Positions 1-64,000 of a stretch of 64,000 bases of DNA are shown in pieces (the first letter of the stretch is position 1; each line of letters starts with the position of its first letter). The notes under the pieces were generated by a model. It was given only the letters and a program-made list of their open reading frames with translations. It was not told the DNA's origin and did no database searches. Origin of the DNA: Blasia pusilla (taxonomy: Eukaryota); assembly GCA_050084515.1 (NCBI GenBank), contig CM114271.1, positions 36,022,001-36,086,000 on the forward strand, read 5' to 3'. The translations under genes were made by a program, and so were the position numbers.

Positions 1-380
1 TTTTCGGCTCTCGGGTTATCTTGCTAGGCTCTCTTGCTAGTCGTTCGACTGTGGGGTATTTTTGATAGTCGAGCTCTCTTGCTAGTTGTTTGACTATGGT
101 GCTTTTGACAATTGGGCTCTCACAACATTGCAGATTGGGTCTCAGGGATTTTTTTTACAGTCGGACTTTCACGACATTGCAGATTGGGTCTCGAGGATTT
201 TTTTACAGTCGGGCTTCGGATCCCTTGAAGTTTGGCTACTGAGTCGCTTTTGATGGCTGGGCTCGTTTGATAGTACACTCTTTCAGGTCTCCGTAGTTTT
301 TTGACAGTTGGGCTACAGACCCCTAGCAATTCGACTATGGTGTCTCTTTTGACAGCCATGCTGTTATTTGACAGTAAAGA
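1..380. repeat. Degenerate short tandem repeats
   Basis: Recurrent motifs such as CATTGCAGATTGGGTCTC..GGATTTTTTACAGTCGG (126, 175) and GCTCTCTTGCTAGT..GACT; unit boundaries fuzzy. Confidence 0.55.
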
Positions 381-2419
381 ATTTTGGCATAGCAGCTTGG
401 CTCTCAGGTATTGTTGATTGTCGTGATCATTTTGGAAGCGCCCAGAGCTTCTCTGAAGCTATTTTCTCTCCGAGATTTACCTGTCTATAACATATGTACA
501 CCTGGGAAAGTAGGGGCAAAATGAGTGCAGTTAGTACTTGAGCTGAGTACTAAAAGAGGGGCAGGCAGAGACATTCATATTTTCTCAAAACTCTCAAAGT
601 CGCTTTCATTTCAAAGTAAGCAATACATGACTGTCTGATCTACTCTACTCCTGATCGGCATACTCACCCTCTCATAGATCCCAAATTCAGATATGGATCT
701 AAATATTCACTACAACTTCTTTTCCCTTCTGCCCTTTATGTGGCGATTTCTTCGTGCACTGTGGATCATCCCTACGTCTGGTAGGCACACCGGGAGTTAC
801 CGAGGACCTTCCCTTTGATGGTGAGCTTTGCTGATTTCGGTGCCGGGTCATTTTCCGCTTCTTAGCAGAGGATCCCTCCTCGGTATGTTCCCTTTCTATG
901 CGGGGCCTCCTTATGCGATAGGGAGGAGTTCCTTCCTCCTCTACATCGTCTATTCCCTCTCCTCCAACCGGCTTCGGATTGTACCCTTTGTCTGAATCCG
1001 CAGGGTGGACTCTAGCATGCATGGAGTCCTTTATTGCATACTCAAAGCCCGGAGCATGCATGGGGGTGAGTGGCTCTCCCCAAGTAGGACTATCACGGTG
1101 CAACTTGTTCCATTTGCTCAAGCGCATACAGTCCCCTTGAGATATTGGAGACCATTATGTACTCTCCAATGCTTGGAGATCCGATGACTTTACACCGTAA
1201 TGTTTTTTCGAGCTCGTTACCTTGGACACACTCTTTCCTTTCCCTTGTGTTGAATTTTTTGCTGTGATTCTTGTTGCCATCTCTAGGTAGTTTCCGTTCT
1301 GCACCTTTGCTGTTTTGGATGTTGCAGATGTCGGAAGATGGTTAGAATGTGAGGAGCTCTGGAGGTGCTGGAGCGAACGTCGAATGTGGAGCAAGCCTCT
1401 CGAAAAGCCGTTAAAGTTGATGTAGATATCGAGCAGGGTCGGGGACGTCAAGAACGCCGGAGCTGATCTTGAGATCACATCAAGGGCCGCTTAATCCGGG
1501 CAGACTGAGCCTGAATCAAACGCCTCTCTTCGGGAGTACCTGTCAAATAGAATGTCCAGAAACCCAGCTTCTGGTTAGCTTGCTATGTTCATCCGCAACT
1601 ACATAGAGCTCAGTACTTTAGTTCATAGAGCTCAAAGCAATGTAGATTCGTAAAGCAGAGACATGTCTTACTCTATCTAGCAATAAATGAAGTTCAGCGT
1701 GTATGAATGACGCATTAGAGCTTGGTGAATGAATGAGTTCACTTTACCTCAGCAGCCGTTGTGAGAAAAATGGGGAGTGTGTAATTAGTAAGAGGGAATA
1801 AATAAGGGTCAAGTTTGAATTCACAACCCTCGCACTCACAACTTCTCGACAAATGAGAAGCCAATCTCATCAGACGACGCTGGTTTGAAGGATCCAAACC
1901 GTCAAGGACAAAAGGACAGAAATTTGAAACAAAAGTTGCGGCCTAAAATGAAACCCTAAGTCCGTTGCATGTGCTAGGTCGGCTTCAGACGCACGAAAAT
2001 TCCATGTTCGTTAAAAAAAATGTTACAAAAGGCTAGGGCGGCTATGAACAAAACCCTAAAACAGACTGCTTCGGACATAAGCGTGAAACATTCTGGTTTG
2101 CTTGAAGTGCCACATGGCACGAGGAGAGGTGTTTGCGCAGCGAGAAGGGACTCTCCCATAATAGTATAGATGGCCTGGAAGGACCGTAGCCCCGTAGGGA
2201 TCTACTCAAGCAATCAAATTGGGGATGGGGCCTCCTAGGCAAGCAAAGTAGGTGGGGGCCACTCAAGCAAAAACCTATGAGGAAAAATGAGGAATTTTCC
2301 TTGGAGGTTATACCGATATTGATTCATCATTTTCCTTACAAGTTCACAAGGATATTGATTCTTTATGTGCTTTTTTACCTAGAGATGCAATGATTTTAGC
2401 AATCGGTATGTCCCCTACA
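1..2419. mobile_element. Possible LTR-retrotransposon fragment (tandem repeats, broken minus-strand ORF 699-1478, LTR-like end GTCCCCTACA)
   Basis: Two same-frame minus ORFs (1155-1478, 699-1127) split by a stop; TGTAGGGGAC.. on minus from 2419 resembles an LTR terminus. No pol domain is visible, so tentative. Confidence 0.3.
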
Positions 2420-3208
2420 AACAAATACGATTCATAGCTGGGCTACGGCTATATCATGCCTTCTGAAGATTCCCAAGATTCGATGAGAATTCTACCTAAA
2501 ACCTGACGGAGATAGTTTATTAGATCAAAAGACTTCCACTCGGTCCGGAGGAAGTAGGACCTTCCAACGGGTGAGAATCGGTCCTGAGAGGTCGGTTAGA
2601 AACTTCCTTCGATTGCCGTAGACTCGTAGTGTCATGGACTCATGGCAAGACTCGCGAGTCAATATGAGACTTAATTGTTGGACAGTTGTAGCCTTAGACC
2701 GAGGGACCGAAACAATATGGGTCAATAGGATTGAGCTTTTCCGATGTTGGGGCGATTGTACCCAAACTTGCCTGTGGAGAACAATCGGCATTAAGTTACG
2801 ATGCCGGCGGTGGAGGTCCGGCCGCCATATCGGCGTCACCGGAACTTAGGGCTGCAGCCTTACGGGTACGTGGACCACGAGAAGTCGATGAAGTTCCTAG
2901 CATCACGAAGGTGAGAGTGAGCTACATTCTAGGCCGGCTTTACAGGGAGGCATATTAATATCTCGAAGTGGTCCACTTCATCTAGCTTGCGTAGGGTCAT
3001 GTCCAATGGGACATTTGATTTGGATATTATAGTGAATACATATGTTTGTAAATGTATTATTATTGAAAAGTGTCTATTTTATAAATTATTTATTTATTTT
3101 TAATGGTAGGATAAGATAGTTTCAAAAGTTCATTTGAGATGATGAAAATTAATTATGAAAGATAATTTAAATTCGAGACTTCCAATTATATTAGAAAAAA
3201 ATCCATAG

Positions 3209-3268
3209 AAATCGAGTGCAAGTAGACCTGCCCATGTTAAATCGAGTGCCAATAGACCTACCCATGTT
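3209..3268. repeat. 30-bp tandem duplication
   Basis: AAATCGAGTGCAAGTAGACCTGCCCATGTT followed by AAATCGAGTGCCAATAGACCTACCCATGTT. Confidence 0.75.
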
Positions 3269-6200
3269 TGAGTAAGATGCCCCTTTCCTAAGATGGCCTT
3301 CACTTACTCTACTCTGTGAATTCGTTTTTTTATTTCGAGTTCTACTGTTTGAGTTCGTTTTGCTTGATCTGAGCACCACGAAAAGGCCGCGTGGGTTGCT
3401 TACCCAGCTAGAAAATGCGCATCTAAACGGGGCTGGCTAGTTCTAACCTCATATCGTGTATCAACTCCTGTCTAATATCGTCCAAACACCCGACTCCCCG
3501 GGGTTTCAAGGTACAGGAAAGAGAAAGAAAAACACGACCTAAAGTACATGGGGAAGGGGAGATGATGTCAGACATACATCTCTCCATTTGGAAAGAGCTT
3601 TGTCAGTGACCGTGGAGTGCAGGGCGCGAGAGTGTGCCCTGTTCTTACTCTAGCTGCGTGCAGCGCGCGGTTTAACCCGTGGCCCACCGACCTCGTTTAG
3701 CCTCATTTAGCAGGTTATTTCTGGACTGGCTCAAAGAGTACAGATTGCAGACTCTACTACAGACTGCCTGTAATTAAGCGAGACGAAATTGGGGACATAA
3801 TGCGACGCGTCCTTCCATGAGCACCTTCTGCATCTTCTGCAGTTCTGTCGTTTAGGTTTGCGATGGAGATTGCGTACAGTCGTAGCGTCCAGTACTGGTA
3901 AGTTCTGTTTCGTCCGTCCACCCATGGAGTTACGCTACTCTATATGTGATATACTCCATTCAATAGGGATCCTCTTGTGGTATGTGAGGGCTGCTGGCAG
4001 GAATTCGCGCACCCACCTCTCGAACCTACTCGCGAGCTAGAAGGAAGGAAAGAATTCCGCCGACTTCCTTGGCAAGTTCCGGGTAGCTTTTCGAAAGAAC
4101 CGGTGCTTTGCAGGGACGGCATTTTGGAAGTTTTCTCGTTGCCGGTCGACCATGTCCAGTCACCACGGAGATTTGAAATTTCAACCGGCCGGCTTGAAAT
4201 CTCAAATTTCCACCTGGTAGCTCCAGCTGTCACGAAGGGCGTGGCCGCGCGGCCTTCACAGTTAAACGATCAATGTCGGCGAGATTTATGAGTCTGTCCG
4301 GATATATCCCAGGAACACGTATGCCGCACAGTGTTCCACTTGTTCCCTTAACTTGTTACGCCTCATTCTTGGATCATTATCTCTGACGGATTTCACGGCG
4401 GGTTATGTGGATGAGGAACTAAAAAATCTAAGTATCGCCGATCGCGTAACCTGGCATTCGAACTTCGAGTCTTCGAGCACAATTGATTCCCGAAATCATT
4501 CTTGTGCCTCGACGAAGGGAGTCAGATCTTTCGCATCGCGCACCGTCCTCCGAGGCTCCGCGTACACTGTTCTACTCAGGTTGACATAATGTGGGCCGGG
4601 ATCACATCCAGTGAGCTTGGCATGACCCTCGCCGTCGGGCGCCCACTCCACTCCAGATTTGAGGACTGGAGGTGAATTGGTGTTGGGAGTCGACGTAGTT
4701 AGAAATTCCGAGTTGACGTAGACAGTTACTGACGGTCGGTCACCCAACGTGATTCGTGATTCATGACCCACGGGGCATCTCAGGCGTGAGAAAGTCTCGA
4801 CTGTGGACTGTCCACTCGCACTCGGTCCCACGAACCGTTTTCTTCCCTATTATCATCGCACCTTTCTGCTCTTCGCACTGGGAAAGAAAGATGCACTTCG
4901 ATAAAAACGAGTGATGGAAAACCCATCGGAAGTACAAAGAGGGGACCATCTGAAGGCCACAACCGACAGAAAAGGAAGAAGAAGGGGCATTTAGCGACGA
5001 AACTGACTGACAATTCGCAACAACAAGGAGCTATGACTACTACTAAGTGGGCCTCTAGCGCGGCGTCTGGGTGAGCCCGCAAAAATCCCAGTATGGAGAG
5101 TCCTTACATTAAGGACAACCCATTTCTGAGTGGAGATGGAATGAATGATCTCTTGGCGAGGGGATGAAGAGATGTGTCTTCGCCGGGCTCCTTGACTGGG
5201 CCACCACTTGGGGGTTAGGAAATTTTCTCAAATGACAATAGCTCCTAATATTCACATTTGGAACCCTAATATGAACCGAATTTAAAAGATGAATAAAAAT
5301 AACTTCACGCCATGCAAAAAAGGTCCGGATCAAAACGAAGCTCTCATCACGCTCTCCGTTTCGACATGTAGCACGTCTCTTTTTCGTCCCCCTACGCCCT
5401 CCGTCCTTCCTCCCGCCGTCCCCGTCCATGGATGCTGCTCTTTGAGAAAATGAGGACTGGGAGGGAGGACGATTTTCCATCAACCGACAGCATTTATTGC
5501 TGTTCGGGACACTCGCCTTTGGGTAAGTAGTCCTTACATTGCGGAATGAATGATTGGGGAGATCCGGGGTTACGAGTAAGGGTTAAATCTGAGAATATCC
5601 GATTAATTTTAAAGTTGCCTACGAAAAACCGGTTGGATTCGAGGATGCTCTTTGTATTTCGTATCTGAAAACCGGTTCAAAAACCGGAATTTCCGTTTCC
5701 GATTTACCATTCCCGATAATATACCGGGTCCCACTAAAAAACTCCCCGGACCCTGAGTGGAATTGTCTCCGCAATTACGCAATGTCTAACGGACACCATT
5801 CACCGGAGCCTCTCGCACCTCAGTTACATCCCGTGATCTTATGTGGTCGATTTTATTCCACTGTCCAATCTTTTCACGGTGACTATTTTGTTCTATAAAA
5901 CTAGTGTGACCCCCACCACCTCCGCATGACGTTCCAATGCCAAAGCTTGTGCACGTTGTAAGGCCACTAAGATGCATTGCCGAAAATAAGTAGTTGCCGA
6001 TTTTTTTTTTTATAGTAATCTTTAGGGAGACATGATATGATGAGGGAGACACTATTTAGGCATGGGAATCCTTGCCTTTAATACAAACCACCACGGAGAC
6101 ACAATACAAACCATAATATGTATTGATTTGTTACAATACATAGCAAATCAATATAGAGGTATTCAATTTTTGGAATTAATGATAATCCATAATAAATGCC

Positions 6201-7212
6201 ATAAAAGGTTGAGAGGATTCAATACAAGAATATAAGATTAATACGAATCCGCGAATACATAAAGATGGACAATATAAAATGACGAAGAATACATAAAGAT
6301 GGTCAATACCCAATTAATACAAATCCGTGCAACAAGTAAAAGTGTAAGAGTTAAGAGTTATGGATAATACATTAAGACGCGAATACAAAATACGACCAAT
6401 ACGTCGAGAACCTAATCCTATTCATCCAATAATTGGTGTGACTACAGAAAGTATTGGATTCTGCACGTACCTAAGAGGGAACCGAAAAATACAGGCTTTA
6501 AGTTGGGGCCGTAAATATTTCCTCTACCAACCCTTCCTACCTTAGGACACGTACATGGTCATCCGTGGACCTGTCCATCCCTAGGACTAGTAAGACAAAC
6601 ATGTCCGGGCACCCAAACGTGTCGAATTTGTAATGAAGATCTAGGTTTGTTCAACTCGCACCTACTTATAGTCCACATGAAGCTTGCAAGACAGGTTCAG
6701 GCATGCACGGCCTTGAGCCCGCCCAACCTGCCCTACGGGCAGTATGCGGGCTTTATGCGGTGTACAAAATAGGTTTGGGTTGGATGAGCGCGGGTCTATG
6801 TTATATGCTCGGTGGGCTCGGATGTGGACGAGAACCTGTTGGGCATGTTTGTCTCATGGACGGACTTGTTCGTTTCCACGTAACCTTGCTCCCACCCGAC
6901 AACCTTTCTTGCACTTACGCAAGAAAAATTGAGAGTTCAAGGTTTATCGCCCAGCCACTAGGAGACAGTTCAAAATTCTCCATTATCACATCTTTGGTGT
7001 TTACGACCCATACGAATACTCCTTGTCTTCAACCTATCTAAGTGTCTTTTATGAGTTATGTCACGTCTTTTATGATAGATCGGTGAGATCTAGTAGAGCG
7101 CCTTCGTGAGTAATAGAAGACAGGCTCAATAGGTCGAGGATGACCTACTGAGGCTCCGGGAGACCTGAGAGAGCAGGTTTCCTCTTCGTTTCGGCTCATT
7201 TAGGGCCATATT

Positions 7213-8217
7213 GAGGAACTTACTATTTTAGGTAAGTACCATTTTGAGTATATAATTGACTTTATATTTTTTGTAAGTGGCCCTTGACCTCCTACATCAG
7301 GTCAAGAGCTAAGGAGGTGACTTGGGAGCATAGGTTACCATGGAGAGAGCTTGGGAGAGGGGAGGGGTATACCTAAAGGAGAGAGAGCTTGAGAGCTCAT
7401 TCTCTCTTTGTTGAACTTGTCGTGCAAATACACATCGCTGTACAACATACAATGTTGTCATCGAACACACACAAAAACACACACGATCCCATGCTAACTC
7501 ATGGCATCCATACACAGAGGCAAGAAGTACCAAAATATCTCCAATTAAAGTAAGATCCAATCTCTCTCTACACCATCTCACACCATAACTCTCAAAAGTG
7601 TGCACTCTCTCTCATGTCAAACCAAACCCACTCTCCTAATGAGAGGCTTGGGTTATACTCACAAGGCAAGGGACCATAGCTCCGCCGCCTTATGCCAAGA
7701 GGTTCAACAAAGAGAGAATGAGCTCTCAAGCTCACTCTTGGAGGTATACCCCCTTCCCTATCCCAAGCCCTCTCAACGGTAACCTATGCTCGTAGGTCAC
7801 CTCCTTGGCTCTTGACCTGCTGTAGCGGGTCAAGGGCCACTTCCCAAAGTGGAAATTCAACTATCCCCAACATGGAAACTTACCCAAAATAGTAAGTTTA
7901 TCTATATGGCTCCAAATAAGCCGAAATGAAGGGGAAACCTGTTCTCTCAGGTTTCCCGGGGCCTCAACAGGTCATCCTCGATCTCCCGGGCCTATCCTCC
8001 ACTACTCGTGCAGACGCTCTGGTAGATCCCACCGATCTATCTTAACAGTCGTGACAAACCTCTTGGCATGAGGCGGAGGAGCTATGGTCTTGCTTGCCTT
8101 GTGTGTGTAACCCAAGCCTCTCATTAGGAGAGTGGGTTTGGTTTGACATTGAGAGACATGTGAGAGTGCACACATGTGAGAACTATGGTGTTGTGAGAAA
8201 GATTGGATCATATTTTA
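7213..8217 (+). repeat. 5' direct repeat 'B' (LTR-like) of gypsy copy 1, split by solo insertion 7418-8056
   Basis: GAGGAACTTACTATTTT...ATTGGATC.TATTTTA matches 19466-19829 and 43694-44053 once the insertion is removed. Confidence 0.9.
7418..8056 (-). mobile_element. Solo terminal unit (A-B-C, 639 bp) of the same gypsy family, inverted
   Basis: Reverse complement reads TGTCACGACTG...GCACGACA and aligns to 5' segment A, repeat B and 3' segment C; flanked by AACT/AACC (4-bp TSD, one mismatch). Confidence 0.9.
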
Positions 8218-8232
8218 CAAAGAGAGAATGAG
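8217..8232 (+). promoter_or_regulatory. Putative self-priming primer binding site of gypsy copy 1
   Basis: ACAAAGAGAGAATGAG is the exact reverse complement of CTCATTCTCTCTTTGT at 7396-7411; the same pair occurs at 44053-44068 / 43877-43892. Confidence 0.65.
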
Positions 8233-9810
8233 TGATTGAGAGAGCTTCATAGGGGAGCTTGCTGGTTGCTCGATGTTTGGTGCAGGTTGGGGGACCGTAT
8301 TCCCCACTTTATGGTTCATGGGAGTGCTCACCGGAGCAAGAGCCGTGCGAGTTTTCTGTTTTGCTTTGTTGATTTTTGGTACGGGAGAGTGGCACGCGGA
8401 AGCGCTGCCCAATTTTTGATAGGAATTGAGTATGGGGGCGGATTGCTCCATGCTAGTGCTCTCGAGAGCACCATATAGTTTGCTGATTTGTGTCCTTACA
8501 AGTTTTAGATTTTCATTGGGAGAAATTAGGGCGGAAGCGCTACCAAATTTTGTGTAGGAGAAAGAGACATTGGGCTTTACAAAAATCCTTGTCAGTTTTC
8601 ACTCGAATGTCCGATTCAAAATATTTTGTGATAGCGTCGTAGATCGTGAAGCTATACACATTGTGCAATAGATGGTGTGTAATTTATAGTTGCAAAGAAA
8701 AATTTATGGTCAATCTTGCAAAATTGCCATTGATAGGAAATTTTTAGGGTTAAATTGTTCAAACCCTAAACCAGCCGCCACGCCGGCGGCGGCCATCCCC
8801 GTCATAGTCACCATCAACGGTCCACTGTCAATGGTCAATTGTCACCGTCAATAGTCAACCGTTACCGTCAACGGTCCGCCGTCACCATCAATCGTCCACC
8901 ATCCACCGTCCACTGTCGGCTGTTGTCCACCCTTGGTTGCCATTGCCGCCATTACGGAGTAGAGGATCTTCCACGACGCCCGTTGATTCTCTATCTTGCG
9001 CCGCCACCACGTACTTTATTTTGGCCACCATTGTCATCGCATTTTCGTCATCAACTAGTGATGGCAGGTGACCTCGGGTTATGGTGTTTGAGTTTTCATT
9101 TCATGCTGCTATGTTATGATTGGTAGTTGCTCGACGACGATTGAGTACCCTGCCGTGACGCCCGTAGCCGCAATGCGCCGCCGATTGCCGCGCCGTGCCG
9201 CTCGTGGCCGCACCGCACCGTCTTGATCGCGAAGTTGGTCCTTCACTAAGGACCAGAGTGTGTGAATTGCTGATTTTGGAGGGTATGCCATCGAGTGCCG
9301 CACCCCATTCCTGAGTGCCGTGCCATTTGTAGCCGTTCCGTGCTGCCAGTGCCGCACTGGACGGCCGGACCTGCACCGCACATCGAGGAGGTTTGATCAG
9401 CGTCCGTACGAGAGGAGTACGACTTGCTGATTGGAGGAGTTGTCTTCACCACCAAGTTGGGGTCGAGATTGCAATTGTCGAGGAGCGAAATTGACATTAT
9501 TGTCAAGTTACCCATTCTGGTCTCTTACCCTGGACGTGTGAGGGAATTACGCATATTGGGCAGTTATTTGGGGATATTGGGTTTCGTGCAGATGCTTAAA
9601 GCACCATTGATGTATGGGTTTAGGGGACATAGACCTATGTGGGATGTCCAGAGTTGAGGGTATATCTTGTCAATGAGATGATAGGATGGTAGTCGATTGC
9701 CACACCATGCCGCTTGTTGCCGCACAATTCACGTCTCAGTGAGAGAGTGTAGATTGAGTACTGCATGTTAGATTGAGTAATTAAGTGATTACACGCAAGG
9801 TTGAAAATGA

Positions 9811-11345
9811 TTGCGAGAGAGGGGCATGAGGGTCATCACGGGGTCCTTTCGGGATTTTGACAGGCGAGGTAGTGGACCTGAGAGTAGCTCTGGAGGGTTT
9901 ACCCGGAGTGGTGCGAGGTTCCGAGGGCCTCCACGTGAGAGACCACCTCGATCTCCTTCTATGTCATCTTCACACGAGGGAAAGCGTGTAGAGGAGCGTG
10001 TTAATGATCCAATGTACACATTGAGTGATCCTACTAGTTGGGCGTACGAGATGGACGACCAAAATAGAGGACCGCATAGGTTTTCAAGTGCTCTAGGCAC
10101 CGTAAAGCTACACGACTTCATTGCGGAGTTTAGGAGTTGGTATGACTCACAACGGGCTAGGAACTCTAGAGAGTTCAACCTGTTTACATCATGGAACGGT
10201 ATGTTCCAGCATTTAGAGGGGGCGCCCATGGACGATTACCATGAGTTCTCCCACAAATATGCCGAAGAGATTGAGGCATGGCGACTCTACTATGACCCAT
10301 ACTATGTGTCATGGACCGAGCCGTTCCCAGATGAGGAGGAGGAGTTATGAGAGGCTACTTCCTCTTCCACTAGTGATGTTTTAGGAGGGATCACTCGCAT
10401 TGGAGCAATTGCACCCTCTAGTCAGGTTCGTTCAGGTTCAACCCCGTGGTTGAGTTCTTCGCTGAGTTGAGGGCAAGCTACCACGGGGTACGGACGGAGA
10501 AGTTGCGGAGCATCCACGACTTCCAGAGGCGCCCAAGTGAGAGTTTGCATGAGGCTTACACTCGCTTGCGCCGGTTGATCAACATCACTCAAGGGGTGAT
10601 AGAGGCTCAGGCTATCCAGTCATGGTATGCGATGCTGGACCGGATCCTACGGACACGGGTGCGGGAGGGGTGCTTCTTATGAACACCTCCCATATGTTGA
10701 GAGATGTTTTTAGGACTGCTAAGAACATTGAGCGCAACATGGCGGAGGAGAGCGTAACCACCATGGGTTCTGGGCGAGAGCAGTTACGATTGTCTGCACC
10801 ACTTGTGCAGCAACGTGGACTCCGAGATAGGTCAACTGTGACACCACGAGCTCAGGAAAGATATCAGGAGGCCGTGCCACAGAGACGTGCGCCTTCATAT
10901 GCGGCTCAGCAGCACCCACCTACGATTACTTGTTGGTCATATGGTGGAGCCCATCATCCGTGTGATTGCACTCATTAGAGTCACGGATGTGTGCCTCAGC
11001 ATGGAGGAGGAGATGGTGCTGCACCACGAGGTTATCAGTGTGACTATTGTTAGAGGTATGGTCATTCACGCGCCAGGTGTTTCAATTTACATCTTGAGTT
11101 ACGTATGGACCGAGGGCCAGAGAGGGCACCAGAGCATGTAGCCGGTCCGGGTGGGCCTAGAGATCGTGCACCAGGTGGTCCCGTTGGGGGACGAGGAGCT
11201 GGAGTTGTCCGATAGGGTGGCGGAGCTAGCCATGGAGGAGGTAGAGTCCCAGCATCTAGATGCGTTGAGGGAGACGTTGGGCGCGAGGCTAGGATGGCTG
11301 ATTAGATACATCAATTATAGGAGCAAATTTCCGCTATGGCATTGA
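9811..11345 (+). pseudogene. gag (capsid-like region plus two CCHC zinc knuckles), frameshifted
   Basis: EFFAELRASYHGVRTEKLRSIHDFQRRPSESLHEAYTRLRRL (retrotransposon gag-like); knuckles TCWS(Y/C)GGAHH..DC and CDYC*RYGH...RC. Confidence 0.8.
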
Positions 11346-11827
11346 GATTACCTGATGTCGGATTAGTGGCATCGACATCATATGGAACAGCAAGAGATAC
11401 GGAGGATCCTGGTTGGATGTGCGGGATTGCCCAGTTGGAGGCCGCCATAGTTCTAAAGTGTGGAGCAGCCGCAAAGTTGGATCCACAACAAGGGGAAACT
11501 AGGAAATAGACTAGTCTTCCTCAATGTTTCACGTTGTTTGAGGCGATGAAGATCCCATCGATGGGTCTTGATCAGAATTCCTGGAGAGTTGGTGATGTTG
11601 TTGGTGTGCAGGCACGGAGGACGATGGGAGAAGCAAGTATGAAGACTCCTATTGTTGATGCTCATGAGGGGCATGTGTCGAGCTTGTTGCTGGGGGCGGC
11701 CACCGTTGTGTACCGCGCTCCTTTATTTTCTGCTTCCAATGTTATGACATCGGGAAGTACGCCCGTCGAGGTTCTTTGGCTAGCCGCTACGCTATGTGAG
11801 CGTGGAGTTGGAGTTCCAGCATCACGT

Positions 11828-13111
11828 TGTCGTGTCGAGAGCCTTTCTTCGAGCAAGGGCGGGCCTTCTAGCTGCGGTAGATGCGATCGATGCAAGGTGA
11901 ACTCTCTAAGAAGTTCTCCTTTTTCAATACAAAATTATGATGTACGCTCTCCATTCTCTCACGACAGGTATCACAAATGGAAGTGCTGAGGCGATCACTT
12001 CTTCGTAACATCGGACCCCGAAATTCCTAACTATAAAATCCCTATAAACTATTTTACGCTTGTACACGAGGAAGATAGCACAACTAGTGTTAAACCCTAC
12101 TTGAGCAGGCCTATTGACATCCATGGGTCGCTATATAAGGACATACAAAGTACAATCCCATGTCCTTCCATATGTGACGATAGGAAGAATCACCGGAGTT
12201 GGAGATTGGATACCCTGGTTCATGAACGCCTTCCCAAAGTGATAAACTAAATATCGAGTGAACCAGTGTCTATCTACAAAGAGTACCTTGACATGGCATG
12301 GATTGAAGAAAGGAAAGTCGGGCACAACTCGTGCTCCACCCCTATCCATGCTTGACAGACATTCTTTTCTCTCTTCAAGAATGGATTTTGGCGGAATTAT
12401 TCTCCCAAGAGGGGTAATCCACTCTCATTGGGGAATTAACAAGCCAAAACATTCACTATTTTAGTATGACTAAACTCTTCTAAGGTGAAAAACCTCTCAT
12501 CTCCACACACACACACACACCACACTCTAGAAACCTCTCGAAGAATAGATCATGATCAAGTTACTCTCCCAAGAGAGGTGATCCATTCTCATTGGAAGAG
12601 CAAGCAATCCCAAAGCCATACACTCAAGAGAGACACGAGAGACTCAAGATATGGAATAGAAGGTGATGAACCCTTGAAGGTCCCTCCTCTTTATATATTC
12701 AAAAGAGACCCACAAGAGTACGAAATAGAACTAATCTTATCTTGTGCCACATGGGTTCCTCTCAAGGCTTAGCCAATCACATTTTGACACAAGTAAATTT
12801 CTTCTTATCTCTTCCAAAATATCCTCTTTCACCTACTTGATATTTTCCAAATTACCCCAACTAATCTAGCCACCAACCAAGCCTACTTTTTCTTTTCATT
12901 AAAGCACTAACCTCACTACTTTACTTTAATAAAGTCATCCTTTATTTATTACCTCTTTTCCTAAAGTTGGGCCCGCATAAAAGAGGCACCATAAAGAGGT
13001 GTAAACATGGGAATTTCCTTTTCCTAAGCTAATTTACTTAATACTAATAAAACTCTCTCTAACACTTAACTAGGAAGGAGTTTACATACTGGCTGATTTT
13101 ACTATACGACA
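11828..13111. mobile_element. Nested solo-LTR-like insertion (1284 bp)
   Basis: Termini TGTCGT...ACGACA; perfect 4-bp TSD ACGT (11824-11827, 13112-13115); absent at the homologous site of copy 2 (~47647). Confidence 0.85.
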
Positions 13112-13156
13112 ACGTTCAGAGGTGATTGCCGAGGAGGTGATGGACCTGCCCTTGGA

Positions 13157-14157
13157 TGTCGCGACCCTCATGACCAAACAAGTGCCAAGCGGAACATCGG
13201 AACATTAGCGGGCTCACGCTAAGATGGTTTGCGCGTTGGAGTTGTCTCAAGGAGGAGACAAGAGACGAGACGCGAGCGAGAAGTCGCGTTTCAGATGTGA
13301 TGGTCGCGACTCAGAAACCTGGACCAAACGCGGAATGAGACTTGAAAGAAGTCGAGTCTAGGAAGTGGGTTGCCAAAGGAAAGATCCGGATTTGGAACGC
13401 CACTTGCGTTTGAGAGTTTCCGACTGTATTTATGGCCATAACTTTTAGCGCCGAGATGCGTTTGGAGCAAATAAGGGTGCGTTGGAAAGCTTATGGAGAA
13501 CCAGTCCAAACGCACCAAAGATCACTGCAAACGCATAAGCAGCAGCCAAGATACGACCCAAAAACGACTGTAAATGGAGTCGGGTTGAGGGCCACAATGA
13601 AGGCCCGAACCTCTTTTCCCAAAGGGAAGGGGTTATTGGAGAACCCCAGAAGTACTAGTAAGGGGGAAGGTCTCCGAGAATGCTTGGAACCCAAACCCCA
13701 CTTTGGGCGCCGCGGGGCCGCTCAAGGGCATGAAACGGAACGCGAGTTTGGGCGTTGGGTTGGAAAACCTGCACCAAGTCCATTGAGGCGATTTTAGACA
13801 TCCCTCTTGGATTTCACGCCGCGACTCAATTACTTGGGTCTCGGTTCGGAACTCACACGAGAACCGTTGAACAGTTGGGATCGCTAGGCGTGCAAGTGCC
13901 GTTTCAGATCCCTGGACTAACCAGGAAGTCTGTTCCAAGTCTTGAAGGACTTGCCATGTGTGGGGAGCTAGGAACTAAGGAAGGTTGAGCTTGATGAGAT
14001 GCCGAGTTGAGGACTCGGTGGGTTGGAACGCCGGTTGGCCAAACCCGACTAACGAGAGTGCGTGTTTGGGTGCAGATCGGCGATGAGTTCGTGACCTACT
14101 GAACGCACGCTTCCGCAACACTAAAGATTGACGTTCAAGGAGAGTAGGGGCGCGACA
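13157..14157. mobile_element. Nested solo-LTR-like insertion (1001 bp)
   Basis: Termini TGTCGCGACCC...GGGGCGCGACA; perfect 5-bp TSD TTGGA (13152-13156, 14158-14162); absent in copy 2. Confidence 0.85.
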
Positions 14158-14214
14158 TTGGAGTAGATGCTCGAGCCGTCCACGTCAGATTCATGGTAGG
14201 CTGTAACTGCTAGG

Positions 14215-14847
14215 ATGGCGAAGATGCCCACTAGACCCGAGATAGAGCATGCCATGGTTTTTCTTGGTGTTTTGTTGCTGGAGAAACGGGGAGAGGTCTT
14301 CCAATTGGTGAGTCCCGGAGGTAGAGCTTTTAGTCCGCAGCGTGTCTTGTTAGATTCAAGAGCGCAACCCCTGATGTTGGGGAAAGCGTCATTAAGAGGA
14401 TTGGGCTTGACGAGAGCCGATGTGGAGCGTTTTCCATTCCGGATACAGATATCCTTGGATGGAGAGAGTACCACACAATATATCACCCGACATGAGGTTG
14501 TGGTGAGGATTTTCCTAGGACATCCTACAGATGAGTCTGTGGTGCGAGCCAAGGCCATAGTGACTGATGCAGAGTCCTACGACGTCTTGGTTGGTGGAAC
14601 ATTGTTATATCCAATGGGGTTTTTCCTGGATTACTGGGAGAAGTCAGCGTCCTACAGACTAGGATGGCAGTCAGGTGATGGGCCCCTTAGCTCATTACCT
14701 GTTCGATTCACAGATGCAGTGATCGAGCGACGGCGAGGAGAGATGGCGACCTTAGCAACATTTAGTAGTGCCATCACTTGTCTTAGTGATTTGATTGAGG
14801 GACATGTCCATCCAGAGTATACTTTCGTTTATGATATTCCTATGTAG
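14215..14847 (+). pseudogene. Retroviral-type aspartic protease domain of gypsy pol
   Basis: RVLLDSRAQPLMLG (degenerate D-S-G) and YDVLVGG (D-x-L-x-G) motifs. Confidence 0.8.
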
Positions 14848-15060
14848 AGTAGTGTCATGGTAGTTGCATCAGTCTGTGGAGGAAAGGTGCCGTTTTTGGG
14901 CTCGACTGAGGAGCTTCGACGCTTAGCCATTGAGCATGTGCAAACCGTGTGGAGCGAGACGTTTGCACTTGAGTATGACGGATTAGAGGAACCCCAAGTA
15001 GGTAGGAGTGTTACTATGACCCCTTTGGACACCATCCCAATTTTGTGGTGCATCCCAAAG

Positions 15061-16000
15061 AAGGGTATTTGGGTGTTGGATCTCTTTGGAGGGATCAACA
15101 CTAGGTTAGTTGCTGTTTTGCACGCTGGAGTGTGCGTGCAGCAATACCTATATGTGGAGATTGATGATGTTACGAGGCACGCTTCACTTCACCATGTGGC
15201 GTTGTTACTCCTTCATTTTCTCGACTTGTTGTCTGCGTCCGCCATTCAAGATTACCAGAGTTCCTTATCGAGGGATATTTCATTGTTGGGGACGCAGGAC
15301 TTGGAGCGGGTAGGGACCATAGACTTGGTCATTACTGGTTGGCCGTGTCACGGCCAATCAAGTGCTAGACAAAGAAGCTTGTTAGCTTTTGGAAGATGAT
15401 GCGGATCTTGCGACATTTAAAGGAGCATCACCCTTCTTCTCCAGCATATATTTTGTAGAATATGCCAATTTTGGGCGATTTGAGGTCCCACGTGGTGACG
15501 AGTGCACATCATGTTCGAGCAAAGATTTTCCCGACAGTGTTGTTAGATGCGGTGAGTGTAGGTTCTAGAGCATACCGCCCGTGTGTTTGGTGGACCAACT
15601 TGATGCCACATCAGGTATTGCGGAGGGCATATGCGAGAGTGGAGCGCTCCTCTGATTTGTTGGTGGATTCTATATTGGATTTGGGCGGTCAATCACACGC
15701 TGTCAGGCACGATGATGGACCGCCGTTGATTGTGGTCAACAGGATTGGCATGCCACGAGCAGCCTTTTCCACATTGGTGAGTTTTCGTGCTACCTATGCA
15801 TTCAAGGAGGCCGGACCTAGTTTGGTTTGGGATGACCAGGTACAGAGGTTGGTGGAGCCCAACGCCGATGAGCAAGAGCAAGCGATGGGATTTCCCACAC
15901 GAGTGAGAGCAGTACCGTCACTACCGGAGGCAACACGACGTCATGTCTTGGGTCAGGAAATGGACCTGAACTGCTTGACATGGATTGTAAACTTAGGAGT
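15061..16000 (+). pseudogene. DNMT3-like C5 cytosine DNA methyltransferase domain embedded in gypsy pol
   Basis: Ordered motifs: I VLDLFGGI, II YVEID, IV DLVITGWPCHGQS, VI YIL*NM (ENV in copy 2), VIII DAVSVGSRAYRPCVWWTNL (AHRPRLWWTNL in copy 2), IX EQAMGFP, X RRHVLGQEMD. One frameshift near 15370 and a stop at 15456. Confidence 0.9.
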
Positions 16001-16304
16001 AGCTGAGCAACGTCGTTTGAGGATGCGATGCATCACAAAAGTTGCGTTGGTGAGCCCCATGCCTATCGAGACAGTTGAGGCATTGGCTGGGGGTGAGACC
16101 CAAGGAGATCGACACACCAGGGGTGATCGGGAGAGACACCCTTGGACTTCTTGGGATGTTTTGCAGGTACATCCGGAGATGATAGCCACAACATTGAGTG
16201 TGGTTCCAGATACCACACGTGGAGATGAGAGTTCTATTGTCCGAGACGAGGTTACACCATAGAAACCACCGACACCCGCGTCGGAGAGTCCTATTGTAGT
16301 CACA

Positions 16305-17778
16305 ATGGAGACTTGGGAGCCAGATATGGGCCCTAAGTTGACAAGAGGAGAGCAGTGCTGGATACACCAGTTCCTTTGGAGTTATAGGAGCTATTTTGCA
16401 TTTAGTATGCATGATTTGGGTATGCTGAAGGGTCCAGGGATCCGCATTGAGTTATCGAGTGACAAGCCGATCTTCCAACGACCCTTCAGGTATAGTGACA
16501 TGGAGAGGGCTCTGATTCACCGTAGGATCCAGGACTTGGTTGGAGCACGACTAGTGGAGATGTCGCATGGAGAGTATGCATCTACCACTATCATGCCCGC
16601 CAAGAAGGATGTGCATGGAAATTGGACGGATAGGCGGATGTGTGGAGATTACCGACCTATCAATCGGAAGACAAAGTTTGATAGGTATGCCATGCCCACC
16701 CCTGAGGAGATCTTTGATGCGATTGGGCATACAAAGATCTTTAGTTCATTGGATTTGCGAGCTGGATACCATCAATTGCCTATCAGAGTAGAGGACAGGC
16801 ACAAGACGGCATTTTGGGGCATCAATCCTCACGGGAAGGATTGTTTGTACCAATGGCGGTTCTTACCATTTGGGTTAAAGAACGCCCGGCTGAATTTCAG
16901 AAGGTCATGGATAGGATCTTGGCAGGTTTGGATTTTGCTAGGTGTTATATTGATGACATCGTAGTCTTTAGCGCCACAATTGAGGAGCATGAGCGACATC
17001 TAGAGGAAATGTTTCGACAATTGCTCTTACATGGGCTAAAGTTACATCCATGCAAGTGCAAGTTCTTCCATGGCTAGATTGAGTACTTGGGTCATACGAT
17101 ATACCTAGGGGGACTTGGTGTGCAATCGATGAAGGTAGAGGCTATTTCACGCATTCCACGCCCTACAGATGTGAGTCGAGTTCGTGCATTAATGGGATTG
17201 GCGAACTTCTATCGACGGTACGTCAAGGGTTTCAGTGTGATTACGAAGCCGCTAATCTTGAAAACCAAGGTAGATCAAGAGTGGCACTTGGAGGATGAGC
17301 AAGAGAGAGCATTTCAGATGCTCAAGGAAAGATTGACGTCCGCATCCATATTGAGGAGACCAATCAAGGGGCGTTCTTTCAATTGCTTATCGATTGGAGC
17401 ATGTTGGGGCTTACAGCCGTGCTCACCCAGCATGACGATGATGGTAGAGAGTTCATGGTGGCTTATGCTAGTCGCTCGAACAACGCTGCAGAGGTTAAGT
17501 ATAGCTCGTATAAGGGTGAGTGCTTGGCTGTAGTGTGGGCTGTTGCACATTTTAGATGTTATCTATTCGGAAATCCCCTTACCATCATTACTCATCATGA
17601 GCCACTTAAGTGGTTAATGGAGTCCGACAAGCTTACAAGAAAGCTTGCGAGGTGGGCTCTTTTGTTGCAGGAGTATGATTTCCAGGTGGTGCATAGACCT
17701 GGGACGCTCAACCAGGATGCAGATGGTTTGAGCCATAACCCATGCTTGAGTCAGCAAGATATGACTCGAGCTCATTAG
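16305..17778 (+). pseudogene. Reverse transcriptase and RNase H of gypsy copy 1
   Basis: RMCGDYRPIN, SLDLRAGYHQ, LPFGLKNA, YIDDIVVF; RNase H DWSMLGLTAVLTQ, VAYASRS, ECLAVVWAV, LARWALLLQEYDF. Confidence 0.95.
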
Positions 17779-18109
17779 CATGGTGAGAGTGATGAGGAGT
17801 TGGTGCTAGGATGGCATGCTTCAGCCTATTTGGGCTTGGTGGCTATGGAGAGCCAGATTCTTGAGACTTTGATGGCGAGGTCTGATGGAAAGTCCTTAGA
17901 TCCAGAGGCCGGTGAAGAGACAATACGTGACCGAGATATTCACGACAATGGAGTGGTCTTGGAGTATCTGTGTATTGGCAGCGTCGCGAGCACAGTGGGT
18001 ATGAGAGAGCGGGATCGGATCCTACAGTGAGCCAGACGGTTTCGGTGGGAGGGCACACATGTATTACGAGTGTGGGCGGATGGTAGAGTGCGTGTAGTGC
18101 CTCATCCTT

Positions 18110-19200
18110 TGTAGAGAGCACGTTTGGTGCGTCATGCCCACGAGGAGTTGGGTCATTTTGGAATGAAGCGGACGTACAGCTTGCTCTAGATTTAGTATTG
18201 GTGACGAGGCATGCAGATTGACGTTCAGCAGTTTGTTGCCAGATGCATGGTGTGTGATCGAGTCCGAGCATCGTTCAATGCTTTGACTCCATAGTTGCAT
18301 CCACTTCCGATCATGGATTTAGGTTATAGATGGAGTTTGGATTTTGCAGGACCTTTGCCTTTGACGGAGCGCCATAGTCGTTATGTGTTGGTGATGGTCG
18401 AGCACTTCTTGAAGTGGATAGAGTTAGTTGCATTGCCTGACAAAGCGAGTGAGGGAGTAACGTATGCCTTCCTAGATCGAGAGCTGAGTCATTACGGTGT
18501 ACCAGCTGAGGAGTTGACAAACCAGGACATGGTTGCGGGGAGTTTCAGGCCTTGTGTGATCAGGCACCAATCAACCACCGCACTAGTTCGCGAGATCATC
18601 CTGAGGCGGATGGACTAGCGGAGCTGGTTGTGCGGACGATGAAGAGAGGACTACACAAGTATGGCTTGTAGAGAGGTCACCTAGGAGATTGAAAACCTTT
18701 AGTTGTCGTGGTTGGCGATGGGATACAAATTCAGCAGGGAGGCATCCTTAACGTCTTTCTCACCATACTTGTTGCTTTATGGCCGAGAGCCAGATTTACC
18801 TGCAGCCATTTTTCGAGATGTTGGTGAGGTGTTGAACCTTGAGGACCCTGATGCATGGATGTGAGCATGTTCTTAGAGGGCTGAGTTGTTTCGGAGAGTG
18901 ATGCCCATGGCGTTTGAGAACTTGGCAATTGCGCAACATCGAGATACGTTGAGGTATGCAACTATTCGTGGAGGTGGTTATCGACCTACTATCTAGAGGT
19001 TTCATTAGGGACACTATGTCTACTTGCAGCAGACGGCACCCACGATGTTGGATGTGACTGCAAGACGCACCATCTTGAGAGTGCGTGAGGTTTTGCCATC
19101 TAGTGTTCTCTTATTGGAGGGACGCGATGGTATGGTTTGGAAGGACCATGTGCGTAATTATACGCCATGTCATCTTCTGAACTTTGACGGTACACTTGAT
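18110..19200 (+). pseudogene. Integrase (HHCC zinc finger, catalytic core, C-terminal domain) of gypsy copy 1
   Basis: HAHEELGHFG...CMVCDR; WSLDFAGPLP..YVLVMVEHF..WIE; several stops and frameshifts. Confidence 0.9.
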
Positions 19201-19230
19201 CTGAGCTTAGCAATAGTTCCTGCAGGCTTG

Positions 19231-19374
19231 CGATTTATGTTGTGTGGTTCCTCCCGTAGTGCAGCCACTATGCTAGTCAGTGATGGGTGTTCGAGAGGAT
19301 GGCATATAGCATGTTTGATGCCATCTCTCACTAGGATTCTTGAGGGACGATGGATGTGTCCCACATGTTCATAG
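19231..19374 (+). pseudogene. PHD finger at the C-terminus of pol
   Basis: (F)MLC...MLV(S)DGCSRGWHIACLMPSL..ILEGRWMCPTC fits C4HC3 spacing; two Cys are one substitution away (TTT, AGT from TGT). Confidence 0.85.
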
Positions 19375-19465
19375 AATAGGTAGTTCTACATTCCGACTTG
19401 TGTCTGTGACATGAATGACATGAAGGCGACTAACGATGGGGCCACATGAGCACATTAGCGTCCGA

Positions 19466-19829
19466 GAGGAACTTACTATTTTAGATAAGTATCATTTTGA
19501 GTATATGATCGACTTTCTATTTTTGGTAAGTGACCCTTGACTTCCTACATCAAGTCAAGAGCCTAGGAGGTGACTTGGAAGCATAGGTTACCATGGAGAG
19601 AGCTTCGGAGAGGGGAGGGGTATACCTCAATCAGAGAGAGTTTGACAGCTCATTCTCTCTTTGTTGAACCTCTTGGCATGAGACGGCGGAGCTATGGTCT
19701 TGCTTGCCTTGTGTGTGTAACCCGAGCCTCTCATTAGGAGAGTGGGTTTGGTTTGACATTGAGAGAGATATGTGAGAGTGCACACATGTAAGAACTATGG
19801 TGTTGTGAGAGAGATTGGATCTTATTTTA
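19466..19829 (+). repeat. 3' direct repeat 'B' of gypsy copy 1, followed by unique terminal segment C (19830-19956)
   Basis: Aligns to 7213-7417 plus 8057-8217; segment C aligns to the solo unit end (7418-~7545, minus). Confidence 0.9.
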
Positions 19830-20054
19830 TTGGAGATATTTTGGTACTTCTTGTCTTGTTGTTTTAATGCCATGAGTTAGCATGGGATCGTTTGTGTTTG
19901 TGTGTGTGTTCGATGACAGCGATGTATGTTGTGTAGCGATGTGTATGCGCACGATAATTATGATAACAAGTATAAGGCCACATAACGCTTTAAGCATATG
20001 GGGAATTCAAAGTGTGTATGGAATGCACTTTGTGGGATCTTGAATGCTTGGAAT

Positions 20055-20186
20055 CTTTGTAAGAAATATAAATAAGTTAAGTGTAGGTTTGAAAAATGAG
20101 CTTTGTAAGAAATATTAATAAGTTGAGTGTACGTTTGAAAATGAGTTTTGTAAGAAATATTAATAAGTTAAGTGCAGGTATGAAAA
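20055..20186. repeat. ~45-bp tandem repeat, three copies
   Basis: (C/T)TTTGTAAGAAATAT.AATAAGTT.AGTG.A.GT.TGAAAA repeated near 20055, 20101 and 20146. Confidence 0.8.
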
Positions 20187-21369
20187 TGTTCTGATAAACT
20201 TTGGTAATAATAATTTGATTAAAAAATTTGGAAATAATAATTTTAGTAACTAAAGAGTTAGTAGAAAGGTTAACTCTTTGGTTAAAGTTAGCCTTTTTGC
20301 TTTCTTCCATAGCTTGAAAATTTTGGTGAGAGAGACTTTGTACATGTGATGATAACTTTGTATTATGATGATGAATTTGGTCTAACTAATAGAGTGACCT
20401 GGTGTAATCTTGAAGCAAAACGTGTGCATGAGAGCCTTGACATTGCAAGATAGGAGCTAGTTGAGAAGCAAATGAACATGGATTGCAGATGATCTACGGA
20501 CGACGCATGCAATACTTGTTTTGATATGGAAAAATAAGCTCAATAACAAGACCAAGTAAGGTAGAAAAGCAGGGCAAATAAATGAGTAGTGTTAAATTAA
20601 TGGTGAAGTGTGACAATTTTGAATGTAAAGATGTTGAAAATAGTTGAAGAACACACTGTAGAAAATAAAGAATGAGTGATGTGAATCAAGAATGTTTCAA
20701 GGTTTCAACTTATACAAATCTTGAGTTTTGGTGCAACCATGGAGGTAGGGGCATCTTTGTTATCACGTGAAAAATTCTCATACCATTCTGGAGATACCAT
20801 TCCTTTTCTTGTGTGATGATGCCATGTATCCGACCGTTAGTGACACCCTAGCCTTCTCCCAGAATGTTGGAGAAAGCCCAAGATAATCGCAAAATCTCAT
20901 CTGGGTTTCAATAGGCTGAATATAATATGGTGCATATATATATGGATTTGGCATACTATGAATATCGTTGAGGATCATGCTAGAAAAGTCCATGTAATTT
21001 ATTGGAGTATGTAGGGATGTTAGAAACAATAAGTAGTGTAATATAGGGAAGTGAAGTTAACACAGAAAGAGTATTAGCTACCTGCTGATGGGTAGTATCT
21101 GTTGAGGACCGTTGGGAATGAATTGATGTAGTGTTGTGGTCATGCAAGGCTTTCGCATGAGATTAAGCTTGCTGGATGTGCTGCATGTATGATATTGGTT
21201 GATTTGAGGTAGAGGCATTACTCTTACCTTTAAATCTTGTTGCATTATCTTAAGATGTCATTCTGAGCAATCAATAGTCAGTAGATCACCAAGAAGATGA
21301 ATGATAAAGAATTCTATCCAAAAGTGAAGAAATCAAAAGGCTCCAAGTGTCAAAGTATCCTAATGTGAT

Positions 21370-22610
21370 CGCTACTTTGGGTTAGGCCCGAGAGAGCATA
21401 ACATAAACCAAGCCGCGTGCAAATGAAAATTTCACTACAATTAGCACTTGGCTTTGATAGTTAGCCCTTGGCTTTAAAGACTTGTCATGGCATAGCCAAG
21501 GGAAAGAGAGAAGGTCTTCTTGTTATACTTATAGTCAGAATCGTGTTAGAGAAAGCGAAGTTTGTTTTTGTGCTTAGTTATAGTGTGACCATAAGTAGCA
21601 ATCCTAACAAAAATGGACATAATATCACCATCTATGAAATGGACATTGTCAATCACTCCATGCTAACCATTTAGAGCATGCAAATTAAGGTTAATGTTAG
21701 ATGTGAGCATGGCTCTTCATCCAATAGCAAGAAAAGGTAATTGGTGGAAGTCTGGATCGTCTTGCCAAGAAGTGAGCTAAAACATTGTAGGAGCATCAAT
21801 GAATATTGTAACAGGAATGATAAAAGCCTATCCAAAGAAACGTTTCAAGCATACAACAATTAAATTTAAAGAGGACATTTGATCAATGGAAACAAATTAT
21901 TGTAGCATCTCCAATGAGAAAATAAACGGAATTGTCTTCTCTTATGAACATAATCATAAGAGTGAATGACATGAGATAACAATTATTGTTAGTATTGTCT
22001 CATATCATTCATTCTTATCTTAGTTGTCTTCTCTTATGACATAATCATATCTTGCTATAATATGGAGTAGATGGGGTGTAAGTATTAAACACTCATAAAT
22101 AATTACTCCATTATATTCTCTCAACTTTATGCTTGAATCAAAGGTTGCATGCATATATGGAACTTCTCCCTTGATTGGAATACAAAATCTTGAATGAACA
22201 ATAGTTGCTTTAGTATGCAAGCAAACAACTACAATGCCAACTGTTGTTGTTAGCAATACTCGCAAGCTTTTAGATTTCTAATAATCAAACATAAAGTTGA
22301 GGAGATGAGTCCATTGGGGTGAGTCAAATGAAATAAGATCTTTGTCTGATTTAAAGGATATTTTGTGAAGAATTTGAGTGAAAAAACTCACTCTACTGGT
22401 GGTGGTGGTACGATTTTTGTAGATTGTATAAGCGTGGTAATCATGTAAAAAATATTGCCTTAAAAATTTGTTCCAATGAGTGCAGATGGCAGATTTCCTT
22501 TGGGAATCTTTACAACTAGGTTCTTAGACAAGAATTGGTCAAAGGTAGTAGATTCTAGAGTTTCAGGTCTATGATAGTAGATCGCGACATGGTGCATGTA
22601 GGGTACCAAT
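21370..22610 (-). pseudogene. PIF1-family helicase remnant, probably Helitron RepHel
   Basis: Minus-strand fragments VLLTTTVGIVVVCL..TIVHSRFCIP..VIIYEC (motifs Ia, Ib, II), AMLTSNINLNLHALNG and VYVMLSRA (motif VI); heavily decayed. Confidence 0.7.
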
Positions 22611-23049
22611 AGGGTTGCATGAGGACATTTCCATGTTTTTGCTAGGGACGAGTATGTTCGTGATGGCCAATCCACCCGTATCTTGCACTCAGGCCCGCCC
22701 TGCCCGCACTTGATCCTTGCCCGCATCCTTCTTGCGACCTTGGCTTGTTTTGGGCCCCTTCAGACCACACCCATTAATGTTTCTCCCTTGTCTCACCTGC
22801 TTGGGCCTTGTGCTGGCTGTGCAAGCTATGCGGGCTCTCGCATTTGGACCCCGTTTGGCATGCGTAGGAGGGGTGTGGGCTAGACGCGGGATGGGCATGG
22901 GCCAAACACAAGAGGGGCGCAAGAGGGGTATAGGCCAGATGCGGGTTGGGGGCGGGCCAAAAGTGGGCGGGGGTTGTGGTAGAGAAGGAGGACACGGTGC
23001 AAGAAGGGAAACAGGATAGCATGTCCAAACTTGTCTACACAAGTCCGTA

Positions 23050-26000
23050 CCATGGACAGATATGTCCTTCTAGGATAGTTTCTAGAGGTTTTTCTGGTAT
23101 GATGTATAAACATCTTCATGATTACTTTCCTTATGAGGACTCTGCTGGTGGCTTTTCTGAATTGCTTCAAGTTGCCTAAGTAGCCTCTAATCTGGCTTAA
23201 GGGAGAGTTCTAGCAATAATGGTCTAGGTACTAGGGGTGGGGCCACTTTTGGCATTGTTGAAGGAAGGTGGAGGAATTTTTCCGAGAACCATAGGCGAGG
23301 TGCTCTTGTAGTTGGTGAGTTGCGCTATCGTTATACTATTCAGTGAGGCTTTCCAATCACACCTCAATCCACAGTTTGGAGTTGCCCACCAACCAGCTAT
23401 AAGATGATCACCTTACGTTTGAAGGCTTGCCTCATTATACATTATCAGTGAGTGGTTTGAATTTTCGTGGAAGATGTGGAGAACGCCTTCAACTAAGTGT
23501 CACAGAAGCAACTATCTTCAAAGCTAGAGTTGAGCGATGTTGGTGGCCTCATCTCGAGCCTCATTCTATTTGTGCAGGATTTTTGTGGGGCCCATTTGGC
23601 CTTCTATTCCCACCATGGTTGGCTTGAAGAGGAAGTAATGGTTTTGGAGCTTGCCACTGGTACTTGTCGAGGTGATCCCCTAGATGATGTAGCTTTTGCT
23701 TTAGCTCATTATTTAATAGTTCTCTACGTTGGAGGATTTCTTGTGTTGCAATTCCCCTTGTTGGTAGATGATACTCTATTTTTGATCCTAGAGATCTAAT
23801 CATATGTGCATTCAAAAAATTTCATTGTAAGTCTTGCGGTGAAAGTGGGGAAATTGCAAGGTATGATTTCCATCAAGCCTACCCTTGGATTATCCAATGG
23901 ATTTATAACACTTGTCAGAGGTCTTCATATCTTGGGAGTCCCACTCAGGAGCGGAAACTTTGTTGTGAGTTTCATAATGGGAACTCTTGCCAAGAATGTC
24001 CTCCATATTGATGATCTCATGAGGATTGCATTGGTGATCTTCAAGTTACGTATGAGGATCACCACTCTCCTCTTGTTGTGCTCAATGCACTAGTTATCTC
24101 ACTAGAATAGTTTGGATGTCTAATTAACTTTCTACCCTTTTTAGATCTTTTGATATGAAGATCCTACATTTTTTTGGGGATCGATTAGGACCCAACTCCT
24201 TAGAGTGCCCCGTGGGGGAGTTATTAAGTAGACGGGCTTCTTGGAATATTGACTTTTGGTGAAGTAGATCTTCTCTTGCTTGAGTTAGTGGTACCCTCAA
24301 CCATTCTAGTGAATTGGGCCATTGGAGCACCCCTTTATTTCTCTAGATTTCTGGTTAGGGATACACCACTCCCCCTACAATACGTATCTCAAGTTGATGA
24401 TGGCCTTTTCCTACGACAGTCTTCCCTTAGAGCATGTAGAGATTCGCTTCTTGTTAAGGCTAGAGCCACTCTCCCCACTTTCTCCTCCTTAGTTACCTCG
24501 GGTGAGTCTAGGCTCTGATCTTCTTTGATGAAAGCCCACTTTGAGGGAGTTCTTAAAGGCACTATGTTGGATGGAGATATTCCCATGGAGGTTTGGGCCT
24601 ATATTCACTCTTGCTTCGGGAAGGGGGAGGCTCATGGATAGGGGCTTGCCCTCTCCTCTCAGGTTTCTGCATCACATCACTAGCTTACCTATGCTAGAGA
24701 GATGCAATTTTGACTAGACCTTTCCCAACCATCCGTGGTTGGTTTGATACATGATGAATGTAGTGGGAGTCTTAGGGTTGGATGAAAATAGACGGATTCA
24801 GAAATATCTAAAAATATGCTATCTTGCCCTCGCACATAGGTTTATTGGGAACCCAAGTCGCGAATGCAAGGGTGGGGTATAGGGACAAGTGGGGGGCAGG
24901 AGAGTGTAGGGACAAGTGCAAGCACATGTGCAGGGAAATGGGATATGGGTCGTAGCGGTGATGCTATAGGAATGCAAGGGGGCCACCTGGGAAAAAAATG
25001 GAGGAGACCATTTCTTGCATCCCCTATGTCTTCCCCAAATGGTGGGCGCAAGAATTGAATAGGGGCCAAGGGGAGAATAGGCATGCAGGCCATGGGTTGG
25101 GCCATGGGGACAAGTTGGCGGGGATGTAGGAAGTGGGTGGAATTGATGCACAATATGGGAAAAATTTCCCACATGAACAAGTCCATCCCTAGCAAGGTTT
25201 CACGTCTATCTATGGGACGGACATGCCACCCGCGTACTAGACGCCCACATTTGAGACCGCATGCTGAGCCCGTAGGGGGCACCTAGGCTCGCCGAGCCCA
25301 CATCGGTTTTGTTGTCCGTGCGAATCATGAACCAGAGTGCAGCAAACCCACAACCAAGCCTGCAGGGCGGGTTGGGCTCCCATTTGACGGTCTCAGGCCC
25401 ACAGACGGTGCGCATGGAGGACTTGAGGCCCCTGCAGGGCTTGCACCTGAGGCCGCCCAATGGGAGCCCAACCCTAAGTGAGCCCAATGAGTGCGGGCCT
25501 GGTTGTGGGCTTGGTGAGCCCGGGTGCCCATTATGGGCGCGGCAGGCTCCGGTATGGACCTTGGGTACCCGGACCCATAAAGACATGTGCATCCTAGGGA
25601 TAGACATAAATGTGCGGATATGTCCATATTCATGGATATGGACTTTATTCGTGTGCAACCCTTATCCCTAAGACAGACATGGGTTTGGAGACATTGATTT
25701 TTTCTGCGTGCAACCTTGTAGAGTGTGGATCCTTTTGGTGTGCATTTGGCATATTATCTAGTTGGGTATGAGAGGACCCCCACAGTTGACTCAAGATGTT
25801 GTGCGGGATATGATGTTTTTGTATTGGTTGTGAGAGTGGCTTCCACGTGTAGAGAGAGTGGCACTACCTCAAACCTACCTTTGGCCGCATGGGGGCTTTA
25901 GGCGAGAGCTTGGTGTGGGCTGGTTGAGCCCAACTCCACATTACGGGCTCGACGGGATCAAGCGCGGGCTCGGGTGTGGGCAGGGGTCCTGTTGGGCATT

Positions 26001-26500
26001 TTTGCGGACATGTCTGTCCCATGGATGGACTTGTTTGGTTTCGTGCAACCTTGGGCACTATTCCATGATGGATTTCCTTATTCGTGCTAATCTTTATATG
26101 ATACACGAGGTTGAGGTACGTGGTGGTGGTTGATGTTGTTATGATGGATTCTACGTGGGAGTGTGTAAAAGCTCACATGATGGCATAAGGGGATTATTAC
26201 AAGGAGCAGCGGCAGCAAAGAAGACCTATCTTTACATTCGATTTCATGATGGACATGAGTTCGTCCCCATAGCCATCGAGATGTATGGGGTAATAGGGGA
26301 GAGGTATCACTCGTTCATTACACACTACACTCATAATATCATGTATAGAAATGGGTTGTCTCAACTACTCCAATTCTTTGTTGTAAGCCACATACCTACT
26401 TAACTTTGTGGCATGCCCAAGCCAATGGGTTTTTGAGGTGGGCTCAAGCCATGGCAGATGTTGGTGCTAAAGTTCCTCTAGCACCAATAGGTGTATTTGA
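23050..26500 (+). mobile_element. Decayed non-LTR retrotransposon with RT and restriction-like endonuclease (CRE/R2-group-like), interrupted by GC-rich inserts
   Basis: LLALLKEGGGIFPRTIGEVL, PQFGVA, ENAFN, TGTCRGDPL..AFALAH, FPLLVDDT, ILGVPLRS; later DPFGVHL..ERT..ESGFHV and AAAAKKTY..FVPIAIEMYG. Confidence 0.7.
24773..25718. mobile_element. GC-rich non-autonomous DNA-transposon-like insert; related pieces at ~6550-6890, 22610-23060, 25860-26053 and 33690-34038
   Basis: Shared motifs GTCC(A/G)TCCC..GGGACGGACATG and ends AGGGTTG / GTGCAACC(C/T)T; interrupts non-LTR coding remnants; no clean TSD. Confidence 0.45.
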
Positions 26501-28044
26501 TATGATTTTCTTTTTAGTGAGTTTAGGTATGAGGTTTTTTTTTTCTGGGAAGGCCATACCCCACGTGTGGCCTTGGCTGTCTTCACTCCTTGAGTCTTCA
26601 CCCTTTCGTACTTTCGACGGGTTCCCCACCCTTTTCTGCTGACTTTCTTTATGTCAAAATTAAATGTAAACTTATAGAAGGGCTTCTGATGAGTACAACA
26701 TCAGAAAACAGAAGTAATGGTGGGAGTGTGCAGGAGGGAGTCATGGCACGATCGTGACGCAGAAAGGAAATGGTCTACCTCGGTAGATAAGGCGCACGAC
26801 CTTTAACCGATTACCCCTCCAAAATTACTCAAGAATTCATTTCGTTCATTCGAGGGAAATTATTGCCAAAAATTATTGACAAATTACTTCGGGGATGAGG
26901 AAGAACTCTTATGAGTTCTAAATTAATATTTTTCAATTAAAATAACTAGTAAATTGCAAGCGAGTTACGTCATTCTCAACTCTCTTATGTCTTAGCGTAA
27001 ATCCTTACCCTTCATTTAGATCTTTCAAATGACACATCTCAAAGAAGAAGAGAGGAGTCCTCAAAGGCCAGGTGTCAGCAGCAGATGGGTTATATAATCC
27101 CGTCCTCTCCTACTAATATAGATTGCATAGACGGTCTTTTCTTCTTACTTTACTCGAGGCGGCTGATTCCCGGTCCAAAAAATCGTGATATATCCACCCG
27201 GTGGGTTTAGCAACACTGCCTCGCTTCTTGCTGGTATGTAGCCTCTCAGGCTCTCAGCATGGACCTGGTCCTCGTTTTGGTTTGACCAGTTTGTTATGTG
27301 TAAGTTTAGGAAGTCTAGCTGGTTTTCGAAGCCACCTGTCCCCCCGGAGAAAAAAGAGAAAGCATGTGTCGCATTCCCGGGAAAATTTGGTCCCTACCTA
27401 CCGCGGTATGTGAGGTCATCGTGAATTTCTTAGGAAAACATTTTCCTGCTTGCTTTCGAAACTGAAATTGAAAATTACGTGGCTTTCCAGCTATATTTAG
27501 TGGGCAAGGAGAACACGAACTTCGCTTTGTTTACAACGGTGACCCCGGGCCCTTCAGCGCTAGGTAGTAGTCGCAGTGATCCCATACCACTCCCACTAAT
27601 TTACACCCACGGTCAAGGTCGGTGGTTTGAGGTGGCCCAGAAGAAACGTTTACCACTAGTTGACCACAGGCCGCGGGGTATTTGTTATGCCCGTCCTCGC
27701 AAATCTTATCTCGTTAGGCCCGACGCGTTCGTTGCGGAGTAGCGGAAGGTGCAGAACAGTGACTGTGATTTGACCCCGGAATCAATTCGATGATCACGAC
27801 TCATAGCATGCTCGTGGGATATTACTTGAGTTACTTTTGACGACGGGCGTTGTTTGGATTCCCGAACCTTCGGCGTCTAGGCCTTCAATTACCTAACCAA
27901 CACATCTAGCTAATATCGTCGATGGTGTCTGCTTAGAGATTTGGAGAGGGCGCGGGTATTTGGGTGATTCGGAGGCTTTTAGAAGTTAGGGACGATCCTG
28001 GGTGCGATTCAAGCATTTGTTTGATGAGGAAGAAATGGTCAAGT

Positions 28045-28189
28045 CACGTGGGGTAGACATCCATCTGTGAATAAGAAACTCCCCAAAGTCAATGTCTTTG
28101 GGACCGTCCAGACGGAGGTCAAAACCGATGCGGAGGATCTCCCCTCACGACGATCATTTGAGGCCCGACTTTGTGCTTATAAATATAAA
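28045..28189 (+). promoter_or_regulatory. Candidate promoter of the amidohydrolase gene (G-box CACGTG at 28045, TATA-like TATAAATATAAA at 28178)
   Basis: Motif matches upstream of ATG 28456; short motifs, no transcript evidence. Confidence 0.4.
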
Positions 28190-28455
28190 CGAGAACGTGC
28201 AAACGGGACATCGACATTTGGTGCGGCACATCCATACGGATTGCAAGAAGTCCTCCGTGGAGTCGAACGATTTTGAGTCGGCGGTCGTGCATCATCAAGC
28301 TTCGTGATTTCATCTGTGTTCAGTGACGGGTGTACATTCGTGTGTAGGATTCGCTCTCTCTGGGGTTAGAAGGTATAGTTGCAATTTGGTCTCCGACAGA
28401 AAAGTTGCAATTCTTTGGTAGTTCCTTTCCGAAGGAACTGCCTGCGAAGAGGATC

Positions 28456-29571
28456 ATGGCAACCTGGTATTTTCTGCTTTCGGCTTTGCTACTGATTGTC
28501 GTTCTTCAGTTCCCCCCTTCAGTGGCTGCAGTTGAAAAACAGCGTGAAGCGAGCTTGTTCCCGTCGAAAAGGATTGACACCCATGCACACTTCATTCCTC
28601 CGTTCTACTACGAAATTTTGAAGACCAAAGGCCTGCACTCTGGAGGCAGACCGATTCCAAAATGGAATGTTTCCGAGCACTTGGAATTGATGGATGCTCT
28701 GCACATTGACACTGCTATTTTGTCCATCTCCGCACCTGGCGCTCTATTGGAGGGCGACGACCTTCAGACGAGTCGGAAGTTGGCGCGGCTGTTGAACGAG
28801 TACGGGCACATGTTGGCTCAGACATATCCTGAGCGATTCCAGTTTTTTGCCACGCTCACTCTCCCCGACGTAGAGGGCTCCGTTGAGGAAGCGATCTACG
28901 CTTTGGATGAGCTGAAAGCTGCGGGGGTGATCCTGCTCGCCAATACCAATGGAGAGTATCTTGGTAGTAAGAAATTCGACCCATTGATGGAAGTGCTCAA
29001 CGCCCGTGACGCTGTTGTTTTCATTCATCCAAACAGCATACCCGTTCCACCAAAACCGGAGCACATCGAGGATTCGGGAGTACCCGATTTCGTGATGGAC
29101 TTCTTGCTGGACACTACCCGCGCTGCAGCCAATCTGGTGCTCAAGAAAGTATTGGTACGCTACCCCAACGTCAAGTACATCCTTTCTCACTCAGGAGGAT
29201 TCATGCCCTTCGCTGCATACCGAATGGGCGGGGCTTTGGCTTTCCTGGCTAAGGATAGTATGGAGAACACCTTGAAACATCTCCAGAGTTTCTATGTGGA
29301 CACGGCCTTGGCGTCCAGTCCTGCAGCGCTACCTAGCACCCTCGCTTTCATCCCTCACAATCACATCACGTTTGGTTCCGACTTTCCATTCGCCCCTACC
29401 TTCGGTATCAAGATAGCGACTGGTCAATTGGACTTGTACCCAATGGAATCAGAAACTCTCCAAAGCATTAACTACCACAACAGCGACAAGCTCTTCGCCA
29501 AGCCTTTGGCTTACTGGAGACATGTGTGGCGAGCTCCAGTTGAGGAGAGGTCTATCAAAGAGGAATTGTAA
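28456..29571 (+). CDS. Amidohydrolase_2 family metal-dependent hydrolase/decarboxylase (ACMSD / 6-methylsalicylate decarboxylase-like), 371 aa, signal peptide and C-terminal KEEL
   Basis: Uninterrupted ORF; RIDTHAHF (HxH), VFIHP, ILSHSGGFMPF, FYVDTAL, FGSDFPF; hydrophobic N-terminus MATWYFLLSALLLIVVL..SVAA; good start context ATCATGG. Confidence 0.92.
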   Translation: MATWYFLLSALLLIVVLQFPPSVAAVEKQREASLFPSKRIDTHAHFIPPFYYEILKTKGLHSGGRPIPKWNVSEHLELMDALHIDTAILSISAPGALLEGDDLQTSRKLARLLNEYGHMLAQTYPERFQFFATLTLPDVEGSVEEAIYALDELKAAGVILLANTNGEYLGSKKFDPLMEVLNARDAVVFIHPNSIPVPPKPEHIEDSGVPDFVMDFLLDTTRAAANLVLKKVLVRYPNVKYILSHSGGFMPFAAYRMGGALAFLAKDSMENTLKHLQSFYVDTALASSPAALPSTLAFIPHNHITFGSDFPFAPTFGIKIATGQLDLYPMESETLQSINYHNSDKLFAKPLAYWRHVWRAPVEERSIKEEL

Positions 29572-32500
29572 GTGAAGAAATCTATGTGTGAATCTAAATT
29601 CTTGCTGGAAGGGATTATGCCTCTGCTCAAGGACAGGTCAGCTGTCCTATTCTGCGATCGACTGGGAAGAGGACGCCCTGAAGTGTGAGTGTGGCTTTGT
29701 TCAAATCCAAGTACTTAATTTGGATGGTTTAGTATATTTTCCACCTTCACTAAGAAGGAATAACTCTAGAGGTAGTTTTTACATGATGTTTCTGAAGCAT
29801 CTCCGCGCAAGTGGACTACGCGATTCTTTTAGTATAGACAATTCTTGGATCCTTCAATTTAGATTTTCTCCTTGCCATTGTTTCCTGAGTAGTGCTAATT
29901 AGCTGTATCATCATCCAACTCAGATGAAGTCCAGTTCCGATCTGAACACACCAATTGTACAGACTCGAGCATTAGAAATCTAGTTCGTTACGATGGCGCT
30001 TCGAGTGTCCAGAGACGCAAATGAGCAAATCTTTTTACTGCGTGAATTTTTGTGAGTTTTCAACATCCGTCGTGATTGGTTTAAGAAGGAGAGTCATTCA
30101 ACTCGTTCGGAGGAGAGCTTGCAGCTCTATTAGACCTCCCCTAATAACAGAGTAGGGCTCATCGGCTGCAAATCAAAATTTCGATGACTTTCATTGCATA
30201 GTTACTAGCCAGGCAATTTTCCATCTGAAACCAAGACTCCAGCCAGAACAACCTTGTTTGGAATTGACCATGAAATTTTGAATCGTGTTAGCTCTCTAGA
30301 GACAATACGTCTAGTCTTGTATCCCAGACTGGTGTTTCCAGTTATGGTTCACGAAATATGCCTTTTGGGAATTCGAAGTACTTGTTGCAGCTAATCGGGC
30401 TGTGTCTAGTAAAGTATCCACTCGCAACTGTTATGAATATGGACGTAACCCTCGAAAGTCAGCGTAGTGACAGGTGCATTTCGTCAATTTGAAGAACCCC
30501 TTCTTTTTGATATTTTTTAATATGTATGATGAAGGTGTTGACAGTTGAAGTTCACCATGAAAAGGTGGGAGATCTTAGTTTTAATCTGCGTGTGAAACGT
30601 TGAAATTTCATATATCGTGCCAACTCGAAATTCCTTTTCAGGTGGAGTCATAACTCGTGACGTCGAACTCACGACAAGTTCTCCGAACTTCTAGGCTTAT
30701 TATTTGATGTATGGCATGCGCCCAGTACGTGTGTGGATGAATCCTACCAACCTTGACCTTCCCCTGGCTGGCAATTGGTGCCGTTTCGCCTCGGGTGTCA
30801 TTCCCTAGCGTAGTTGAGCGGTGGTGAAATAAAGAAGAAACGGCGTCCCTGATTACAGCACATATTACAAGTCGTCGGGTTAGTGGGGCTCGTTTCAACG
30901 TAATCTCAGGTATGTGGTGGGCCGCGCATGCAGATTCGCGAGTTCAACAATGTAAATTGAGATTTGGATGAAGAAAGTTAGCTGCTACCTGCCATGTCGG
31001 GAGGATAGCGTGATGAGGAATGCTAGTGATGGTGTACGAGCATATGAGGACATGTTTGAAACCGTGACGAAGGGTCTTTAACTATGATCCACCACATTTC
31101 GATTTAGAATTCTCCTAGTCAAACCTGTAAGCCAACGAGTTTGCTCGCCACCTGGACGTGAAAACAGGTCGCAACTCTGTATCGGCTCATCACGTGTCCT
31201 TTGTGCTCATGGCTGCCGTCCGCGTATTCATATGATGAATCTCACGTCGTCCACTGAATTCGAATCCAAATGAACTGTTCCAGGCTTAAGTGTGCGAGCC
31301 GCGTCTTAGGAGTAGGAATCTCAGGTCGCATACTATCTAGCCACAGCCATATTCATAGCTCGATACATGAGGGATCTTTTCCCGTCTCGGTCGCCAAAAT
31401 ACTGTACACATCTGCACTGTTGCTGTAGATGTCGAGTAGAGAGCAGTCGAGGAGCGCGAGTGGGCATCAACTCCGTTTCTGAACAGTGTGGTTTGTAAAG
31501 CTTTGGGAGTCCCACTACAAGACGCGATTCCGTACAATTCCGTGTCCACACCAGGCAGCTCACAAAACGCAACACCCGATTCAGTTGCAATTCACTAGTC
31601 TCCGCAGTATCAACTTCACACTGTAGCTTGGAAGGTATCACCTAACCCACTTCCTTCAAGCACAAAGAATTTCTAAAGCGAAGTACTACCTGGTAAATGT
31701 ACGGCACATACAAAACGACTCGAGCTGCACGTGCATGACTGTCAATCCCTCGAGTCTCTTCACATATCATACGCCATGCTATCCAGGGAAACTCTAATAA
31801 ACTGGGGCGAGGAATCTTTGGAGTATACCCGTCCGGCTGGAGGCCGGACACAGGCATGCGAAAACCGATACTGTATCCTTTTGTGACCGCATCCTGTCAT
31901 AGCATATGTAGAATAACTAGCTGACTAGCTACTGTAGTAGTTAACCAACATACGCTGCCAGTTGTAGTGCTGTCAACCGTGACCGGAGCCATGCGAAAAT
32001 CCTTACGGTCGACGGTCCCAACCTCCCTAGGGAGAATTTGTCACAGGCCAAGCGTCAATTAACTAGGATTTTATAAGCGTATGTCAGAACTGCCATTGGA
32101 GGAATTCCGACTAGAGTGTTTTCAGGATGATGCGAAGAAGCGATCACATACGTACCGGACGTTCAAGCGCATCCCTTTCGGGATCTGAAAATGGCCAATG
32201 GCCATGAGATGCTAAAGCGCATGGAATTCGTCGCCAATGCGTTTTGAATGTCACTCGATGTGTATCTCTCCTTTTCCTTCGTCGATAGCGAACGGCTCTA
32301 CTGCGGCCCTCTGTGCGCACACATCATTCCGTGTCGAAGCTCGATCGTCACTCCGTCAGGTCCCGTGCGCGTGCCAGCGTCATGATGACTGATCCCCAGA
32401 CCGACCCAGCCGAGTATCTCATGATTCTCATCTGATTCAATCTCGGGTGTCCGAGAAAGTATAGGTGACAGCTTACTCGCTCAGAATCATGAGATCGAGA

Positions 32501-34038
32501 AAGTTGTGGCCACGGTGATTGAGGGACTGGTTGGCGGACTGGACCGGAATTGGAGACTTCGTTGTAGTGAGCAATGAGCATGCATGCTATCTACCCATTC
32601 TACCTATTTGGTGGATCGCCATAAGATGTCTTGGACTTGCCACACCTAGCCCTAGATGTACCCTTCTCCCCGACTCCCTGAAACTGTATATGAAGACGAC
32701 CTGAATCCTGATCCGTGATGTACCCAAAATCGGAATATCTCATCGTCCAAAAAGTAGGTGTCCTTCACACCCAAACTAACAATTTTAAACTAGCACGTGC
32801 AAGGGATGGCTGCAGGTTAATTCTGTTTTGACGATTCACTCTAAGGTGTGCACTTTTAGCTAGCTATTACGAACTTTTTTAGGCAGCTGAAAGTAACCGG
32901 AGAAATGCTTATGTCTAAACGGCAACGTATTTGCATAATATGCTTAAAAGCGGTTTCCAGTATAATGCCTACTCCTCTAATCAGTGAGTAGGTTTAGCTA
33001 TATTAAAGTGATGAGGAACGTGGCACTCAAAGAAAGTTCATGCCACTTCTGCGAATCTTCACCCTAATTGACTTTACGCCTTAGTGGCTCTTCGAAATGC
33101 AAGACCGCGTCAAACTCAGACTTCTTGTCAGACTAGAGACGTGACCCAATAATCTCACAGAGCTCATTCACAGGTGCTGGGTCGTCGACTCACTTCATTC
33201 CAAATGTCCTTTCCAAATCCCTTCACCTTCTGCGTTGTCTAAAGAGCAGCTAGAGTATTCACGTGCGTTCAGTGCACGCGCGACGAACACGTGTGCGAAT
33301 CTGAATGGATTTTTGGTTAGTTTTCATATTCGAACGGAGATATTCCATGCAGCCTTCCTACTTTTATTTTTAATTGTTTCATTTTAGGTGTATTGCTTTA
33401 TGGCATAAAGAAGGCATTTTCCCATATAATATAGATCATGGGTAATGGGTAATTCGTATTCATTACCAATATTTTCCGTGACCAATAATTTAATTAAATT
33501 TTAAAATTCTTAATCGATTCCTCAAAAAACTTATTTATTGACAGATCATGTGATTCTATTCGTTAAAACTATGAGGTTTTCAAGAGAATGCCAAATATCA
33601 TAGGAAGAGGGCACTCTTCAATAATAATATAGATTAGTGTTAGTTAATATGTTTTTGTGTTCATGTGATTATTATGTATGTGAATTATAAGTCCGTCCTT
33701 GGGATGAACATGTTTGTACAGGTCGAGATTCCACGGCCCACACTCAGACCCGCCCTCCCCACGACGTAGATCCGGGCTTGGCTAGCCCGCACAAATTCTA
33801 ACCATCTGTCATTTGTTCTGGGTCCCTATTTTCAGCTTGCACTGAGCTTTTGCCTCACTTGTAGAGGCTCATATCGAGCCTACACATAGCTTGCATCAAG
33901 CCTGGACTAGCCCTCATACACACTACCCGCGATAGGCATGCATAACTTACACAAGGCCCTCGCTTGGCCCACAGAGGGTGGGCCTATCGCGGGTTGGAGT
34001 AGGCTCGATGTGGACTAGGTGAGGGCTTGTAGCCCACA

Positions 34039-37000
34039 TATTGAAGATTGAGTTACAATCAAACTCATGAAATACATGAAGTGCTATATTTGGTACTCAC
34101 ACAAAGTAGGGAAGCTTAATCTTGGTTAGTCAGTTAAGCGCGATTATCTTAACTAGGGTTAGTTAATCACAGTTCGTCTAACTCAAGACTATGGTTAAGG
34201 TTAGGATTAGGGTTGTTTGTACATACCCTATATAATTAAGAAGGAGACCAGCCTCCACTCATTCTCTCATTGGAAATTTTGTTCTCCATGGTGGTGTGAG
34301 AGCCGCTTCCCACCAATTATGCTTCTCTAGTAGTTTTCCACGTGGTATCAGAGCGATTGGAGAACATCACTTGAAATTCTTCATGTTTGAGGAAAGAAGA
34401 GAGGCAAGAGAAGACACAGTTTCAGTTTGGGAGAAAGAAATTTTGTTCAGAGCTCAGTGGATGCAGATTTCAGGTGGAGCTTTGACAGTGATAAAACTTT
34501 GGAGGCATTTTTTAGGGCTTTTCCGATCAATTAAGCCATCTAGGTCCGCAGCAGCTAGAACTATGCCAAAGGCTAGTTCTAGCCTCCTTGAAGAGCTCGT
34601 TGAGAGCTTTCCAAGGCATCCAAAATTGCTCAATTTTGACATTCTGAGCTCTGTAGTAGCAATTTCAGTGTAGGAAAGTGCAATTAGTGAAGAAAAGTTG
34701 TGCACTTTGCTCTTTACAAGCCAACTCCGACTAGTTCTTTCAAATAGTTGATCAATTTTGACAAATTTCAAGTTGATTACTGTGTAGGAGTGGTCTATGC
34801 TTCAATTGGAGTAATGGAGAGCCTGAAATTATATTTTAATGAGTGAAATAGTTTGTCATGGAGTATTCCTCAAGAGCAATCACAAGCGAGAAATTAGATA
34901 AACCGAGTTACAATGTCTGGAAGTTTCGCATGAAACAATTTCTCATGGATCAAGAACTATGGGAACTTGTTACAAGTGATGAGGCCAAGCCAGAAGGTGA
35001 CTCAACAGACTTGAATGTTCGCGCCTGGAACAAACGCGCAAGGCAAGTAATCCACTACATTTCAATAACGATTTGTTTGCCAATGATAGGTCATATTCAA
35101 GATGTTGATACTCCGAAGGAGACTTGGGATGCATTAGAAAAGCTCTTCCAAACATCTACAAAGGCCAAAAAGATTCAATTGAAACAACAATTGAACGAAG
35201 TGAGGAAAGGATTGTAGAGCATCAATGATTATATTTTGAGTATCAGACATATTTTTGATCAGTTAAATAGCATTGGAGTGACAATAGAAGATGATGATCT
35301 GATTTTGTTCACTCTTCAAGGCCTTCCAAAGGATTAGAAGTCCTTTGAGACTCTATCTCTATGAGAGAGAAGTATCCAACCTTTCAAGAGTTAGTCCCAC
35401 TATTAATCAGTGAAGAGATGCGTCGGGGGCTGGTATTCTGGCAGGAGAGAGGGAGAGAGGAGAGGAAGAGAGGAAGAGAGGAAGAGAGGAGAGTCTCTCT
35501 TAAAAAAAATGCACAAAAGTGAAAAAAAACTGAAACTCTCTTCAAAAAATATAAATAATAAGTGATTAAATTTTTTGAAGATTTTTTTTAAGAGAGGAAA
35601 CTTAGTGCAACCCGTCGCAATCCGATGGGTTGCAATTTTTGGTTTTTCCTTCTTTTTTTTGGTTAAGGAAAATTTTCATTTTTTTGTGTTTTTTTAACAT
35701 TTGCAACCCGTCAGACTCCGAGGGGTTGCAAGCGTTAAAAAAAACCAAAAAATGAAATTTTTTCCTTAACCATTAAATAAAACCAAAAAAAGTTGCTACC
35801 CGTCGTGAAAAGGTAAAATAAATTAGTAAAAAAATTTCCTTTTTTTTTTTTTCATCACCAATTTTTATTGGAAAAAATTGCCTTTTCAACTTGTCAAAAC
35901 TTTCCTCTCTCCAATCTCTCGAAAACTCTCTTCAACCTCTCGGAAATTCTCTTCAAACCAAAAGAGCCCTAGGGGGCTGTCAATATCTTCCTCTCTCCTC
36001 TCTTCTCTCTCCTCTCTCCTCTCTTCCTCTCCTCTTACCACTCCTTGAGATGTGCCTAGTAGGCAGCGGTAGCTCGTCTAGTCTTCAAGAGAGTGCGCTA
36101 TTTGTAGGTTATGGATCAAAGAGAAGTAGGGGTCGTGGCAGAAGCTTCCGTGGTCGTGGTGGATATCAAGCATATGGAGGAAGAGGCACTCAATATAACG
36201 TCACTGAATCAACTACGAACCAATACCAGACACAATCACAAGGTGATGATGGTGGAAACCGTTGGGGTCGAGGTCAACAATAGAGGGTCCTTGGATCTTG
36301 CAATTACTGTGGCATAAAGGGTCACTATGCAAATTTTTCTTCAATAAGAAGGCAGATATGAGAATAAGAGCCTTACAGCGACAAAACTATGTGGAGCAAC
36401 AATACCAAGGGCAGTACCAAGAACAACAATATTCACAAACGGAGCATCTCTTGGTCATGACTCATCGTATGGGATCAATGGTCAAGAAAGATTTGACAGT
36501 AGATTGGTACATTGAATCTAGTGCATCAAATCAGTTTGGAGCCGGTGAAAGATCCTGCAATTGTGCTCACAAGAGATGACACTCAACATTATATCACGCA
36601 TACCGGTAAAGTTCCAATAGCATCAGATGATCTCTGTGCTCTTGGAAATGTTCTCTATGTTCCTACTATTGTAAGAAACTTAATCTCTGTAAGACTGATA
36701 GTAGAATAGAGCTATTAAGTGTAGTTTAACGTAGATGGTAGTTTCATTGAAATAATAGATGACAAGACTACGATAGCCAAAGGAACTAGATCTGGGAGAA
36801 TGTTCAAATTAGATGTTTCTATGCGAGAGATTCAAACAACAATGTATGGTCAAACCGGCCAACAAGTCACAGATCTAAATGTGTGGCATAAGAGAATTGG
36901 ACATATGAATCTTCAAAGATTACAAAGTCTTTCATCGTCTAATATAGTAATATGACTTCCTAAATTAACGAGGTCTACTACGTTAGAGGTATGTCCTGCT

Positions 37001-39676
37001 TGCCAATTTGGAAAACAAGCTAGATTTTCTTTTCCAAAGCACGGTAGAAGAGCATCCAAGATATTGGAGTTGATCCACAGTGATGTGTGATCAATATCAC
37101 AACATAGCCTTAGTGGTTGCCAATACTTTGTTTCATTTATTGATGACTTCCCTAGGTATATATGGGTATAGTTTCTGAAAGCCAACTCAGAGATATTTTC
37201 AGTGTTCCAAACATTCAAAGTTCAAGTTGATAAGCAAACTGGAGAACATATTCTCAAATTGCGTTGTGATGGAGCAGGAGAGTATCTTTCAACAGAGTGT
37301 GATGACTATTTACGTCAAAATGGCATCCACCGTCAAGTCACTTGCCGTTACACTCCACAACAAAATAGAGTGGCTGAGAGGAAGAATTGATATATTGCTG
37401 AAGCGACACGAGCTATGCTGAATGAGAAGAACATGCCTAAGGAGTATTGGGCAGAGGCTGTAGCAAGTGCAGTCTTTTTAATCAATTGAACTCCAATAGC
37501 AAGAGGTCATGATAAGACTCCATTCAAAGTCTTCACAGGAAGTAAACCTGATTTTTCCTTGAAAGTATTTGTTATGCTCATGTTCCTTTTGAAAGATGTC
37601 AAAAATTAGACCCCAAATCTGCAAGATGTCTATTCATTGGCTACGCTGATGAAACTAAGAGATATAAGTGCTACATTCCATCCTCTAAGTAGCTTATTAT
37701 TAGTTGCGATGTTGCCTTTGATGAGCTAAAGTCATGGTATGGTCCATCTGAGCCTATTCCGCCTCTAAACTTGTCTGTTGAGGGGAGGAATATGACTGTA
37801 AACCAACAGACATTCCCTTCAAATTCCCCAAGTACTAGTGTAGGATTAAGAGAGATCATTGATTTTTCAGTTAAATCTGTGAGTCCATGGACGGGAAGAG
37901 TACGTATTGAGTCTGTAGACACTAGTCAGAGCTCGAATGAAGTGTTAGAGGCATCTATCTCTGAACAACAACTTTGTAGATCAAGTATAGTTACACATCC
38001 TATTCATAGATTCATAAATGAAGATTTCCTTGCAACACACCATGCATATATGATGACTATCCTTCAAGAATAGGAGCTAAGTTTTTTTGAAGAAGTTGCA
38101 AGTAAAGTTGAATGGATTGAAGCTATGGAGGAAGAGTTTGCTGCATTAAGACATCAACAAACATGGGAGTTGGTTGATATACCTTCCGGTAAGGAAGCTA
38201 TTGGTTGCAATGGGTTTACAAAATCAAGCGCAATTAAGATAGTACAATAATTAACAAATACAAAGCGATATTAATGGCTAAGGGCTATGCACAACAATAT
38301 GGCTTTGATTATGAGGAAACATTTAGCCCTCTTGCAAAGATGGCAACTACGAGAATATTGGTCGTAGTTGCAGTAAGTAAGAAGTGGAGATTATATCACA
38401 TGGACATTAAGAATGCCTTCTTGAATGGAGATCCATACAAGGAGGTATATATGACTCAACCACTTGGATACGATCATCCCAAGTTTCCATTTCGCTTATG
38501 CAGGTTGAAGAAAGCTCTATACGGGCTCAAACAAGCTCCAAGAGTTTGGTATGGCAAGATTACATAACTCCTTTAAAAGTTGGATTTTAGGGTATGTGAT
38601 TGTGATTCTTCATTATATGTCTTGAGAGGACAAGATCATACGGTTATCATTGAGTTGTATGTTGACGATCTCTTGATTACTAGGAATACTGAAGAAATGG
38701 TACAACAAGTCAAGCTGAAATTACAAGCAAAATTTGATATAAAGGACTTGGGAGAACTCAAGTATTTCCTTGGTGTTGAATTTATCAAGGTTGGAGAGAG
38801 CATGTGGTTACTACAACACCAATATGCTCTTCATATGCTTTCAAAATATGATATGACGGCTTGTAAGCCAATCCCTACACCGTTGGACCAGAGTATGAAA
38901 CTAAGAGTGGATGAAGGAGAGTTGCTTGCAGATTCTAATATGTATAGGCGTATGGTTGGTTTATCTAATTATAACCATGTCAGATTTGAGCTAAGGTATT
39001 GGCCTAGTGAGCCAATTTATGCAAGCACTTCGGAAACCTCACCTTGAAGTGAGGATGATTATGTGATATGTGAAATTTTGTGTTAATTTGGGCTTCAATT
39101 TTTAACCTTCTCCAAGTTTTCAATTACAGGGATTCACAGATGTTGATTAGGCAGGAAGCGTGCTTAATCGACACTCCACATCTGGTTATTCATTTACTTT
39201 GGGAAGGGCAACTATAAGTTGGGCTTCAAAGAATTAACCTCCACTTGCTTTATCTTCAACAGAGGTTGAGTACAGAGGAGCAACCAATGTAGCATGTGAG
39301 GTGGTGTGGCTTCATTGATTACTTGTTGAGATTGGTGTTAGTAACTTAGGACCTAGTGCAATATATGCAGACAATATTAGTAGCATCAAGCTTGCTAATA
39401 ACCTTGTGTTTCATGTTGGTATAAAGTATGTTGAGGTGCACTATTATTTTATTAGAGAGAAAGTGCTTGCCGAAGAAATTGGTCTTGCGTATATAGGTAC
39501 AGATCAGAAAATTGCTGACATCTTTACAAAGGCATTATCTAGAGATAAGTTTGAGATGTTTAGAAATGATTTAGGCGTTAGAGATATCGATATGAGCTTG
39601 AGGGGGAGTATTGAAGATTGAATTATAGTCAAGTTCATGAAACACCTAAATTGCTACATTTGGTATTTACACAAAG
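34039..39676 (+). mobile_element. Ty1/copia retrotransposon copy 1, degenerate; 3' LTR cut by a Mutator-like insertion
   Basis: 5' LTR 34039-34342, PBS TGGTATCAGAGC (tRNA-iMet) 34343-34354, gag from 34858, IN (LELIHSDV, TPQQNRVAERKN), RT ([23 protein letters not shown]), RNase H (ADIFTKAL), PPT TTGAGGGGGAG 39598-39608, 3' LTR from 39609. Confidence 0.95.
35425..36046. mobile_element. Non-autonomous Mutator-like element (622 bp) inside copia gag
   Basis: Flanks GAGATGCGTC / GAGATGTGCC (~10-bp TSD, 2 mismatches); imperfect GA/CT-rich inverted ends; left end nearly identical to 39677; internal GCAACCCGTC..GGGTTGC palindromes; absent from copia copy 2. Confidence 0.8.
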
Positions 39677-42600
39677 GGGGGCCGGTATTCTAGCAGGAGA
39701 GAGGAAGAGATAAAAGGAAGAGAGGAAGAGAGGAGAGTCTCTCTTCAAAAAAAGGGCCAAATCCGCCTCCTCTCTTCAAAACTTTTTGACATATTTGAAA
39801 GTTTTGTTTGCTTTCAAATTCATGAAATCTTTAGAAGAGAGTAGGTAGTGGTCCACATTCGGGCCTAAAGAAACCTCCTTTTTCTAGGAGGCGAAAAACA
39901 AGTAGACATCATAAGATCACTACAAACATTTTTCCATCACTCTCCATGTGAGCCTAAGTTTCTTCACATTGCCTGTCTCAGTCTACAGTAAGCTGTGCCC
40001 AGGGGTATTTTTGTTGGAGGACCATTGGCAAATAATTTGACCAGAAGTAGCAATCTCATCTGAATGAAAGGTTCAAATAAATACCAACTTTGTGAAATGT
40101 GAACACAGGAGATGATAATTAAACCAAAAGATTGTTAGCTGTCTGGAGTAATGAGGAACTAATGTCCCTTCATTCAGATCCTAAATCTGATAAATCGAGA
40201 AGGTGCACCCCTCCCAACCCGTCGGAATTTAACAGGTTCCAACTCTTGCAACCCGTCGGAATTAGATGGGTTGCGCCCCTTGCAAGCAAGCTCACCATAA
40301 CAAAGGAAATATTTTGAGAAGTGATTCCATTCCACCCTGCACCCACGAAAATCCAACTGTTTGGGAATCCGATATGGCAATCCGACAGGTAGTAGGAATC
40401 TAGCACGTCTTAGAGAAGGAAAGAAGCCTACGACTGGTTTGACGAACAAGGGGAACGAGCCATAAGTGAAGAAGCCCGACACAATGCCTCACAATTTGGT
40501 CTCCCAGGGAAAGAGTTCGATCACTCAAGCAGCCAATTTGTCGAAATCCGATAGCTTGCCTGGAAATGGTTGAAAAGTTGGAATGATCAAAAAGTGAAAA
40601 GTTGCAACCCATCGGAATCAGAGGGGTTGCAAAATAAAAATTCCGAGTAGCTAGACAAACACAATCCACAAGTCCAAAAAAATATTCAGCCAACTTTTAC
40701 AAACACCATTATCATTTGAAAAAATCTCGTCCTTTATTACATCCGAAGGAACCTCGAAAATGTACATTTGATCTAGTCTACGATTTCTTCAACCTCGTCA
40801 TCTACAAATTTACTCCTAACTCTCCTAGGTTCCTGTACAAAAGGAATGTCCTAGGATACAAGTGGCTCCTCTGGCCGATTGTAGACGGAATGGAAAATGT
40901 TGGCGAATTGGAGAGACTTGCCCCCCCTAGATATGTCCACGACGAATCCCTTGATCAGTCGTCTTGCTGATGTTGAGATGGGTAGCTTGAATCGCCTTCA
41001 TGGGTAGCTCGAATCGTCTCGCGATCGTTCAGTCAAACCGTCTCGCTGTCGTTGGGTCGAACCGTCTCGCTCTCGTTCCCTCCTATCGACTCGCGATGTG
41101 TCGCCATGTGAAACGCCCCTCAGATTCATGACTGCAAGGAGAGTGAGGAATGAAGATCGCGAAATGAGAAACGGAAATGAGCGATTTCTGCCCTATTTAT
41201 ACTTTTCTAGCCGTTTTGTCCGTTGGGTCCCGCTGGAATTGCTCGACGGCGATGCCGGAGGTTCGGAAGTCCCGAGTCCACAGTTGCGCGCGCCTCCGCC
41301 ATCCTAGGTAATCGCCACGTTTGAGTCTCCGGAGACCGACGGGTTGAGCGCCTCCGTCATCTTCAGAAAAGAACGCAAGGTACCGGCGCAACCCATCGGA
41401 GACCGACATGTTGCGCGCCTCCGCCGTGTTTGGGACGGGAACAGGACGTACCCAGGCAATCCGTCGGAGACCGTTGGGTTGCACGCTTCCCTCGTCAAGG
41501 GTTAAGAACGCGGGCTTCCCGTGCAAGTCTTCGGAGTCTGGCTGGCTGCACACTTCATGTAAGCACCACAAGGTGAGGCCCTTGCGCAACCCGTTTGAGG
41601 GCGACGGGATGCACGCCTCGCCGTCTTTGGGCAAATAGGTGAGGCAACTGCGGAACTCATCGGGAACAGACGGTTTGCACGCCTCCGGCATCTTTGGGCA
41701 AGAAGGAGCGGTATCCGAGCAACTCGTCGGAGAGCGATGGGTTTCTCGCTTCGACAATGTTTGGCAGAAGCGTGCAACCCGTCCAAAGCCGACGGGTTGT
41801 AGGCTTCGGTTAGCTTCGGGTAATTTTTGAGTTACCAGGACTCTGACGGGTTCCAAGTGTGATTCGCAACCCTCTGCTTCCCAAATCCGGTAACATATTC
41901 AGAATGGAATGTGGTGGATCCATTGTGTCGAGACAATGTCACCCACCGAATTCATCTTGTCAGTAAAAATCTGTCATGAGTATCTGTTTTCCTATTCACT
42001 ATAAATTAAAAATTCTCATTCTCATTCTCATTCTCATTCTCAGTCTCCTCGTGTTGGAATCTTCTTGGAATGGATAATTATGTTAAGCTCACTTGTGGCA
42101 GTCATCTGGCGGCCCTTCCTCAATCAGAAATCATTCGACCCCAAGCTCGTGAGTCTTTCATAGCAAGTGGATGAAAATTTTCTCCGTCTGCTCGATTTCT
42201 TCTCCAATTGGAACCATCTTTGTATCCAAAGATGTTAGGGTTATGGAAGACATAATAGGTGAGATGGTCCAGCTTGGAATGACCTCGGCACCGTAAAGTA
42301 TGGAATCTCCTACCTCTAGCAAATGGTCAATACAGAGTTTACGGCCTTCGAATTCGTCTGTTTCCCAAGTAGACGGTCTAGAATTTCCTAGTGCTCCGAG
42401 CTCACGTTTGCAACTCCAAGCTCTGCAGATCCGGCCGACTCCAACCGACGCCAGAACAATGTTGTTTTTCCTGAAGAGATTCCGCATGTTATCAACCTCG
42501 GTGGATCATCGGGCACCAATCGGGCCCCTCTGTCCGCCTACTCGTTCCTCTTGCGAGTATCGGCAATAGTTTGCTTTCGTCTGCCCTTGAAAATGTTCAA

Positions 42601-43539
42601 GCACATTCTTGTCGGCCAATGGTAATTGCATTTTTGAGTTGCCTCCACTTGCCGCTCGCTCAAAAGAAGGATGGAGGCGCTTTGAAGGGTATGTCGGAAA
42701 GTCTGATTGTCATCGATGGTGCAAGCTTCAACGGACTAGTGCTTCAATTCCAAATGGTCCTTGGATTGTCTCCCCGCCAATGCGTGGGAGCCTTGGAGTG
42801 TAGAAGTCCAGCATGCCCGTATCTAGAGCGCAACGGGCGAGTCAATACGTCTCAATTCCCTCCCAAGAATGCAGAAACTCCCACGAGGTCGGTGCCACCA
42901 TACGCGGGAGGCCATCGATGTCCTCTTTGTCGGGCATCGCCCTTCTACGTTGGAGCGTGTCCGCATACATATTTTTCATTGTCCACGACTTGGGCTCCAC
43001 GCCAAAGTATACAAGGCGGTAGTTCATGTTGGCTCCCACACTCATCCCGTGGACGATGCAATTCAAAGACACATCAAGGAGGAAAGAAAAGCCGATGAAA
43101 CTCTCGGGTTCAAAGCCGGAGTGATCAACTCTCACAACGGCATCACAAATTTGTGAACAATTTCTTGGAATCCTCGGGGCGAGATCACGGCGGTTGAGGA
43201 GAAACAACTGTGGGGGGTAAATCTCGCATTTCTCGCTGATCTGAATGCTTCCGTCTTCAAATACGAGTTTAGGATGGTTGCCAAAATGGATGCCATCGAG
43301 AATCAAGGCCAACTCACATTTCCATTCATTCAGAGATGTTCATGGGCCAAGGAGGCAAGGGATCCAGGACCTATGTCTTCAAAATGTCAACCAGAGTCGA
43401 GTGGCCTCGATCTTATAGATCGAATGAGGGAAGGGGAAGATCTTTACGGGAGCTGGGTAAGCTTTGATATTTGCTACAGAGTGCTGAACGGATGGTTGAC
43501 GATGGGTGCTCACATTTATGACCATGTGGAGAAGGGACT
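39677..43539 (+). mobile_element. Mutator-like element copy 1 (left end, palindromic array, GCM-like domain plus start of DDE transposase), cut by gypsy copy 2
   Basis: Begins GGGGGCCGGTATTCT inside the copia LTR; coding remnant ~42070-43539 has QCVGALECRSPACPYL, CPLC..GACP, VHVGSHTHP and WVSFDICYRVLNGWLTMGAHIYD. Confidence 0.75.
41320..41870. repeat. Degenerate tandem array of ~66-bp palindrome-containing units
   Basis: Repeated GCAACCC(G/A)TCGGAGACCGACGGGTTGCACGC core; homologous to 56826-57310. Confidence 0.85.
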
Positions 43540-46500
43540 TGTCACGTCTTTTAGGATAGATCGGTGGGATCTAATAGAGCGGCTTCATGAGTAGTGGAGG
43601 ACACGCCTAGTAGGTCGAGGGTGAGCAGCTGAGGCCCTTGGAAACCTGAGATAGCAGGTTTTCCCTTCGTTTCGACTCATTTGGAGCCATATTGAGGAAC
43701 TTACTATTTTAGGTAAGTACCATTTTGAGTATATGATCGACTTACTATTTTTGGTAAGTGGCCCTTGACCTCCTATATCAGGTCAAGAGCCAAGGAGGTG
43801 ACTTGGGAGAATAGGTTACCATGGAGAGAGCTTGGGAGAGGAGAGGGGTATACCTCAAGGAGAGAGAGCTTGAGAGCTCATTCTCTCTTTGTTGAACCTC
43901 TTGGAATGAGGCGGCGGAACTATGGTACCTTGCCTTGTGAGTGTTACCCAAGCCTCTCATTAGGAGAGTGGGTTTGGTTTGACATGAGAGAGAGTGCACA
44001 CCTTTGAGAGCTATGGTGTGAGATGGTGGAGAGAGAGATTGGATCTTACTTTACAAAGAGAGAATGAGAGAATGAGAGAGTGAGAGAGCTTCATGGGGGA
44101 GCTTGCTGGTCACTCGCTTTTTTTGCAGGTTGGGGACCGTGTTTCCCGTTCAGCGGCTCATGGGAGTGCTCACCGGAGCAAGGGCTGCTTTCATTACTCT
44201 TTGCATTTGCCAATTTGCCGATTTTTCGTGTGGAAGAGTGGCGCGCGGAAGCGCTGCCCAATTTCTGATAGGGATTGAGTATGGGGGCGGGTTGCCCCAT
44301 GCTGGTGCTCTCGGGAGCACCATGTAGCTTGCTGATTTGTAGTTTTACAGATCTTACATTTTAGTTAGGAGAAATCAGCGAGGAGTGCTGCCGAATTTTG
44401 TATAGGAGAAAGAGACATTGGGCTTTACGACAGTCCCCGTCAGTTTTTACTGAAATGTCCGATTCTAAATATTTTTTGATGGTAGCGTAGATCGTGGAGC
44501 TGTGCACGCTGTGCAACAAACAATGCACAATTTGGAGTTGCGAGCAAAAAGTTATGGGCAATCTTGTAAAGCTGCCATTGCTAGGCGATTTTTAGGGTTG
44601 AATCGTGCAAACCCTAAATCAGCTGCCACACCGGCGGCGGCCGTCGCCATCATAGTCACCGTCAACAGTCGACGGTCAATCATCACCGTCAACGGTCAAT
44701 CATCACCGTCAACGGTCAACCGTCACAATCAACGGTCAACCGTCACCGTCTTCGGTCGGCCGTCACCATCAGCAGTCAACCGTCACTGTCAAGGGTCCAC
44801 CGTCCATTGTCCACCCTTTGGGTGCCATTGCCGCCATTACGGAGTGGAGGGTCTTCCATGACGTTCGTTGATTCCTTGACTTGCGTCGCCACCACGTACT
44901 TTGTTTTGGCCGCCACCGTCATCGCAGTTTCTTCATCAACCTGTGAAGGCAGATGACCTCCGGTTATGGTGTTTGAGTTTTGATTTCATGCTGCTATGTT
45001 GTGATTAGTAGCCGCTCGACGACGATCGAGTATCGTGCCGTGACGCCCGTAGCCGCAACGCGCCGTGCCGCTCGTGGCCGCATCGCACCATTTCGATCAC
45101 GGAGCCGCACCGTCATTGTGGAGCAGAGTGTGGGATTATTATTGATTGAGGAGGGTATGCCGCCATCGAGGGCCACCATCGAGGGCCGTGCCGTTCGTAG
45201 CCGTTCCGTGCCGCATGCAACGCCAAGACCGTTCGGCGGGACCGCATCTTTGTCTATCGAGGAGTTTTGAGCAGCATCAGTACGGGAGGAGTATGACTTG
45301 CTGATTGGAGGAGTTGTCTCCACGATCGAGTTGGGGTCGAGATTTGCAGTTGCTGAGGAGCGACATCGACATGTGTTTAGGTTACCCATTCTGGTCCTTT
45401 ACCCCGCACGTGTGAGGGATTTAGGATTTATTTGGGGATATTGGGTGTGTGGATCTTTGAGAGCATCATTTATGTATGTGGTTTAGGGGACATAGACCTG
45501 TGTGGGATGTCCGGAGTTGAGGGTAGGTTATCGATGATATGATAGCCTGGTCGATTTGCCACACCACGCCGCGTGTTGCCGCACGTTACACGTCGCGGGG
45601 AGAGAGAGTGTAGATCGAGTGCCGCATGTTTGGGATGAGTGATTGAGGGATTCCTCACGAGGTTCGAGTGATCGGGTGAGAGGGGCACGAGGGTCATCAC
45701 GAGTCTGTTCGGGACTTTGAGAGGCGAGGTGGTGAACCCAGGAGTAGCTCTAGAGGTTTTACGCGGAGTGGCGCGAGGTTTCGAGGGTCTCCACGTGAGG
45801 GACCACCTCCACCTCCTTCTGTGTCATCGTCAGACGAGGGGGAGGGTGTAGAGGAGTTTGTGAGCACATCGCCACACATTGTGAGTGGTCCTACCGGTTG
45901 GGCGTCATTGAGATGGACGACCGGGGTAGAGGACCACGAGGTTTTCAGTGCGTGAGGAACGATTGAGTTGCACGATTTTTATAGCGAGTTTAGGAGTTGG
46001 TGCGACTCCCGGGCCAGGAACTCTAGAGAGTTCAACCCGTTCTGACATGGAACGGTATGTTCCAAAGATTTAGAGGGGGCGCCCATGGGCGATTACCATG
46101 AGTTCTCTCGAGAGATATGCATGTGAGATCGAGGCGTGGAGGCTCTACTATGACCCATATTATGTGTCTTGGACGGAGCCGTTCCCGAGATGAGGAGGAG
46201 GAGTCGGGAGAGGCTCGCCTCTTCCACTAGTGACGTTTTAGGAGGGGTCACCGCACGGGAGCGATTGCACCGTCTAGTCGGGTTCGCCCCGAGTTCAACT
46301 CGTGGTTGAGTTCTTTTTTGAGTTGAGGGCGAGCTACCAGGGGGTACGGACGGAGAAGTTGCGGAGCATCCACGACTTCCAGAGGCGCTCAGGTGAGAGT
46401 TTGTGTGAGGCTTACACTCGCTTGCGCCGGTTGATCAACGTCACTCAGGGGGTGACAGAGGCTCAGGCTATCCGGTCATGGTATGCGATCTTTGGATCGG

Positions 46501-49500
46501 ACCTGCGGACACGGGTGCGGGAGGGGGTGCTTTTATGAACACCTCCCCTACGTTGAGAGATGTTTTTAGGACCGCCGAGAACATTGAGCGCAACATGGCG
46601 GAGGAGAGCATAGCAACCATGGGTTCTAGGCGAGAGCGATCCACGATTATCGCACCACTGTGCAAAGCGTGGACTCGAGATAGGTCGATCGTGGCACCAC
46701 GAGCTCGGGGAGGATACCGAGAGGTCGTGCCCACGAGACTGCGCCTTCATATGCGGCTCGGCAAAGCACCGCCTACTTTTACTTGTTGGTCATGTGGTGG
46801 AGCCCATCATCGGCGCGATTGCACTCGTCGGGGTCATGGACGTGTGCCTCAAAGATGGAGGAGGAGATGGTCTCGCACCAAGGAGGTTATCAGTGTGACT
46901 ATTGTTAGAGGTATGGTCATACACGCGCCAGGTGTTTTAGTTTACATCCTGAGTTACGCCTGGACCGAGGGCAGAGAGGGCACCGAGCGAGTAGCCGGTC
47001 CGGGTGGGCCTAGAGATCGTGCTCGGTGGTCCGTTGGGGACGAGGAGCCGGAGTTGCCCGGCCAGGGTGGTGGAGCTGCCCGTGGAGAGGTAGAGTACCA
47101 CCACCTAGACGCGGTGAGGAGATGCCGGACGTGAGGCGGGATGGGCGCTCGAGATACAATAGCTACTACGAGGAGCGGATTGCCGCTATGGCATTGAGGT
47201 TACCCGATGCCGGATCCGTGGCATCGACATCATATGGAGCAGCCAGAGATCTGGAGGATCTTGGATGGATGTCTTGGGTTGCCAGATGGAGCAGCGACGC
47301 AGAGTTGATCCACATCGAGGGGAAGCGGTAGAGAGACTAGGCTTCCTCAATCTTTCACGTTGTCGAAGCGATGAGGACCCCATCGATGGGTCCTCATCAA
47401 AGTTCCTGGAGAGTTGATAATGTTGTTGGTGTGCAAGCACGGAGGGCGATGGGAGAAGCGAATGCAACGACTCCTATTGTTGATGCTTAGGAGGGGCATG
47501 TGTTGAGCACGTTGTTGGGGGCGGCCATCGTTGTGTATCGCACTCCTTTATTTTCTCGCTTCCGATGTTGTGACGTTGGGAGGTACGCCCGCCGAGGCAC
47601 CGGCTGGCCGCTTCACTATGTGAGCGGAGTTGGAGTTCGCATCACGTCAGAGGTGATTGCAGAGGAGGTGATGGACCTGCCCCTTGAGCGGATGCCGGGC
47701 CGCCCACGTCAGATTCATGGCAGGCTGCGGCTGCTAGGATGGCGGAGATGCCCGCTAGACCCGCGATAGAGCGTGCCATGGCTTCTCCTGGTATTGTGTT
47801 GCTAGATAACCGAGGAGAGGTCTTCCGGTTGGTGAGTCCTGGAGGTAGAGCTTTTAGTCCAGGCGTCTTGTTGGATTCAGAGCGCAACCCTTGATGTTGG
47901 GGAAAGCGTCATTGAGAGGATTGGGCTTGCGAGCCGATGTGGAGTGTTGTCCATTTAGGATCTGAGACATCTTTGGGTGGAGCGAGTACCACCGATATAT
48001 CACTTGACAGAGGTCGTGGTGAGGATTCGCCAGGACATCCTCTGAGATGAGTCCGTAGTGCGTGCCAAGGCGATAGTGATTGATCTTTGAGTCCTCACGA
48101 CGTCTTGGTTGGTGGAGCGATGTTATACCCGATGGGGTTTTCCCTGGATTCTTGGGAGGAGTCGGCGTCCCTCTGCACCAGGATGGCGATCAGGTGATGG
48201 GCGCCTTAGCTCATTACCCGTTCGATTCACAGTGCGATGATCGAGCAATGGCCAGGAGAGATGGCGACCTTAGCAAAGATTTAGCAAAGTGCCATCACTT
48301 GGCCTAGTGATTTGATTGAGGACATGTCCATGCAGAGTATACTCCGTTCAGACATTTCTATGGAGAGGAGTGTTATGGTATTGCATCATTCCGTGGAGGA
48401 GAGGTGCGGCTGTGGGGCTCGGCGAGGAGTTTCAAACGATTGGCAAATGCGCACGCACGTGGACCGTGTGGGCGAGGCGTTTGCACGAGGCGTGGTCAGT
48501 CCGAGGAACCCGAGGTAGCGGGAGTGCTACAATGACACCCTTGGATACTACACCCATTGTGTGGTGTGTACCTCGGAGGAGGGTATTCGAGTGTTAGATC
48601 TCTTTGGAGGGATTAGCATCGGGTTAGCTCTTGTTTTGCGGCAGGAGAGCGAGTACTGTGAGTACTTGTATGTGGAGAGTGATGATGTTGCAAGGCGCGT
48701 CTCACTCGACATGTGGCGCAATTACGCCCACGTTTTCCCGACTTATTATCTGCGTCCGCAGTCTGAGGGTACCAGAGTTCCCTACCGAGGGATATTTTGT
48801 TGTTGGGGCGCAGGACTTAGAGCGGTAGGGACCATTGATTTGGTCATTGTCGGTTGGCCATGTCGGGCCAATCGAGTCCGGACGAGGCGGCCGGGTTGGT
48901 GACACTTGGTCCGGGTTGTTTTTAGGAGATGTTGAGGGTCCTACGGGCGATTGGGTGGAGCACCGTCTCGTTCTCAGCCTACATTCGGAGAATGTGCCGA
49001 TCTTAGAGACTCCAGTCACGGGTCGTGGACGAGTGCTCATCAGTGCGCCTGGATCGCCCAAAGCAGTGTTCTTGGATGCGGCGAGTGTAGGTTCTAGAGC
49101 CCATCGCCCGCGTCTATGGTGGACCAACTTGGTGCCCCATGCGGTGTTATGGAGGGCGTATCAGAGTGGAGCGCCCCTCCCTTTGTTAGTGGATTCCATT
49201 CGGATCCAGTCGCCGATCCACAGCAAAGTGAGGCACGATGATCGACCACCGATCGTGCGGGTCAACGGGTAGGCAGGCGGGTAGCCTTGCCCACGTTTGT
49301 GAGTTTTTCCCGCTTCCTATGCATACAAGGAGGCCGGTCCTGGCTTGGTTTGGGATGACCAGGTTCAGCCGTTGGTGGAGCCTAACGCCGAGAGAGAGAG
49401 CGGTGATGGGATTTCCCCACAGAGTAGCGGAAGTACCATCGGTGTCGAGGCATCATGTCTTGGGTCGCCATGTCTTGGGTCAGGCGATGGACTGAATCGC

Positions 49501-51116
49501 TTGACATGGATCCTCGCTTGGGAGAGGTGAAGCGTCATATGAGATCGCGACAGATCACGGCCGGTTGCGTTAGTGAGCCCCATGCCTACCGAGATGGTGG
49601 AGGCGTGGGTCGGGGTGAGACCCGAGGAGATCTACGCACGGGGAGATCGGGAGAGACACCCTTGGACTTCATGGGATGTTTTGAAGGTACGCAAGGAGAT
49701 GATAGCCACAAAGATCGAGCATGGTTTTGCACCGCACGTGGAGGAGATCGAGTTTGCGATTGGCTGCAGGAGAGCGGCCGAGTGTTGTTGTTCGAGACGG
49801 GGGTTGCACCATAGCAACCACCGATACCCGCCGGAGAGTCCTACCATAGTCACGATGGAGACTTGGGAGCCGATATGGGCCCTAAGTTGACAGGAGGAGA
49901 GCGGCGCCGAATACATCAGTTCCTCGGAGTTATAGGAGCCGCTGCGTTTAGCATGGAGGATTTGGGTATTTGAATGGACCGGGATCCGCATTGAGTTGTC
50001 GAGTGATATGCCAATCTTCCGGCGACCCCTACAGTACTGATGATATGGAGAGGGCTCGATTGAGTAGGAGCAAGACTTGGTCGAGCAAGACTAGTGGAGA
50101 TGTCGCATGGGGAGTATGCTTACGCCCACTATCATGCCCGCCAAGAAGAATGTGCATGGCAACTGGACGGATAGGCGGATGTGTGGGGATTACCGACCTA
50201 TCAATCGCGACGAAGTCCGATAGGTATGCCATGCCCACCCCGAGGAGATCTTTGATGCGATTGGTCACGCAAAGGTCTTGATTCATTGATTTGCGAGTGG
50301 ATACCATTAGCCGCCTATCGATTGGAGGACAAAGAAGACGGCATTTTGGGGCATCGATCCTCACGGGAAGGATTGTTTGTACGAGTGGCGGTTCTTACCA
50401 TTTGGGTTAAAGAAGGGACCGGGGATTTGGGTACGCTGAAGGGACCGGGATCCGCATTGAGTTGTCGAGTGATATGCCGATCTTCCGACGACCCTACAGG
50501 TATAGTGATATGGAGAGGGCTCGATTGAGTAGGAGCCAAGACTTGGTCGGAGCAGGACTAGTGGAGATGTCGCATGGGGAGTATGCTTCTGCCATTGTCA
50601 TGCCCGCCAAGAAGAATGTGCATGGCAACTGGACGGATAGGCGGATGTGTGGGGATTACCGACCTATCAATCGGCGCACGCAAGTCCGATAGGTATGCCA
50701 TGCCCACCCCCGAGGAGATCTTTGATGCGATTGGTCACGCAAAGGTCTTGATTCATTGATTTCGAAGCCGATACCATCAGCGCCTATCGATTGGAGGACA
50801 GGTAAGACGGCATTTTGGGGCATCGAGCCTCATGGGAAGGATTGTTTGTACGAGTGGCGGTTCTTACCATTTGGGTTAAAGAACGCCCCGGCTGAGTTTC
50901 AGAGGGTCATGGATAGGATCTTGGCTGGTCTGGATTTTGCTAAGTGTTATATTGATGACATCATAGTCTTTAGCGCCACGGTTGAGGAGCACGAGCAACA
51001 TCTAGAGGAGGTGTTTCGACGATTGCAATTACATGGGCTGAAGCTACATCGAGGCAAGTGCAAGTTCTTCTACGACCAGATTGAGTACTTGGCTCATTCG
51101 ATATACCCAGGTGACT
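43540..51116 (+). mobile_element. Ty3/gypsy methyltransferase-bearing retrotransposon copy 2, 3'-truncated within RT
   Basis: Starts TGTCACGTC precisely within the Mutator-like ORF (empty site at ~59370); A-B terminus, leader, gag, PR, MTase ~48580-49520 (IRVLDLFGGISIG, VGWPC, ENVP, AHRPRLWWTNL, VMGFP, VLGQAMD), RT YIDD; many small indels. Confidence 0.92.
49958..50883 (+). repeat. ~460-bp tandem duplication of the RT N-terminal region
   Basis: GGATTTGGGTA..GGATCCGCATTGAG...GGGTTAAAGAA occurs at ~49958-50414 and ~50423-50883. Confidence 0.85.
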
Positions 51117-51133
51117 CAACCACCTGGATACGG

Positions 51134-51864
51134 GTATGGGGGCGGGTTGCTCCATGCCAATGCTCTCCAGAGCACCATGTAGCTCTTTGATTTTTTTTAG
51201 AGGTTTTCAATTTTCTTTGGAAGAAATCAGCACGGAAGTGTTGCCAAAATTTATGTAGGAGAAGAGACGTTGGGACTTACGACAGTCTTTGTCAGTTTTT
51301 ATTCGAAGGTCCGATTCAAAAAACTTTTTAACCCCATTCTAGATTGCAAAAATGCGGGGTGTACAATAGGCGGTCGTGATTTGGAGCTGCAAGCAAAAAG
51401 TTATGGTCAATCTTGCAAAATTGTCATTGTTAGGCAATTTTTACGGTAAAATTGTTCAAACCCTAAACCAGCCTCCGCGTTGGCAGCGGCCGTTTCCGTT
51501 AAAGTCATCGTCAATGGTCAACTGTCACCATGAATGGTCCACTAATGCTGTAATCGGTCCACCGTCATCATCAACAGTCCACCGTCCACCGTCAGCTGCC
51601 ACCGCCGCCTAGCTCTGCTCAGAGCCGCGTTCGGTCGTTGTCCGCCATTACCGCCATTACGGAGTGGACAATCTTCCACGATGACCATTGATTCTTTGAC
51701 TTGCGCCGCTACCAAGTACTTTATTGTGGCCGCCACTATCATTGCAGTTTCGTCATCAAGTAGTGATGGAAAGTGACCTCGGGTTATGATGTTTGAGATT
51801 TCATTTCATTTTGCTATGTTGTGATTGGTAGCCGCTCGACGATGATCGAGTACCGTGCGGTGAC
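51134..51864 (+). mobile_element. 5' leader fragment of a third member of the gypsy family
   Basis: Aligns to ~8430-9160 and ~44280-45045 (GTATGGGGGCGG...GTAGCCGCTCGACGA..GTGAC). Confidence 0.8.
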
Positions 51865-54800
51865 TGTGGAAAAGTGCGAAACAAGAATAATTGGTGGAAA
51901 ACGGCTTTCACACACACACACACACCACCATGGAGAACGAAATTTGCAATGGGAGAATAAGTGGAGGCTGGTCCTCTTCTCAATTATATAAGGTATGTAC
52001 AAGCAACCCTAATCCTACCCTTAACCATAGTCTTGAGTTAGCCTAACTGTGATTAACTAACTCTAGTTAAGATAATCGTGCTTAACTGACTAACTAAGAT
52101 TAAACTTCCCTACTTCATGTGAGTGCCAAATGTAGCAGTTCAGGTGTCTCATGAGCTTGACTGTAACTCAATCTTCAATACTCCCCCTCAAGCTCATATC
52201 GATATCTCTAATGCCTAAATCCTTTCTAAACATCTCAAACTTATCTCTAGACAATGCCTTTGTAAAGATGTCAGCAATTTGCTGCTCTGTACCTATATAC
52301 ACAAGATCAATTTCTCCTTCAAGCACTTTCTCTTTGATAAAATGATAGTGCACCTCAACATGCTTTGTATGAAAGCAGAAACACTGGGGTTATTAGCGAG
52401 CTTGATGCTACTAATATTGTTTGCATATATTACACTAGGTCCTAAGTTACTAGCATCAATCTCAACAAGTAATCGATGAAGCCACACCGCCTCACATGCT
52501 GCGTTGGTTGCTCCTCTGTTGAAGATAAAGCAACTGTAGGTTGCTTCTTTGAAACGCAACTTATAGGTGCGCTTCCCAAAATAAATGAATAACCAGATGT
52601 GGAGTGTCGATCAGATACGCTTCCTGCCCAATCAGTATCTGTGAATCCCTGTAATTGAAAACTCGGAGAAGGTTCAAATTGAAGCCCGAATTGAATAGAG
52701 AATTTCACATACCGCATAATCCTCCTTACAACATCAAGGTGAGGTTTTCGAGGTGCTTGCATAAACAAGCTCACTAGGCCAACAGCAAAGCTCAAATCTG
52801 GTCTGGTTATAGTTAGATAGATCAAACTTCCAACCATGCGCCTATACATATTGGAATCTGCAAGCAGCTCTCCTTCATCTACTCTTTGCTTCACGCTATG
52901 GTCCAACGGTGTAGAGATTGGCTTACAAGGCGTCATACCATATTTTGAAAGCATATGAAGAGCATATTTTTGCTGTAGTAACCACATGCTCTCTCCAACC
53001 TTGATAAACTCAATACCAAGGAAGTACTTGAGTTCTTCCAAGTCCTTCATATAAAATTCTGCTTGTAATTTAAGCTTGACTTCTTGTACCATTTCTTCAG
53101 TAGTCCCAGTAATCAAGAGATCGTCAACATACAACACAATGAGAACTGTATGATCTTGTCCTCTCAAGACATATAATGAGGAGTCATAATCACATACCCT
53201 AAGACCCAACTCTTGTAGGACGAATGTAATCTTCTATAACAAGCTCTTGGAGCTTTTTTGAGCCTGTATAGAGCTTTCTTCAACCTGCATACGCAAAATG
53301 GAAACTTGGGATGCTCGTATCCAGGTGGTTGAGTCATATATACCTCCTCGTATAGATCTCCATTCAAGAAGGCATTCTTGACGTCCATATGATGTAATCT
53401 CCACTTCTTACTTACTGCAACTGCAACCACTGTTCTCGTAGTCGCCATCTTTACAACAGGGTCAAATATTTCCTCATAATCAATACCATATTGTTGTGCA
53501 TAGCCCTTAGCCACCAATCTCATTTTGTATCTGTAAATTGTATCATCTTGATTGCGCTTGATTTTATAAACCCATTGCAACCAATAGCTTCCTTACCGGA
53601 AGGTATATCAACCAACTCCTATGTTTTTTGATGTCTTAATGCAGCAAGATCTTCCTCCATAGCTTCAATCCATTCAGCTTTACTCGTAGCTTCTTCAAAA
53701 TAACTCAGCTCCTGCTCTTGAAGGGTAGTCATCATATATACATGATGTGTTGCAAGGAAACCTTCATTTATGAATCTATGAACTGGATGTGTAACTTTAC
53801 TTGATCTACAAAGTTGTTGTTCCGAGGTAGATGCCTCTGACACCTGACTCGAGCTTTGACTAGTGTCAACAGACTGAATATGTACTCTTCCCATCCATGG
53901 ACTCACAAATTTAACTGATGAATCTAGGACCTCTCCTAATCCTGCACTAGTATTTGGGGAAGTTGAAGACAATGTCTATTGGTTTACAATCATATTCTCC
54001 CCCTCAACAGACAAGTTTAGAGGTGGGATAGGCTCAGATGGAGCATACCATAACTTTAGCTTATCAAAGACAATATCCCGACTAACAATAAGCTGCCTAG
54101 AGGATGGAATGTAGCACTTATATCCCTTAGTTTTATCAGCATACCCAATGAAGATACATCTTTCAGACTTGGGGTCTAATTTCTTACGTCTCTCAGAAGG
54201 AACATGAGCATAATAGATAGAGCCAAATACTTTCAAGAAGGAAAAATCAAGTTTACTTCCTCTGAAGACTTCGAATGGAGTTTTATCACGAACTCCTGCT
54301 ATTGGCGTTCGGTTGATTAAGAAGACTGCACATGCTACAGTTCTCTACCCAATACACCTTAGGCATGTTCTTCTCATTCAGCCTAGCTCGTGCCGCTTCA
54401 GCAATATGTCGATTTTCCTCTAAGCCACTCCATTTTGTTGTGGAGTGTAACGGCAAGTCACTTGAAGTTGGATGCCATACTGACGTAAATAGTTATCAAA
54501 ATTTGCTGAAAGATACTCTCATCCTCCATCACAACGCATTTTCAGAATGTGTTGTCCAATCTGCTTCTCTACTAGAACTCTGAATATTTTGAACATTGAG
54601 AATACCTCTGACTTGGATTTCAAAAAGTATACCCATATATACCTAGAGAAGTCATCAATAAATAAAACAAAGTACTGGCAACCACTAAGGCTATCTTGTG
54701 ATGCTGCCCAGACATCACTGTGGATCAACTCCAATATCTTGCATGCTCTATCTTGCTTTGGAAAAGGAAATCTAGCTTGTTTTCCAAATTGGCAAGCATG

Positions 54801-56630
54801 ATATATCTCTAAGGTAGCAGGACTCGCTAATTTAGGGATTTCTATTACTATATTAGATGATGAAAGACTCTGTAATCTTTGAAGATTCATAGGTCCAATT
54901 CTTTTATGCCAAACATTTAGATGTGTGACTTGTTGGCCGGTTTGACCATACATTGATGTTTGAATCTCTGGCATAGAAACATCTAATTTGAACATTCTGC
55001 CTGATCTAGTTCCTTTGGCTATCGTAGTCTGGTCATCCATTATTTCCATGAAATAACCATCTGCGTTAAGCTTCACTTGATAACCCTGTTCTACTATCTG
55101 TCCTACAGTGATCAGATTTCTTGCAATGGTAGGAACATACAGAATATTTCCAAGAGCACAAAGACCATCAGATGTTATTGGAACTTTACCGGTATGCGTG
55201 ATATAATATTGAGTGTCATCTCCCGTAAGCACAATTGCAGGATCTTTACCGGCTCCAAACTACTAAACCATTTCGCTTGTGAGGTCATATGATTTGATGC
55301 ACAGGAGTCAATGTACCAATCTGCTGTCAAGTCTTTCTTGACCATTGCTTCCATATGATGAGTCATGACCAAGAGATGGTCCGTTTGTGAATGTTGCTGT
55401 TCTTCGTACTGCTCTTGGTGTTGTTGCTCCACATAGTTTTGTTGTTGTAAGGCTCTTGTCCTCATATCTACCTTCTTCTTGAAGCAAAACTTTGCATAGT
55501 GACCCTTTATCCCATAGTAATTGCAAGATCCAGGGACCCTCTGACCTGTTGACCTCGACCCCAACAGTTTCCACCATCACCACCATGTGATTGTGTGTGT
55601 AATCTTGGTTAAGTAGTTGATTGAGTGACGATATATTGAATGTCTCTTCCTCCATATACTTGATATCCACCACGACCACGGAAGTTTGTGCCACAACCCC
55701 TACCTTTGTTTGATCCATAACCTGCGAATAGCGCACTCTCTTGCAGACTAGACGAGCTATCGCTGCCTACTAGGTACATCTCTTCACTGATCAACAGAGG
55801 AACTAACTCTTGAAAGGTTGGATACTTCTCTCTCATAGAGATAGAGGTCTCAAAGGACTTGTAATCCTTTGGAAGGCCTTGAAGAGTGAATAAGATCAGA
55901 TCATCATCTTCTACTATCACTCCACTGCTATTCAATTGATCAATAATATGTCTGATACTCAAAATATAATCATTGATGCTCTGCAATCATTTCCTCACTT
56001 CGTTCAATTTTTTTTTCAATTAAAGCTTTCTGGCCTTTGTAGATGTCTAGAACAGCTTTTCCAATGCATCCCAATTCTCCATCGGAGTATCAACATCTTG
56101 GATGTGACCTATCATTGGCGAACTGATCGTTATTGAAATGTAGTGGATTACTTGCCTTGCTTGTTTGTTCCAAGCGTGAACATTCAAGTCTGTTGATTCA
56201 TCTTTTGGCTTGGTTTCATCACCTGTGACAAGCTCCCATAGATCTTGACCCATGAATAATTGTTTCATTTGAAACTTCCAAACATTGTAATTCTGCTTGT
56301 CTAGCTTCTTGCATGTGATTGTTGCTGAGGAATACTCCATGATAAACGATTTCACTCACTAAAAATGTAATTTCAAGCTTTCTACTCCTCCAATTGAAGC
56401 ATAGACCACTCCTTCACAGAAATTGACCTGAAATTTTCCAAAATTGATCAATTGTTTGAAAGAACTAATCGGCCTATAGAGAGCAAACTTCACAACCTTT
56501 CTTCACTAATTGCACTTTCCTACACTGAAATTGCTGCTACAGGAGCTCAAAGTGTCAGAATCGAGCAATTTTGGGTGTGTCGGAAAGCTCTCGACGAGCT
56601 CCACACAACTTGTAGAGCTCTACACAAGCT
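51865..56630 (-). mobile_element. Ty1/copia retrotransposon copy 2 (same family), 3' LTR intact at 51865-52180, 5' LTR missing
   Basis: Minus-strand gag, IN (LELIHSDVW), RT (LYVDDL, TRPDLSFAV), RH (DWAG, ADIFTKAL); PPT at 52181-52191; LTR matches 34039-34342. Confidence 0.95.
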
Positions 56631-56633
56631 CTA

Positions 56634-59513
56634 AGTGGTGATGTAACCGAGTTTGGCAGCGGAAAGGTAACGTCAATTGTTACGAGGAAGAGCACATGAA
56701 ATTGCGAAATGAAAAATGGAACTGATCAAAACCTCAGCCTTTTATACTTTTCAAGCCGTTGAGCTAACCGATGGGTCATACCGATGGCAACGTATAGGCC
56801 ATTATGGATCTTTGCACATGGGAACCCAAACAATCCGTCGGTCTCCAATGGGTTGCACGCTTCCCTCATCTTGGAGATATAGGGCGAGTTACCGAGGCAA
56901 CGTGTCCCTCGTCCTTGGGTAACAAGGCGAGGTACCCAAGCAACCCGTCAGAGACCAACGGGTTGCACGTTTCCCCGGTCTTGGGGTAACAACTCGAGGT
57001 ACGCGTGCAACCCGTCGGTCTCCGACGGGTTGCACGCTTCCCCCGTCTTGGGATAGCAAGGCGAGGTACCCGTGCAACTTGTCGAAGATCGACGGGTTGC
57101 ATGCTTCTCCCATCTTGGAGTAACAAGGCGAGGTACCCACGCAACCCATCGGAGACCGATAGGTTGCACGCTTCCCGCATATTGGGGTAAGAGGTGAGGT
57201 ACCCGGGCAACCCCTCGGAGACCGACGCGTTGCACGCTTTCCTCGTCCTTGGGTAACAATGCGACAAAGCATGGTCCTGAGGCAAACGGTTGCCTTACAA
57301 CGGGTTACAAGCTCTACCCTAGGTTGGACACTTCCCACCATCCGGAAAATCTGCACTTTTGGTTTGCATGGTTCATTGGACAAGAGAAATCGACGCGAGA
57401 TCCAAAAGGGAAAGCGAGGTTAGGTGCTTTTGCAACCCGTCGCAGTCCCCAACAAGTTGCCGTAGCAAATCCATGCGATGTCTCGTGTCTCGATGTTAGC
57501 AAATCCCGACTCGAATCACACAGGTCAGACAAGCAAGGGGTACCAACCCAACGGACTCCAACGGGTTGCAAGTTGCACTCGGACTCTTACAGAAGATGGT
57601 AATCCGTGGCTTTGCAACCCACGTGTCTGAGTCCCAAAATTTGCAACCCGTCGGGCTCTAACAGGTTGCAATAGGATTGAATCCATTTTGTCAGACAATC
57701 TCACCTACCAAACAACATCTTGTCAGTTGAAGTTTGTCAGGGGAATAACGGTCACTATTTACTATAAATTAAACATTCTCATTCTCATTCTCCACCCAGT
57801 GGAATTATTTTGGAATGGATAATTTTGTGAAACTCACGTGTGGCAGTCATCTAGCGGCCCTTCTTCAATCACAAATAGTTTGACCGCAAGCTTGTGAATC
57901 TTACATACTAGTGGATGAAAATTTCCTTTCAGTGCGATTTCTTCTCCAAATTGGAACAATCTTTGTTTCGAAGGATGTTAGGGTGGACGGTACGGAGGAC
58001 GTTGTAGGTGAGACAGTCCAGCCAGTGATAGCAGACCGTAAAGTATGGAATCTCCTACCTCTAGAAAATGGTCAATACAGAGTTTATGGCTTGTCTCTGA
58101 ATTCCTCTGTTTCCCAAGTAGACGGTCTGGAATTTCCTACTGCACCGAGCTCTACGTTTTCTATTCCAAGCTCAGTAGATTCGGCATTGACTCCAACTCC
58201 ACACGTTCGTAACAATGTTGTACTTCCTGAAGATATTCCGGATGTCGTCAATCTCAGTGGAACTGTCGGACACCAACCGGATCCTCTGTCTGCCTACTCT
58301 TTCCTCTTGCGAGTATCAAGCAATAGTTTTTTGTTGTATCTGCCCTTTAAAATGTTCAAGCACATTCTTGTCGACGAGGTGCCGCCCACGTACGATGGTA
58401 AAATTTTTTTTGAGTTGCCTCCACTTACAGGTCCTGCTCAAAAGAAAGATGGAGGACGCTTGAAGGATATGGACAGAAAGTTTGATTGTCATTGATGGTA
58501 CAGGCTTCAACAGACTAGTGCTTCAATTCCGGATGGTCCTTGGATTGTTTCTCGCTGCCAATGCGTTGGATCCCTGGAGTGTAGAAGTCCGGCTTGTCAG
58601 TATCTAGAGCGCAATGGGCGAGTCAATACGTCACAATTCCCCCCTAAAGAATGCAAAAAATCCATATGAGGTCGGTGCGACGATACCGCAGGGAGGCCAT
58701 CGATGTCCTCATTGTCAATCATCCCCTTTCTACGTTGGAGCGTGTCCTACATACATTTTTTTCATTGTGCAGGACTTCAGTTCTACGTCCTAGTACACAA
58801 GGCTGGTAGTTCATGTTGCCTCCCACATTCATCCTGTTACCGGTGCAATTCAGAGACACATCAAGGAGGATGTGGCAAAGAAAGTGGCCGATGTATAGAG
58901 AATCTCTCCGGGATCAAAGCCAGGAGTGATCAAGTTGACAACAACATCAAAAATTTATGAACAACTGCTTGGAATCCCTGAGCAGGGCGAGATCACGGTT
59001 GTTGAGGAGAAACAACTCTGGGAAAATCTCGCATTTCTCGCTGATCTTGAATGCTTATGAATTTTTTTGCGTCAAATATGGGTATTGGATGGAAAGACTG
59101 CCAAAATGGATGCCATTGCCAGAATCAAGGCCAACTCTAAATTTCCATTTATTCAGAGACGACAGTTCATGGGCTAGGGAGGCGAAGGATCCAGGGCTTA
59201 TATCTTCAAAATGTCAACGACAGGGCCGTCGAGTGGCCTCGATCTTAGAGATCGAATGAGGTAAGGGGAAGATCTTACGGTAGTTGGATAAGCTTTGATA
59301 TTTGCTACAGAGTGCTGAATGGATGGTTGACCATGGGTGCTCACGTTTATGACCATGTGGAGAAGGGACTCAAAACTATATTTTTCTGTGAGGTAAAAGC
59401 ATAAGACATTGGTAGTTTGAAGATGTGTTGGTTACTCCTATTGGAGGTGGTGAAGGAAAAGAAAAGGCCACCTCCAAAAATTTATGGATTCATGGCGGAC
59501 AATGCACAACCTC
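56634..59513 (+). mobile_element. Mutator-like element copy 2 (internal part; GCM-like domain and MULE DDE transposase remnant ~57815-59513)
   Basis: Collinear with 41150-43539; continues to FDICYR...KTIFFCEVK...GFMADNAQ, fitting the first two acidic residues of a MULE-type DDE core. Confidence 0.75.
56826..57310. repeat. Tandem array of 66-67 bp units, each with a 12-bp inverted repeat
   Basis: Units start at 56940, 57007, 57074, 57141 and 57207; core GCAACCCGTCGG-NNN-CCGACGGGTTGC; looser copies continue to ~57670. Confidence 0.92.
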
Positions 59514-62500
59514 CACTAGAAGAAATCCCTGGTTTTATGACTAGGTTATATGATTCATGTGAGTCATATTTTACATACCACGACTAACAATGACTAACGA
59601 CTACTTTAGACACAAAAGCCAAGTCATATTTGTTTGGCGACTAGGCTAACTAGGATGGTCAGCTTAGATGGAGGTTGGTATATGACTAGAGGGTGTAGTC
59701 ATGAGGCCATGACTAACACGTCACTCAGATGACGTGGAATAATGACACATCATCAATGACATGGACTATTTAGTATGATGTGTCACTAATGACATGGACT
59801 ATTGCTGTGACATGTCATTGATGATGTGGACTTGAGTACGACTTGTCTAGTCATATGTGTATATTTTTCTAGTTACCACCAACGACTCCTTTAGTCATGG
59901 TTGGTGTGCAAAATTTCAGGATATTCTATCAAAATGCACCAAGTATAGTCCATTGAGTTATAGTTGGCAACTCATGTAGTCATTTTATTTTATTGAAATG
60001 TTGGTATGGACTCATGTAGTCATGTACTATGACTAGAAGAGTAGAGTTACATGACTACTATAAAAGAGGACACAACTGGTTTAGTCGTGAAGATATGACT
60101 ATATGAGTAGCGGAAATTATATAGCCATTGCAAATGAATCGCATGAGTCATACAATTATGACTAGAGAGAACTTGAAGCTTACTACTTTAGTTTTTGAAG
60201 AGTACTGTGCAAGTTATATTGATATGACTAGTGGGAATATAAATTTTTGATATTTTGGAATATTTATTATGCCTTTTGAACGGTGCAAGAATGAATGGAT
60301 CTGAATTATTGAAATCCTCTTTTGAAAACAGATTTTGAGGGGTGGAATGTCACTTAAGAGTAGCTTCCATACACCAAATTACAAAATTAATCATTATTAC
60401 ATGGGGTTATCATTCAAAAATAGATAAAAATACAAATATCAAATATAATAGGGTTTATGATCTCATCTTGAAAGAGCAAGAGAGATTATGTCATCCATGA
60501 AAACAAAGTTATTGCACCTTAGATAGTTGGATGCCAAAAGAAAAGACTATTCTATTGATTCATCTTTCTCATATGCATCTCGGCGAGCATGCTTGAACCA
60601 AGAGCATCACCAAATGTTTCTGTGTTCGTCTATCAAATTCGGCATCCACAAAGCATGTTCTCGCTTTGTTCGAACACCTCGTTTAGATCAACCCTCACCA
60701 CGCCTAAGGGGATGTCTTTGGCATGGAACTTGTCTCTCCCACCAAAACCTGATATAACTCCTGACCCAAGCACCATCCTACTCAACTTTGGCTTGGTGAG
60801 TAATACGTGATCACCAATTCGTAGCTAAAAAAATACCACAGGCATTTAGTTAGTACCAATTCAAATTCTTTCCACATGCATTTGCACCATTAATCTGAAA
60901 ATAAAAAACTGCTATGATATACATTTTGAAAGACCATCCCCATTTCGGAAGATGACGTGAAAAGTTCACAAGTCCTAGATGACCATTTGATCCACAACAA
61001 GAATTATCGATTGTCGTCATATAAACCTTGAATAGAAGAGGCCATTATAGATGAGATAAATTACCTTAGTTATTTTCTTAGAGGGGCCTGATCTGATTTC
61101 ACTTTCTGCTCATTCAAACCATCAGTTGTAGCCTAGACTTTGTCTTTTGGATGGTGATGATTTGGCTTGGCTATCCATACTCACGTTTTCTGCACATTAT
61201 GCACGACAAAGTCCATTAAAGGTTGTAGGAAGAAATGAGTTTTGTTTAGTGGATAGTTTGAAAACTATGCCACAGATAAATTCATTATGCCAAGGATGAC
61301 ATACTTACGAGTGATTCGAGTATCACCATCTGCACTTTCGTGGAACTTCTCCTTTTGTTGCTCCGTTCGCACTTCAACAAACAACCCAAGTATTGAGAAA
61401 TGAATTGTAAAACCAGATTCTTCACTTCAACAAGTAATTATATTATACGACCCTACATGTAGTGAAGCTAAACTCTCTACTTACCACCAGATTGTGTAGT
61501 TGGCATTGCCTCTTTTTGTGTGGAGATCTTCCTCTTCCCTAATTTTCCGGTGTGAAGACGTTGGTATAGGTTCAACATTGATTGTAAGTTACTCAAAACA
61601 AAGAAAGTCGGTTGTGAAATGCTCATCTTTGGAAAGGACAAGTAGTTATAACCATTGAAAACCAAAGGCGGAAGAATGAGAATGGGCTACGATGTGAGTT
61701 TCTCATCTGTTGTTGCATATGGTTGAGAATTGGATGGCGGGAACTAGAAATCTGGTGTGGTGTTGAAGACACATCCTTTGAAGTAAGTTTGGACACCATT
61801 TCCATGAGTACACTTAATGCCTTGTTCTGCCGTTCCATCTGCAACTTCACATCATCCAAATCTGCGCTCCACTTCTTCCAATTGAATAGTGACTCTAGAT
61901 TCCACACTCTGCATATATAATCCAACGATCAATTAGGTACCCAAAAAATATGGTTTTTCAATTACACACTTAGATACAATCATGATACTAACACCATAAT
62001 TCAACATGATTAAGGATATGATATTAACTCCATGACCCAATCTGATGAAGGTCATAATACTAGCCATGTCAAGCCAACGGGTAAGAAAAGAGTTAAGCAT
62101 TTACATTTACCGATGAACTCAATTGTGTGAAACCAGTTTTAGGCAACTCGCTTCTCTCCGTATATTCTAGCCCCGTGCCCAAGGACTCCTTTGAGGTACG
62201 TTGTTGCACCTGCACATGCTCCTTAAATACATAAATTATGAAATTCATGCATGTGAAAGGATTCATTGCAAATATGGAAATGAAGCAATAATGGAAGTTT
62301 TCTACCATTATATAACTTTAGCAAGAAAACTAGGGAATGCCAAGATGACTTACATCAAGTCCATCTAAACCTGCACGGCCGGAGAAATTTAAAGTCTGGA
62401 CCTTGGCCCTTGCTCGAGCCATCTTTTCTGCCTTCATTTTGCCTTCCTCGGAGAGCCAATAATCTACTAATCGATTCCATGACTCCTCATTGGTATCAGG

Positions 62501-64000
62501 GTGACATGGGACTGCTCGATGAGCCCCATGTAATGTCCAATAGTTCTTGACATTGGATCGCTCGGTTTTCAATAGTTGTGCTATTTTTTTCTTCATGAAA
62601 TCAAGCGAAAGAGATGATGCACCCACATATGTGTATGCCTCAAGGATATGATTCAAGCAATGACCATGTTGATAGAATTCTGTTTACCAATCTCAATACA
62701 TGATAAGTCCAAGTACCTCATCACCCATACCTTCAATTCATTTAGCCAAGGCTCATAACGAGGAACTCTAGGCGACGGAATACCATTTGGCATGAGCTCA
62801 CATCTAGGTTTTAAGTTTTGCTCCTTCCTAATGGAGACATCACGAGTCCACAAATCACGCTTTGTGCGACTCTGCCGCTCTCCTACAAATATACCACCAT
62901 CCCAATTCTCAGATATAAAAAATATAGGGCCGACAATTATAAACTCACCAAATCATAATTATGTTGAACTATATTAACTATAAGACCAACTTATACTAGT
63001 AACAATTTCACACCTTTCATAATACAACAACCTATTTTAGTATAAATTTGCAAACTTGGAACCAAGTGAGAAGTCACCTTTAGATGCACCTGCTTGCGGG
63101 GTCAAATTTTTTGATGGGCTTGGTGTTGTGCAAGATTGAGACCTACTACGGTATAATTCATCATCCGTATTCCCGTTGGCCAATGGAGGTACCAATGGTG
63201 TTGGGGGCAGCGGTTGGGATGGCCCATGTCCCTTGTGTCCACAAAAGAAATACAATTAACTAGTTAGACTTCCAATTAATTGAATTCCCGTGTGCAAAAC
63301 AAGAAAGAACAGAATAGTAAGCCTGCTTACCCATGGGGGTGGGATGTTCATGGATGATTGAGCTCCATTGGTCCATGGTGGCTGAAATTGACTTCCATAA
63401 CCCATCGGTGATTGCATCATCATTGGTACCCACCACGGCATCGGCTTTGTGCCCATGGGGGTGGATGAGGGGATATGCTTGCGAAGGCATTATGGGTTGT
63501 GATGGAGTTCCATCCATGGGCTGCACATGCAAGTAAATGGATGAATAAACTAAACTAGAGACCATTTGATGAGCAAAGATTAGTGAAGTCATAATGATAG
63601 GCTTCTACCACTCAATTTATTACATACCAATCATACATATAGAGATAGTTGAATATTCCTCCATGTATACAATTACATTACCGCATCGTTTGTATTGGTG
63701 GAATTTTGTACACTTCCTTGTTTGGATGGTTCGATTGGACGCTCCTTTGCTTGTTTGGAAAATTGGACGCTCCTTCAAAACAGACATTTCGTTGTGAGTT
63801 AACAGAGTCGTCATAATTCTGAAATCTGAAGAGAGTAGCAAAACAACAAGATGTGAAGAGAAAGTACCCTCCCATCCTCCAGCCACAAGTCGTCATCCTC
63901 TTGGTCCCCAAGAAGTCCATCTCTAGGAGTGGATTATAATAGGGGTCTTTGGAATCACTATCTGAACAATCTTTTCGAATCTCCTCGGGATTACACTTTG
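59514..64000 (-). mobile_element. CACTA (En/Spm) element end, extending beyond the window
   Basis: CACTAGAAGAAA terminus at 59514 interrupting the MULE ORF; dense subterminal ATGACT/AGTCAT repeats to ~60300. Confidence 0.8.
61623..63592 (-). pseudogene. Multi-exon CACTA TnpA/ORF2-like gene with a Transposase_24-like segment; exon limits not resolved
   Basis: SWNRLVDYWLSEEGKMKAEKMARARAKVQTLNFSGRAG (62330-62656), coiled-coil piece LDDVKLQMERQNKALSVL, Pro-rich upstream pieces separated by AT-rich intron-like gaps. Confidence 0.65.

Follow-up and report, generated by a model that had tools for sequence, protein, structure and literature searches.

Results

The 64,000-nt stretch analysed here (the window; Blasia pusilla, GCA_050084515.1 CM114271.1:36022001-36086000) contains a decayed Ty3/gypsy retrotransposon with reverse transcriptase, RNase H, integrase, a C-terminal PHD finger and a putative DNMT-like region. 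Its ends are unusual. Copy 1 has the layout A-B / internal / B-C, in which B is a direct repeat and A and C are unique outer segments of 154 and 127 nt. Copy 2 independently shows A-B followed by internal sequence. Both this layout and the positions of the repeats agree with a preliminary description of the locus, which had also set the element beside algal elements such as REM1. That framing is wrong for the host, which is a liverwort and not an alga. The window offered two left ends, one right end and one solo unit for examination (Table 1).

Table 1. Features of the element in the window, numbered from its first nucleotide.
Feature	Position	Strand	Remarks
Left outer target-site duplication GTTA, copy 1	7055..7058	.	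3/4 match to ATTA
A of copy 1, unique outer left segment starting TGTCACG	7059..7212	+	3 places in window
5' B, first part: U3 portion and first 21 nt of predicted transcript	7213..7416	+	91.2% identity (186/204) to 19466-19669
TATA motif, kept in all four B copies	7368..7371	+	28 nt upstream of self-primer site
Predicted self-primer (first 16 nt of element RNA)	7396..7411	+	exact complement of PBS
Nested solo unit A-B-C, 639 bp, inverted	7418..8056	-	flanks AACT 7414-7417, AACC 8057-8060
5' B, second part (R/U5), ends directly at PBS	8061..8216	+	95.5% identity (150/157) to 3' B
Putative self-priming PBS ACAAAGAGAGAATGAG	8217..8232	+	perfect reverse complement of 7396-7411 and 19649-19664
Internal region of copy 1, decayed, many stops and frameshifts	8233..19465	+	
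Pol N-terminal region, similar to protease/DNMT-bearing part of related polyproteins	14131..15986	+	tblastn P0127, P0219
Reverse transcriptase	16263..17074	+	Pfam RVT_1, E 1.2e-07 and 7.4e-12, two frames
RNase H	17299..17775	+	Pfam RT_RNaseH, E 2.3e-32
Integrase, zinc-binding part and DDE core	17779..18615	+	Pfam rve, E 2.5e-4, on 18295-18615
C-terminal PHD finger, natural Pol end	19009..19371	+	Pfam PHD, E 5.5e-08; stop codon 19372-19374
Purine run GAGAGGAA across internal/B joint, candidate polypurine tract	19464..19471	+	8 nt
3' B, with second self-primer site 19649-19664	19466..19829	+	
C, unique GT-rich outer right segment ending CACGATA	19830..19956	+	2 copies in window
Right outer target-site duplication ATTA, copy 1	19957..19960	.	
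Copy 2, A (43540-43693) and B (43694-44052)	43540..44052	+	internal sequence then follows
PBS of copy 2, adjoins B	44053..44068	+	
Copy 2 internal region, cut off in RT region, no 3' end	44069..51111	+	
Copy 3 fragment, more diverged, corresponds to copy 1 8430-9159	51134..51864	+	copia element cuts right side

Identical direct repeats of the LTR type do not stand at the two termini of copy 1; B is sub-terminal and has no TG...CA ends of its own. The TG...CA termini and short target duplication of a Ty3/gypsy element are found at the outer edges of A and C (TGTCACG...CGACA/CGATA), where the preliminary description had placed them. The position and the 4-bp length of the outer duplications were confirmed, but only three of four positions match in both copy 1 and the solo unit (AACT/AACC).

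The profile search of the 64 kb with nhmmer placed A at 7059, at 43540 and, inverted, at 8056 and nowhere else, and C at two places. The next best matches had E-values of 0.31 and 2.7. The C segments of copy 1 and of the solo unit are 86.6% identical (110/127). Smith-Waterman comparisons against shuffled sequences bear out that A is absent from the right end and C from the left. Compared with the 200 nt that precede the 3' B, the three A copies scored no better than background (339, 169 and 453 of 500 shuffles equalled or exceeded the score). The same held for C when it was compared with the 200 nt downstream of each 5' B (127, 99, 469 and 370 of 500 shuffles). The two outer segments show no relationship with one another, and a conserved TATA is lacking in A. 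No internal match to A or C of at least 10 nt exceeded chance, and no local alignment was significant. Empty A-C junctions lacking B, which the preliminary description proposed to look for, were not found in the 64 kb by nhmmer, nor did a search of the window find an internal copy of the C/A junction.

At the 5' end of copy 1, A is followed by B in two pieces (7213-7416 and 8057-8217), split by the solo unit 20 nt downstream of the predicted start site. B is continuous across this insertion apart from the 4-bp duplication, and the A-B-C structure ascribed earlier to the insertion is correct. Identity between the two B copies of copy 1 is 93% (336/361). The copies differ in 28 columns, with 14 derived changes in one copy and 8 in the other. 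Because these differences are scattered and mostly confined to a single copy, they are what is expected for sister LTRs, which would have been identical at insertion. Sub-type-specific indels are common to both copies up to about 30 nt from the B/C joint. C is found in the 3' end and in the solo unit, across both LTR sub-types.

The preliminary description offered two explanations, an unusual replication route and site-specific nesting, and for the second it pointed to ATTG at both junctions. ATTG is exact at the inner joints of copy 1 (7210-7213 and 19829-19832); those of the solo unit read ATAG/ATTG. On the nesting model, an integrase would repeatedly insert a B-LTR retrotransposon at one ATTG of a small A-C element (281 bp, TG...CA ends). 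The ATTG flanking B...B in copy 1, with its ATAG/ATTG counterpart in the solo unit, has the 4-bp length of the outer duplications, and parsing the element at ATTG ends B at 8216, the base beside the PBS, as reverse transcription predicts. The jump in identity between copies described below is also located at the A/B joint. However, the ATTG parsing leaves B with the ends AG...TT and not TG...CA, and a TG/CA parsing fails at three of the four terminal bases of the 3' B. The window has no empty A-C sites to set against three occupied ones, an extra base is needed at the right joint of the solo unit, and ATTG on both sides requires two chance base identities. Repeated nesting of this kind is quite improbable.

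The internal region of copy 1 begins with a leader and ORFs without assignment (8233 to about 14100), and the stretch 11828-14165 is largely missing from copy 2. The N-terminal part of Pol is 42-56% identical to the part of Marchantia polymorpha P0127 that holds Pfam DNA_methylase (residues 460-529); Pfam made no DNMT call in the decayed window ORFs of 14131-15986. Reverse transcriptase, RNase H and integrase follow in this order on one strand, as in Ty3/gypsy elements. Relatives with Integrase_H2C2 and rve align continuously from 17377 to 19371 in tblastn, and the C-termini of four relatives align to 19371 (726/728, 1028/1033, 1038/1039 and 1081/1083), so that the natural end of Pol lies 94 nt before the 3' B. 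Pfam called no chromodomain at the integrase C-terminus, where a PHD finger is present instead. It also found no tyrosine recombinase or phage-integrase domain in 23 plus-strand ORFs. The closest proteins include relatives from Klebsormidium and Marchantia, some with Pfam DNA_methylase and PHD. Since Pol reaches its natural C-terminus and no remnant of A was found in the 200 nt before B, the 3' joint does not have the look of an obvious coding-side deletion.

These copies might instead descend from a canonical family whose LTRs were A-B-C. A U5 variant without C (an A-B LTR, TGTC...TTTTACA) would then replicate normally, and copy 1 would be a hybrid or recombinant whose 3' A was deleted. Several features fit. 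Even though C is missing, the 5' LTR finishes in ACA (8217-8219) before the rest of the PBS, a workable integrase end. Copy 1 is old, its LTRs being 93% identical, and it bears further indels as well as a nested insertion; its imperfect outer duplications would suit a recombinant. The model nevertheless requires several independent events, namely an indel placed precisely between B and CA, a hybrid pairing of 5' and 3' LTRs and a base-exact deletion of the 3' A. In standard reverse transcription the two U5 copies come out alike, and here the two B copies have their sub-type indels in common almost to the B/C joint. No A or C remnant was found in the 200-nt stretches searched, and the identity jump at the A/B joint of a different copy would have to be a coincidence. 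We regard such a derivation as improbable.

A 16-nt sequence, the putative PBS, directly adjoins the 5' B in both copies and is the exact reverse complement (16/16) of a site inside every B. The 16-mer has six perfect occurrences in the window, where 0.09 matches with at most two mismatches are expected by chance. In the minimum free energy fold of copy 2, nucleotides 1-16 are paired with the PBS. The B/PBS joint is identical in the two copies, which are about 17% diverged. The complementarity points to a transcription start at 7396 and marks the site as a predicted self-priming PBS of the Tf1/Tcn1 type. As this PBS adjoins B, B alone would be the repeat regenerated by reverse transcription. 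The preliminary description saw no polypurine tract before the 3' B, and indeed no purine tract lies upstream of it. B itself, however, starts with GAGGAA, and the run GAGAGGAA crosses the joint; six of its eight nucleotides belong to B, and these last six also start the 5' B (7213-7218).

It had been argued before that A and C cannot be restored by standard LTR reverse transcription. The argument is strengthened by the predicted self-priming PBS adjoining B, by the natural end of Pol close to the 3' B and by the sister-like B copies.

Homology of copy 2 to copy 1 begins exactly at the first base of A, and the upstream flank of copy 2 is a different repeat. Copy 2 also has a 465-bp tandem duplication (49958-50422 / 50423-50891). 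Identity between the two copies jumps from 82% to 94% at the A/B joint, with 26/146 mismatches in A, 17 in the next 299 columns and 12 in the last 60. The fitted left break falls in mismatch-free columns 146-194, which include the A/B joint at column 154 (2*dLL 20.3), and Fisher's test of A against B1 mismatches gave p 2.8e-4. This interval covers 49 nt of about 500, and it would coincide with the A/B joint by chance roughly 1 time in 10. Elsewhere the copies are about 74-90% identical; A is 17% diverged, about the same as the non-coding leader. The mismatch pattern suggests the exchange of a tract that was confined to B and ended at the A/B joint.

Collapsed or chimeric repeats in the assembly might also produce asymmetric ends, and the region is repeat-rich and nested. 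Such an artefact is very improbable, given the same B/PBS joint in two diverged copies at different sites, the clean nesting of the solo unit with its duplication and the coherent divergence patterns.

Discussion

The recognition, dating and classification of LTR retrotransposons all presume that the two ends carry one and the same LTR. The element described here departs from this in a structured way, in that the repeat which reverse transcription rebuilds appears to differ in sequence from the ends that serve in integration.

We tentatively favour the explanation that cDNA with B at its ends was inserted by homology into A-B-C units already present, as shown for Tf1/Tf2. Copy 1 is an old liverwort Ty3/gypsy element, which would belong to a streptophyte lineage with a DNMT-like region and a C-terminal PHD finger in Pol. 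Its reverse transcription would be primed by the 5' end of its own RNA, as in Tf1 and the plant Tcn1 clade. Only B would be rebuilt, with a U3 of about 183 nt, from the purine run at the internal/B joint to the TATA-driven start at 7396, and an R/U5 of about 177 nt, from this start to the PBS touching B. A and C would not be copied. They may be the flanking portions of a longer unit of LTR type, A-B-C, that has TGTC...ACA ends and makes a 4-bp target duplication; the nested solo unit would be an example of it. cDNA with B ends could enter a resident A-B-C unit by homology, without integrase, to give A-B-PBS...B-C, and later B-by-B recombination would give A-B-C again. Canonical elements with A-B-C LTRs would once have seeded the A...C sites.

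In Schizosaccharomyces pombe, Tf1 cDNA enters resident Tf2 copies, giving hybrids and tandems, and Tf1 insertion without integrase uses single-stranded PBS and PPT tails and Rad52 (available text of PMC11042837). We prefer entry by homology because this behaviour of Tf1, the closest experimental model, yields the same anatomy without a new mechanism. With this precedent, the lack of an empty A-C site in the window and the lack of TG...CA ends on B, neither explanation in the preliminary description is the best supported.

Several points count against entry by homology, besides the few ends available and the roughly 1 in 10 chance that the identity jump meets the A/B joint by coincidence. The window contains neither a canonical A-B-C/PBS element nor a B-internal-B copy that lacks A and C, and it shows no empty site, so that the postulated source of A...C sites was not observed there. 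The 17% divergence of A, like that of the leader, suits equally well an A inherited along with the internal region. The exact ATTG flanking B...B in copy 1 resembles a staggered-cut insertion more than homologous recombination.

Another possibility is that A-B...B-C is the propagated form of the family, with A and C carried through each cycle, perhaps by a circular or concatemeric intermediate opened by integrase at C/A (ACA/TGT) or by a full-length transcript. In both LTR sub-types C is missing from the 5' end but present at a 3' end or in a solo unit. Copies that differ by about 17% have an identical B/PBS joint, A has diverged as far as the lineage has, and all three A...C units in the window hold B. 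A non-canonical repeat layout has been reported for a related Klebsormidium element, KnitGypsy-Dnmt3 of the same broad lineage, with DIRS-like repeats and Gypsy domains (available text of PMC5890265), which favours a lineage-specific replication route. Against this, a transcript from the predicted start at 7396 could not include A, which has no conserved TATA of its own. The window has no internal copy of the C/A junction, of A or of C, so the template of a DIRS-type mechanism is missing; A and C are unrelated, no tyrosine recombinase was detected, and the layout is unlike A-coding-B-A-B. The sister B copies of copy 1 would have been rebuilt by ordinary LTR logic. We consider this route unlikely. 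In its broader form, A-B...B-C would be the replicating form and, together with KnitGypsy-Dnmt3, would show that a streptophyte gypsy lineage bearing an integrase departed from the two-jump LTR scheme. Its integrase-recognised ends would lie outside the reverse-transcribed repeat, and an undescribed route, for example a circle or concatemer opened at C/A, would be needed. This, too, is rather unlikely.

If cDNA did enter resident LTRs by homology, the element would be a natural plant example of an integrase-independent pathway so far shown in fission yeast, and LTR-based age estimates and annotation pipelines would be affected. If the layout itself is propagated, it would point to an undescribed replication route in a lineage with DNMT and PHD chromatin modules.

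Among known systems, Tf1 and Tf2 resemble the liverwort element in having a PBS beside the 5' repeat that is complementary to their own transcript start, and the Tf1 LTR has the same left end, TGTC. Unlike the element, they are bounded by two ordinary LTRs that are identical. Tf1 and Tf2 carry a chromodomain and are not known to carry a PHD finger, and the self-primer complementarity of Tf1 is 11 nt versus 16 nt here. The available text of PMC11042837 describes no Tf products with unique outer segments. The Tcn1 clade of chromoviruses (mosses, club-mosses) is similar in its features: the host is of bryophyte grade and self-priming is predicted. For this clade, related to Tf1/Sushi, self-priming is predicted instead of a tRNA PBS; in plants generally, whether target duplications have 4 or 5 bp is specific to the lineage (PMC6317226, as far as its text is available). 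Tcn1 elements differ in their chromodomain and canonical TG...CA LTRs, for example the 440-bp LTRs of SM-Tcn1 (PMC2864245), and the liverwort element in its PHD finger and putative DNMT-like region.

KnitGypsy-Dnmt3 and the streptophyte Gypsy-DNMT3 elements are alike in their Gypsy-type Pol with a DNMT-related region, which in the liverwort element is a putative one. The repeat structure of KnitGypsy-Dnmt3, which has Gypsy domains, is reported as 'the same as that of a DIRS retrotransposon', and the DIRS layout given in the accessible part of that source is A-coding-B-A-B (PMC5890265). Judged by this description, the liverwort element differs in that just B is repeated, with no second A or C. 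DIRS, PAT and Ngaro elements are not known to make a target duplication. They have a tyrosine recombinase, A1-B1-A2-B2 repeats and an internal copy of the circle junction, whereas the liverwort element encodes a DDE integrase, is flanked by target duplications and lacks an internal copy of the junction. They are similar in that their termini are not simple identical LTRs; the layout of their split direct repeats implies that the ends are restored by something other than the standard two jumps (PMC4157794, text available in part). REM1 of Chlamydomonas, cited in the available text of PMC6673714 as a PHD-finger-encoding LTR retrotransposon, resembles the element in this finger.

The copy 3 fragment lies head-to-tail with copy 2, 22 nt behind it. 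We counted this arrangement, beside the tandems known for Tf elements, in favour of entry by homology.

Organization of the element and its termini

The features were mapped with a repeat finder, by a BLAST search of the window with the nested unit, and from a four-way MAFFT alignment. The window holds two left ends of the element, a single right end and a single solo unit. Copy 1 is a Ty3/gypsy retrotransposon in which a direct repeat (B) is flanked on the outside by unique segments, A on the left and C on the right. The preliminary description had read it as A-B...B-C, and all three methods bear this map out. They also show copy 2 as A-B followed by internal sequence and the solo unit as A-B-C, as had been described. 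Copy 2 breaks off in the RT region and so has no right end.

Features of the two element copies and of the nested solo unit (positions within the window)
Feature	Position	Strand	Remarks
A of copy 1	7059-7212	+	element's left end, then B
5' B of copy 1	interrupted at 7416/7417, continues from 8057, ends 8216/8217	+	split by the solo unit
Solo unit, 639 bp	7418-8056	-	A-B-C on the minus strand; inserted in 5' B
Internal region of copy 1	end of 5' B (8216/8217) to 19465	+	
3' B of copy 1	19466-19829	+	
C of copy 1	19830-19956	+	
Copy 2	from 43540	+	A-B, then internal sequence as in copy 1

Homology between the two copies starts exactly at base 1 of A, and the flanks upstream of each are unrelated. 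A is thus a genuine terminus of a mobile element. The sequence upstream of copy 2 was rejected as element sequence, since it belongs to an unrelated repeat and gave no tblastx match with copy 1. The outer ends of A...C are TGTC...ACA, with 4-bp duplications. The duplications had been described at the outer edges of A and C and are present there, but only three of four positions match in each (GTTA/ATTA for copy 1, AACT/AACC for the solo unit).

No significant alignment to A was found in the 200 nt upstream of the 3' B, nor to C in the 200 nt downstream of the 5' B of copies 1 and 2. The scores lie within the shuffle distributions, which agrees with the claim that A is missing at the right end and C at the left. 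A GGGCCACATGAG motif noticed by eye upstream of the 3' B as an A remnant also scored at background. Profile searches of the 64 kb recovered three copies of A and two of C. The empty A-C junctions lacking B that had been envisaged were not found by these searches or by BLAST in the 64-kb window, and neither were further solo units. A and C are unrelated in either orientation and so are not diverged versions of one sequence; the inverted terminus that they have in common is TGTC plus one further base only. As a small RNA gene or SINE, A-C matched no Rfam family at gathering score, and there is no tRNA in the window. The right end of copy 2 was also sought through the paralogous flank at 57678-59370; the sequence past this flank has no counterpart in the window. 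It is very improbable that the arrangement is a product of misassembly.

The left flank of copy 1 (7043-7054) reads TGTC and then TTTTATGA, and was compared with 7059-7075. The 11-mer GTCTTTTATGA (7044-7054) recurs 21 nt downstream in A and resembles the first 17 nt of A minus 5 nt. The right flank (19958-19965), TTATGATA, equals nucleotides 12-19 of A (7070-7077). TTATGA is found in both flanks, at 7048-7053 and 19958-19963. Just 3' of copy 1, a 45-bp AT-rich unit occurs three times in tandem (20047-20182).

A predicted self-priming site and the extent of B

Directly after both 5' B copies lies the same 16-nt sequence, ACAAAGAGAGAATGAG (8217-8232 in copy 1 and 44053-44068 in copy 2). It is the perfect reverse complement of a site present in every B (7396-7411, 19649-19664, 43877-43892 and the site of the solo unit). 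The 16-mer has six perfect occurrences in the window, against 0.09 matches expected by chance at two or fewer mismatches. This complementarity between the primer-binding site (PBS) and the self-primer site matches the design of the Tf1/Sushi self-priming retrotransposons, Tf1 being the best-studied self-priming element. According to PMC6317226, self-priming is predicted for most plant Tcn1-clade elements, those of mosses and club-mosses. A TATA motif is kept in all four B copies, 28 nt upstream of the self-primer site. Folded to minimum energy, the predicted leader of copy 2 pairs nucleotides 1-16 with the PBS (-71.1 kcal/mol, z -2.2); 7/200 shuffles did equally well. The one tRNA-type PBS candidate, starting with TGG at 8277, is not kept in copy 2.

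Since the self-priming PBS adjoins B, the repeat that is reverse-transcribed extends on the right to the end of B and not of C. On the left, B opens with GAGGAA; read together with the last two internal bases, this gives GAGAGGAA across the internal|B joint, which we take to resemble the Ty3 polypurine tract (PPT). The earlier statement that no PPT precedes the 3' B stands in that no other PPT-like run exists, but GAGAGGAA straddles the joint. With the PBS at its right edge and GAGAGGAA at its left, B appears to behave as a complete LTR with a U3 of ~183 nt and an R/U5 of ~177 nt, A and C being outside it. The transcription start, the polyadenylation site and the use of the PPT are predictions from the sequence. 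We also considered B as a TG...CA LTR; the 5' copy fits (TGAGGAAC...TTTTACA), but the 3' copy is wrong at three of four terminal bases.

The ATTG pair is exact in copy 1, and parsing on ATTG puts the end of B at the base adjoining the PBS. Both points speak for nesting by integrase at an ATTG of a separate A-C element. The ends of B would, however, then be AG...TT, and the window has no empty A-C unit; we consider this origin improbable.

The inverted solo unit sits (7414-7417 / 8057-8060) 20 nt downstream of the transcription start site predicted within the copy 1 LTR (self-primer site 7396-7411). On its own strand, 6 nt past the end of C, is a perfect 16-nt PBS sequence, the reverse of the self-primer of the host LTR. 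The position could reflect Tf1-like promoter targeting, tethering by a PBS tail, or chance.

Coding region and lineage

The internal region of copy 1 encodes, on the plus strand, RT, RNase H, integrase and a C-terminal PHD finger. A protein search with the RNase H ORF gave 324 proteins at E <= 0.001 among 637 candidates. Many of these are polyproteins of ~1000-1100 aa with RT, RNase H, integrase and PHD, and some bear Pfam DNA_methylase; the named sources are Calypogeia, Riccia, Marchantia polymorpha and Klebsormidium nitens. Eight of the relatives' proteins were used as tblastn queries onto the window. The C-termini of four of them reach 19371 in copy 1, and Pol of this copy therefore ends at a natural stop, which leaves 94 nt up to the 3' B. 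Upstream of RT, tblastn showed homology of 14131-15986 (copy 1) and 47601-49512 (copy 2) to the DNMT-match part of the Marchantia polymorpha and other polyproteins. Pfam made no DNMT call in the decayed ORFs of the window. Given the relatives with PHD and DNA_methylase and the homology to the DNMT part, we place the element with the streptophyte Gypsy-DNMT3 elements, which were, according to PMC5890265, first reported in Klebsormidium. It seems to be a liverwort member of this lineage, known from Klebsormidium. Judged from its sequence, the element is a self-priming, PHD-bearing, DNMT-related liverwort gypsy.

The RT region of copy 2 has a 465-bp tandem duplication (49958-50422 / 50423-50891, 91.7% identity). 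Of the copy 1 stretch 11828-14165, copy 2 has only 36 nt (13116-13151, 97% identity), either through insertions in copy 1 or through deletion in copy 2; the ORFs of this stretch contain no Pfam domain.

Exchange of a tract bounded by B

The 5' and 3' B of copy 1 share 93% identity (336/361). They differ in 28 columns, which are spread out rather than clustered and carry no crossover signature; the derived state is in the 3' copy at 14 of these and in the 5' copy at 8. The pair has in common sub-type-specific indels that are missing from copy 2 and the solo unit. At insertion, then, the two were sisters.

Between copies 1 and 2, mismatches number 26 over columns 1-146 (A), 17 over the following 299 and 12 over the final 60; the internal regions have 74-90% identity per 300-column window. 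The fitted left break falls inside the mismatch-free columns 146-194, which include the A|B joint at column 154 (2*dLL 20.3), and the mismatch contrast of A versus B1 has a p value of 2.8e-4 in Fisher's test. This mosaic identity thus points to the exchange between lineages of a tract bounded on the left by the start of B. The exchange dates from about the time of copy 1 insertion, at the modest resolution of a 49-nt break window in ~500 nt. Within that resolution, the identity break offers independent support, from a second copy, for a mobile cDNA beginning at B. The solo unit is also mosaic: over A and the first part of B its identity to the others is ~80-83%, and over the second part of B it reaches 94% with copy 2.

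These data bear on whether a canonical A-B-C family gave rise to both copies by deletion or hybrid formation. The 5' LTR lacking C retains ACA before the PBS and could work as a short-U5 variant. Against this, copy 1 requires a mixed 5'/3' pair as well as an exact loss of A, and the identity break in copy 2 must be coincidence. Such a derivation is improbable.

Origin of the unique ends

The claim that standard LTR reverse transcription cannot recreate A and C is upheld by the PBS adjoining B and by the position of A. A cannot be recreated because it is upstream of the predicted start site and missing at the 3' end, and C because it is downstream of the repeat and missing at the 5' end. The repeat that is reverse-transcribed (B) thus differs in sequence from the termini of integration, which are the left edge of A and the right edge of C. 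The TGTC...ACA ends and the 4-bp duplications imply, therefore, a past insertion by integrase of some element with A...C ends. The LTR of Tf1 also starts with TGTC, the same as A here. The simplest origin of such ends would be an LTR of A-B-C form, as in the solo unit.

Standard reverse transcription of an A-B-PBS...B-C copy would yield a B-bounded cDNA. This cDNA would enter a resident A-B-C through the homology of B, giving A-B-PBS...B-C with both B copies from the cDNA, and subsequent B x B recombination would give A-B-C again. Tf1 cDNA is reported to keep single-stranded PBS and PPT tails and to enter the genome independently of integrase by Rad52-dependent annealing, with products that include tandems and hybrids; this route makes up ~4% of wild-type Tf1 events (PMC11042837). 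We favor such docking as the most likely route, at slightly under even chance.

An alternative is that the non-canonical A-B...B-C layout is itself propagated. The B|PBS joint is identical in copies ~17% apart, both sub-types have C, either at the 3' end or in the solo unit, A has diverged as much as the leader, and no empty site lies in the window. KnitGypsy-Dnmt3 is also remarked to have DIRS-like repeats in the legend of Fig. 4c of PMC5890265. However, RNA from the predicted start site cannot include A, the element has neither an internal junction copy nor a tyrosine recombinase, and the repeat order differs from A-coding-B-A-B. A propagated layout is unlikely. A DIRS-type internal template was rejected, as there is no internal A, C or C|A junction copy. 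C of copy 1 (19918-19933) matches 19229-19245 at 15/16 positions, which 1/300 shuffles reached; this match was set aside because C of the solo unit lacks it (29/300 shuffles).

A third copy fragment (51134-51864) follows the truncated copy 2 head-to-tail after 22 nt. It is more diverged, with 73-75% identity to copies 1 and 2, and its right side is cut by a copia element. The fragment may be the remnant of a tandem pair, an arrangement that the docking route yields.

Other features of the window

The Ty1/copia element is present in two copies of opposite orientation, 34039-39671 (+) and 51866-56601 (-), with ~87% identity and the domains RVT_2, gag_pre-integrs and Pol_BBD. Another repeat, a tandem-repeat block plus ~1.6 kb, occurs at 41330-43539 and 56831-59370 (80-87% identity). 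The homology of the two stops at one and the same base; copy 2 is inserted at this base in the first, and unrelated sequence follows it in the second.

An intact, intronless amidohydrolase gene of 407 aa, 6-methylsalicylate decarboxylase-like, lies at 28348-29568 (+; Pfam Amidohydro_2, E 5.6e-27). Its best named relatives are from Marchantia paleacea and Riccia (65-71% identity), which makes the host a complex thalloid liverwort and not an alga. Outside the liverworts, the relatives are mostly bacterial (cyanobacteria, actinobacteria and proteobacteria) at ~50% identity, and the gene may be an old horizontal acquisition.

What the first reader, a model, noticed from the sequence alone, without database searches (positions are those of the whole stretch)
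15061..16000. Gypsy retrotransposon with a DNMT3-like cytosine methyltransferase inside pol
Seen: C5-MTase motifs I, II, IV (PC), VI, VIII, IX and X in order between protease and RT. The N-half is in the protease frame; the intervening TAG at 14845 is GAG in copy 2. The C-half is in the RT frame. Copy 2 (~48580-49520) has the domain at the same position with intact ENV and AHRPRLWWTNL, so it is a heritable part of the element. Known: motif VIII and the GFP..R..LG tail resemble DNMT3 (AAHRARYFWGNL, ERVFGFP..RQRLLG); MTase-bearing retrotransposons were reported in Symbiodinium DIRS and Klebsormidium Ty3/gypsy (de Mendoza et al. 2018). Inference: this is a related or independent lineage, probably in a land plant, whose enzyme would be packaged in particles and could methylate its own cDNA or insertion site.
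Basis: partly seen in the sequence, partly recalled or inferred. Interest (0 to 1): 0.92.

Follow-up and report, generated by a model that had tools for sequence, protein, structure and literature searches.

The report
Dead copies of DNMT3-carrying Gypsy retrotransposon
The window holds two decayed copies of an abundant, transcribed plant retrotransposon whose polyprotein carries a DNA cytosine methyltransferase domain of the DNMT3 type, a kind of element so far described only in the alga Klebsormidium and here traced to liverwort-like land plants.

Summary
Both copies (about 7059-19829 and 43540-51111) carry a C5-cytosine-methyltransferase-like domain between protease and reverse transcriptase. 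A profile built from database relatives hits only 5 of 1682 six-frame pieces of the window.

The pieces alone do not reach Pfam PF00145. Intact relatives with the same gag-PR-DNMT-RT-RH-INT order do reach it (46-58 bits against a cut-off of 22). Family profiles rank DNMT3A/B/C first among solved structures (E 6.6e-24), and a relative's AlphaFold model matches DNMT3 folds.

Nearest relatives are liverwort proteins (Calypogeia, Marchantia), then Closterium and Klebsormidium nitens. This is therefore the published streptophyte Gypsy-DNMT3 lineage, not an independent capture.

Both window copies are pseudogenes with stops and frameshifts; in copy 1 the motif VI Glu codon is a stop. The family takes about 1% of genomic reads and gives sense-strand RNA. 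Enzyme activity was not tested.

Verdict: a new member of a known kind, which widens that kind's host range. Interest is moderate.

The parts
7059..8217 (+). Copy 1, 5' LTR region. LTR sequence lies at 7059-7416 and 8057-8217, interrupted by an inverted partial LTR duplicate at about 7417-8057.
   Evidence: Self-blastn: 7059-7416 matches 43540-43897 at 90%; 8057-8217 matches 19667-19829 at 94%; 7546-8057 matches 44053-43539 inverted at 86%.
9811..11141 (+). Copy 1, gag-like region, broken into several ORF pieces.
   Evidence: ORFs. Collinear with copy 2 at 45680-47134. The copy 2 piece 46278-46538 gives a weak Retrotrans_gag match (E 0.007, below cut-off). dN/dS of 9811-10350 between the copies is 0.30, against 1.10 and 1.16 in the wrong frames.
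11827..14157 (+). Foreign 2.3-kb insertion in copy 1, absent from copy 2. It is another repeated element, not part of the family.
   Evidence: copy 1/copy 2 collinearity jumps from 11827 to 14166 in copy 1 against 47647 to 47691 in copy 2; 939 reads join family sequence directly before 14158.
14200..14847 (+). Copy 1, aspartic protease (retropepsin-like) ORF, ending in TAG at 14845-14847.
   Evidence: No Pfam match of its own. blastp to the region upstream of DNMT in Marchantia P0077 (2e-34) and in P0081 (1e-25) and P0156 (2e-25). tblastn of P0088 803-926, which overlaps its Asp_protease_2 match at 796-888, hits 14335-14709 (E 1e-4).
15058..15396 (+). Copy 1, DNMT N-half with motifs I to IV (FGG, GWPC), in the protease frame.
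   Evidence: Profile hit E 1.3e-19, profile positions 13-121. PDB phmmer: 27 of 30 weak hits are DNMT3A/B/C, best E 0.16. Alignment.
15397..15458 (+). Copy 1, break inside the domain: a change of frame, a stop at 15397-15399 in the old frame, and a stop at 15456-15458 where relatives have the motif VI Glu.
   Evidence: Three-frame translation and alignment to relatives. Read depth drops to about 150 at 15371.
15459..16004 (+). Copy 1, DNMT C-half: the motif VI remnant NMP, then motifs VIII, IX and X, in the RT frame.
   Evidence: Profile hit E 3.9e-40, profile positions 175-340. 592 library representatives at E<=1e-3, best 56% identical. dN/dS against copy 2 is 0.40.
16263..17362 (+). Copy 1, reverse transcriptase, with one frame change near 16745-16964.
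   Evidence: PF00078 E 1.2e-7. tblastn of P0088 1333-1662.
17377..17778 (+). Copy 1, RNase H.
   Evidence: PF17917 E 2.3e-32. tblastn.
17908..18969 (+). Copy 1, integrase, broken into pieces.
   Evidence: rve E 2.5e-4, below cut-off, for 18295-18618. tblastn of P0101 1049-1534 and P0088 1668-2181.
19009..19374 (+). Copy 1, PHD finger at the C-terminal end of pol.
   Evidence: PF00628 E 5.5e-8, 33.2 bits against cut-off 24. PDB: CHD4, ATXR5, KDM5 and PHF21A PHD fingers, E 6e-9 to 3e-7. Homologous to the PHD region of chlorophyte relatives (E down to 9e-28).
19466..19829 (+). Copy 1, 3' LTR lacking about the first 154 nt.
   Evidence: 19466-19829 matches 43694-44053 at 86%; 1964 reads carry, before 19466, the sequence that copy 2 has at 43664-43693.
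43540..44055 (+). Copy 2, 5' LTR (TG...CA).
45680..47134 (+). Copy 2, gag-like region.
47691..48300 (+). Copy 2, protease region.
   Evidence: Collinear with 14166-14780.
48519..49527 (+). Copy 2, DNMT domain in three pieces (48519-48899, 48829-49269, 49303-49527), with ENV and HRPR kept. The frame changes just after GWPC and again near motif IX. There are several stops.
   Evidence: Profile hits 2.3e-9, 4.5e-10 and 1.3e-4. Translation. Alignment.
49815..51111 (+). Copy 2, RT with an internal tandem duplication (49958-50422 and 50423-50891). The element is cut off at 51111: no RNase H, integrase, PHD finger or 3' LTR.

Best explanation
What is shown. The window holds two old, inactivated insertions of one Ty3/gypsy LTR retrotransposon family. 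Its pol reads gag - protease - DNMT3-like C5-cytosine methyltransferase - RT - RNase H - integrase - PHD finger. The family belongs to the streptophyte Gypsy-DNMT3 lineage first described in Klebsormidium nitens. Its nearest relatives are in liverworts, so the host is most likely a liverwort-like land plant. In that host the family is very abundant and transcribed.

How it most likely works (inferred). In intact members the whole pol is translated as one polyprotein. The methyltransferase domain keeps the SAM-binding motif I, the catalytic Cys of motif IV, ENV of motif VI and RxR of motif VIII. It is therefore most likely an active de novo cytosine methyltransferase. It would travel with Pol into the particle or pre-integration complex and methylate the new cDNA or the DNA around the insertion. 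The C-terminal PHD finger would tether the integrase to histone H3 tails, playing the part that the chromodomain plays in chromoviruses.

The two window copies can do none of this.

My odds: real DNMT3-derived domain and member of this lineage 0.9; enzyme active in intact members 0.5; self-methylation of cDNA or insertion site as its role 0.3.
For: Identity of the domain:
- A profile of 14 relatives hits only the five reader-named pieces among 1682 six-frame pieces.
- blastp of both halves to P0001 gives E 1e-6 and 2e-30.
- 592 library representatives match the C-half at E<=1e-3, and 254 at E<=1e-10.

C5-MTase and DNMT3 type:
- Relatives pass PF00145: P0088 46.1 bits, P0144 (K. nitens) 58.4 bits, P0163 (Closterium) 31.4 bits, against a cut-off of 22.
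- Profile A1 against PDB: the 26 best of 56 are DNMT3A/B/C (1.2e-18 to 4.5e-13). Then come DRM at 3.7e-11, M.HhaI at 8e-8 and DNMT2 at 1e-3; no DNMT1.
- Profile A2 (streptophyte relatives plus the window pieces): the 29 best are DNMT3A/B/C (6.6e-24 to 1.7e-18). Then come DRM 1.2e-13, HhaI 1.7e-11 and DNMT1 0.055.
- AlphaFold2 model of the domain of P0034: pLDDT 88.1, pTM 0.89. All Foldseek matches listed up to rank 50 are DNMT3A/B/C (E 3e-17, TM 0.82 on the target).

Lineage:
- The same order occurs in P0088/P0212 (CCHC 530-547, PR 796-888, DNMT 978-1226, RT 1421-1575, RH 1638-1766, INT 1895-2061, one ORF) and in K. nitens P0144 (CCHC, PR, DNMT).
- In the tree of 69 rows, one branch (SH-aLRT 99) puts all 16 PR-DNMT-RT rows and both window rows on one side and all 33 RT-RH-DNMT-INT rows on the other. 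The window C-half pairs with Calypogeia (92) inside a liverwort set (100).

Heritable and abundant:
- 122,163 of 12,434,590 genomic records (0.98%) lie on 13600-19600 at >=80% likeness. Depth summed over both directions is 1140-2440 over the DNMT bins, against 2260-2530 for PR and 2930-3640 for RT.
- RNA reads from three runs cover every bin from 14002 on and are strongly one-sided: 23-265 with the first mate on the minus strand, against 0-22 on the plus strand.

Selection:
- 45 columns are invariant across the 14 relatives, among them the motif IV Cys, E-N of ENV and R-x-R.
- dN/dS between the two window copies is 0.40 for the C-half (wrong frames 0.89 and 1.42), like RT at 0.32 and gag at 0.30.

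Published support: the K. nitens copies show Ka/Ks<0.2, and Symbiodinium retrotransposon DNMT3 domains methylate CG de novo in yeast (PMC5890265, passages read).
Against: - The window pieces give no PF00145 match at all, and the C-half alone finds nothing in PDB.
- Both copies are broken. In copy 1 the motif VI Glu codon is a stop and motif VIII reads YRPC, so the second Arg of RxR is lost.
- The N-half shows no selection signal between the two copies: 0.68, against 0.37 and 0.58 in the wrong frames. That test rests on one pair only.
- Depth over the domain is lower than over RT and INT. This may mean that some copies lack the domain, or only that it is more diverged than the 80% threshold allows.
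- Several relatives have E-C-Q instead of the canonical P-C-Q in motif IV.
- The only published assay of the Klebsormidium domain gave no methylation; the authors called it inconclusive.
- I could not see whether any intact copy exists in this host. No host DNMT3 was available for a rooted tree, so 'DNMT3-derived' rests on profile ranking, on fold, and on the published tree.
Confidence: 0.85

Rival explanations
1. The domain is retained but no longer an enzyme. In this reading it serves the element as a DNA- or chromatin-binding module, or as a partner that recruits or blocks host DNMT3, in the way DNMT3L works without catalysis.
For: Motif IV reads E-C-Q instead of P-C-Q in 9 of the 14 A1 segments and in 4 of the 8 A2 segments (P0088, P0197, Closterium P0163 and P0177). 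KnitGypsy-Dnmt3 gave no methylation in yeast (PMC5890265, passage). PF00145 scores are low for the whole family, 19-58 bits.
Against: The catalytic Cys, E-N of ENV, R-x-R and the motif I glycines are invariant in 14 diverse relatives. That is hard to explain without catalysis. K. nitens, P0081 and both window copies keep P-C. The authors themselves call the yeast result inconclusive, because human DNMT3B also failed in the same assay.
Confidence: 0.3
2. The element captured the domain independently of the Klebsormidium and chlorophyte elements.
For: DNMT capture by retrotransposons is recurrent (PMC5890265, abstract and passages; preprint 10.64898/2026.05.21.726589, passages). The domain sits at a different place in pol in chlorophyte relatives (RT-RH-DNMT-INT-PHD).
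Against: Same position and order as in K. nitens, Closterium and Marchantia. One clan in the tree (SH-aLRT 99). Shared derived sequence signatures run across both clans: AHRxRxxWTN, ERExAMG(F/Y), LGxxMDxN, PTL(M/V). The PHD region is homologous to that of the chlorophyte clan.
Confidence: 0.05
3. The similarity comes from a host DNMT3 gene fragment or a nested insertion that happens to lie in these two copies, and is not part of the element.
For: The window is a nest of repeats. Copy 1 does carry a foreign 2.3-kb insertion just upstream, at 11827-14157.
Against: The domain lies at the same place in both copies, which are 78% identical across it. Read depth is continuous across PR, DNMT and RT, with no mass of junction reads at the domain borders. 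Such a mass does mark the true insertion at 14157/14158. Intact relatives read through PR-DNMT-RT in one ORF.
Confidence: 0.02

Closest known systems
KnitGypsy-Dnmt3 of Klebsormidium nitens (de Mendoza et al. 2018, PMC5890265; abstract and passages read)
   Same: A Ty3/gypsy element with a non-rearranged DNMT3-like domain inside pol. A K. nitens protein (P0144, GAQ93235.1) has CCHC - protease - PF00145 in the window's order and lies in the window's clan.
   Different: The host here is nearest to liverworts, that is, land plants. The family takes about 1% of genomic reads, whereas the paper says K. nitens has few copies (passage). The window's element ends in a PHD finger, a word that does not occur in the paper's main text. 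I did not verify that P0144 is one of the paper's copies, because supplements are closed. A DIRS-like repeat layout, as reported for K. nitens, was not established here.
Unnamed chlorophyte and metagenome Gypsy elements with RT-RH-DNMT-INT-PHD (proteins from Haematococcus lacustris, Monoraphidium neglectum, Cymbomonas tetramitiformis)
   Same: Homologous DNMT domain (33-46% identity to the window halves), homologous integrase, and homologous PHD region.
   Different: The domain lies between RNase H and integrase, not between protease and RT. These elements form a separate clan in the DNMT tree (SH-aLRT 99).
Cellular DNMT3A/3B/3C catalytic domain and plant DRM
   Same: Best profile and fold matches. 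The whole catalytic domain aligns, including the short target-recognition region, and the motif order I to X is not rearranged.
   Different: Only 20-24% identity. There are no PWWP or ADD domains. DRM has a permuted motif order and scores ten orders of magnitude worse. The element's domain is part of a polyprotein.
SymbioDIRS-Dnmt3 of Symbiodinium (PMC5890265)
   Same: A DNMT3-type domain inside the pol of a retrotransposon. For these elements de novo CG methylation was shown in yeast (passage).
   Different: They are DIRS elements with a tyrosine recombinase, in dinoflagellates. The authors hold them to be an independent capture.
Chromoviruses (Ty3/gypsy with a chromodomain after integrase)
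   Same: A histone-reader domain at the C-terminal end of integrase.
   Different: Its binding target was not tested.
EpiLTRs of Cymbomonas and Euglena (preprint 10.64898/2026.05.21.726589, passages read)
   Same: LTR retrotransposons that carry a cytosine DNMT.
   Different: Their DNMT is reported as sister to DNMT4, appended at the 3' end of pol, and combined with a Dam adenine methylase and a chromodomain. The preprint itself separates them from 'streptophytes (Gypsy-DNMT3)'.

Membership tests
C5 cytosine DNA methyltransferase (Pfam PF00145) | Match to the family model above the gathering score | tested here: not met
   The window pieces give 0 of 5 matches even at E<=10. The feature is met by intact relatives of the same lineage: P0088 46.1 bits, P0144 58.4, P0163 31.4, P0081 45.5, against cut-off 22. 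P0001 at 20.6 and P0005 at 19.1 fall just below.
C5 cytosine DNA methyltransferase (Pfam PF00145) | Motif I FxGxG (SAM binding) and motif IV P-C (catalytic Cys) | tested here: met
   Copy 1 has LFGGIN and GWPC; copy 2 has LFGGIS and GWPC. The motif names are recalled textbook labels. Positions were fixed by alignment to relatives and to DNMT3A.
C5 cytosine DNA methyltransferase (Pfam PF00145) | Motif VI ENV (Glu) and motif VIII RxR | tested here: inconclusive
   Copy 2 keeps ENV and HRPR. Copy 1 has a stop at the Glu codon, NMP for NV-, and YRPC. Both motifs are invariant in the 14 relatives.
C5 cytosine DNA methyltransferase (Pfam PF00145) | Methyl transfer to cytosine C5 | not testable with these tools
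   This needs an enzyme assay or bisulfite sequencing.
DNMT3 subfamily | Closer to DNMT3 than to DNMT1, DNMT2, DRM or bacterial enzymes | tested here: met
   By profile ranking and by the fold of a relative. The window N-half alone gives 27 of 30 hits to DNMT3A/B/C, but the best E is 0.16. No tree with host DNMT3 genes was made here.
DNMT3 subfamily | Motif order I to X not permuted (unlike DRM) | tested here: met
   Profile positions 13-121 lie in the N-half and 175-340 in the C-half, in genomic order.
Ty3/gypsy LTR retrotransposon | Pol order PR-RT-RH-INT, flanked by LTRs | tested here: met
   Domains. LTR pairs. PBS, PPT and target-site duplication were not established. The 3' LTR of copy 1 is truncated, and copy 2 lacks its 3' half.
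Streptophyte Gypsy-DNMT3 lineage (KnitGypsy-Dnmt3) | DNMT3-like domain inside pol between protease and RT | tested here: met
   Window. K. nitens P0144, Closterium P0163, and P0088.
Streptophyte Gypsy-DNMT3 lineage (KnitGypsy-Dnmt3) | DNMT domain groups with the K. nitens element's domain | tested here: met
   Clan of 26 rows with SH-aLRT 99. This is a quick search with the LG+G4 model and no bootstrap, and the tree is unrooted.
Streptophyte Gypsy-DNMT3 lineage (KnitGypsy-Dnmt3) | DIRS-like arrangement of terminal repeats (reported for K. nitens, figure legend read) | tested here: inconclusive
   A leader segment (8430-9159 and 44279-45044) recurs at 51134-51864 after the truncated RT of copy 2. 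This may equally be a third, partial copy.

The most novel reading that the evidence does not exclude
A PHD-bearing Ty3/gypsy lineage captured a DNMT3 catalytic domain once, before or near the split of chlorophytes and streptophytes. The lineage kept the domain under selection ever since, moving it once within pol, from the RH|INT junction to the PR|RT junction or the reverse. It was passed down through Klebsormidium and Zygnematophyceae into liverworts. There it is still transcribed, fills about 1% of a genome, and its own enzyme contributes to the methylation of the host genome. Land plants would then carry a transposon-encoded de novo methyltransferase that nobody has counted in their methylation toolkit.
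Probability: 0.2. Interest if true: 0.85.

Novelty: new member of a known kind. Interest (0 to 1): 0.55.

Why it matters
Retrotransposons that carry their own cytosine methyltransferase turn the usual picture, in which the host methylates the transposon, upside down. So far they are documented in print for dinoflagellates and for one streptophyte alga.

My nine literature searches found only that 2018 paper and a 2026 preprint that cites it. None reports such elements in land plants or in chlorophytes. Supplements were closed and subscription journals are not covered.

The data here show three things:
- The Klebsormidium lineage reaches into liverworts: fragments in Marchantia polymorpha and Calypogeia fissa, and a very abundant, transcribed family in the window's host.
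- It has a large sister clan in green algae.
- Both clans combine the enzyme with a PHD finger.

If an intact copy exists in a tractable liverwort, two questions become testable: whether the element methylates its own cDNA, and what it gains by doing so. The two copies in this window are only fossils.

Tried and rejected
- Pfam on the window pieces: no PF00145 match at E<=0.01 or at E<=10.
- PDB phmmer with the C-half: no match at E<=10.
- Whole-genome search: no genome is held for this window.
- The look-up of sequencing runs: no RNA holder listed in the index. Three raw-read RNA runs of the same species label were laid instead.
- The first codon comparison, built from blastp pairs of ORF pieces, mis-registered codons across indels: 62% nucleotide identity in the DNMT, against 78% in the DNA alignment. 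I discarded it and replaced it with codons threaded on a DNA alignment, using the wrong frames as controls.
- Programmed frameshift inside the domain: rejected. The shift lies about ten codons apart and goes in different directions in the two copies, and relatives have one ORF.
- P0005 and P0055 (protease match, DNMT far downstream, no RT match) looked like window-type architecture, but they fall in the chlorophyte clan. Their architecture stays unresolved.
- Rooting the tree with host DNMT3, DRM, CMT or MET1: not done, because no tool gave me those sequences and memory is not a source.
- Papers that looked relevant in listings but were not: PMC11982613 and the bioRxiv chromatin-evolution paper, and PMC12542154, where the term occurs only in a reference.
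- A search for 'retrotransposon-encoded' + 'DNA methyltransferase' + 'green algae' found 0 papers.
The data give only 0.98% of reads, and a ratio of about 315 between all laid reads and those >=99% alike. That ratio is a rough copy-equivalent.
Full report
**1. What is in the window**

Self-comparison shows two collinear copies of one element on the + strand. Copy 1 runs from about 7059 to 19829 and copy 2 from about 43540 to 51111. They are about 78-88% identical.

Copy 1 carries a foreign 2.3-kb insertion at 11827-14157. Its right edge is marked by 939 reads that join family sequence directly before 14158. Copy 1 also has an inverted partial LTR duplicate in its 5' LTR, and a 3' LTR that lacks about its first 154 nt.

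Copy 2 has a TG...CA LTR at 43540-44055 and a tandem duplication inside RT. It stops at 51111. A more diverged fragment of the family's leader follows at 51134-51864.

Stop-to-stop ORFs of copy 1 give these Pfam matches:

| Domain | Pfam | Result |
|---|---|---|
| RT | PF00078 | E 1.2e-7 |
| RNase H | PF17917 | E 2.3e-32 |
| Integrase core | rve | E 2.5e-4, below cut-off |
| PHD finger, C-terminal | PF00628 | E 5.5e-8 |

The ORF upstream of the finding (14200-14847) has no Pfam match. It is, however, homologous to the protease region of relatives. It also aligns to the stretch of P0088 that carries its aspartyl-protease match.

**2. The observation**

Coordinates 15061-16000 agree with the profile envelope of 15058-16004.

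The pieces by themselves fail Pfam PF00145. The N-half finds DNMT3A/B/C in PDB only weakly: 27 of 30 hits, best E 0.16. The C-half finds nothing.

The decisive evidence comes from relatives:
- The C-half found P0001 (E 3.7e-21). Its N-terminal 360 residues align to both window halves (E 1e-6 and 2e-30).
- A search with that region gave 68 Gypsy polyproteins.
- An HMM of 14 of their domains (A1), which holds no window sequence, hits 5 of 1682 six-frame pieces of the window. These are exactly the two pieces of copy 1 and the three of copy 2 (E 3.9e-40 to 1.3e-4).

**3. What kind of methyltransferase**

- Profile A1 against all PDB sequences ranks DNMT3A, 3C and 3B first: 26 best of 56, at 1.2e-18 to 4.5e-13. 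Then come plant DRM, M.HhaI, HaeIII and DNMT2. No DNMT1 appears at E<=1.
- Profile A2 holds eight streptophyte-type segments, Calypogeia P0069 and the two window pieces. It does the same more strongly: DNMT3A 6.6e-24, DNMT3B 2.3e-22, DRM 1.2e-13, HhaI 1.7e-11, DNMT1 0.055.
- The alignment to DNMT3A spans the whole catalytic domain, including the short target-recognition region.
- An AlphaFold2 model of the P0034 segment is confident (pLDDT 88.1, pTM 0.89). Every Foldseek match listed up to rank 50 is a DNMT3A/B/C entry (E down to 3.2e-17, TM 0.82 on the target).
- Motif order is not permuted, unlike DRM.

'DNMT3-like' therefore stands. It rests on ranking and fold, not on a rooted tree. I had no host DNMT3 sequences to add.

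**4. Which lineage**

A full HMMER scan of 1.84 billion representatives with the window's C-half found 592 proteins at E<=1e-3, 254 at E<=1e-10 and 9 at E<=1e-30.

Named members:
- Liverworts: Calypogeia fissa (56% identity) and four Marchantia polymorpha proteins.
- Streptophyte algae: several Closterium strains and Klebsormidium nitens GAQ93235.1.
- Green algae: Cymbomonas. The earlier search had named Haematococcus and Monoraphidium.

Domain mapping shows two architectures:
- Among the 68 proteins, 37 hold an RT and/or RNase H match. In all 37 it lies upstream of the DNMT, giving RT-RH-DNMT-INT-PHD.
- The streptophyte proteins and several unnamed ones have the window's order, PR-DNMT-RT.
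- P0088/P0212 read gag(CCHC)-PR-DNMT-RT-RH-INT as one ORF, with PF00145 at 46-48 bits.
- K. nitens P0144 has CCHC, protease and PF00145 at 58.4 bits.
- Of 214 proteins with a profile hit, I could type 96 as RT-RH-DNMT, 22 as PR-DNMT-RT and 96 not at all.

The tree covers 69 domain rows. These are all rows that were not of the first type, 3 named rows of the first type, a random 30 of the 75 unnamed rows of the first type, and the two window halves as separate rows. The search was quick IQ-TREE with LG+G4 and SH-aLRT support only.
- One branch (99) has all 16 PR-DNMT-RT rows and both window rows on one side, with 8 untyped rows.
- All 33 RT-RH-DNMT rows lie on the other side, with 10 untyped rows.
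- The window's C-half pairs with Calypogeia (92) inside a liverwort set (100).
- Klebsormidium sits in the same clan.

The element is thus a member of the lineage published as KnitGypsy-Dnmt3 (PMC5890265, passages read). It is not an independent capture. The host is coded in the run table, and I did not try to name it. A liverwort-like land plant is the best inference.

**5. State of the two copies**

Both are pseudogenes.

Copy 1:
- a stop between protease and the domain (14845-14847);
- a change of frame near 15375-15400;
- a stop at the motif VI Glu codon (15456-15458);
- YRPC in place of HRxR;
- a stop between the domain and RT (16260-16262).

Copy 2 keeps ENV and HRPR. It changes frame just after GWPC and again near motif IX, and it has several stops.

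The frame changes lie at different places in the two copies, and relatives have one ORF.

Where the window copy differs from the reads, A>G (215 places) and T>C (193 places) lead all classes in the DNA run. This is the pattern expected if this copy lost C and G by deamination. CpG observed/expected is 0.70-0.83 in copy 1 and 0.96 in copy 2.

**6. The family in its host**

Reads were laid on 13600-19600 at >=80% likeness.

DNA:
- 122,163 of 12,434,590 genomic records (0.98%) lie on the stretch.
- 388 of them are >=99% alike and 91,825 are under 90%. The family is old, diverse and very abundant.
- The ratio 122,163 to 388 suggests some hundreds of copy-equivalents. This is an inference.

Depth summed over both directions:

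| Region | Depth |
|---|---|
| Six DNMT bins | 1140-2440 |
| PR | 2260-2530 |
| RT | 2930-3640 |

So at least about half of the copies hold recognisable DNMT sequence. The shortfall may reflect the domain's greater divergence: the two window copies are 74-77% identical in the domain, against 84% in PR and 89% in RT.

At the stop at 14845, 88% of reads carry another letter, as copy 2 does.

RNA:
- Three RNA runs cover all bins from 14002 on, including the DNMT bins (23-57).
- The reads are strongly one-sided. Under the usual stranded-library convention this means sense transcripts.
- The foreign insertion upstream is almost silent (0-4).
- Only 3-13 RNA reads per run are >=99% alike. The family is transcribed, but this locus is not demonstrably so.

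**7. Selection**

Across the 14 diverse relatives, 45 columns are invariant. They include the motif I glycines, the motif IV Cys-Gln, E-N of motif VI and R-x-R of motif VIII.

dN/dS between the two window copies, with codons threaded on a DNA alignment:

| Region | dN/dS | Wrong frames |
|---|---|---|
| DNMT C-half | 0.40 | 0.89, 1.42 |
| RT | 0.32 | 0.89, 1.03 |
| gag | 0.30 | 1.10, 1.16 |
| PR | 0.47 | 0.63, 0.68 |
| DNMT N-half | 0.68 | 0.37, 0.58 (no signal) |

This is one pair, diluted by decay after insertion. It fits selection on at least the C-half while the two lineages were active, and it agrees with Ka/Ks<0.2 reported for K. nitens.

**8. How it most likely works**

Shown: the architecture, the conservation of catalytic residues in relatives, and abundance and transcription in the host.

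Inferred:
- The domain is made as part of Pol and is an active SAM-dependent C5-methyltransferase (my odds 0.5).
- It acts on the element's own cDNA or insertion neighbourhood, as de Mendoza et al. proposed (0.3).
- The PHD finger tethers integration to histone H3 tails. It resembles the PHD fingers of CHD4, ATXR5, KDM5A/B and PHF21A. I recall several of these as readers of unmethylated H3K4.

Against activity:
- E-C-Q replaces P-C-Q in many relatives.
- The yeast assay of the Klebsormidium domain was negative, though the authors called it inconclusive.

The main rival is a catalytically dead binding module (0.3).

**9. Novelty**

The kind is in print (PMC5890265). A 2026 preprint still cites 'streptophytes (Gypsy-DNMT3)' as the state of knowledge and describes different, DNMT4-like EpiLTRs.

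Nine searches found no report of such elements in land plants or chlorophytes, nor of the PHD finger or of the two architectures. The 2018 main text does not contain the words Marchantia, chlorophyte or PHD. Supplements were closed, and subscription journals are not searched.

I file the finding as a new member of a known kind. Three by-products may be new:
- the lineage's reach into liverworts;
- its large green-algal sister clan, with the domain at another junction of pol;
- its roughly 1% share of one land-plant genome.

Noticed in passing
window 11827-14157: A 2.3-kb insertion in copy 1, absent from copy 2. It is itself highly repeated (DNA depth about 1400-1500 over 13600-14001, summed over both directions) but almost untranscribed. 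Reads of its other copies run on past 14157 into sequence holding TGGTATCAGAGC. I recall this as a tRNA-Met primer-binding site, so the insertion may be a solo or terminal LTR of another element.
   Followed up: partly
window 36047-39671 (+) and 52118-55782 (-): Two copies of a Copia-type element, 87% identical and in opposite orientation, with long RT and integrase ORFs on the minus strand at 52442-54344. GC is low there, at 0.38-0.40.
   Followed up: no
window 49958-50422 and 50423-50891: A tandem duplication (92% identical) inside the RT region of copy 2.
   Followed up: no
window 7417-8057: An inverted partial LTR copy lies inside the 5' LTR of copy 1: 7546-8057 matches 44053-43539, and 7417-7898 matches 19957-19470.
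   Followed up: no
window 51134-51864: A third, more diverged (73-76%) fragment of the family's leader region directly follows the truncated RT of copy 2. It could be a further partial copy. It could also hint at the DIRS-like repeat layout reported for the Klebsormidium element.
   Followed up: partly
window 41915-43539 and 57678-59370: Another repeat pair, 80% identical, one member of which abuts the 5' LTR of copy 2.
   Followed up: no
database proteins P0001-P0068 and P0088, P0163, P0177, P0197: Motif IV reads E-C-Q instead of the canonical P-C-Q in many members of both clans. K. nitens, P0081, P0034 and the window copies keep P-C. Whether E-C-Q enzymes are active is unknown to me.
   Followed up: no
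database proteins: The same DNMT domain sits at two different junctions of pol: RH|INT in the green-algal clan and PR|RT in the streptophyte clan. One tree branch separates the two, so a domain appears to have moved within a polyprotein once.
   Followed up: partly
Marchantia polymorpha proteins P0070, P0076, P0077, P0171 (OAE24016.1, OAE20926.1, OAE29514.1, OAE22373.1): These annotated 'hypothetical proteins' of the model liverwort are fragments of this element's PR-DNMT region. P0070 and P0077 give no Pfam match, which may be why surveys based on PF00145 miss them.
   Followed up: partly

What the first reader, a model, noticed from the sequence alone, without database searches (positions are those of the whole stretch)
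19231..19374. PHD finger on the integrase tail: chromatin reader and methylation writer in one element
Seen: a C4HC3 pattern ends pol, where chromoviruses usually carry a chromodomain. Known: many PHD fingers read H3K4 methylation state, and animal DNMT3 couples its catalytic domain to a PHD-like ADD domain. Inference: the element pairs a histone-mark reader for target choice with a de novo methyltransferase, an autonomous epigenetic module. It is visible in only one copy here because copy 2 is truncated.
Basis: partly seen in the sequence, partly recalled or inferred. Interest (0 to 1): 0.72.

Follow-up and report, generated by a model that had tools for sequence, protein, structure and literature searches.

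The report
PHD-integrase retrotransposon with leaky-stop methyltransferase
The stretch is a real but damaged histone-binding zinc finger at the tail of the integrase of a dead jumping gene that also carries a DNA methyltransferase; across the family a conserved leaky stop codon puts the methyltransferase on the abundant coat-protein side and the finger on the rare integrase side, so the two probably work at different steps rather than as one reader-writer unit.

Summary
The PHD finger is real (Pfam PF00628, 36.5 bits, cut-off 24), but this decayed copy keeps only 6 of 8 zinc ligands; 21 of 29 integrase-selected sister copies keep all 8. It ends the integrase of a very large Ty3/Gypsy family (about 11,000-13,000 search candidates in a 390-Mb, probably bryophyte genome) that carries a DNMT3-like domain between protease and RT. 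PHD and DNMT are both under purifying selection. Relatives with both domains span the green lineage. The pieces are known (KnitGypsy-Dnmt3, PHD-bearing Gypsy-7a, EpiLTRs), and this scan noted the same PHD twice on other genomes. New here: an in-frame UAG between DNMT and RT in 36 of 36 copies, 34 with the TMV-type readthrough context CAR-YYA, kept in relatives whose flanks are unrelated. Gag-PR-DNMT is therefore probably abundant and RT-RH-IN-PHD a rare readthrough product. The finger lacks the H3K4me3 cage and keeps the H3 A1/R2 contacts: likely an integrase tether to H3 tails. The element has split repeats (A...B-A-B) yet 4-bp target duplications. Binding, readthrough and methylation are inferred, not measured.

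The parts
7059..19956 (+). Whole decayed Gypsy element, copy 1 (ends TGTCACG ... GCACGATA; 4-bp target duplication GTTA/ATTA)
7059..8217 (+). 5' repeat A1 (7059-7416 and 8057-8217), split by a nested insert
   Evidence: self-BLAST; match to L031 repeat A
7418..8056 (-). Nested inverted solo A-B unit of the same family (flanks AACT/AACC)
9811..11828 (+). gag region, decayed; followed by unrelated inserts at about 11829-14157
   Evidence: tblastn of L163 ORF1; Retrotrans_gag weak in sister L048 and in P0178
14200..14847 (+). Aspartic protease region (approximate)
   Evidence: Asp_protease hits below cut-off in L163 ORF1, above cut-off in P0085
15064..16013 (+). DNMT3-like C5 methyltransferase, broken in this copy
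   Evidence: PF00145 in sister copies; DNMT3A best among solved structures
16260..16268 (+). Family-wide in-frame UAG between DNMT and RT; here TAG AAA CCA, in 34 of 36 copies TAG CAA CCA (copy 2: TAG CAA CCA at 49812)
16629..17110 (+). Reverse transcriptase (approximate, frame change inside)
   Evidence: PF00078
17377..17680 (+). RNase H
   Evidence: PF17917
18090..18700 (+). Integrase zinc finger and DDE core (approximate, with stops and frame changes)
19231..19374 (+). PHD finger at the integrase C-terminus, 6 of 8 ligands, then stop
19466..19956 (+). 3' repeats: partial A2 (19466-19829) and B2 (19829-19956); B1 and the start of A2 are missing in this copy
43540..51112 (+). Copy 2 of the family, ends within RT, no PHD

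Best explanation
A dead copy of a Gypsy family of the KnitGypsy-Dnmt3 kind. Shown by sequence: ORF1 = Gag-PR-DNMT (about 1,370-1,400 codons), an in-frame UAG-CAR-YYA, ORF2 = RT-RH-IN-PHD (about 1,040 codons), inside split repeats A...B-A-B, inserted by a DDE integrase (TG...CA ends, 4-bp duplication). Inferred, step by step: (1) most ribosomes stop after the DNMT and a minority read through, so DNMT is made at Gag level and IN-PHD at a fraction of it (about 0.85); (2) the element's protease separates the domains in the particle (established for retroelements, not tested); (3) the abundant DNMT methylates the new cDNA in or near the particle, so copies arrive pre-methylated (about 0.5); (4) the PHD stays on integrase and tethers it to the free H3 N-terminus through A1 and R2, with weak or indirect preference against H3K4me3, steering insertions away from active promoters (about 0.6). 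Reader and writer act at different steps.
For: Stop: TAG in 36 of 36 alignable copies (41 given), CAA CCA after it in 34; divergent subfamily L039 too. Control: 25 other CAG columns read TAG in 6% on average, 16% at most. Relatives: L163 has a 1,369-aa PR-DNMT ORF, TAG CAG TTA, and a 1,047-aa RT-RH-IN-PHD ORF; full UAG-CAR-YYA in 6 of 8 loci of that wider group, the other 2 decayed; a second host group has stop+CAA in 24 of 28 (includes near-duplicate contigs). Flanks between groups are 18-37% identical while the 9 bases are kept. 28 of 54 DNMT homologues are PR-DNMT proteins ending 55-190 aa after the DNMT with no RT. CAR YYA after UAG is the TMV signal, 6-10% readthrough in stable plants (PMC2754532, passages). 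First Met of ORF2 falls at codons 3 to 117 in different relatives, so no shared restart site. PHD: KDM5B-PHD1 equivalents L325, D328, P347, G349, W351 (PMC4225485) are kept in 41, 39, 39, 38, 41 of 41 full-ligand copies; cage position is Gly in 40 of 41 and 77 of 83 relatives. Nearest solved PHDs: CHD4, ATXR5, KAT6A, KDM5 PHD1. Predicted PHD-H3(1-30) complex: weak pass, 0.41 against best control 0.02, runs agree in at least 91% of contacts, partner pLDDT at least 54; the mark was reached by 51 of 78 solved and 2 of 108 mismatched pairs, but at 0.60 or under by only 5 of 78 solved and all 4 passing mismatches; peptides are untested and solved PHD-H3 complexes exist, so it may show likeness only. 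PHD-bearing Gypsy-7a_cRei inserts in intergenic DNA 2.6 times more than chance (PMC9940879).
Against: No measurement of readthrough, binding or methylation. The second host group reads CAA CCC, one base off the motif, followed by ATG, which would also fit re-initiation. Four of 54 homologues, including Klebsormidium KFL_009030040, and P0010/P0143/P0085 have DNMT and RT in one ORF, so the stop is not clade-wide. The K4-binding Asp (KDM5B D308) is absent in 41 of 41 copies, and 40 of 41 have no acid in the six residues before the first Cys, so K4 selectivity is doubtful. CG observed/expected of the element (0.77 in L031, 0.55 in L163) is not lower than in host chromodomain elements (0.56-0.89), giving no sign of self-methylation. 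None of 29 integrase-selected copies is free of stops between the catalytic Glu and the PHD, and only 13 of 28 read in one frame: the family looks largely decayed. Insertion sites were not compared with chromatin data.
Confidence: 0.6

Rival explanations
1. One reading: the PHD guides the DNMT to chromatin as ADD does for DNMT3A, either in an uncut readthrough protein or in an integration complex that keeps the DNMT.
For: Both domains co-occur in most relatives: DNMT-like hit in 66 of 91 and full C4HC3 in 83 of 91 (query held the PHD). In chlorophyte-type elements the DNMT lies just upstream of IN-PHD. The finger is of the non-cage type.
Against: About 1,000 residues and a stop separate them here; the PHD follows integrase in every arrangement while the DNMT changes place; no second zinc knuckle or PHD lies next to the DNMT (the PHD upstream of DNMT in L033 belongs to a nested copy).
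Confidence: 0.15
2. The PHD is a kept structural or protein-interaction module of the integrase tail (multimer, particle or host-factor contact) and does not read histones.
For: No K4 acid and no cage; the moss-type finger is short of acidic residues; complex score only weak.
Against: The surface residues kept (D328, P347, G349, L325 equivalents) are the ones that bind H3 A1 and R2 in KDM5B and UHRF1, and D328 is kept in 78 of 83 relatives.
Confidence: 0.2
3. ORF2 (RT-RH-IN-PHD) is made from a spliced RNA or by re-initiation, not by readthrough; the stop simply ends ORF1.
For: ATG three codons after the stop in the second host group; one rare GT-AG-type joint from the 5' leader into the integrase in RNA reads (8 reads in 3 runs).
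Against: CAR-YY is kept with changes only at the free positions (CAA/CAG; TTA/TCA/CCA) while flanks diverge; ORFs stay in frame across the stop; in L163 and L190 the first Met is codon 117; none of the 15 joints shown (7 more hidden) joins into the start of ORF2.
Confidence: 0.1

Closest known systems
KnitGypsy-Dnmt3 of Klebsormidium nitens (de Mendoza et al. 2018, PMC5890265; passages, Fig. 4 legend, three small supplements; figure and main supplement not seen)
   Same: Gypsy pol with a DNMT3-like domain under purifying selection; DIRS-like repeat layout; K. nitens protein KFL_009030040 has PR-DNMT-RT-RH-IN order and is a homologue.
   Different: Here a UAG separates DNMT from RT, whereas the K. 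nitens protein is continuous; copy number is far higher; the text and readable supplements do not contain 'PHD' or 'readthrough'. The K. nitens protein is partial and ends before the PHD, so its tail is unknown.
Gypsy-7a_cRei of Chlamydomonas reinhardtii (Craig et al., PMC9940879; passages)
   Same: Gypsy polyprotein with a PHD finger proposed to limit harmful insertions; intergenic bias.
   Different: No methyltransferase listed in its legend. A C. reinhardtii homologue (CHLRE_09g398141v5) has RT-RH-degenerate DNMT-like-IN-PHD, but I could not show it is Gypsy-7a.
EpiLTRs of Cymbomonas and Euglena (bioRxiv 10.64898/2026.05.21.726589; passages)
   Same: A histone reader and a cytosine methyltransferase in one LTR element.
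   Different: They have a chromodomain, an adenine methyltransferase and a DNMT4-sister enzyme; this has a PHD and a DNMT3-like enzyme.
TMV-type (type I) UAG-CAR-YYA readthrough (PMC2754532; passages); gag-stop-pol in Tca2 (PMC2194720; search listing and abstract only)
   Same: Same 9-base signal; in-frame stop setting a structural-to-enzyme ratio.
   Different: The stop lies after Gag-PR-DNMT, not after Gag. Use of this signal before the env-like gene of SIRE1 is recalled, from no call.
Chromoviruses (Neumann et al. 2019, PMC6317226; passages)
   Same: Reader domain at the integrase C-terminus.
   Different: No chromodomain; RT/RH/IN only 28-41% identical to the host's chromodomain elements, which form a separate branch (SH 100).

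Membership tests
PHD finger (PF00628) | Score above Pfam gathering cut-off | tested here: met
   36.5 bits vs 24
PHD finger (PF00628) | C4HC3, eight ligands, in this copy | tested here: not met
   6 of 8
PHD finger (PF00628) | C4HC3 as the family state, in frame with integrase | tested here: met
   21 of 29, 25 of 29; one ORF in L031-L034 and L163
H3K4me3-reading PHDs (BPTF/ING2) | Aromatic cage Trp two residues before the His ligand (position recalled; role from PMC4225485) | tested here: not met
   Gly in 40 of 41 copies and 77 of 83 relatives
Unmodified-H3 readers (KDM5B PHD1 type) | A1 pocket (L325, P347, G349, W351) and R2 acid (D328) | tested here: met
   38-41 of 41 copies; 60-78 of 83 relatives
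Unmodified-H3 readers (KDM5B PHD1 type) | K4-binding Asp before the first Cys (D308) | tested here: not met
   0 of 41 copies; D/E at that place in 15 of 83 relatives
Unmodified-H3 readers (KDM5B PHD1 type) | Measured binding to H3 peptide | not testable with these tools
   only a weak predicted pass
KnitGypsy-Dnmt3 / streptophyte Gypsy-DNMT3 | DNMT3-like, unpermuted domain with catalytic residues | tested here: met
   DNMT3A best PDB match; motif IV Cys in 62 of 64 and motif VI Glu in 63 of 67 relatives
KnitGypsy-Dnmt3 / streptophyte Gypsy-DNMT3 | Gypsy order PR-RT-RH-IN with DDE integrase | tested here: met
KnitGypsy-Dnmt3 / streptophyte Gypsy-DNMT3 | DIRS-like repeat layout | tested here: met
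   A1...B1-A2-B2 in G000 copies and in L175, L223; their figure not seen, so match is to the legend's words
KnitGypsy-Dnmt3 / streptophyte Gypsy-DNMT3 | DNMT in the same open ORF as RT | tested here: not met
   in-frame UAG in 36 of 36; hence a variant, not a plain member
Chromovirus | Chromodomain after integrase; grouping with chromoviruses | tested here: not met
   no REXdb reference sequences were on hand, so finer lineage placement was not tested
EpiLTR | DAM + DNMT + chromodomain | tested here: not met
   Pfam of both L163 ORFs
DIRS/Ngaro elements | Tyrosine recombinase, no target duplication | tested here: not met
   none; 4-bp duplications in 6 of 9 copies, 3 not checkable
Phygy (P. 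patens) | NCGN target preference (PMC6317226) | tested here: not met
   0 of 8 duplications read NCGN
Type I stop-codon readthrough | In-frame UAG followed by CAR YYA | tested here: met
Type I stop-codon readthrough | Measured readthrough | not testable with these tools
   needs reporter, ribosome profiling or proteomics
ADD-DNMT3 module | PHD-like domain directly N-terminal to the catalytic domain (recalled) | tested here: not met
   PHD is about 1,000 residues C-terminal, beyond a stop

The most novel reading that the evidence does not exclude
An old, green-lineage-wide Gypsy clade carries both a DNMT3-like writer and an integrase PHD reader. Its bryophyte-side branch uses a plant-virus readthrough signal to make the methyltransferase a Gag-level component of the particle, so each cDNA is methylated before a PHD-tethered integrase places it, and replicates through a split-repeat intermediate whose B|A join mimics an LTR circle junction. 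With on the order of ten thousand copies and sense transcripts, element-made DNMT3 may also have written part of the host methylome.
Probability: 0.35. Interest if true: 0.8.

Novelty: new variant of a known kind. Interest (0 to 1): 0.55.

Why it matters
Why retrotransposons keep methyltransferases is open (PMC5890265, discussion passages). The stop codon gives a handle: it predicts that the DNMT is needed in Gag-like amounts, which fits action on the element's own cDNA and not chromatin-guided methylation, and it is cheap to test. Gag-PR-DNMT gene models ending at about the same place exist in Marchantia polymorpha (MARPO_0063s0090, 0204s0011, 0020s0163) and IN-PHD homologues in Chlamydomonas reinhardtii, both with genetics and chromatin maps. 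Such models can also inflate counts of host DNMT3 genes in bryophytes. The PHD by itself is ordinary.

Tried and rejected
Second PHD upstream of the DNMT in L033 as an ADD-like domain: it is the tail of a nested, 78%-identical copy. Conserved stop as a CAG-to-TAG decay hotspot: rejected by the 25-column control. Inverted repeats at 7417-8057 as DIRS-type inverted ends: they are a nested solo unit. CG depletion as a mark of self-methylation: no signal. RNA structure after the stop: z -3.0, -2.4, -2.0, -1.4, -0.6 in five sequences, not consistent enough to claim. Origin of the two DNMT positions: the chlorophyte-type (RH-DNMT-IN) elements form one branch in the RT-RH-IN tree (SH 100) and split from the others in the DNMT tree (SH 90), but no host DNMT3 outgroup was included, so one capture plus relocation versus two captures is undecided. 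Linking CHLRE_09g398141v5 to Gypsy-7a: not found in the one, cut, supplement. Sequencing-run search for the window copy: no RNA holder listed. PMC11982613, PMC7466625 and PMC6453930 (passages) held nothing on this element. Not in print, as far as searched: paper searches listed no paper describing PHD plus DNMT3 in one Gypsy clade or this stop; the library lacks most subscription papers, Repbase and theses, and Fig. 4c and the main supplement of PMC5890265 could not be seen and may show the PHD.

Full report
Observation. Bases 19231-19374 read as a 47-residue stretch and a stop. It scores 36.5 bits against Pfam PHD (cut-off 24), and its nearest solved relatives are PHDs of CHD4, ATXR5, KAT6A and KDM5. 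The full C4HC3 pattern is not in this copy: two of eight ligand positions hold Phe and Ser. The copy is dead, with stops and frame changes through DNMT, RT and integrase.

The family. The own genome (390 Mb, 26 contigs) gives 11,247 first-look candidates for the integrase tail plus PHD, 12,650 for the integrase core and 12,783 for the DNMT; 150 were scored each time and these are not copy numbers. All eight ligands stand in 25 of 29 copies picked with the PHD query. To avoid that bias I picked 29 copies by integrase core: 28 have a PHD nearby (one on the other strand) and 21 have all eight ligands, but only 13 of 28 read in one frame from the catalytic Glu to the PHD and none is free of stops. 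Natural ORFs holding integrase zinc finger, core and PHD exist (4 of 4 long frames tested). Pairwise dN/dS between divergent copies (17% or more apart; few such copies, pairs not independent) is 0.17 for PHD, 0.17 for DNMT, 0.07-0.11 for IN, RT and RH; among close copies it is 0.35-0.57. Repeat pairs of five copies differ by 1-5.6%. In three RNA runs of one study, labelled as the same species, about 4,300-4,600 of 10-12 million reads lie along the whole of copy L031, about ten to one in the orientation expected for sense RNA and mostly 90-95% alike, i.e. from many diverged copies. The host is probably a bryophyte: the closest named DNMT relatives are from Calypogeia fissa and Marchantia polymorpha (SH 100); this is inference.

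Ends. Copies run TGTCACG...GCACGACA with matching 4-bp duplications in 6 of 9 examined (3 not checkable), so a DDE integrase inserts them. The repeats are split: A1 (514 bp), internal part, B1 (128 bp), two bases, A2, B2. The B|A spacer was two bases in 46 of 46 pattern matches (some copies counted twice), like the join of an LTR circle. Two loci from another host show the same layout (L175, L223). This fits the legend of KnitGypsy-Dnmt3: DIRS-type repeats with Gypsy domains (PMC5890265). How such an element replicates is not shown here.

Spread. The integrase tail plus PHD found 91 long proteins; 83 have full C4HC3 and 66 a DNMT-like region. Named hosts include Coleochaete, Klebsormidium, Chlamydomonas, Pleodorina, Tetrabaena, Haematococcus, Hariotina and Cymbomonas. 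The DNMT lies before RT in 6, between RNase H and integrase in 46, and before integrase in 14 proteins lacking RT. Catalytic Cys and Glu are kept in 62 of 64 and 63 of 67, though degenerate in the C. reinhardtii, Pleodorina and Tetrabaena proteins. The RH-DNMT-IN type forms one branch; the host's chromodomain elements form another, far off.

The stop. Many close relatives began about 120 residues before RT, which led to the DNMT-RT junction. All 24 copies readable in frame have a stop there. At DNA level it is TAG in 36 of 36 alignable copies of 41 given, followed by CAA CCA in 34; the window copy has AAA CCA. It and the stop after the PHD are the only family-wide stops in that frame, and the frame upstream is open for about 1,400 codons. 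Ordinary CAG codons decay to TAG in 6% of copies, at most 16% (25 columns). Of 77 metagenome loci, 36 had enough sequence before RT and were read. L163 holds two open frames, 1,369 and 1,047 codons, joined by TAG CAG TTA. L164 and L190 have TAG CAA TCA, L167 TAG CAA CCA, L170 and L215 TAG CAG TTA; L202 and L205 look decayed. In a second host group 26 of 28 have a stop at the aligned site, 24 followed by CAA, mostly CAA CCC ATG; 2 did not align. Flanks between groups are 18-37% identical. CAR YYA after UAG is the TMV readthrough signal (PMC2754532); chance of it after a given stop is about 0.001 by base composition. Among 54 DNMT homologues, 28 are PR-DNMT proteins that end shortly after the DNMT, 4 run on into RT, 17 are of the RH/IN type, 5 unclear. 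So the stop marks one branch, not the whole clade.

What the finger can read. Against KDM5B PHD1 (PMC4225485), the A1 pocket and R2 acid are kept in 38-41 of 41 full-ligand copies (41 of 58 loci matched the pattern), the K4 acid in none, and the cage position is Gly. UHRF1's PHD binds mainly through A1 and R2 with loose K4 selectivity (PMC3214078), the closest behaviour to expect. A predicted complex with the host H3 tail passed only weakly (0.41 vs 0.02; counts under Best explanation) and may reflect solved look-alikes.

Mechanism. Best reading: abundant Gag-PR-DNMT, rare readthrough to RT-RH-IN-PHD; DNMT acts on the cDNA (the idea of cDNA methylation comes from PMC5890265), PHD tethers integrase to H3 tails. 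Shown: layout, conservation, selection, motif. Inferred: readthrough, cleavage, substrate, binding, targeting.

Known and new. DNMT3 in Gypsy (PMC5890265), PHDs in retrotransposons (PMC6673714, PMC8557442, PMC9940879, bioRxiv 2021.11.30.470311) and reader-plus-writer elements (bioRxiv 2026.05.21.726589) are in print; all were read as passages. Two earlier notes of this scan describe the same PHD and DNMT in other genomes. I found no paper or note on the UAG-CAR-YYA stop after the DNMT in this family, nor on the two DNMT positions; unseen figures and supplements of PMC5890265 and closed preprint supplements may bear on this. Verdict: real, a new variant of a known kind; interest 0.55, most of it from the stop and the scale, not from the PHD.

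Noticed in passing
L031:1854-8617: RNA reads (1, 4 and 3 in three runs) join the 5' leader to the integrase core across GT...AG ends in the element's sense; first Met after it would give about 218 residues ending in the PHD. Three shared bases at the joint and no DNA control, so a genomic deletion in one copy is as likely.
   Followed up: partly
window 28348-29571 (+): Uninterrupted 407-codon frame with Amidohydro_2 (PF04909, E 5.6e-27) and a hydrophobic, signal-like stretch near its start; origin not checked.
   Followed up: no
window 34039-39681 (+) and 51921-56542 (-): Two copies, about 89% alike and inverted, of a Copia-type element (RVT_2, gag_pre-integrase).
   Followed up: no
window 56831-57283 and 41322-41765: Degenerate 67-bp tandem repeat in two related regions.
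   Followed up: no
window 11829-14157: Two unrelated inserts in gag of copy 1, with a 43-bp piece of the element between them at 13114-13156.
   Followed up: no
P0022, P0014, P0031 and other chlorophyte-type proteins: A further 270-390 residues follow the PHD in many of them, with no Pfam match in those scanned.
   Followed up: no
P0173, P0177, P0178, P0180 (Marchantia), P0170 (Calypogeia): Gene models annotated as hypothetical proteins are PR-DNMT parts of this element family.
   Followed up: partly
P0122, P0193: Proteins of this plant/algal element stand in databases under bacterial labels (Synechococcales, Minisyncoccia), probably binning contamination.
   Followed up: no
L163:5083-5200, L164:4661-4778, L167:502-619: A long stem starting about 14 bases after the UAG folds in these three relatives (z -2 to -3) but weakly in the other two tested.
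   Followed up: partly
G000, L153-L162: The genome also holds chromodomain-bearing Gypsy elements (1,636 candidates), a natural control for targeting studies.
   Followed up: partly
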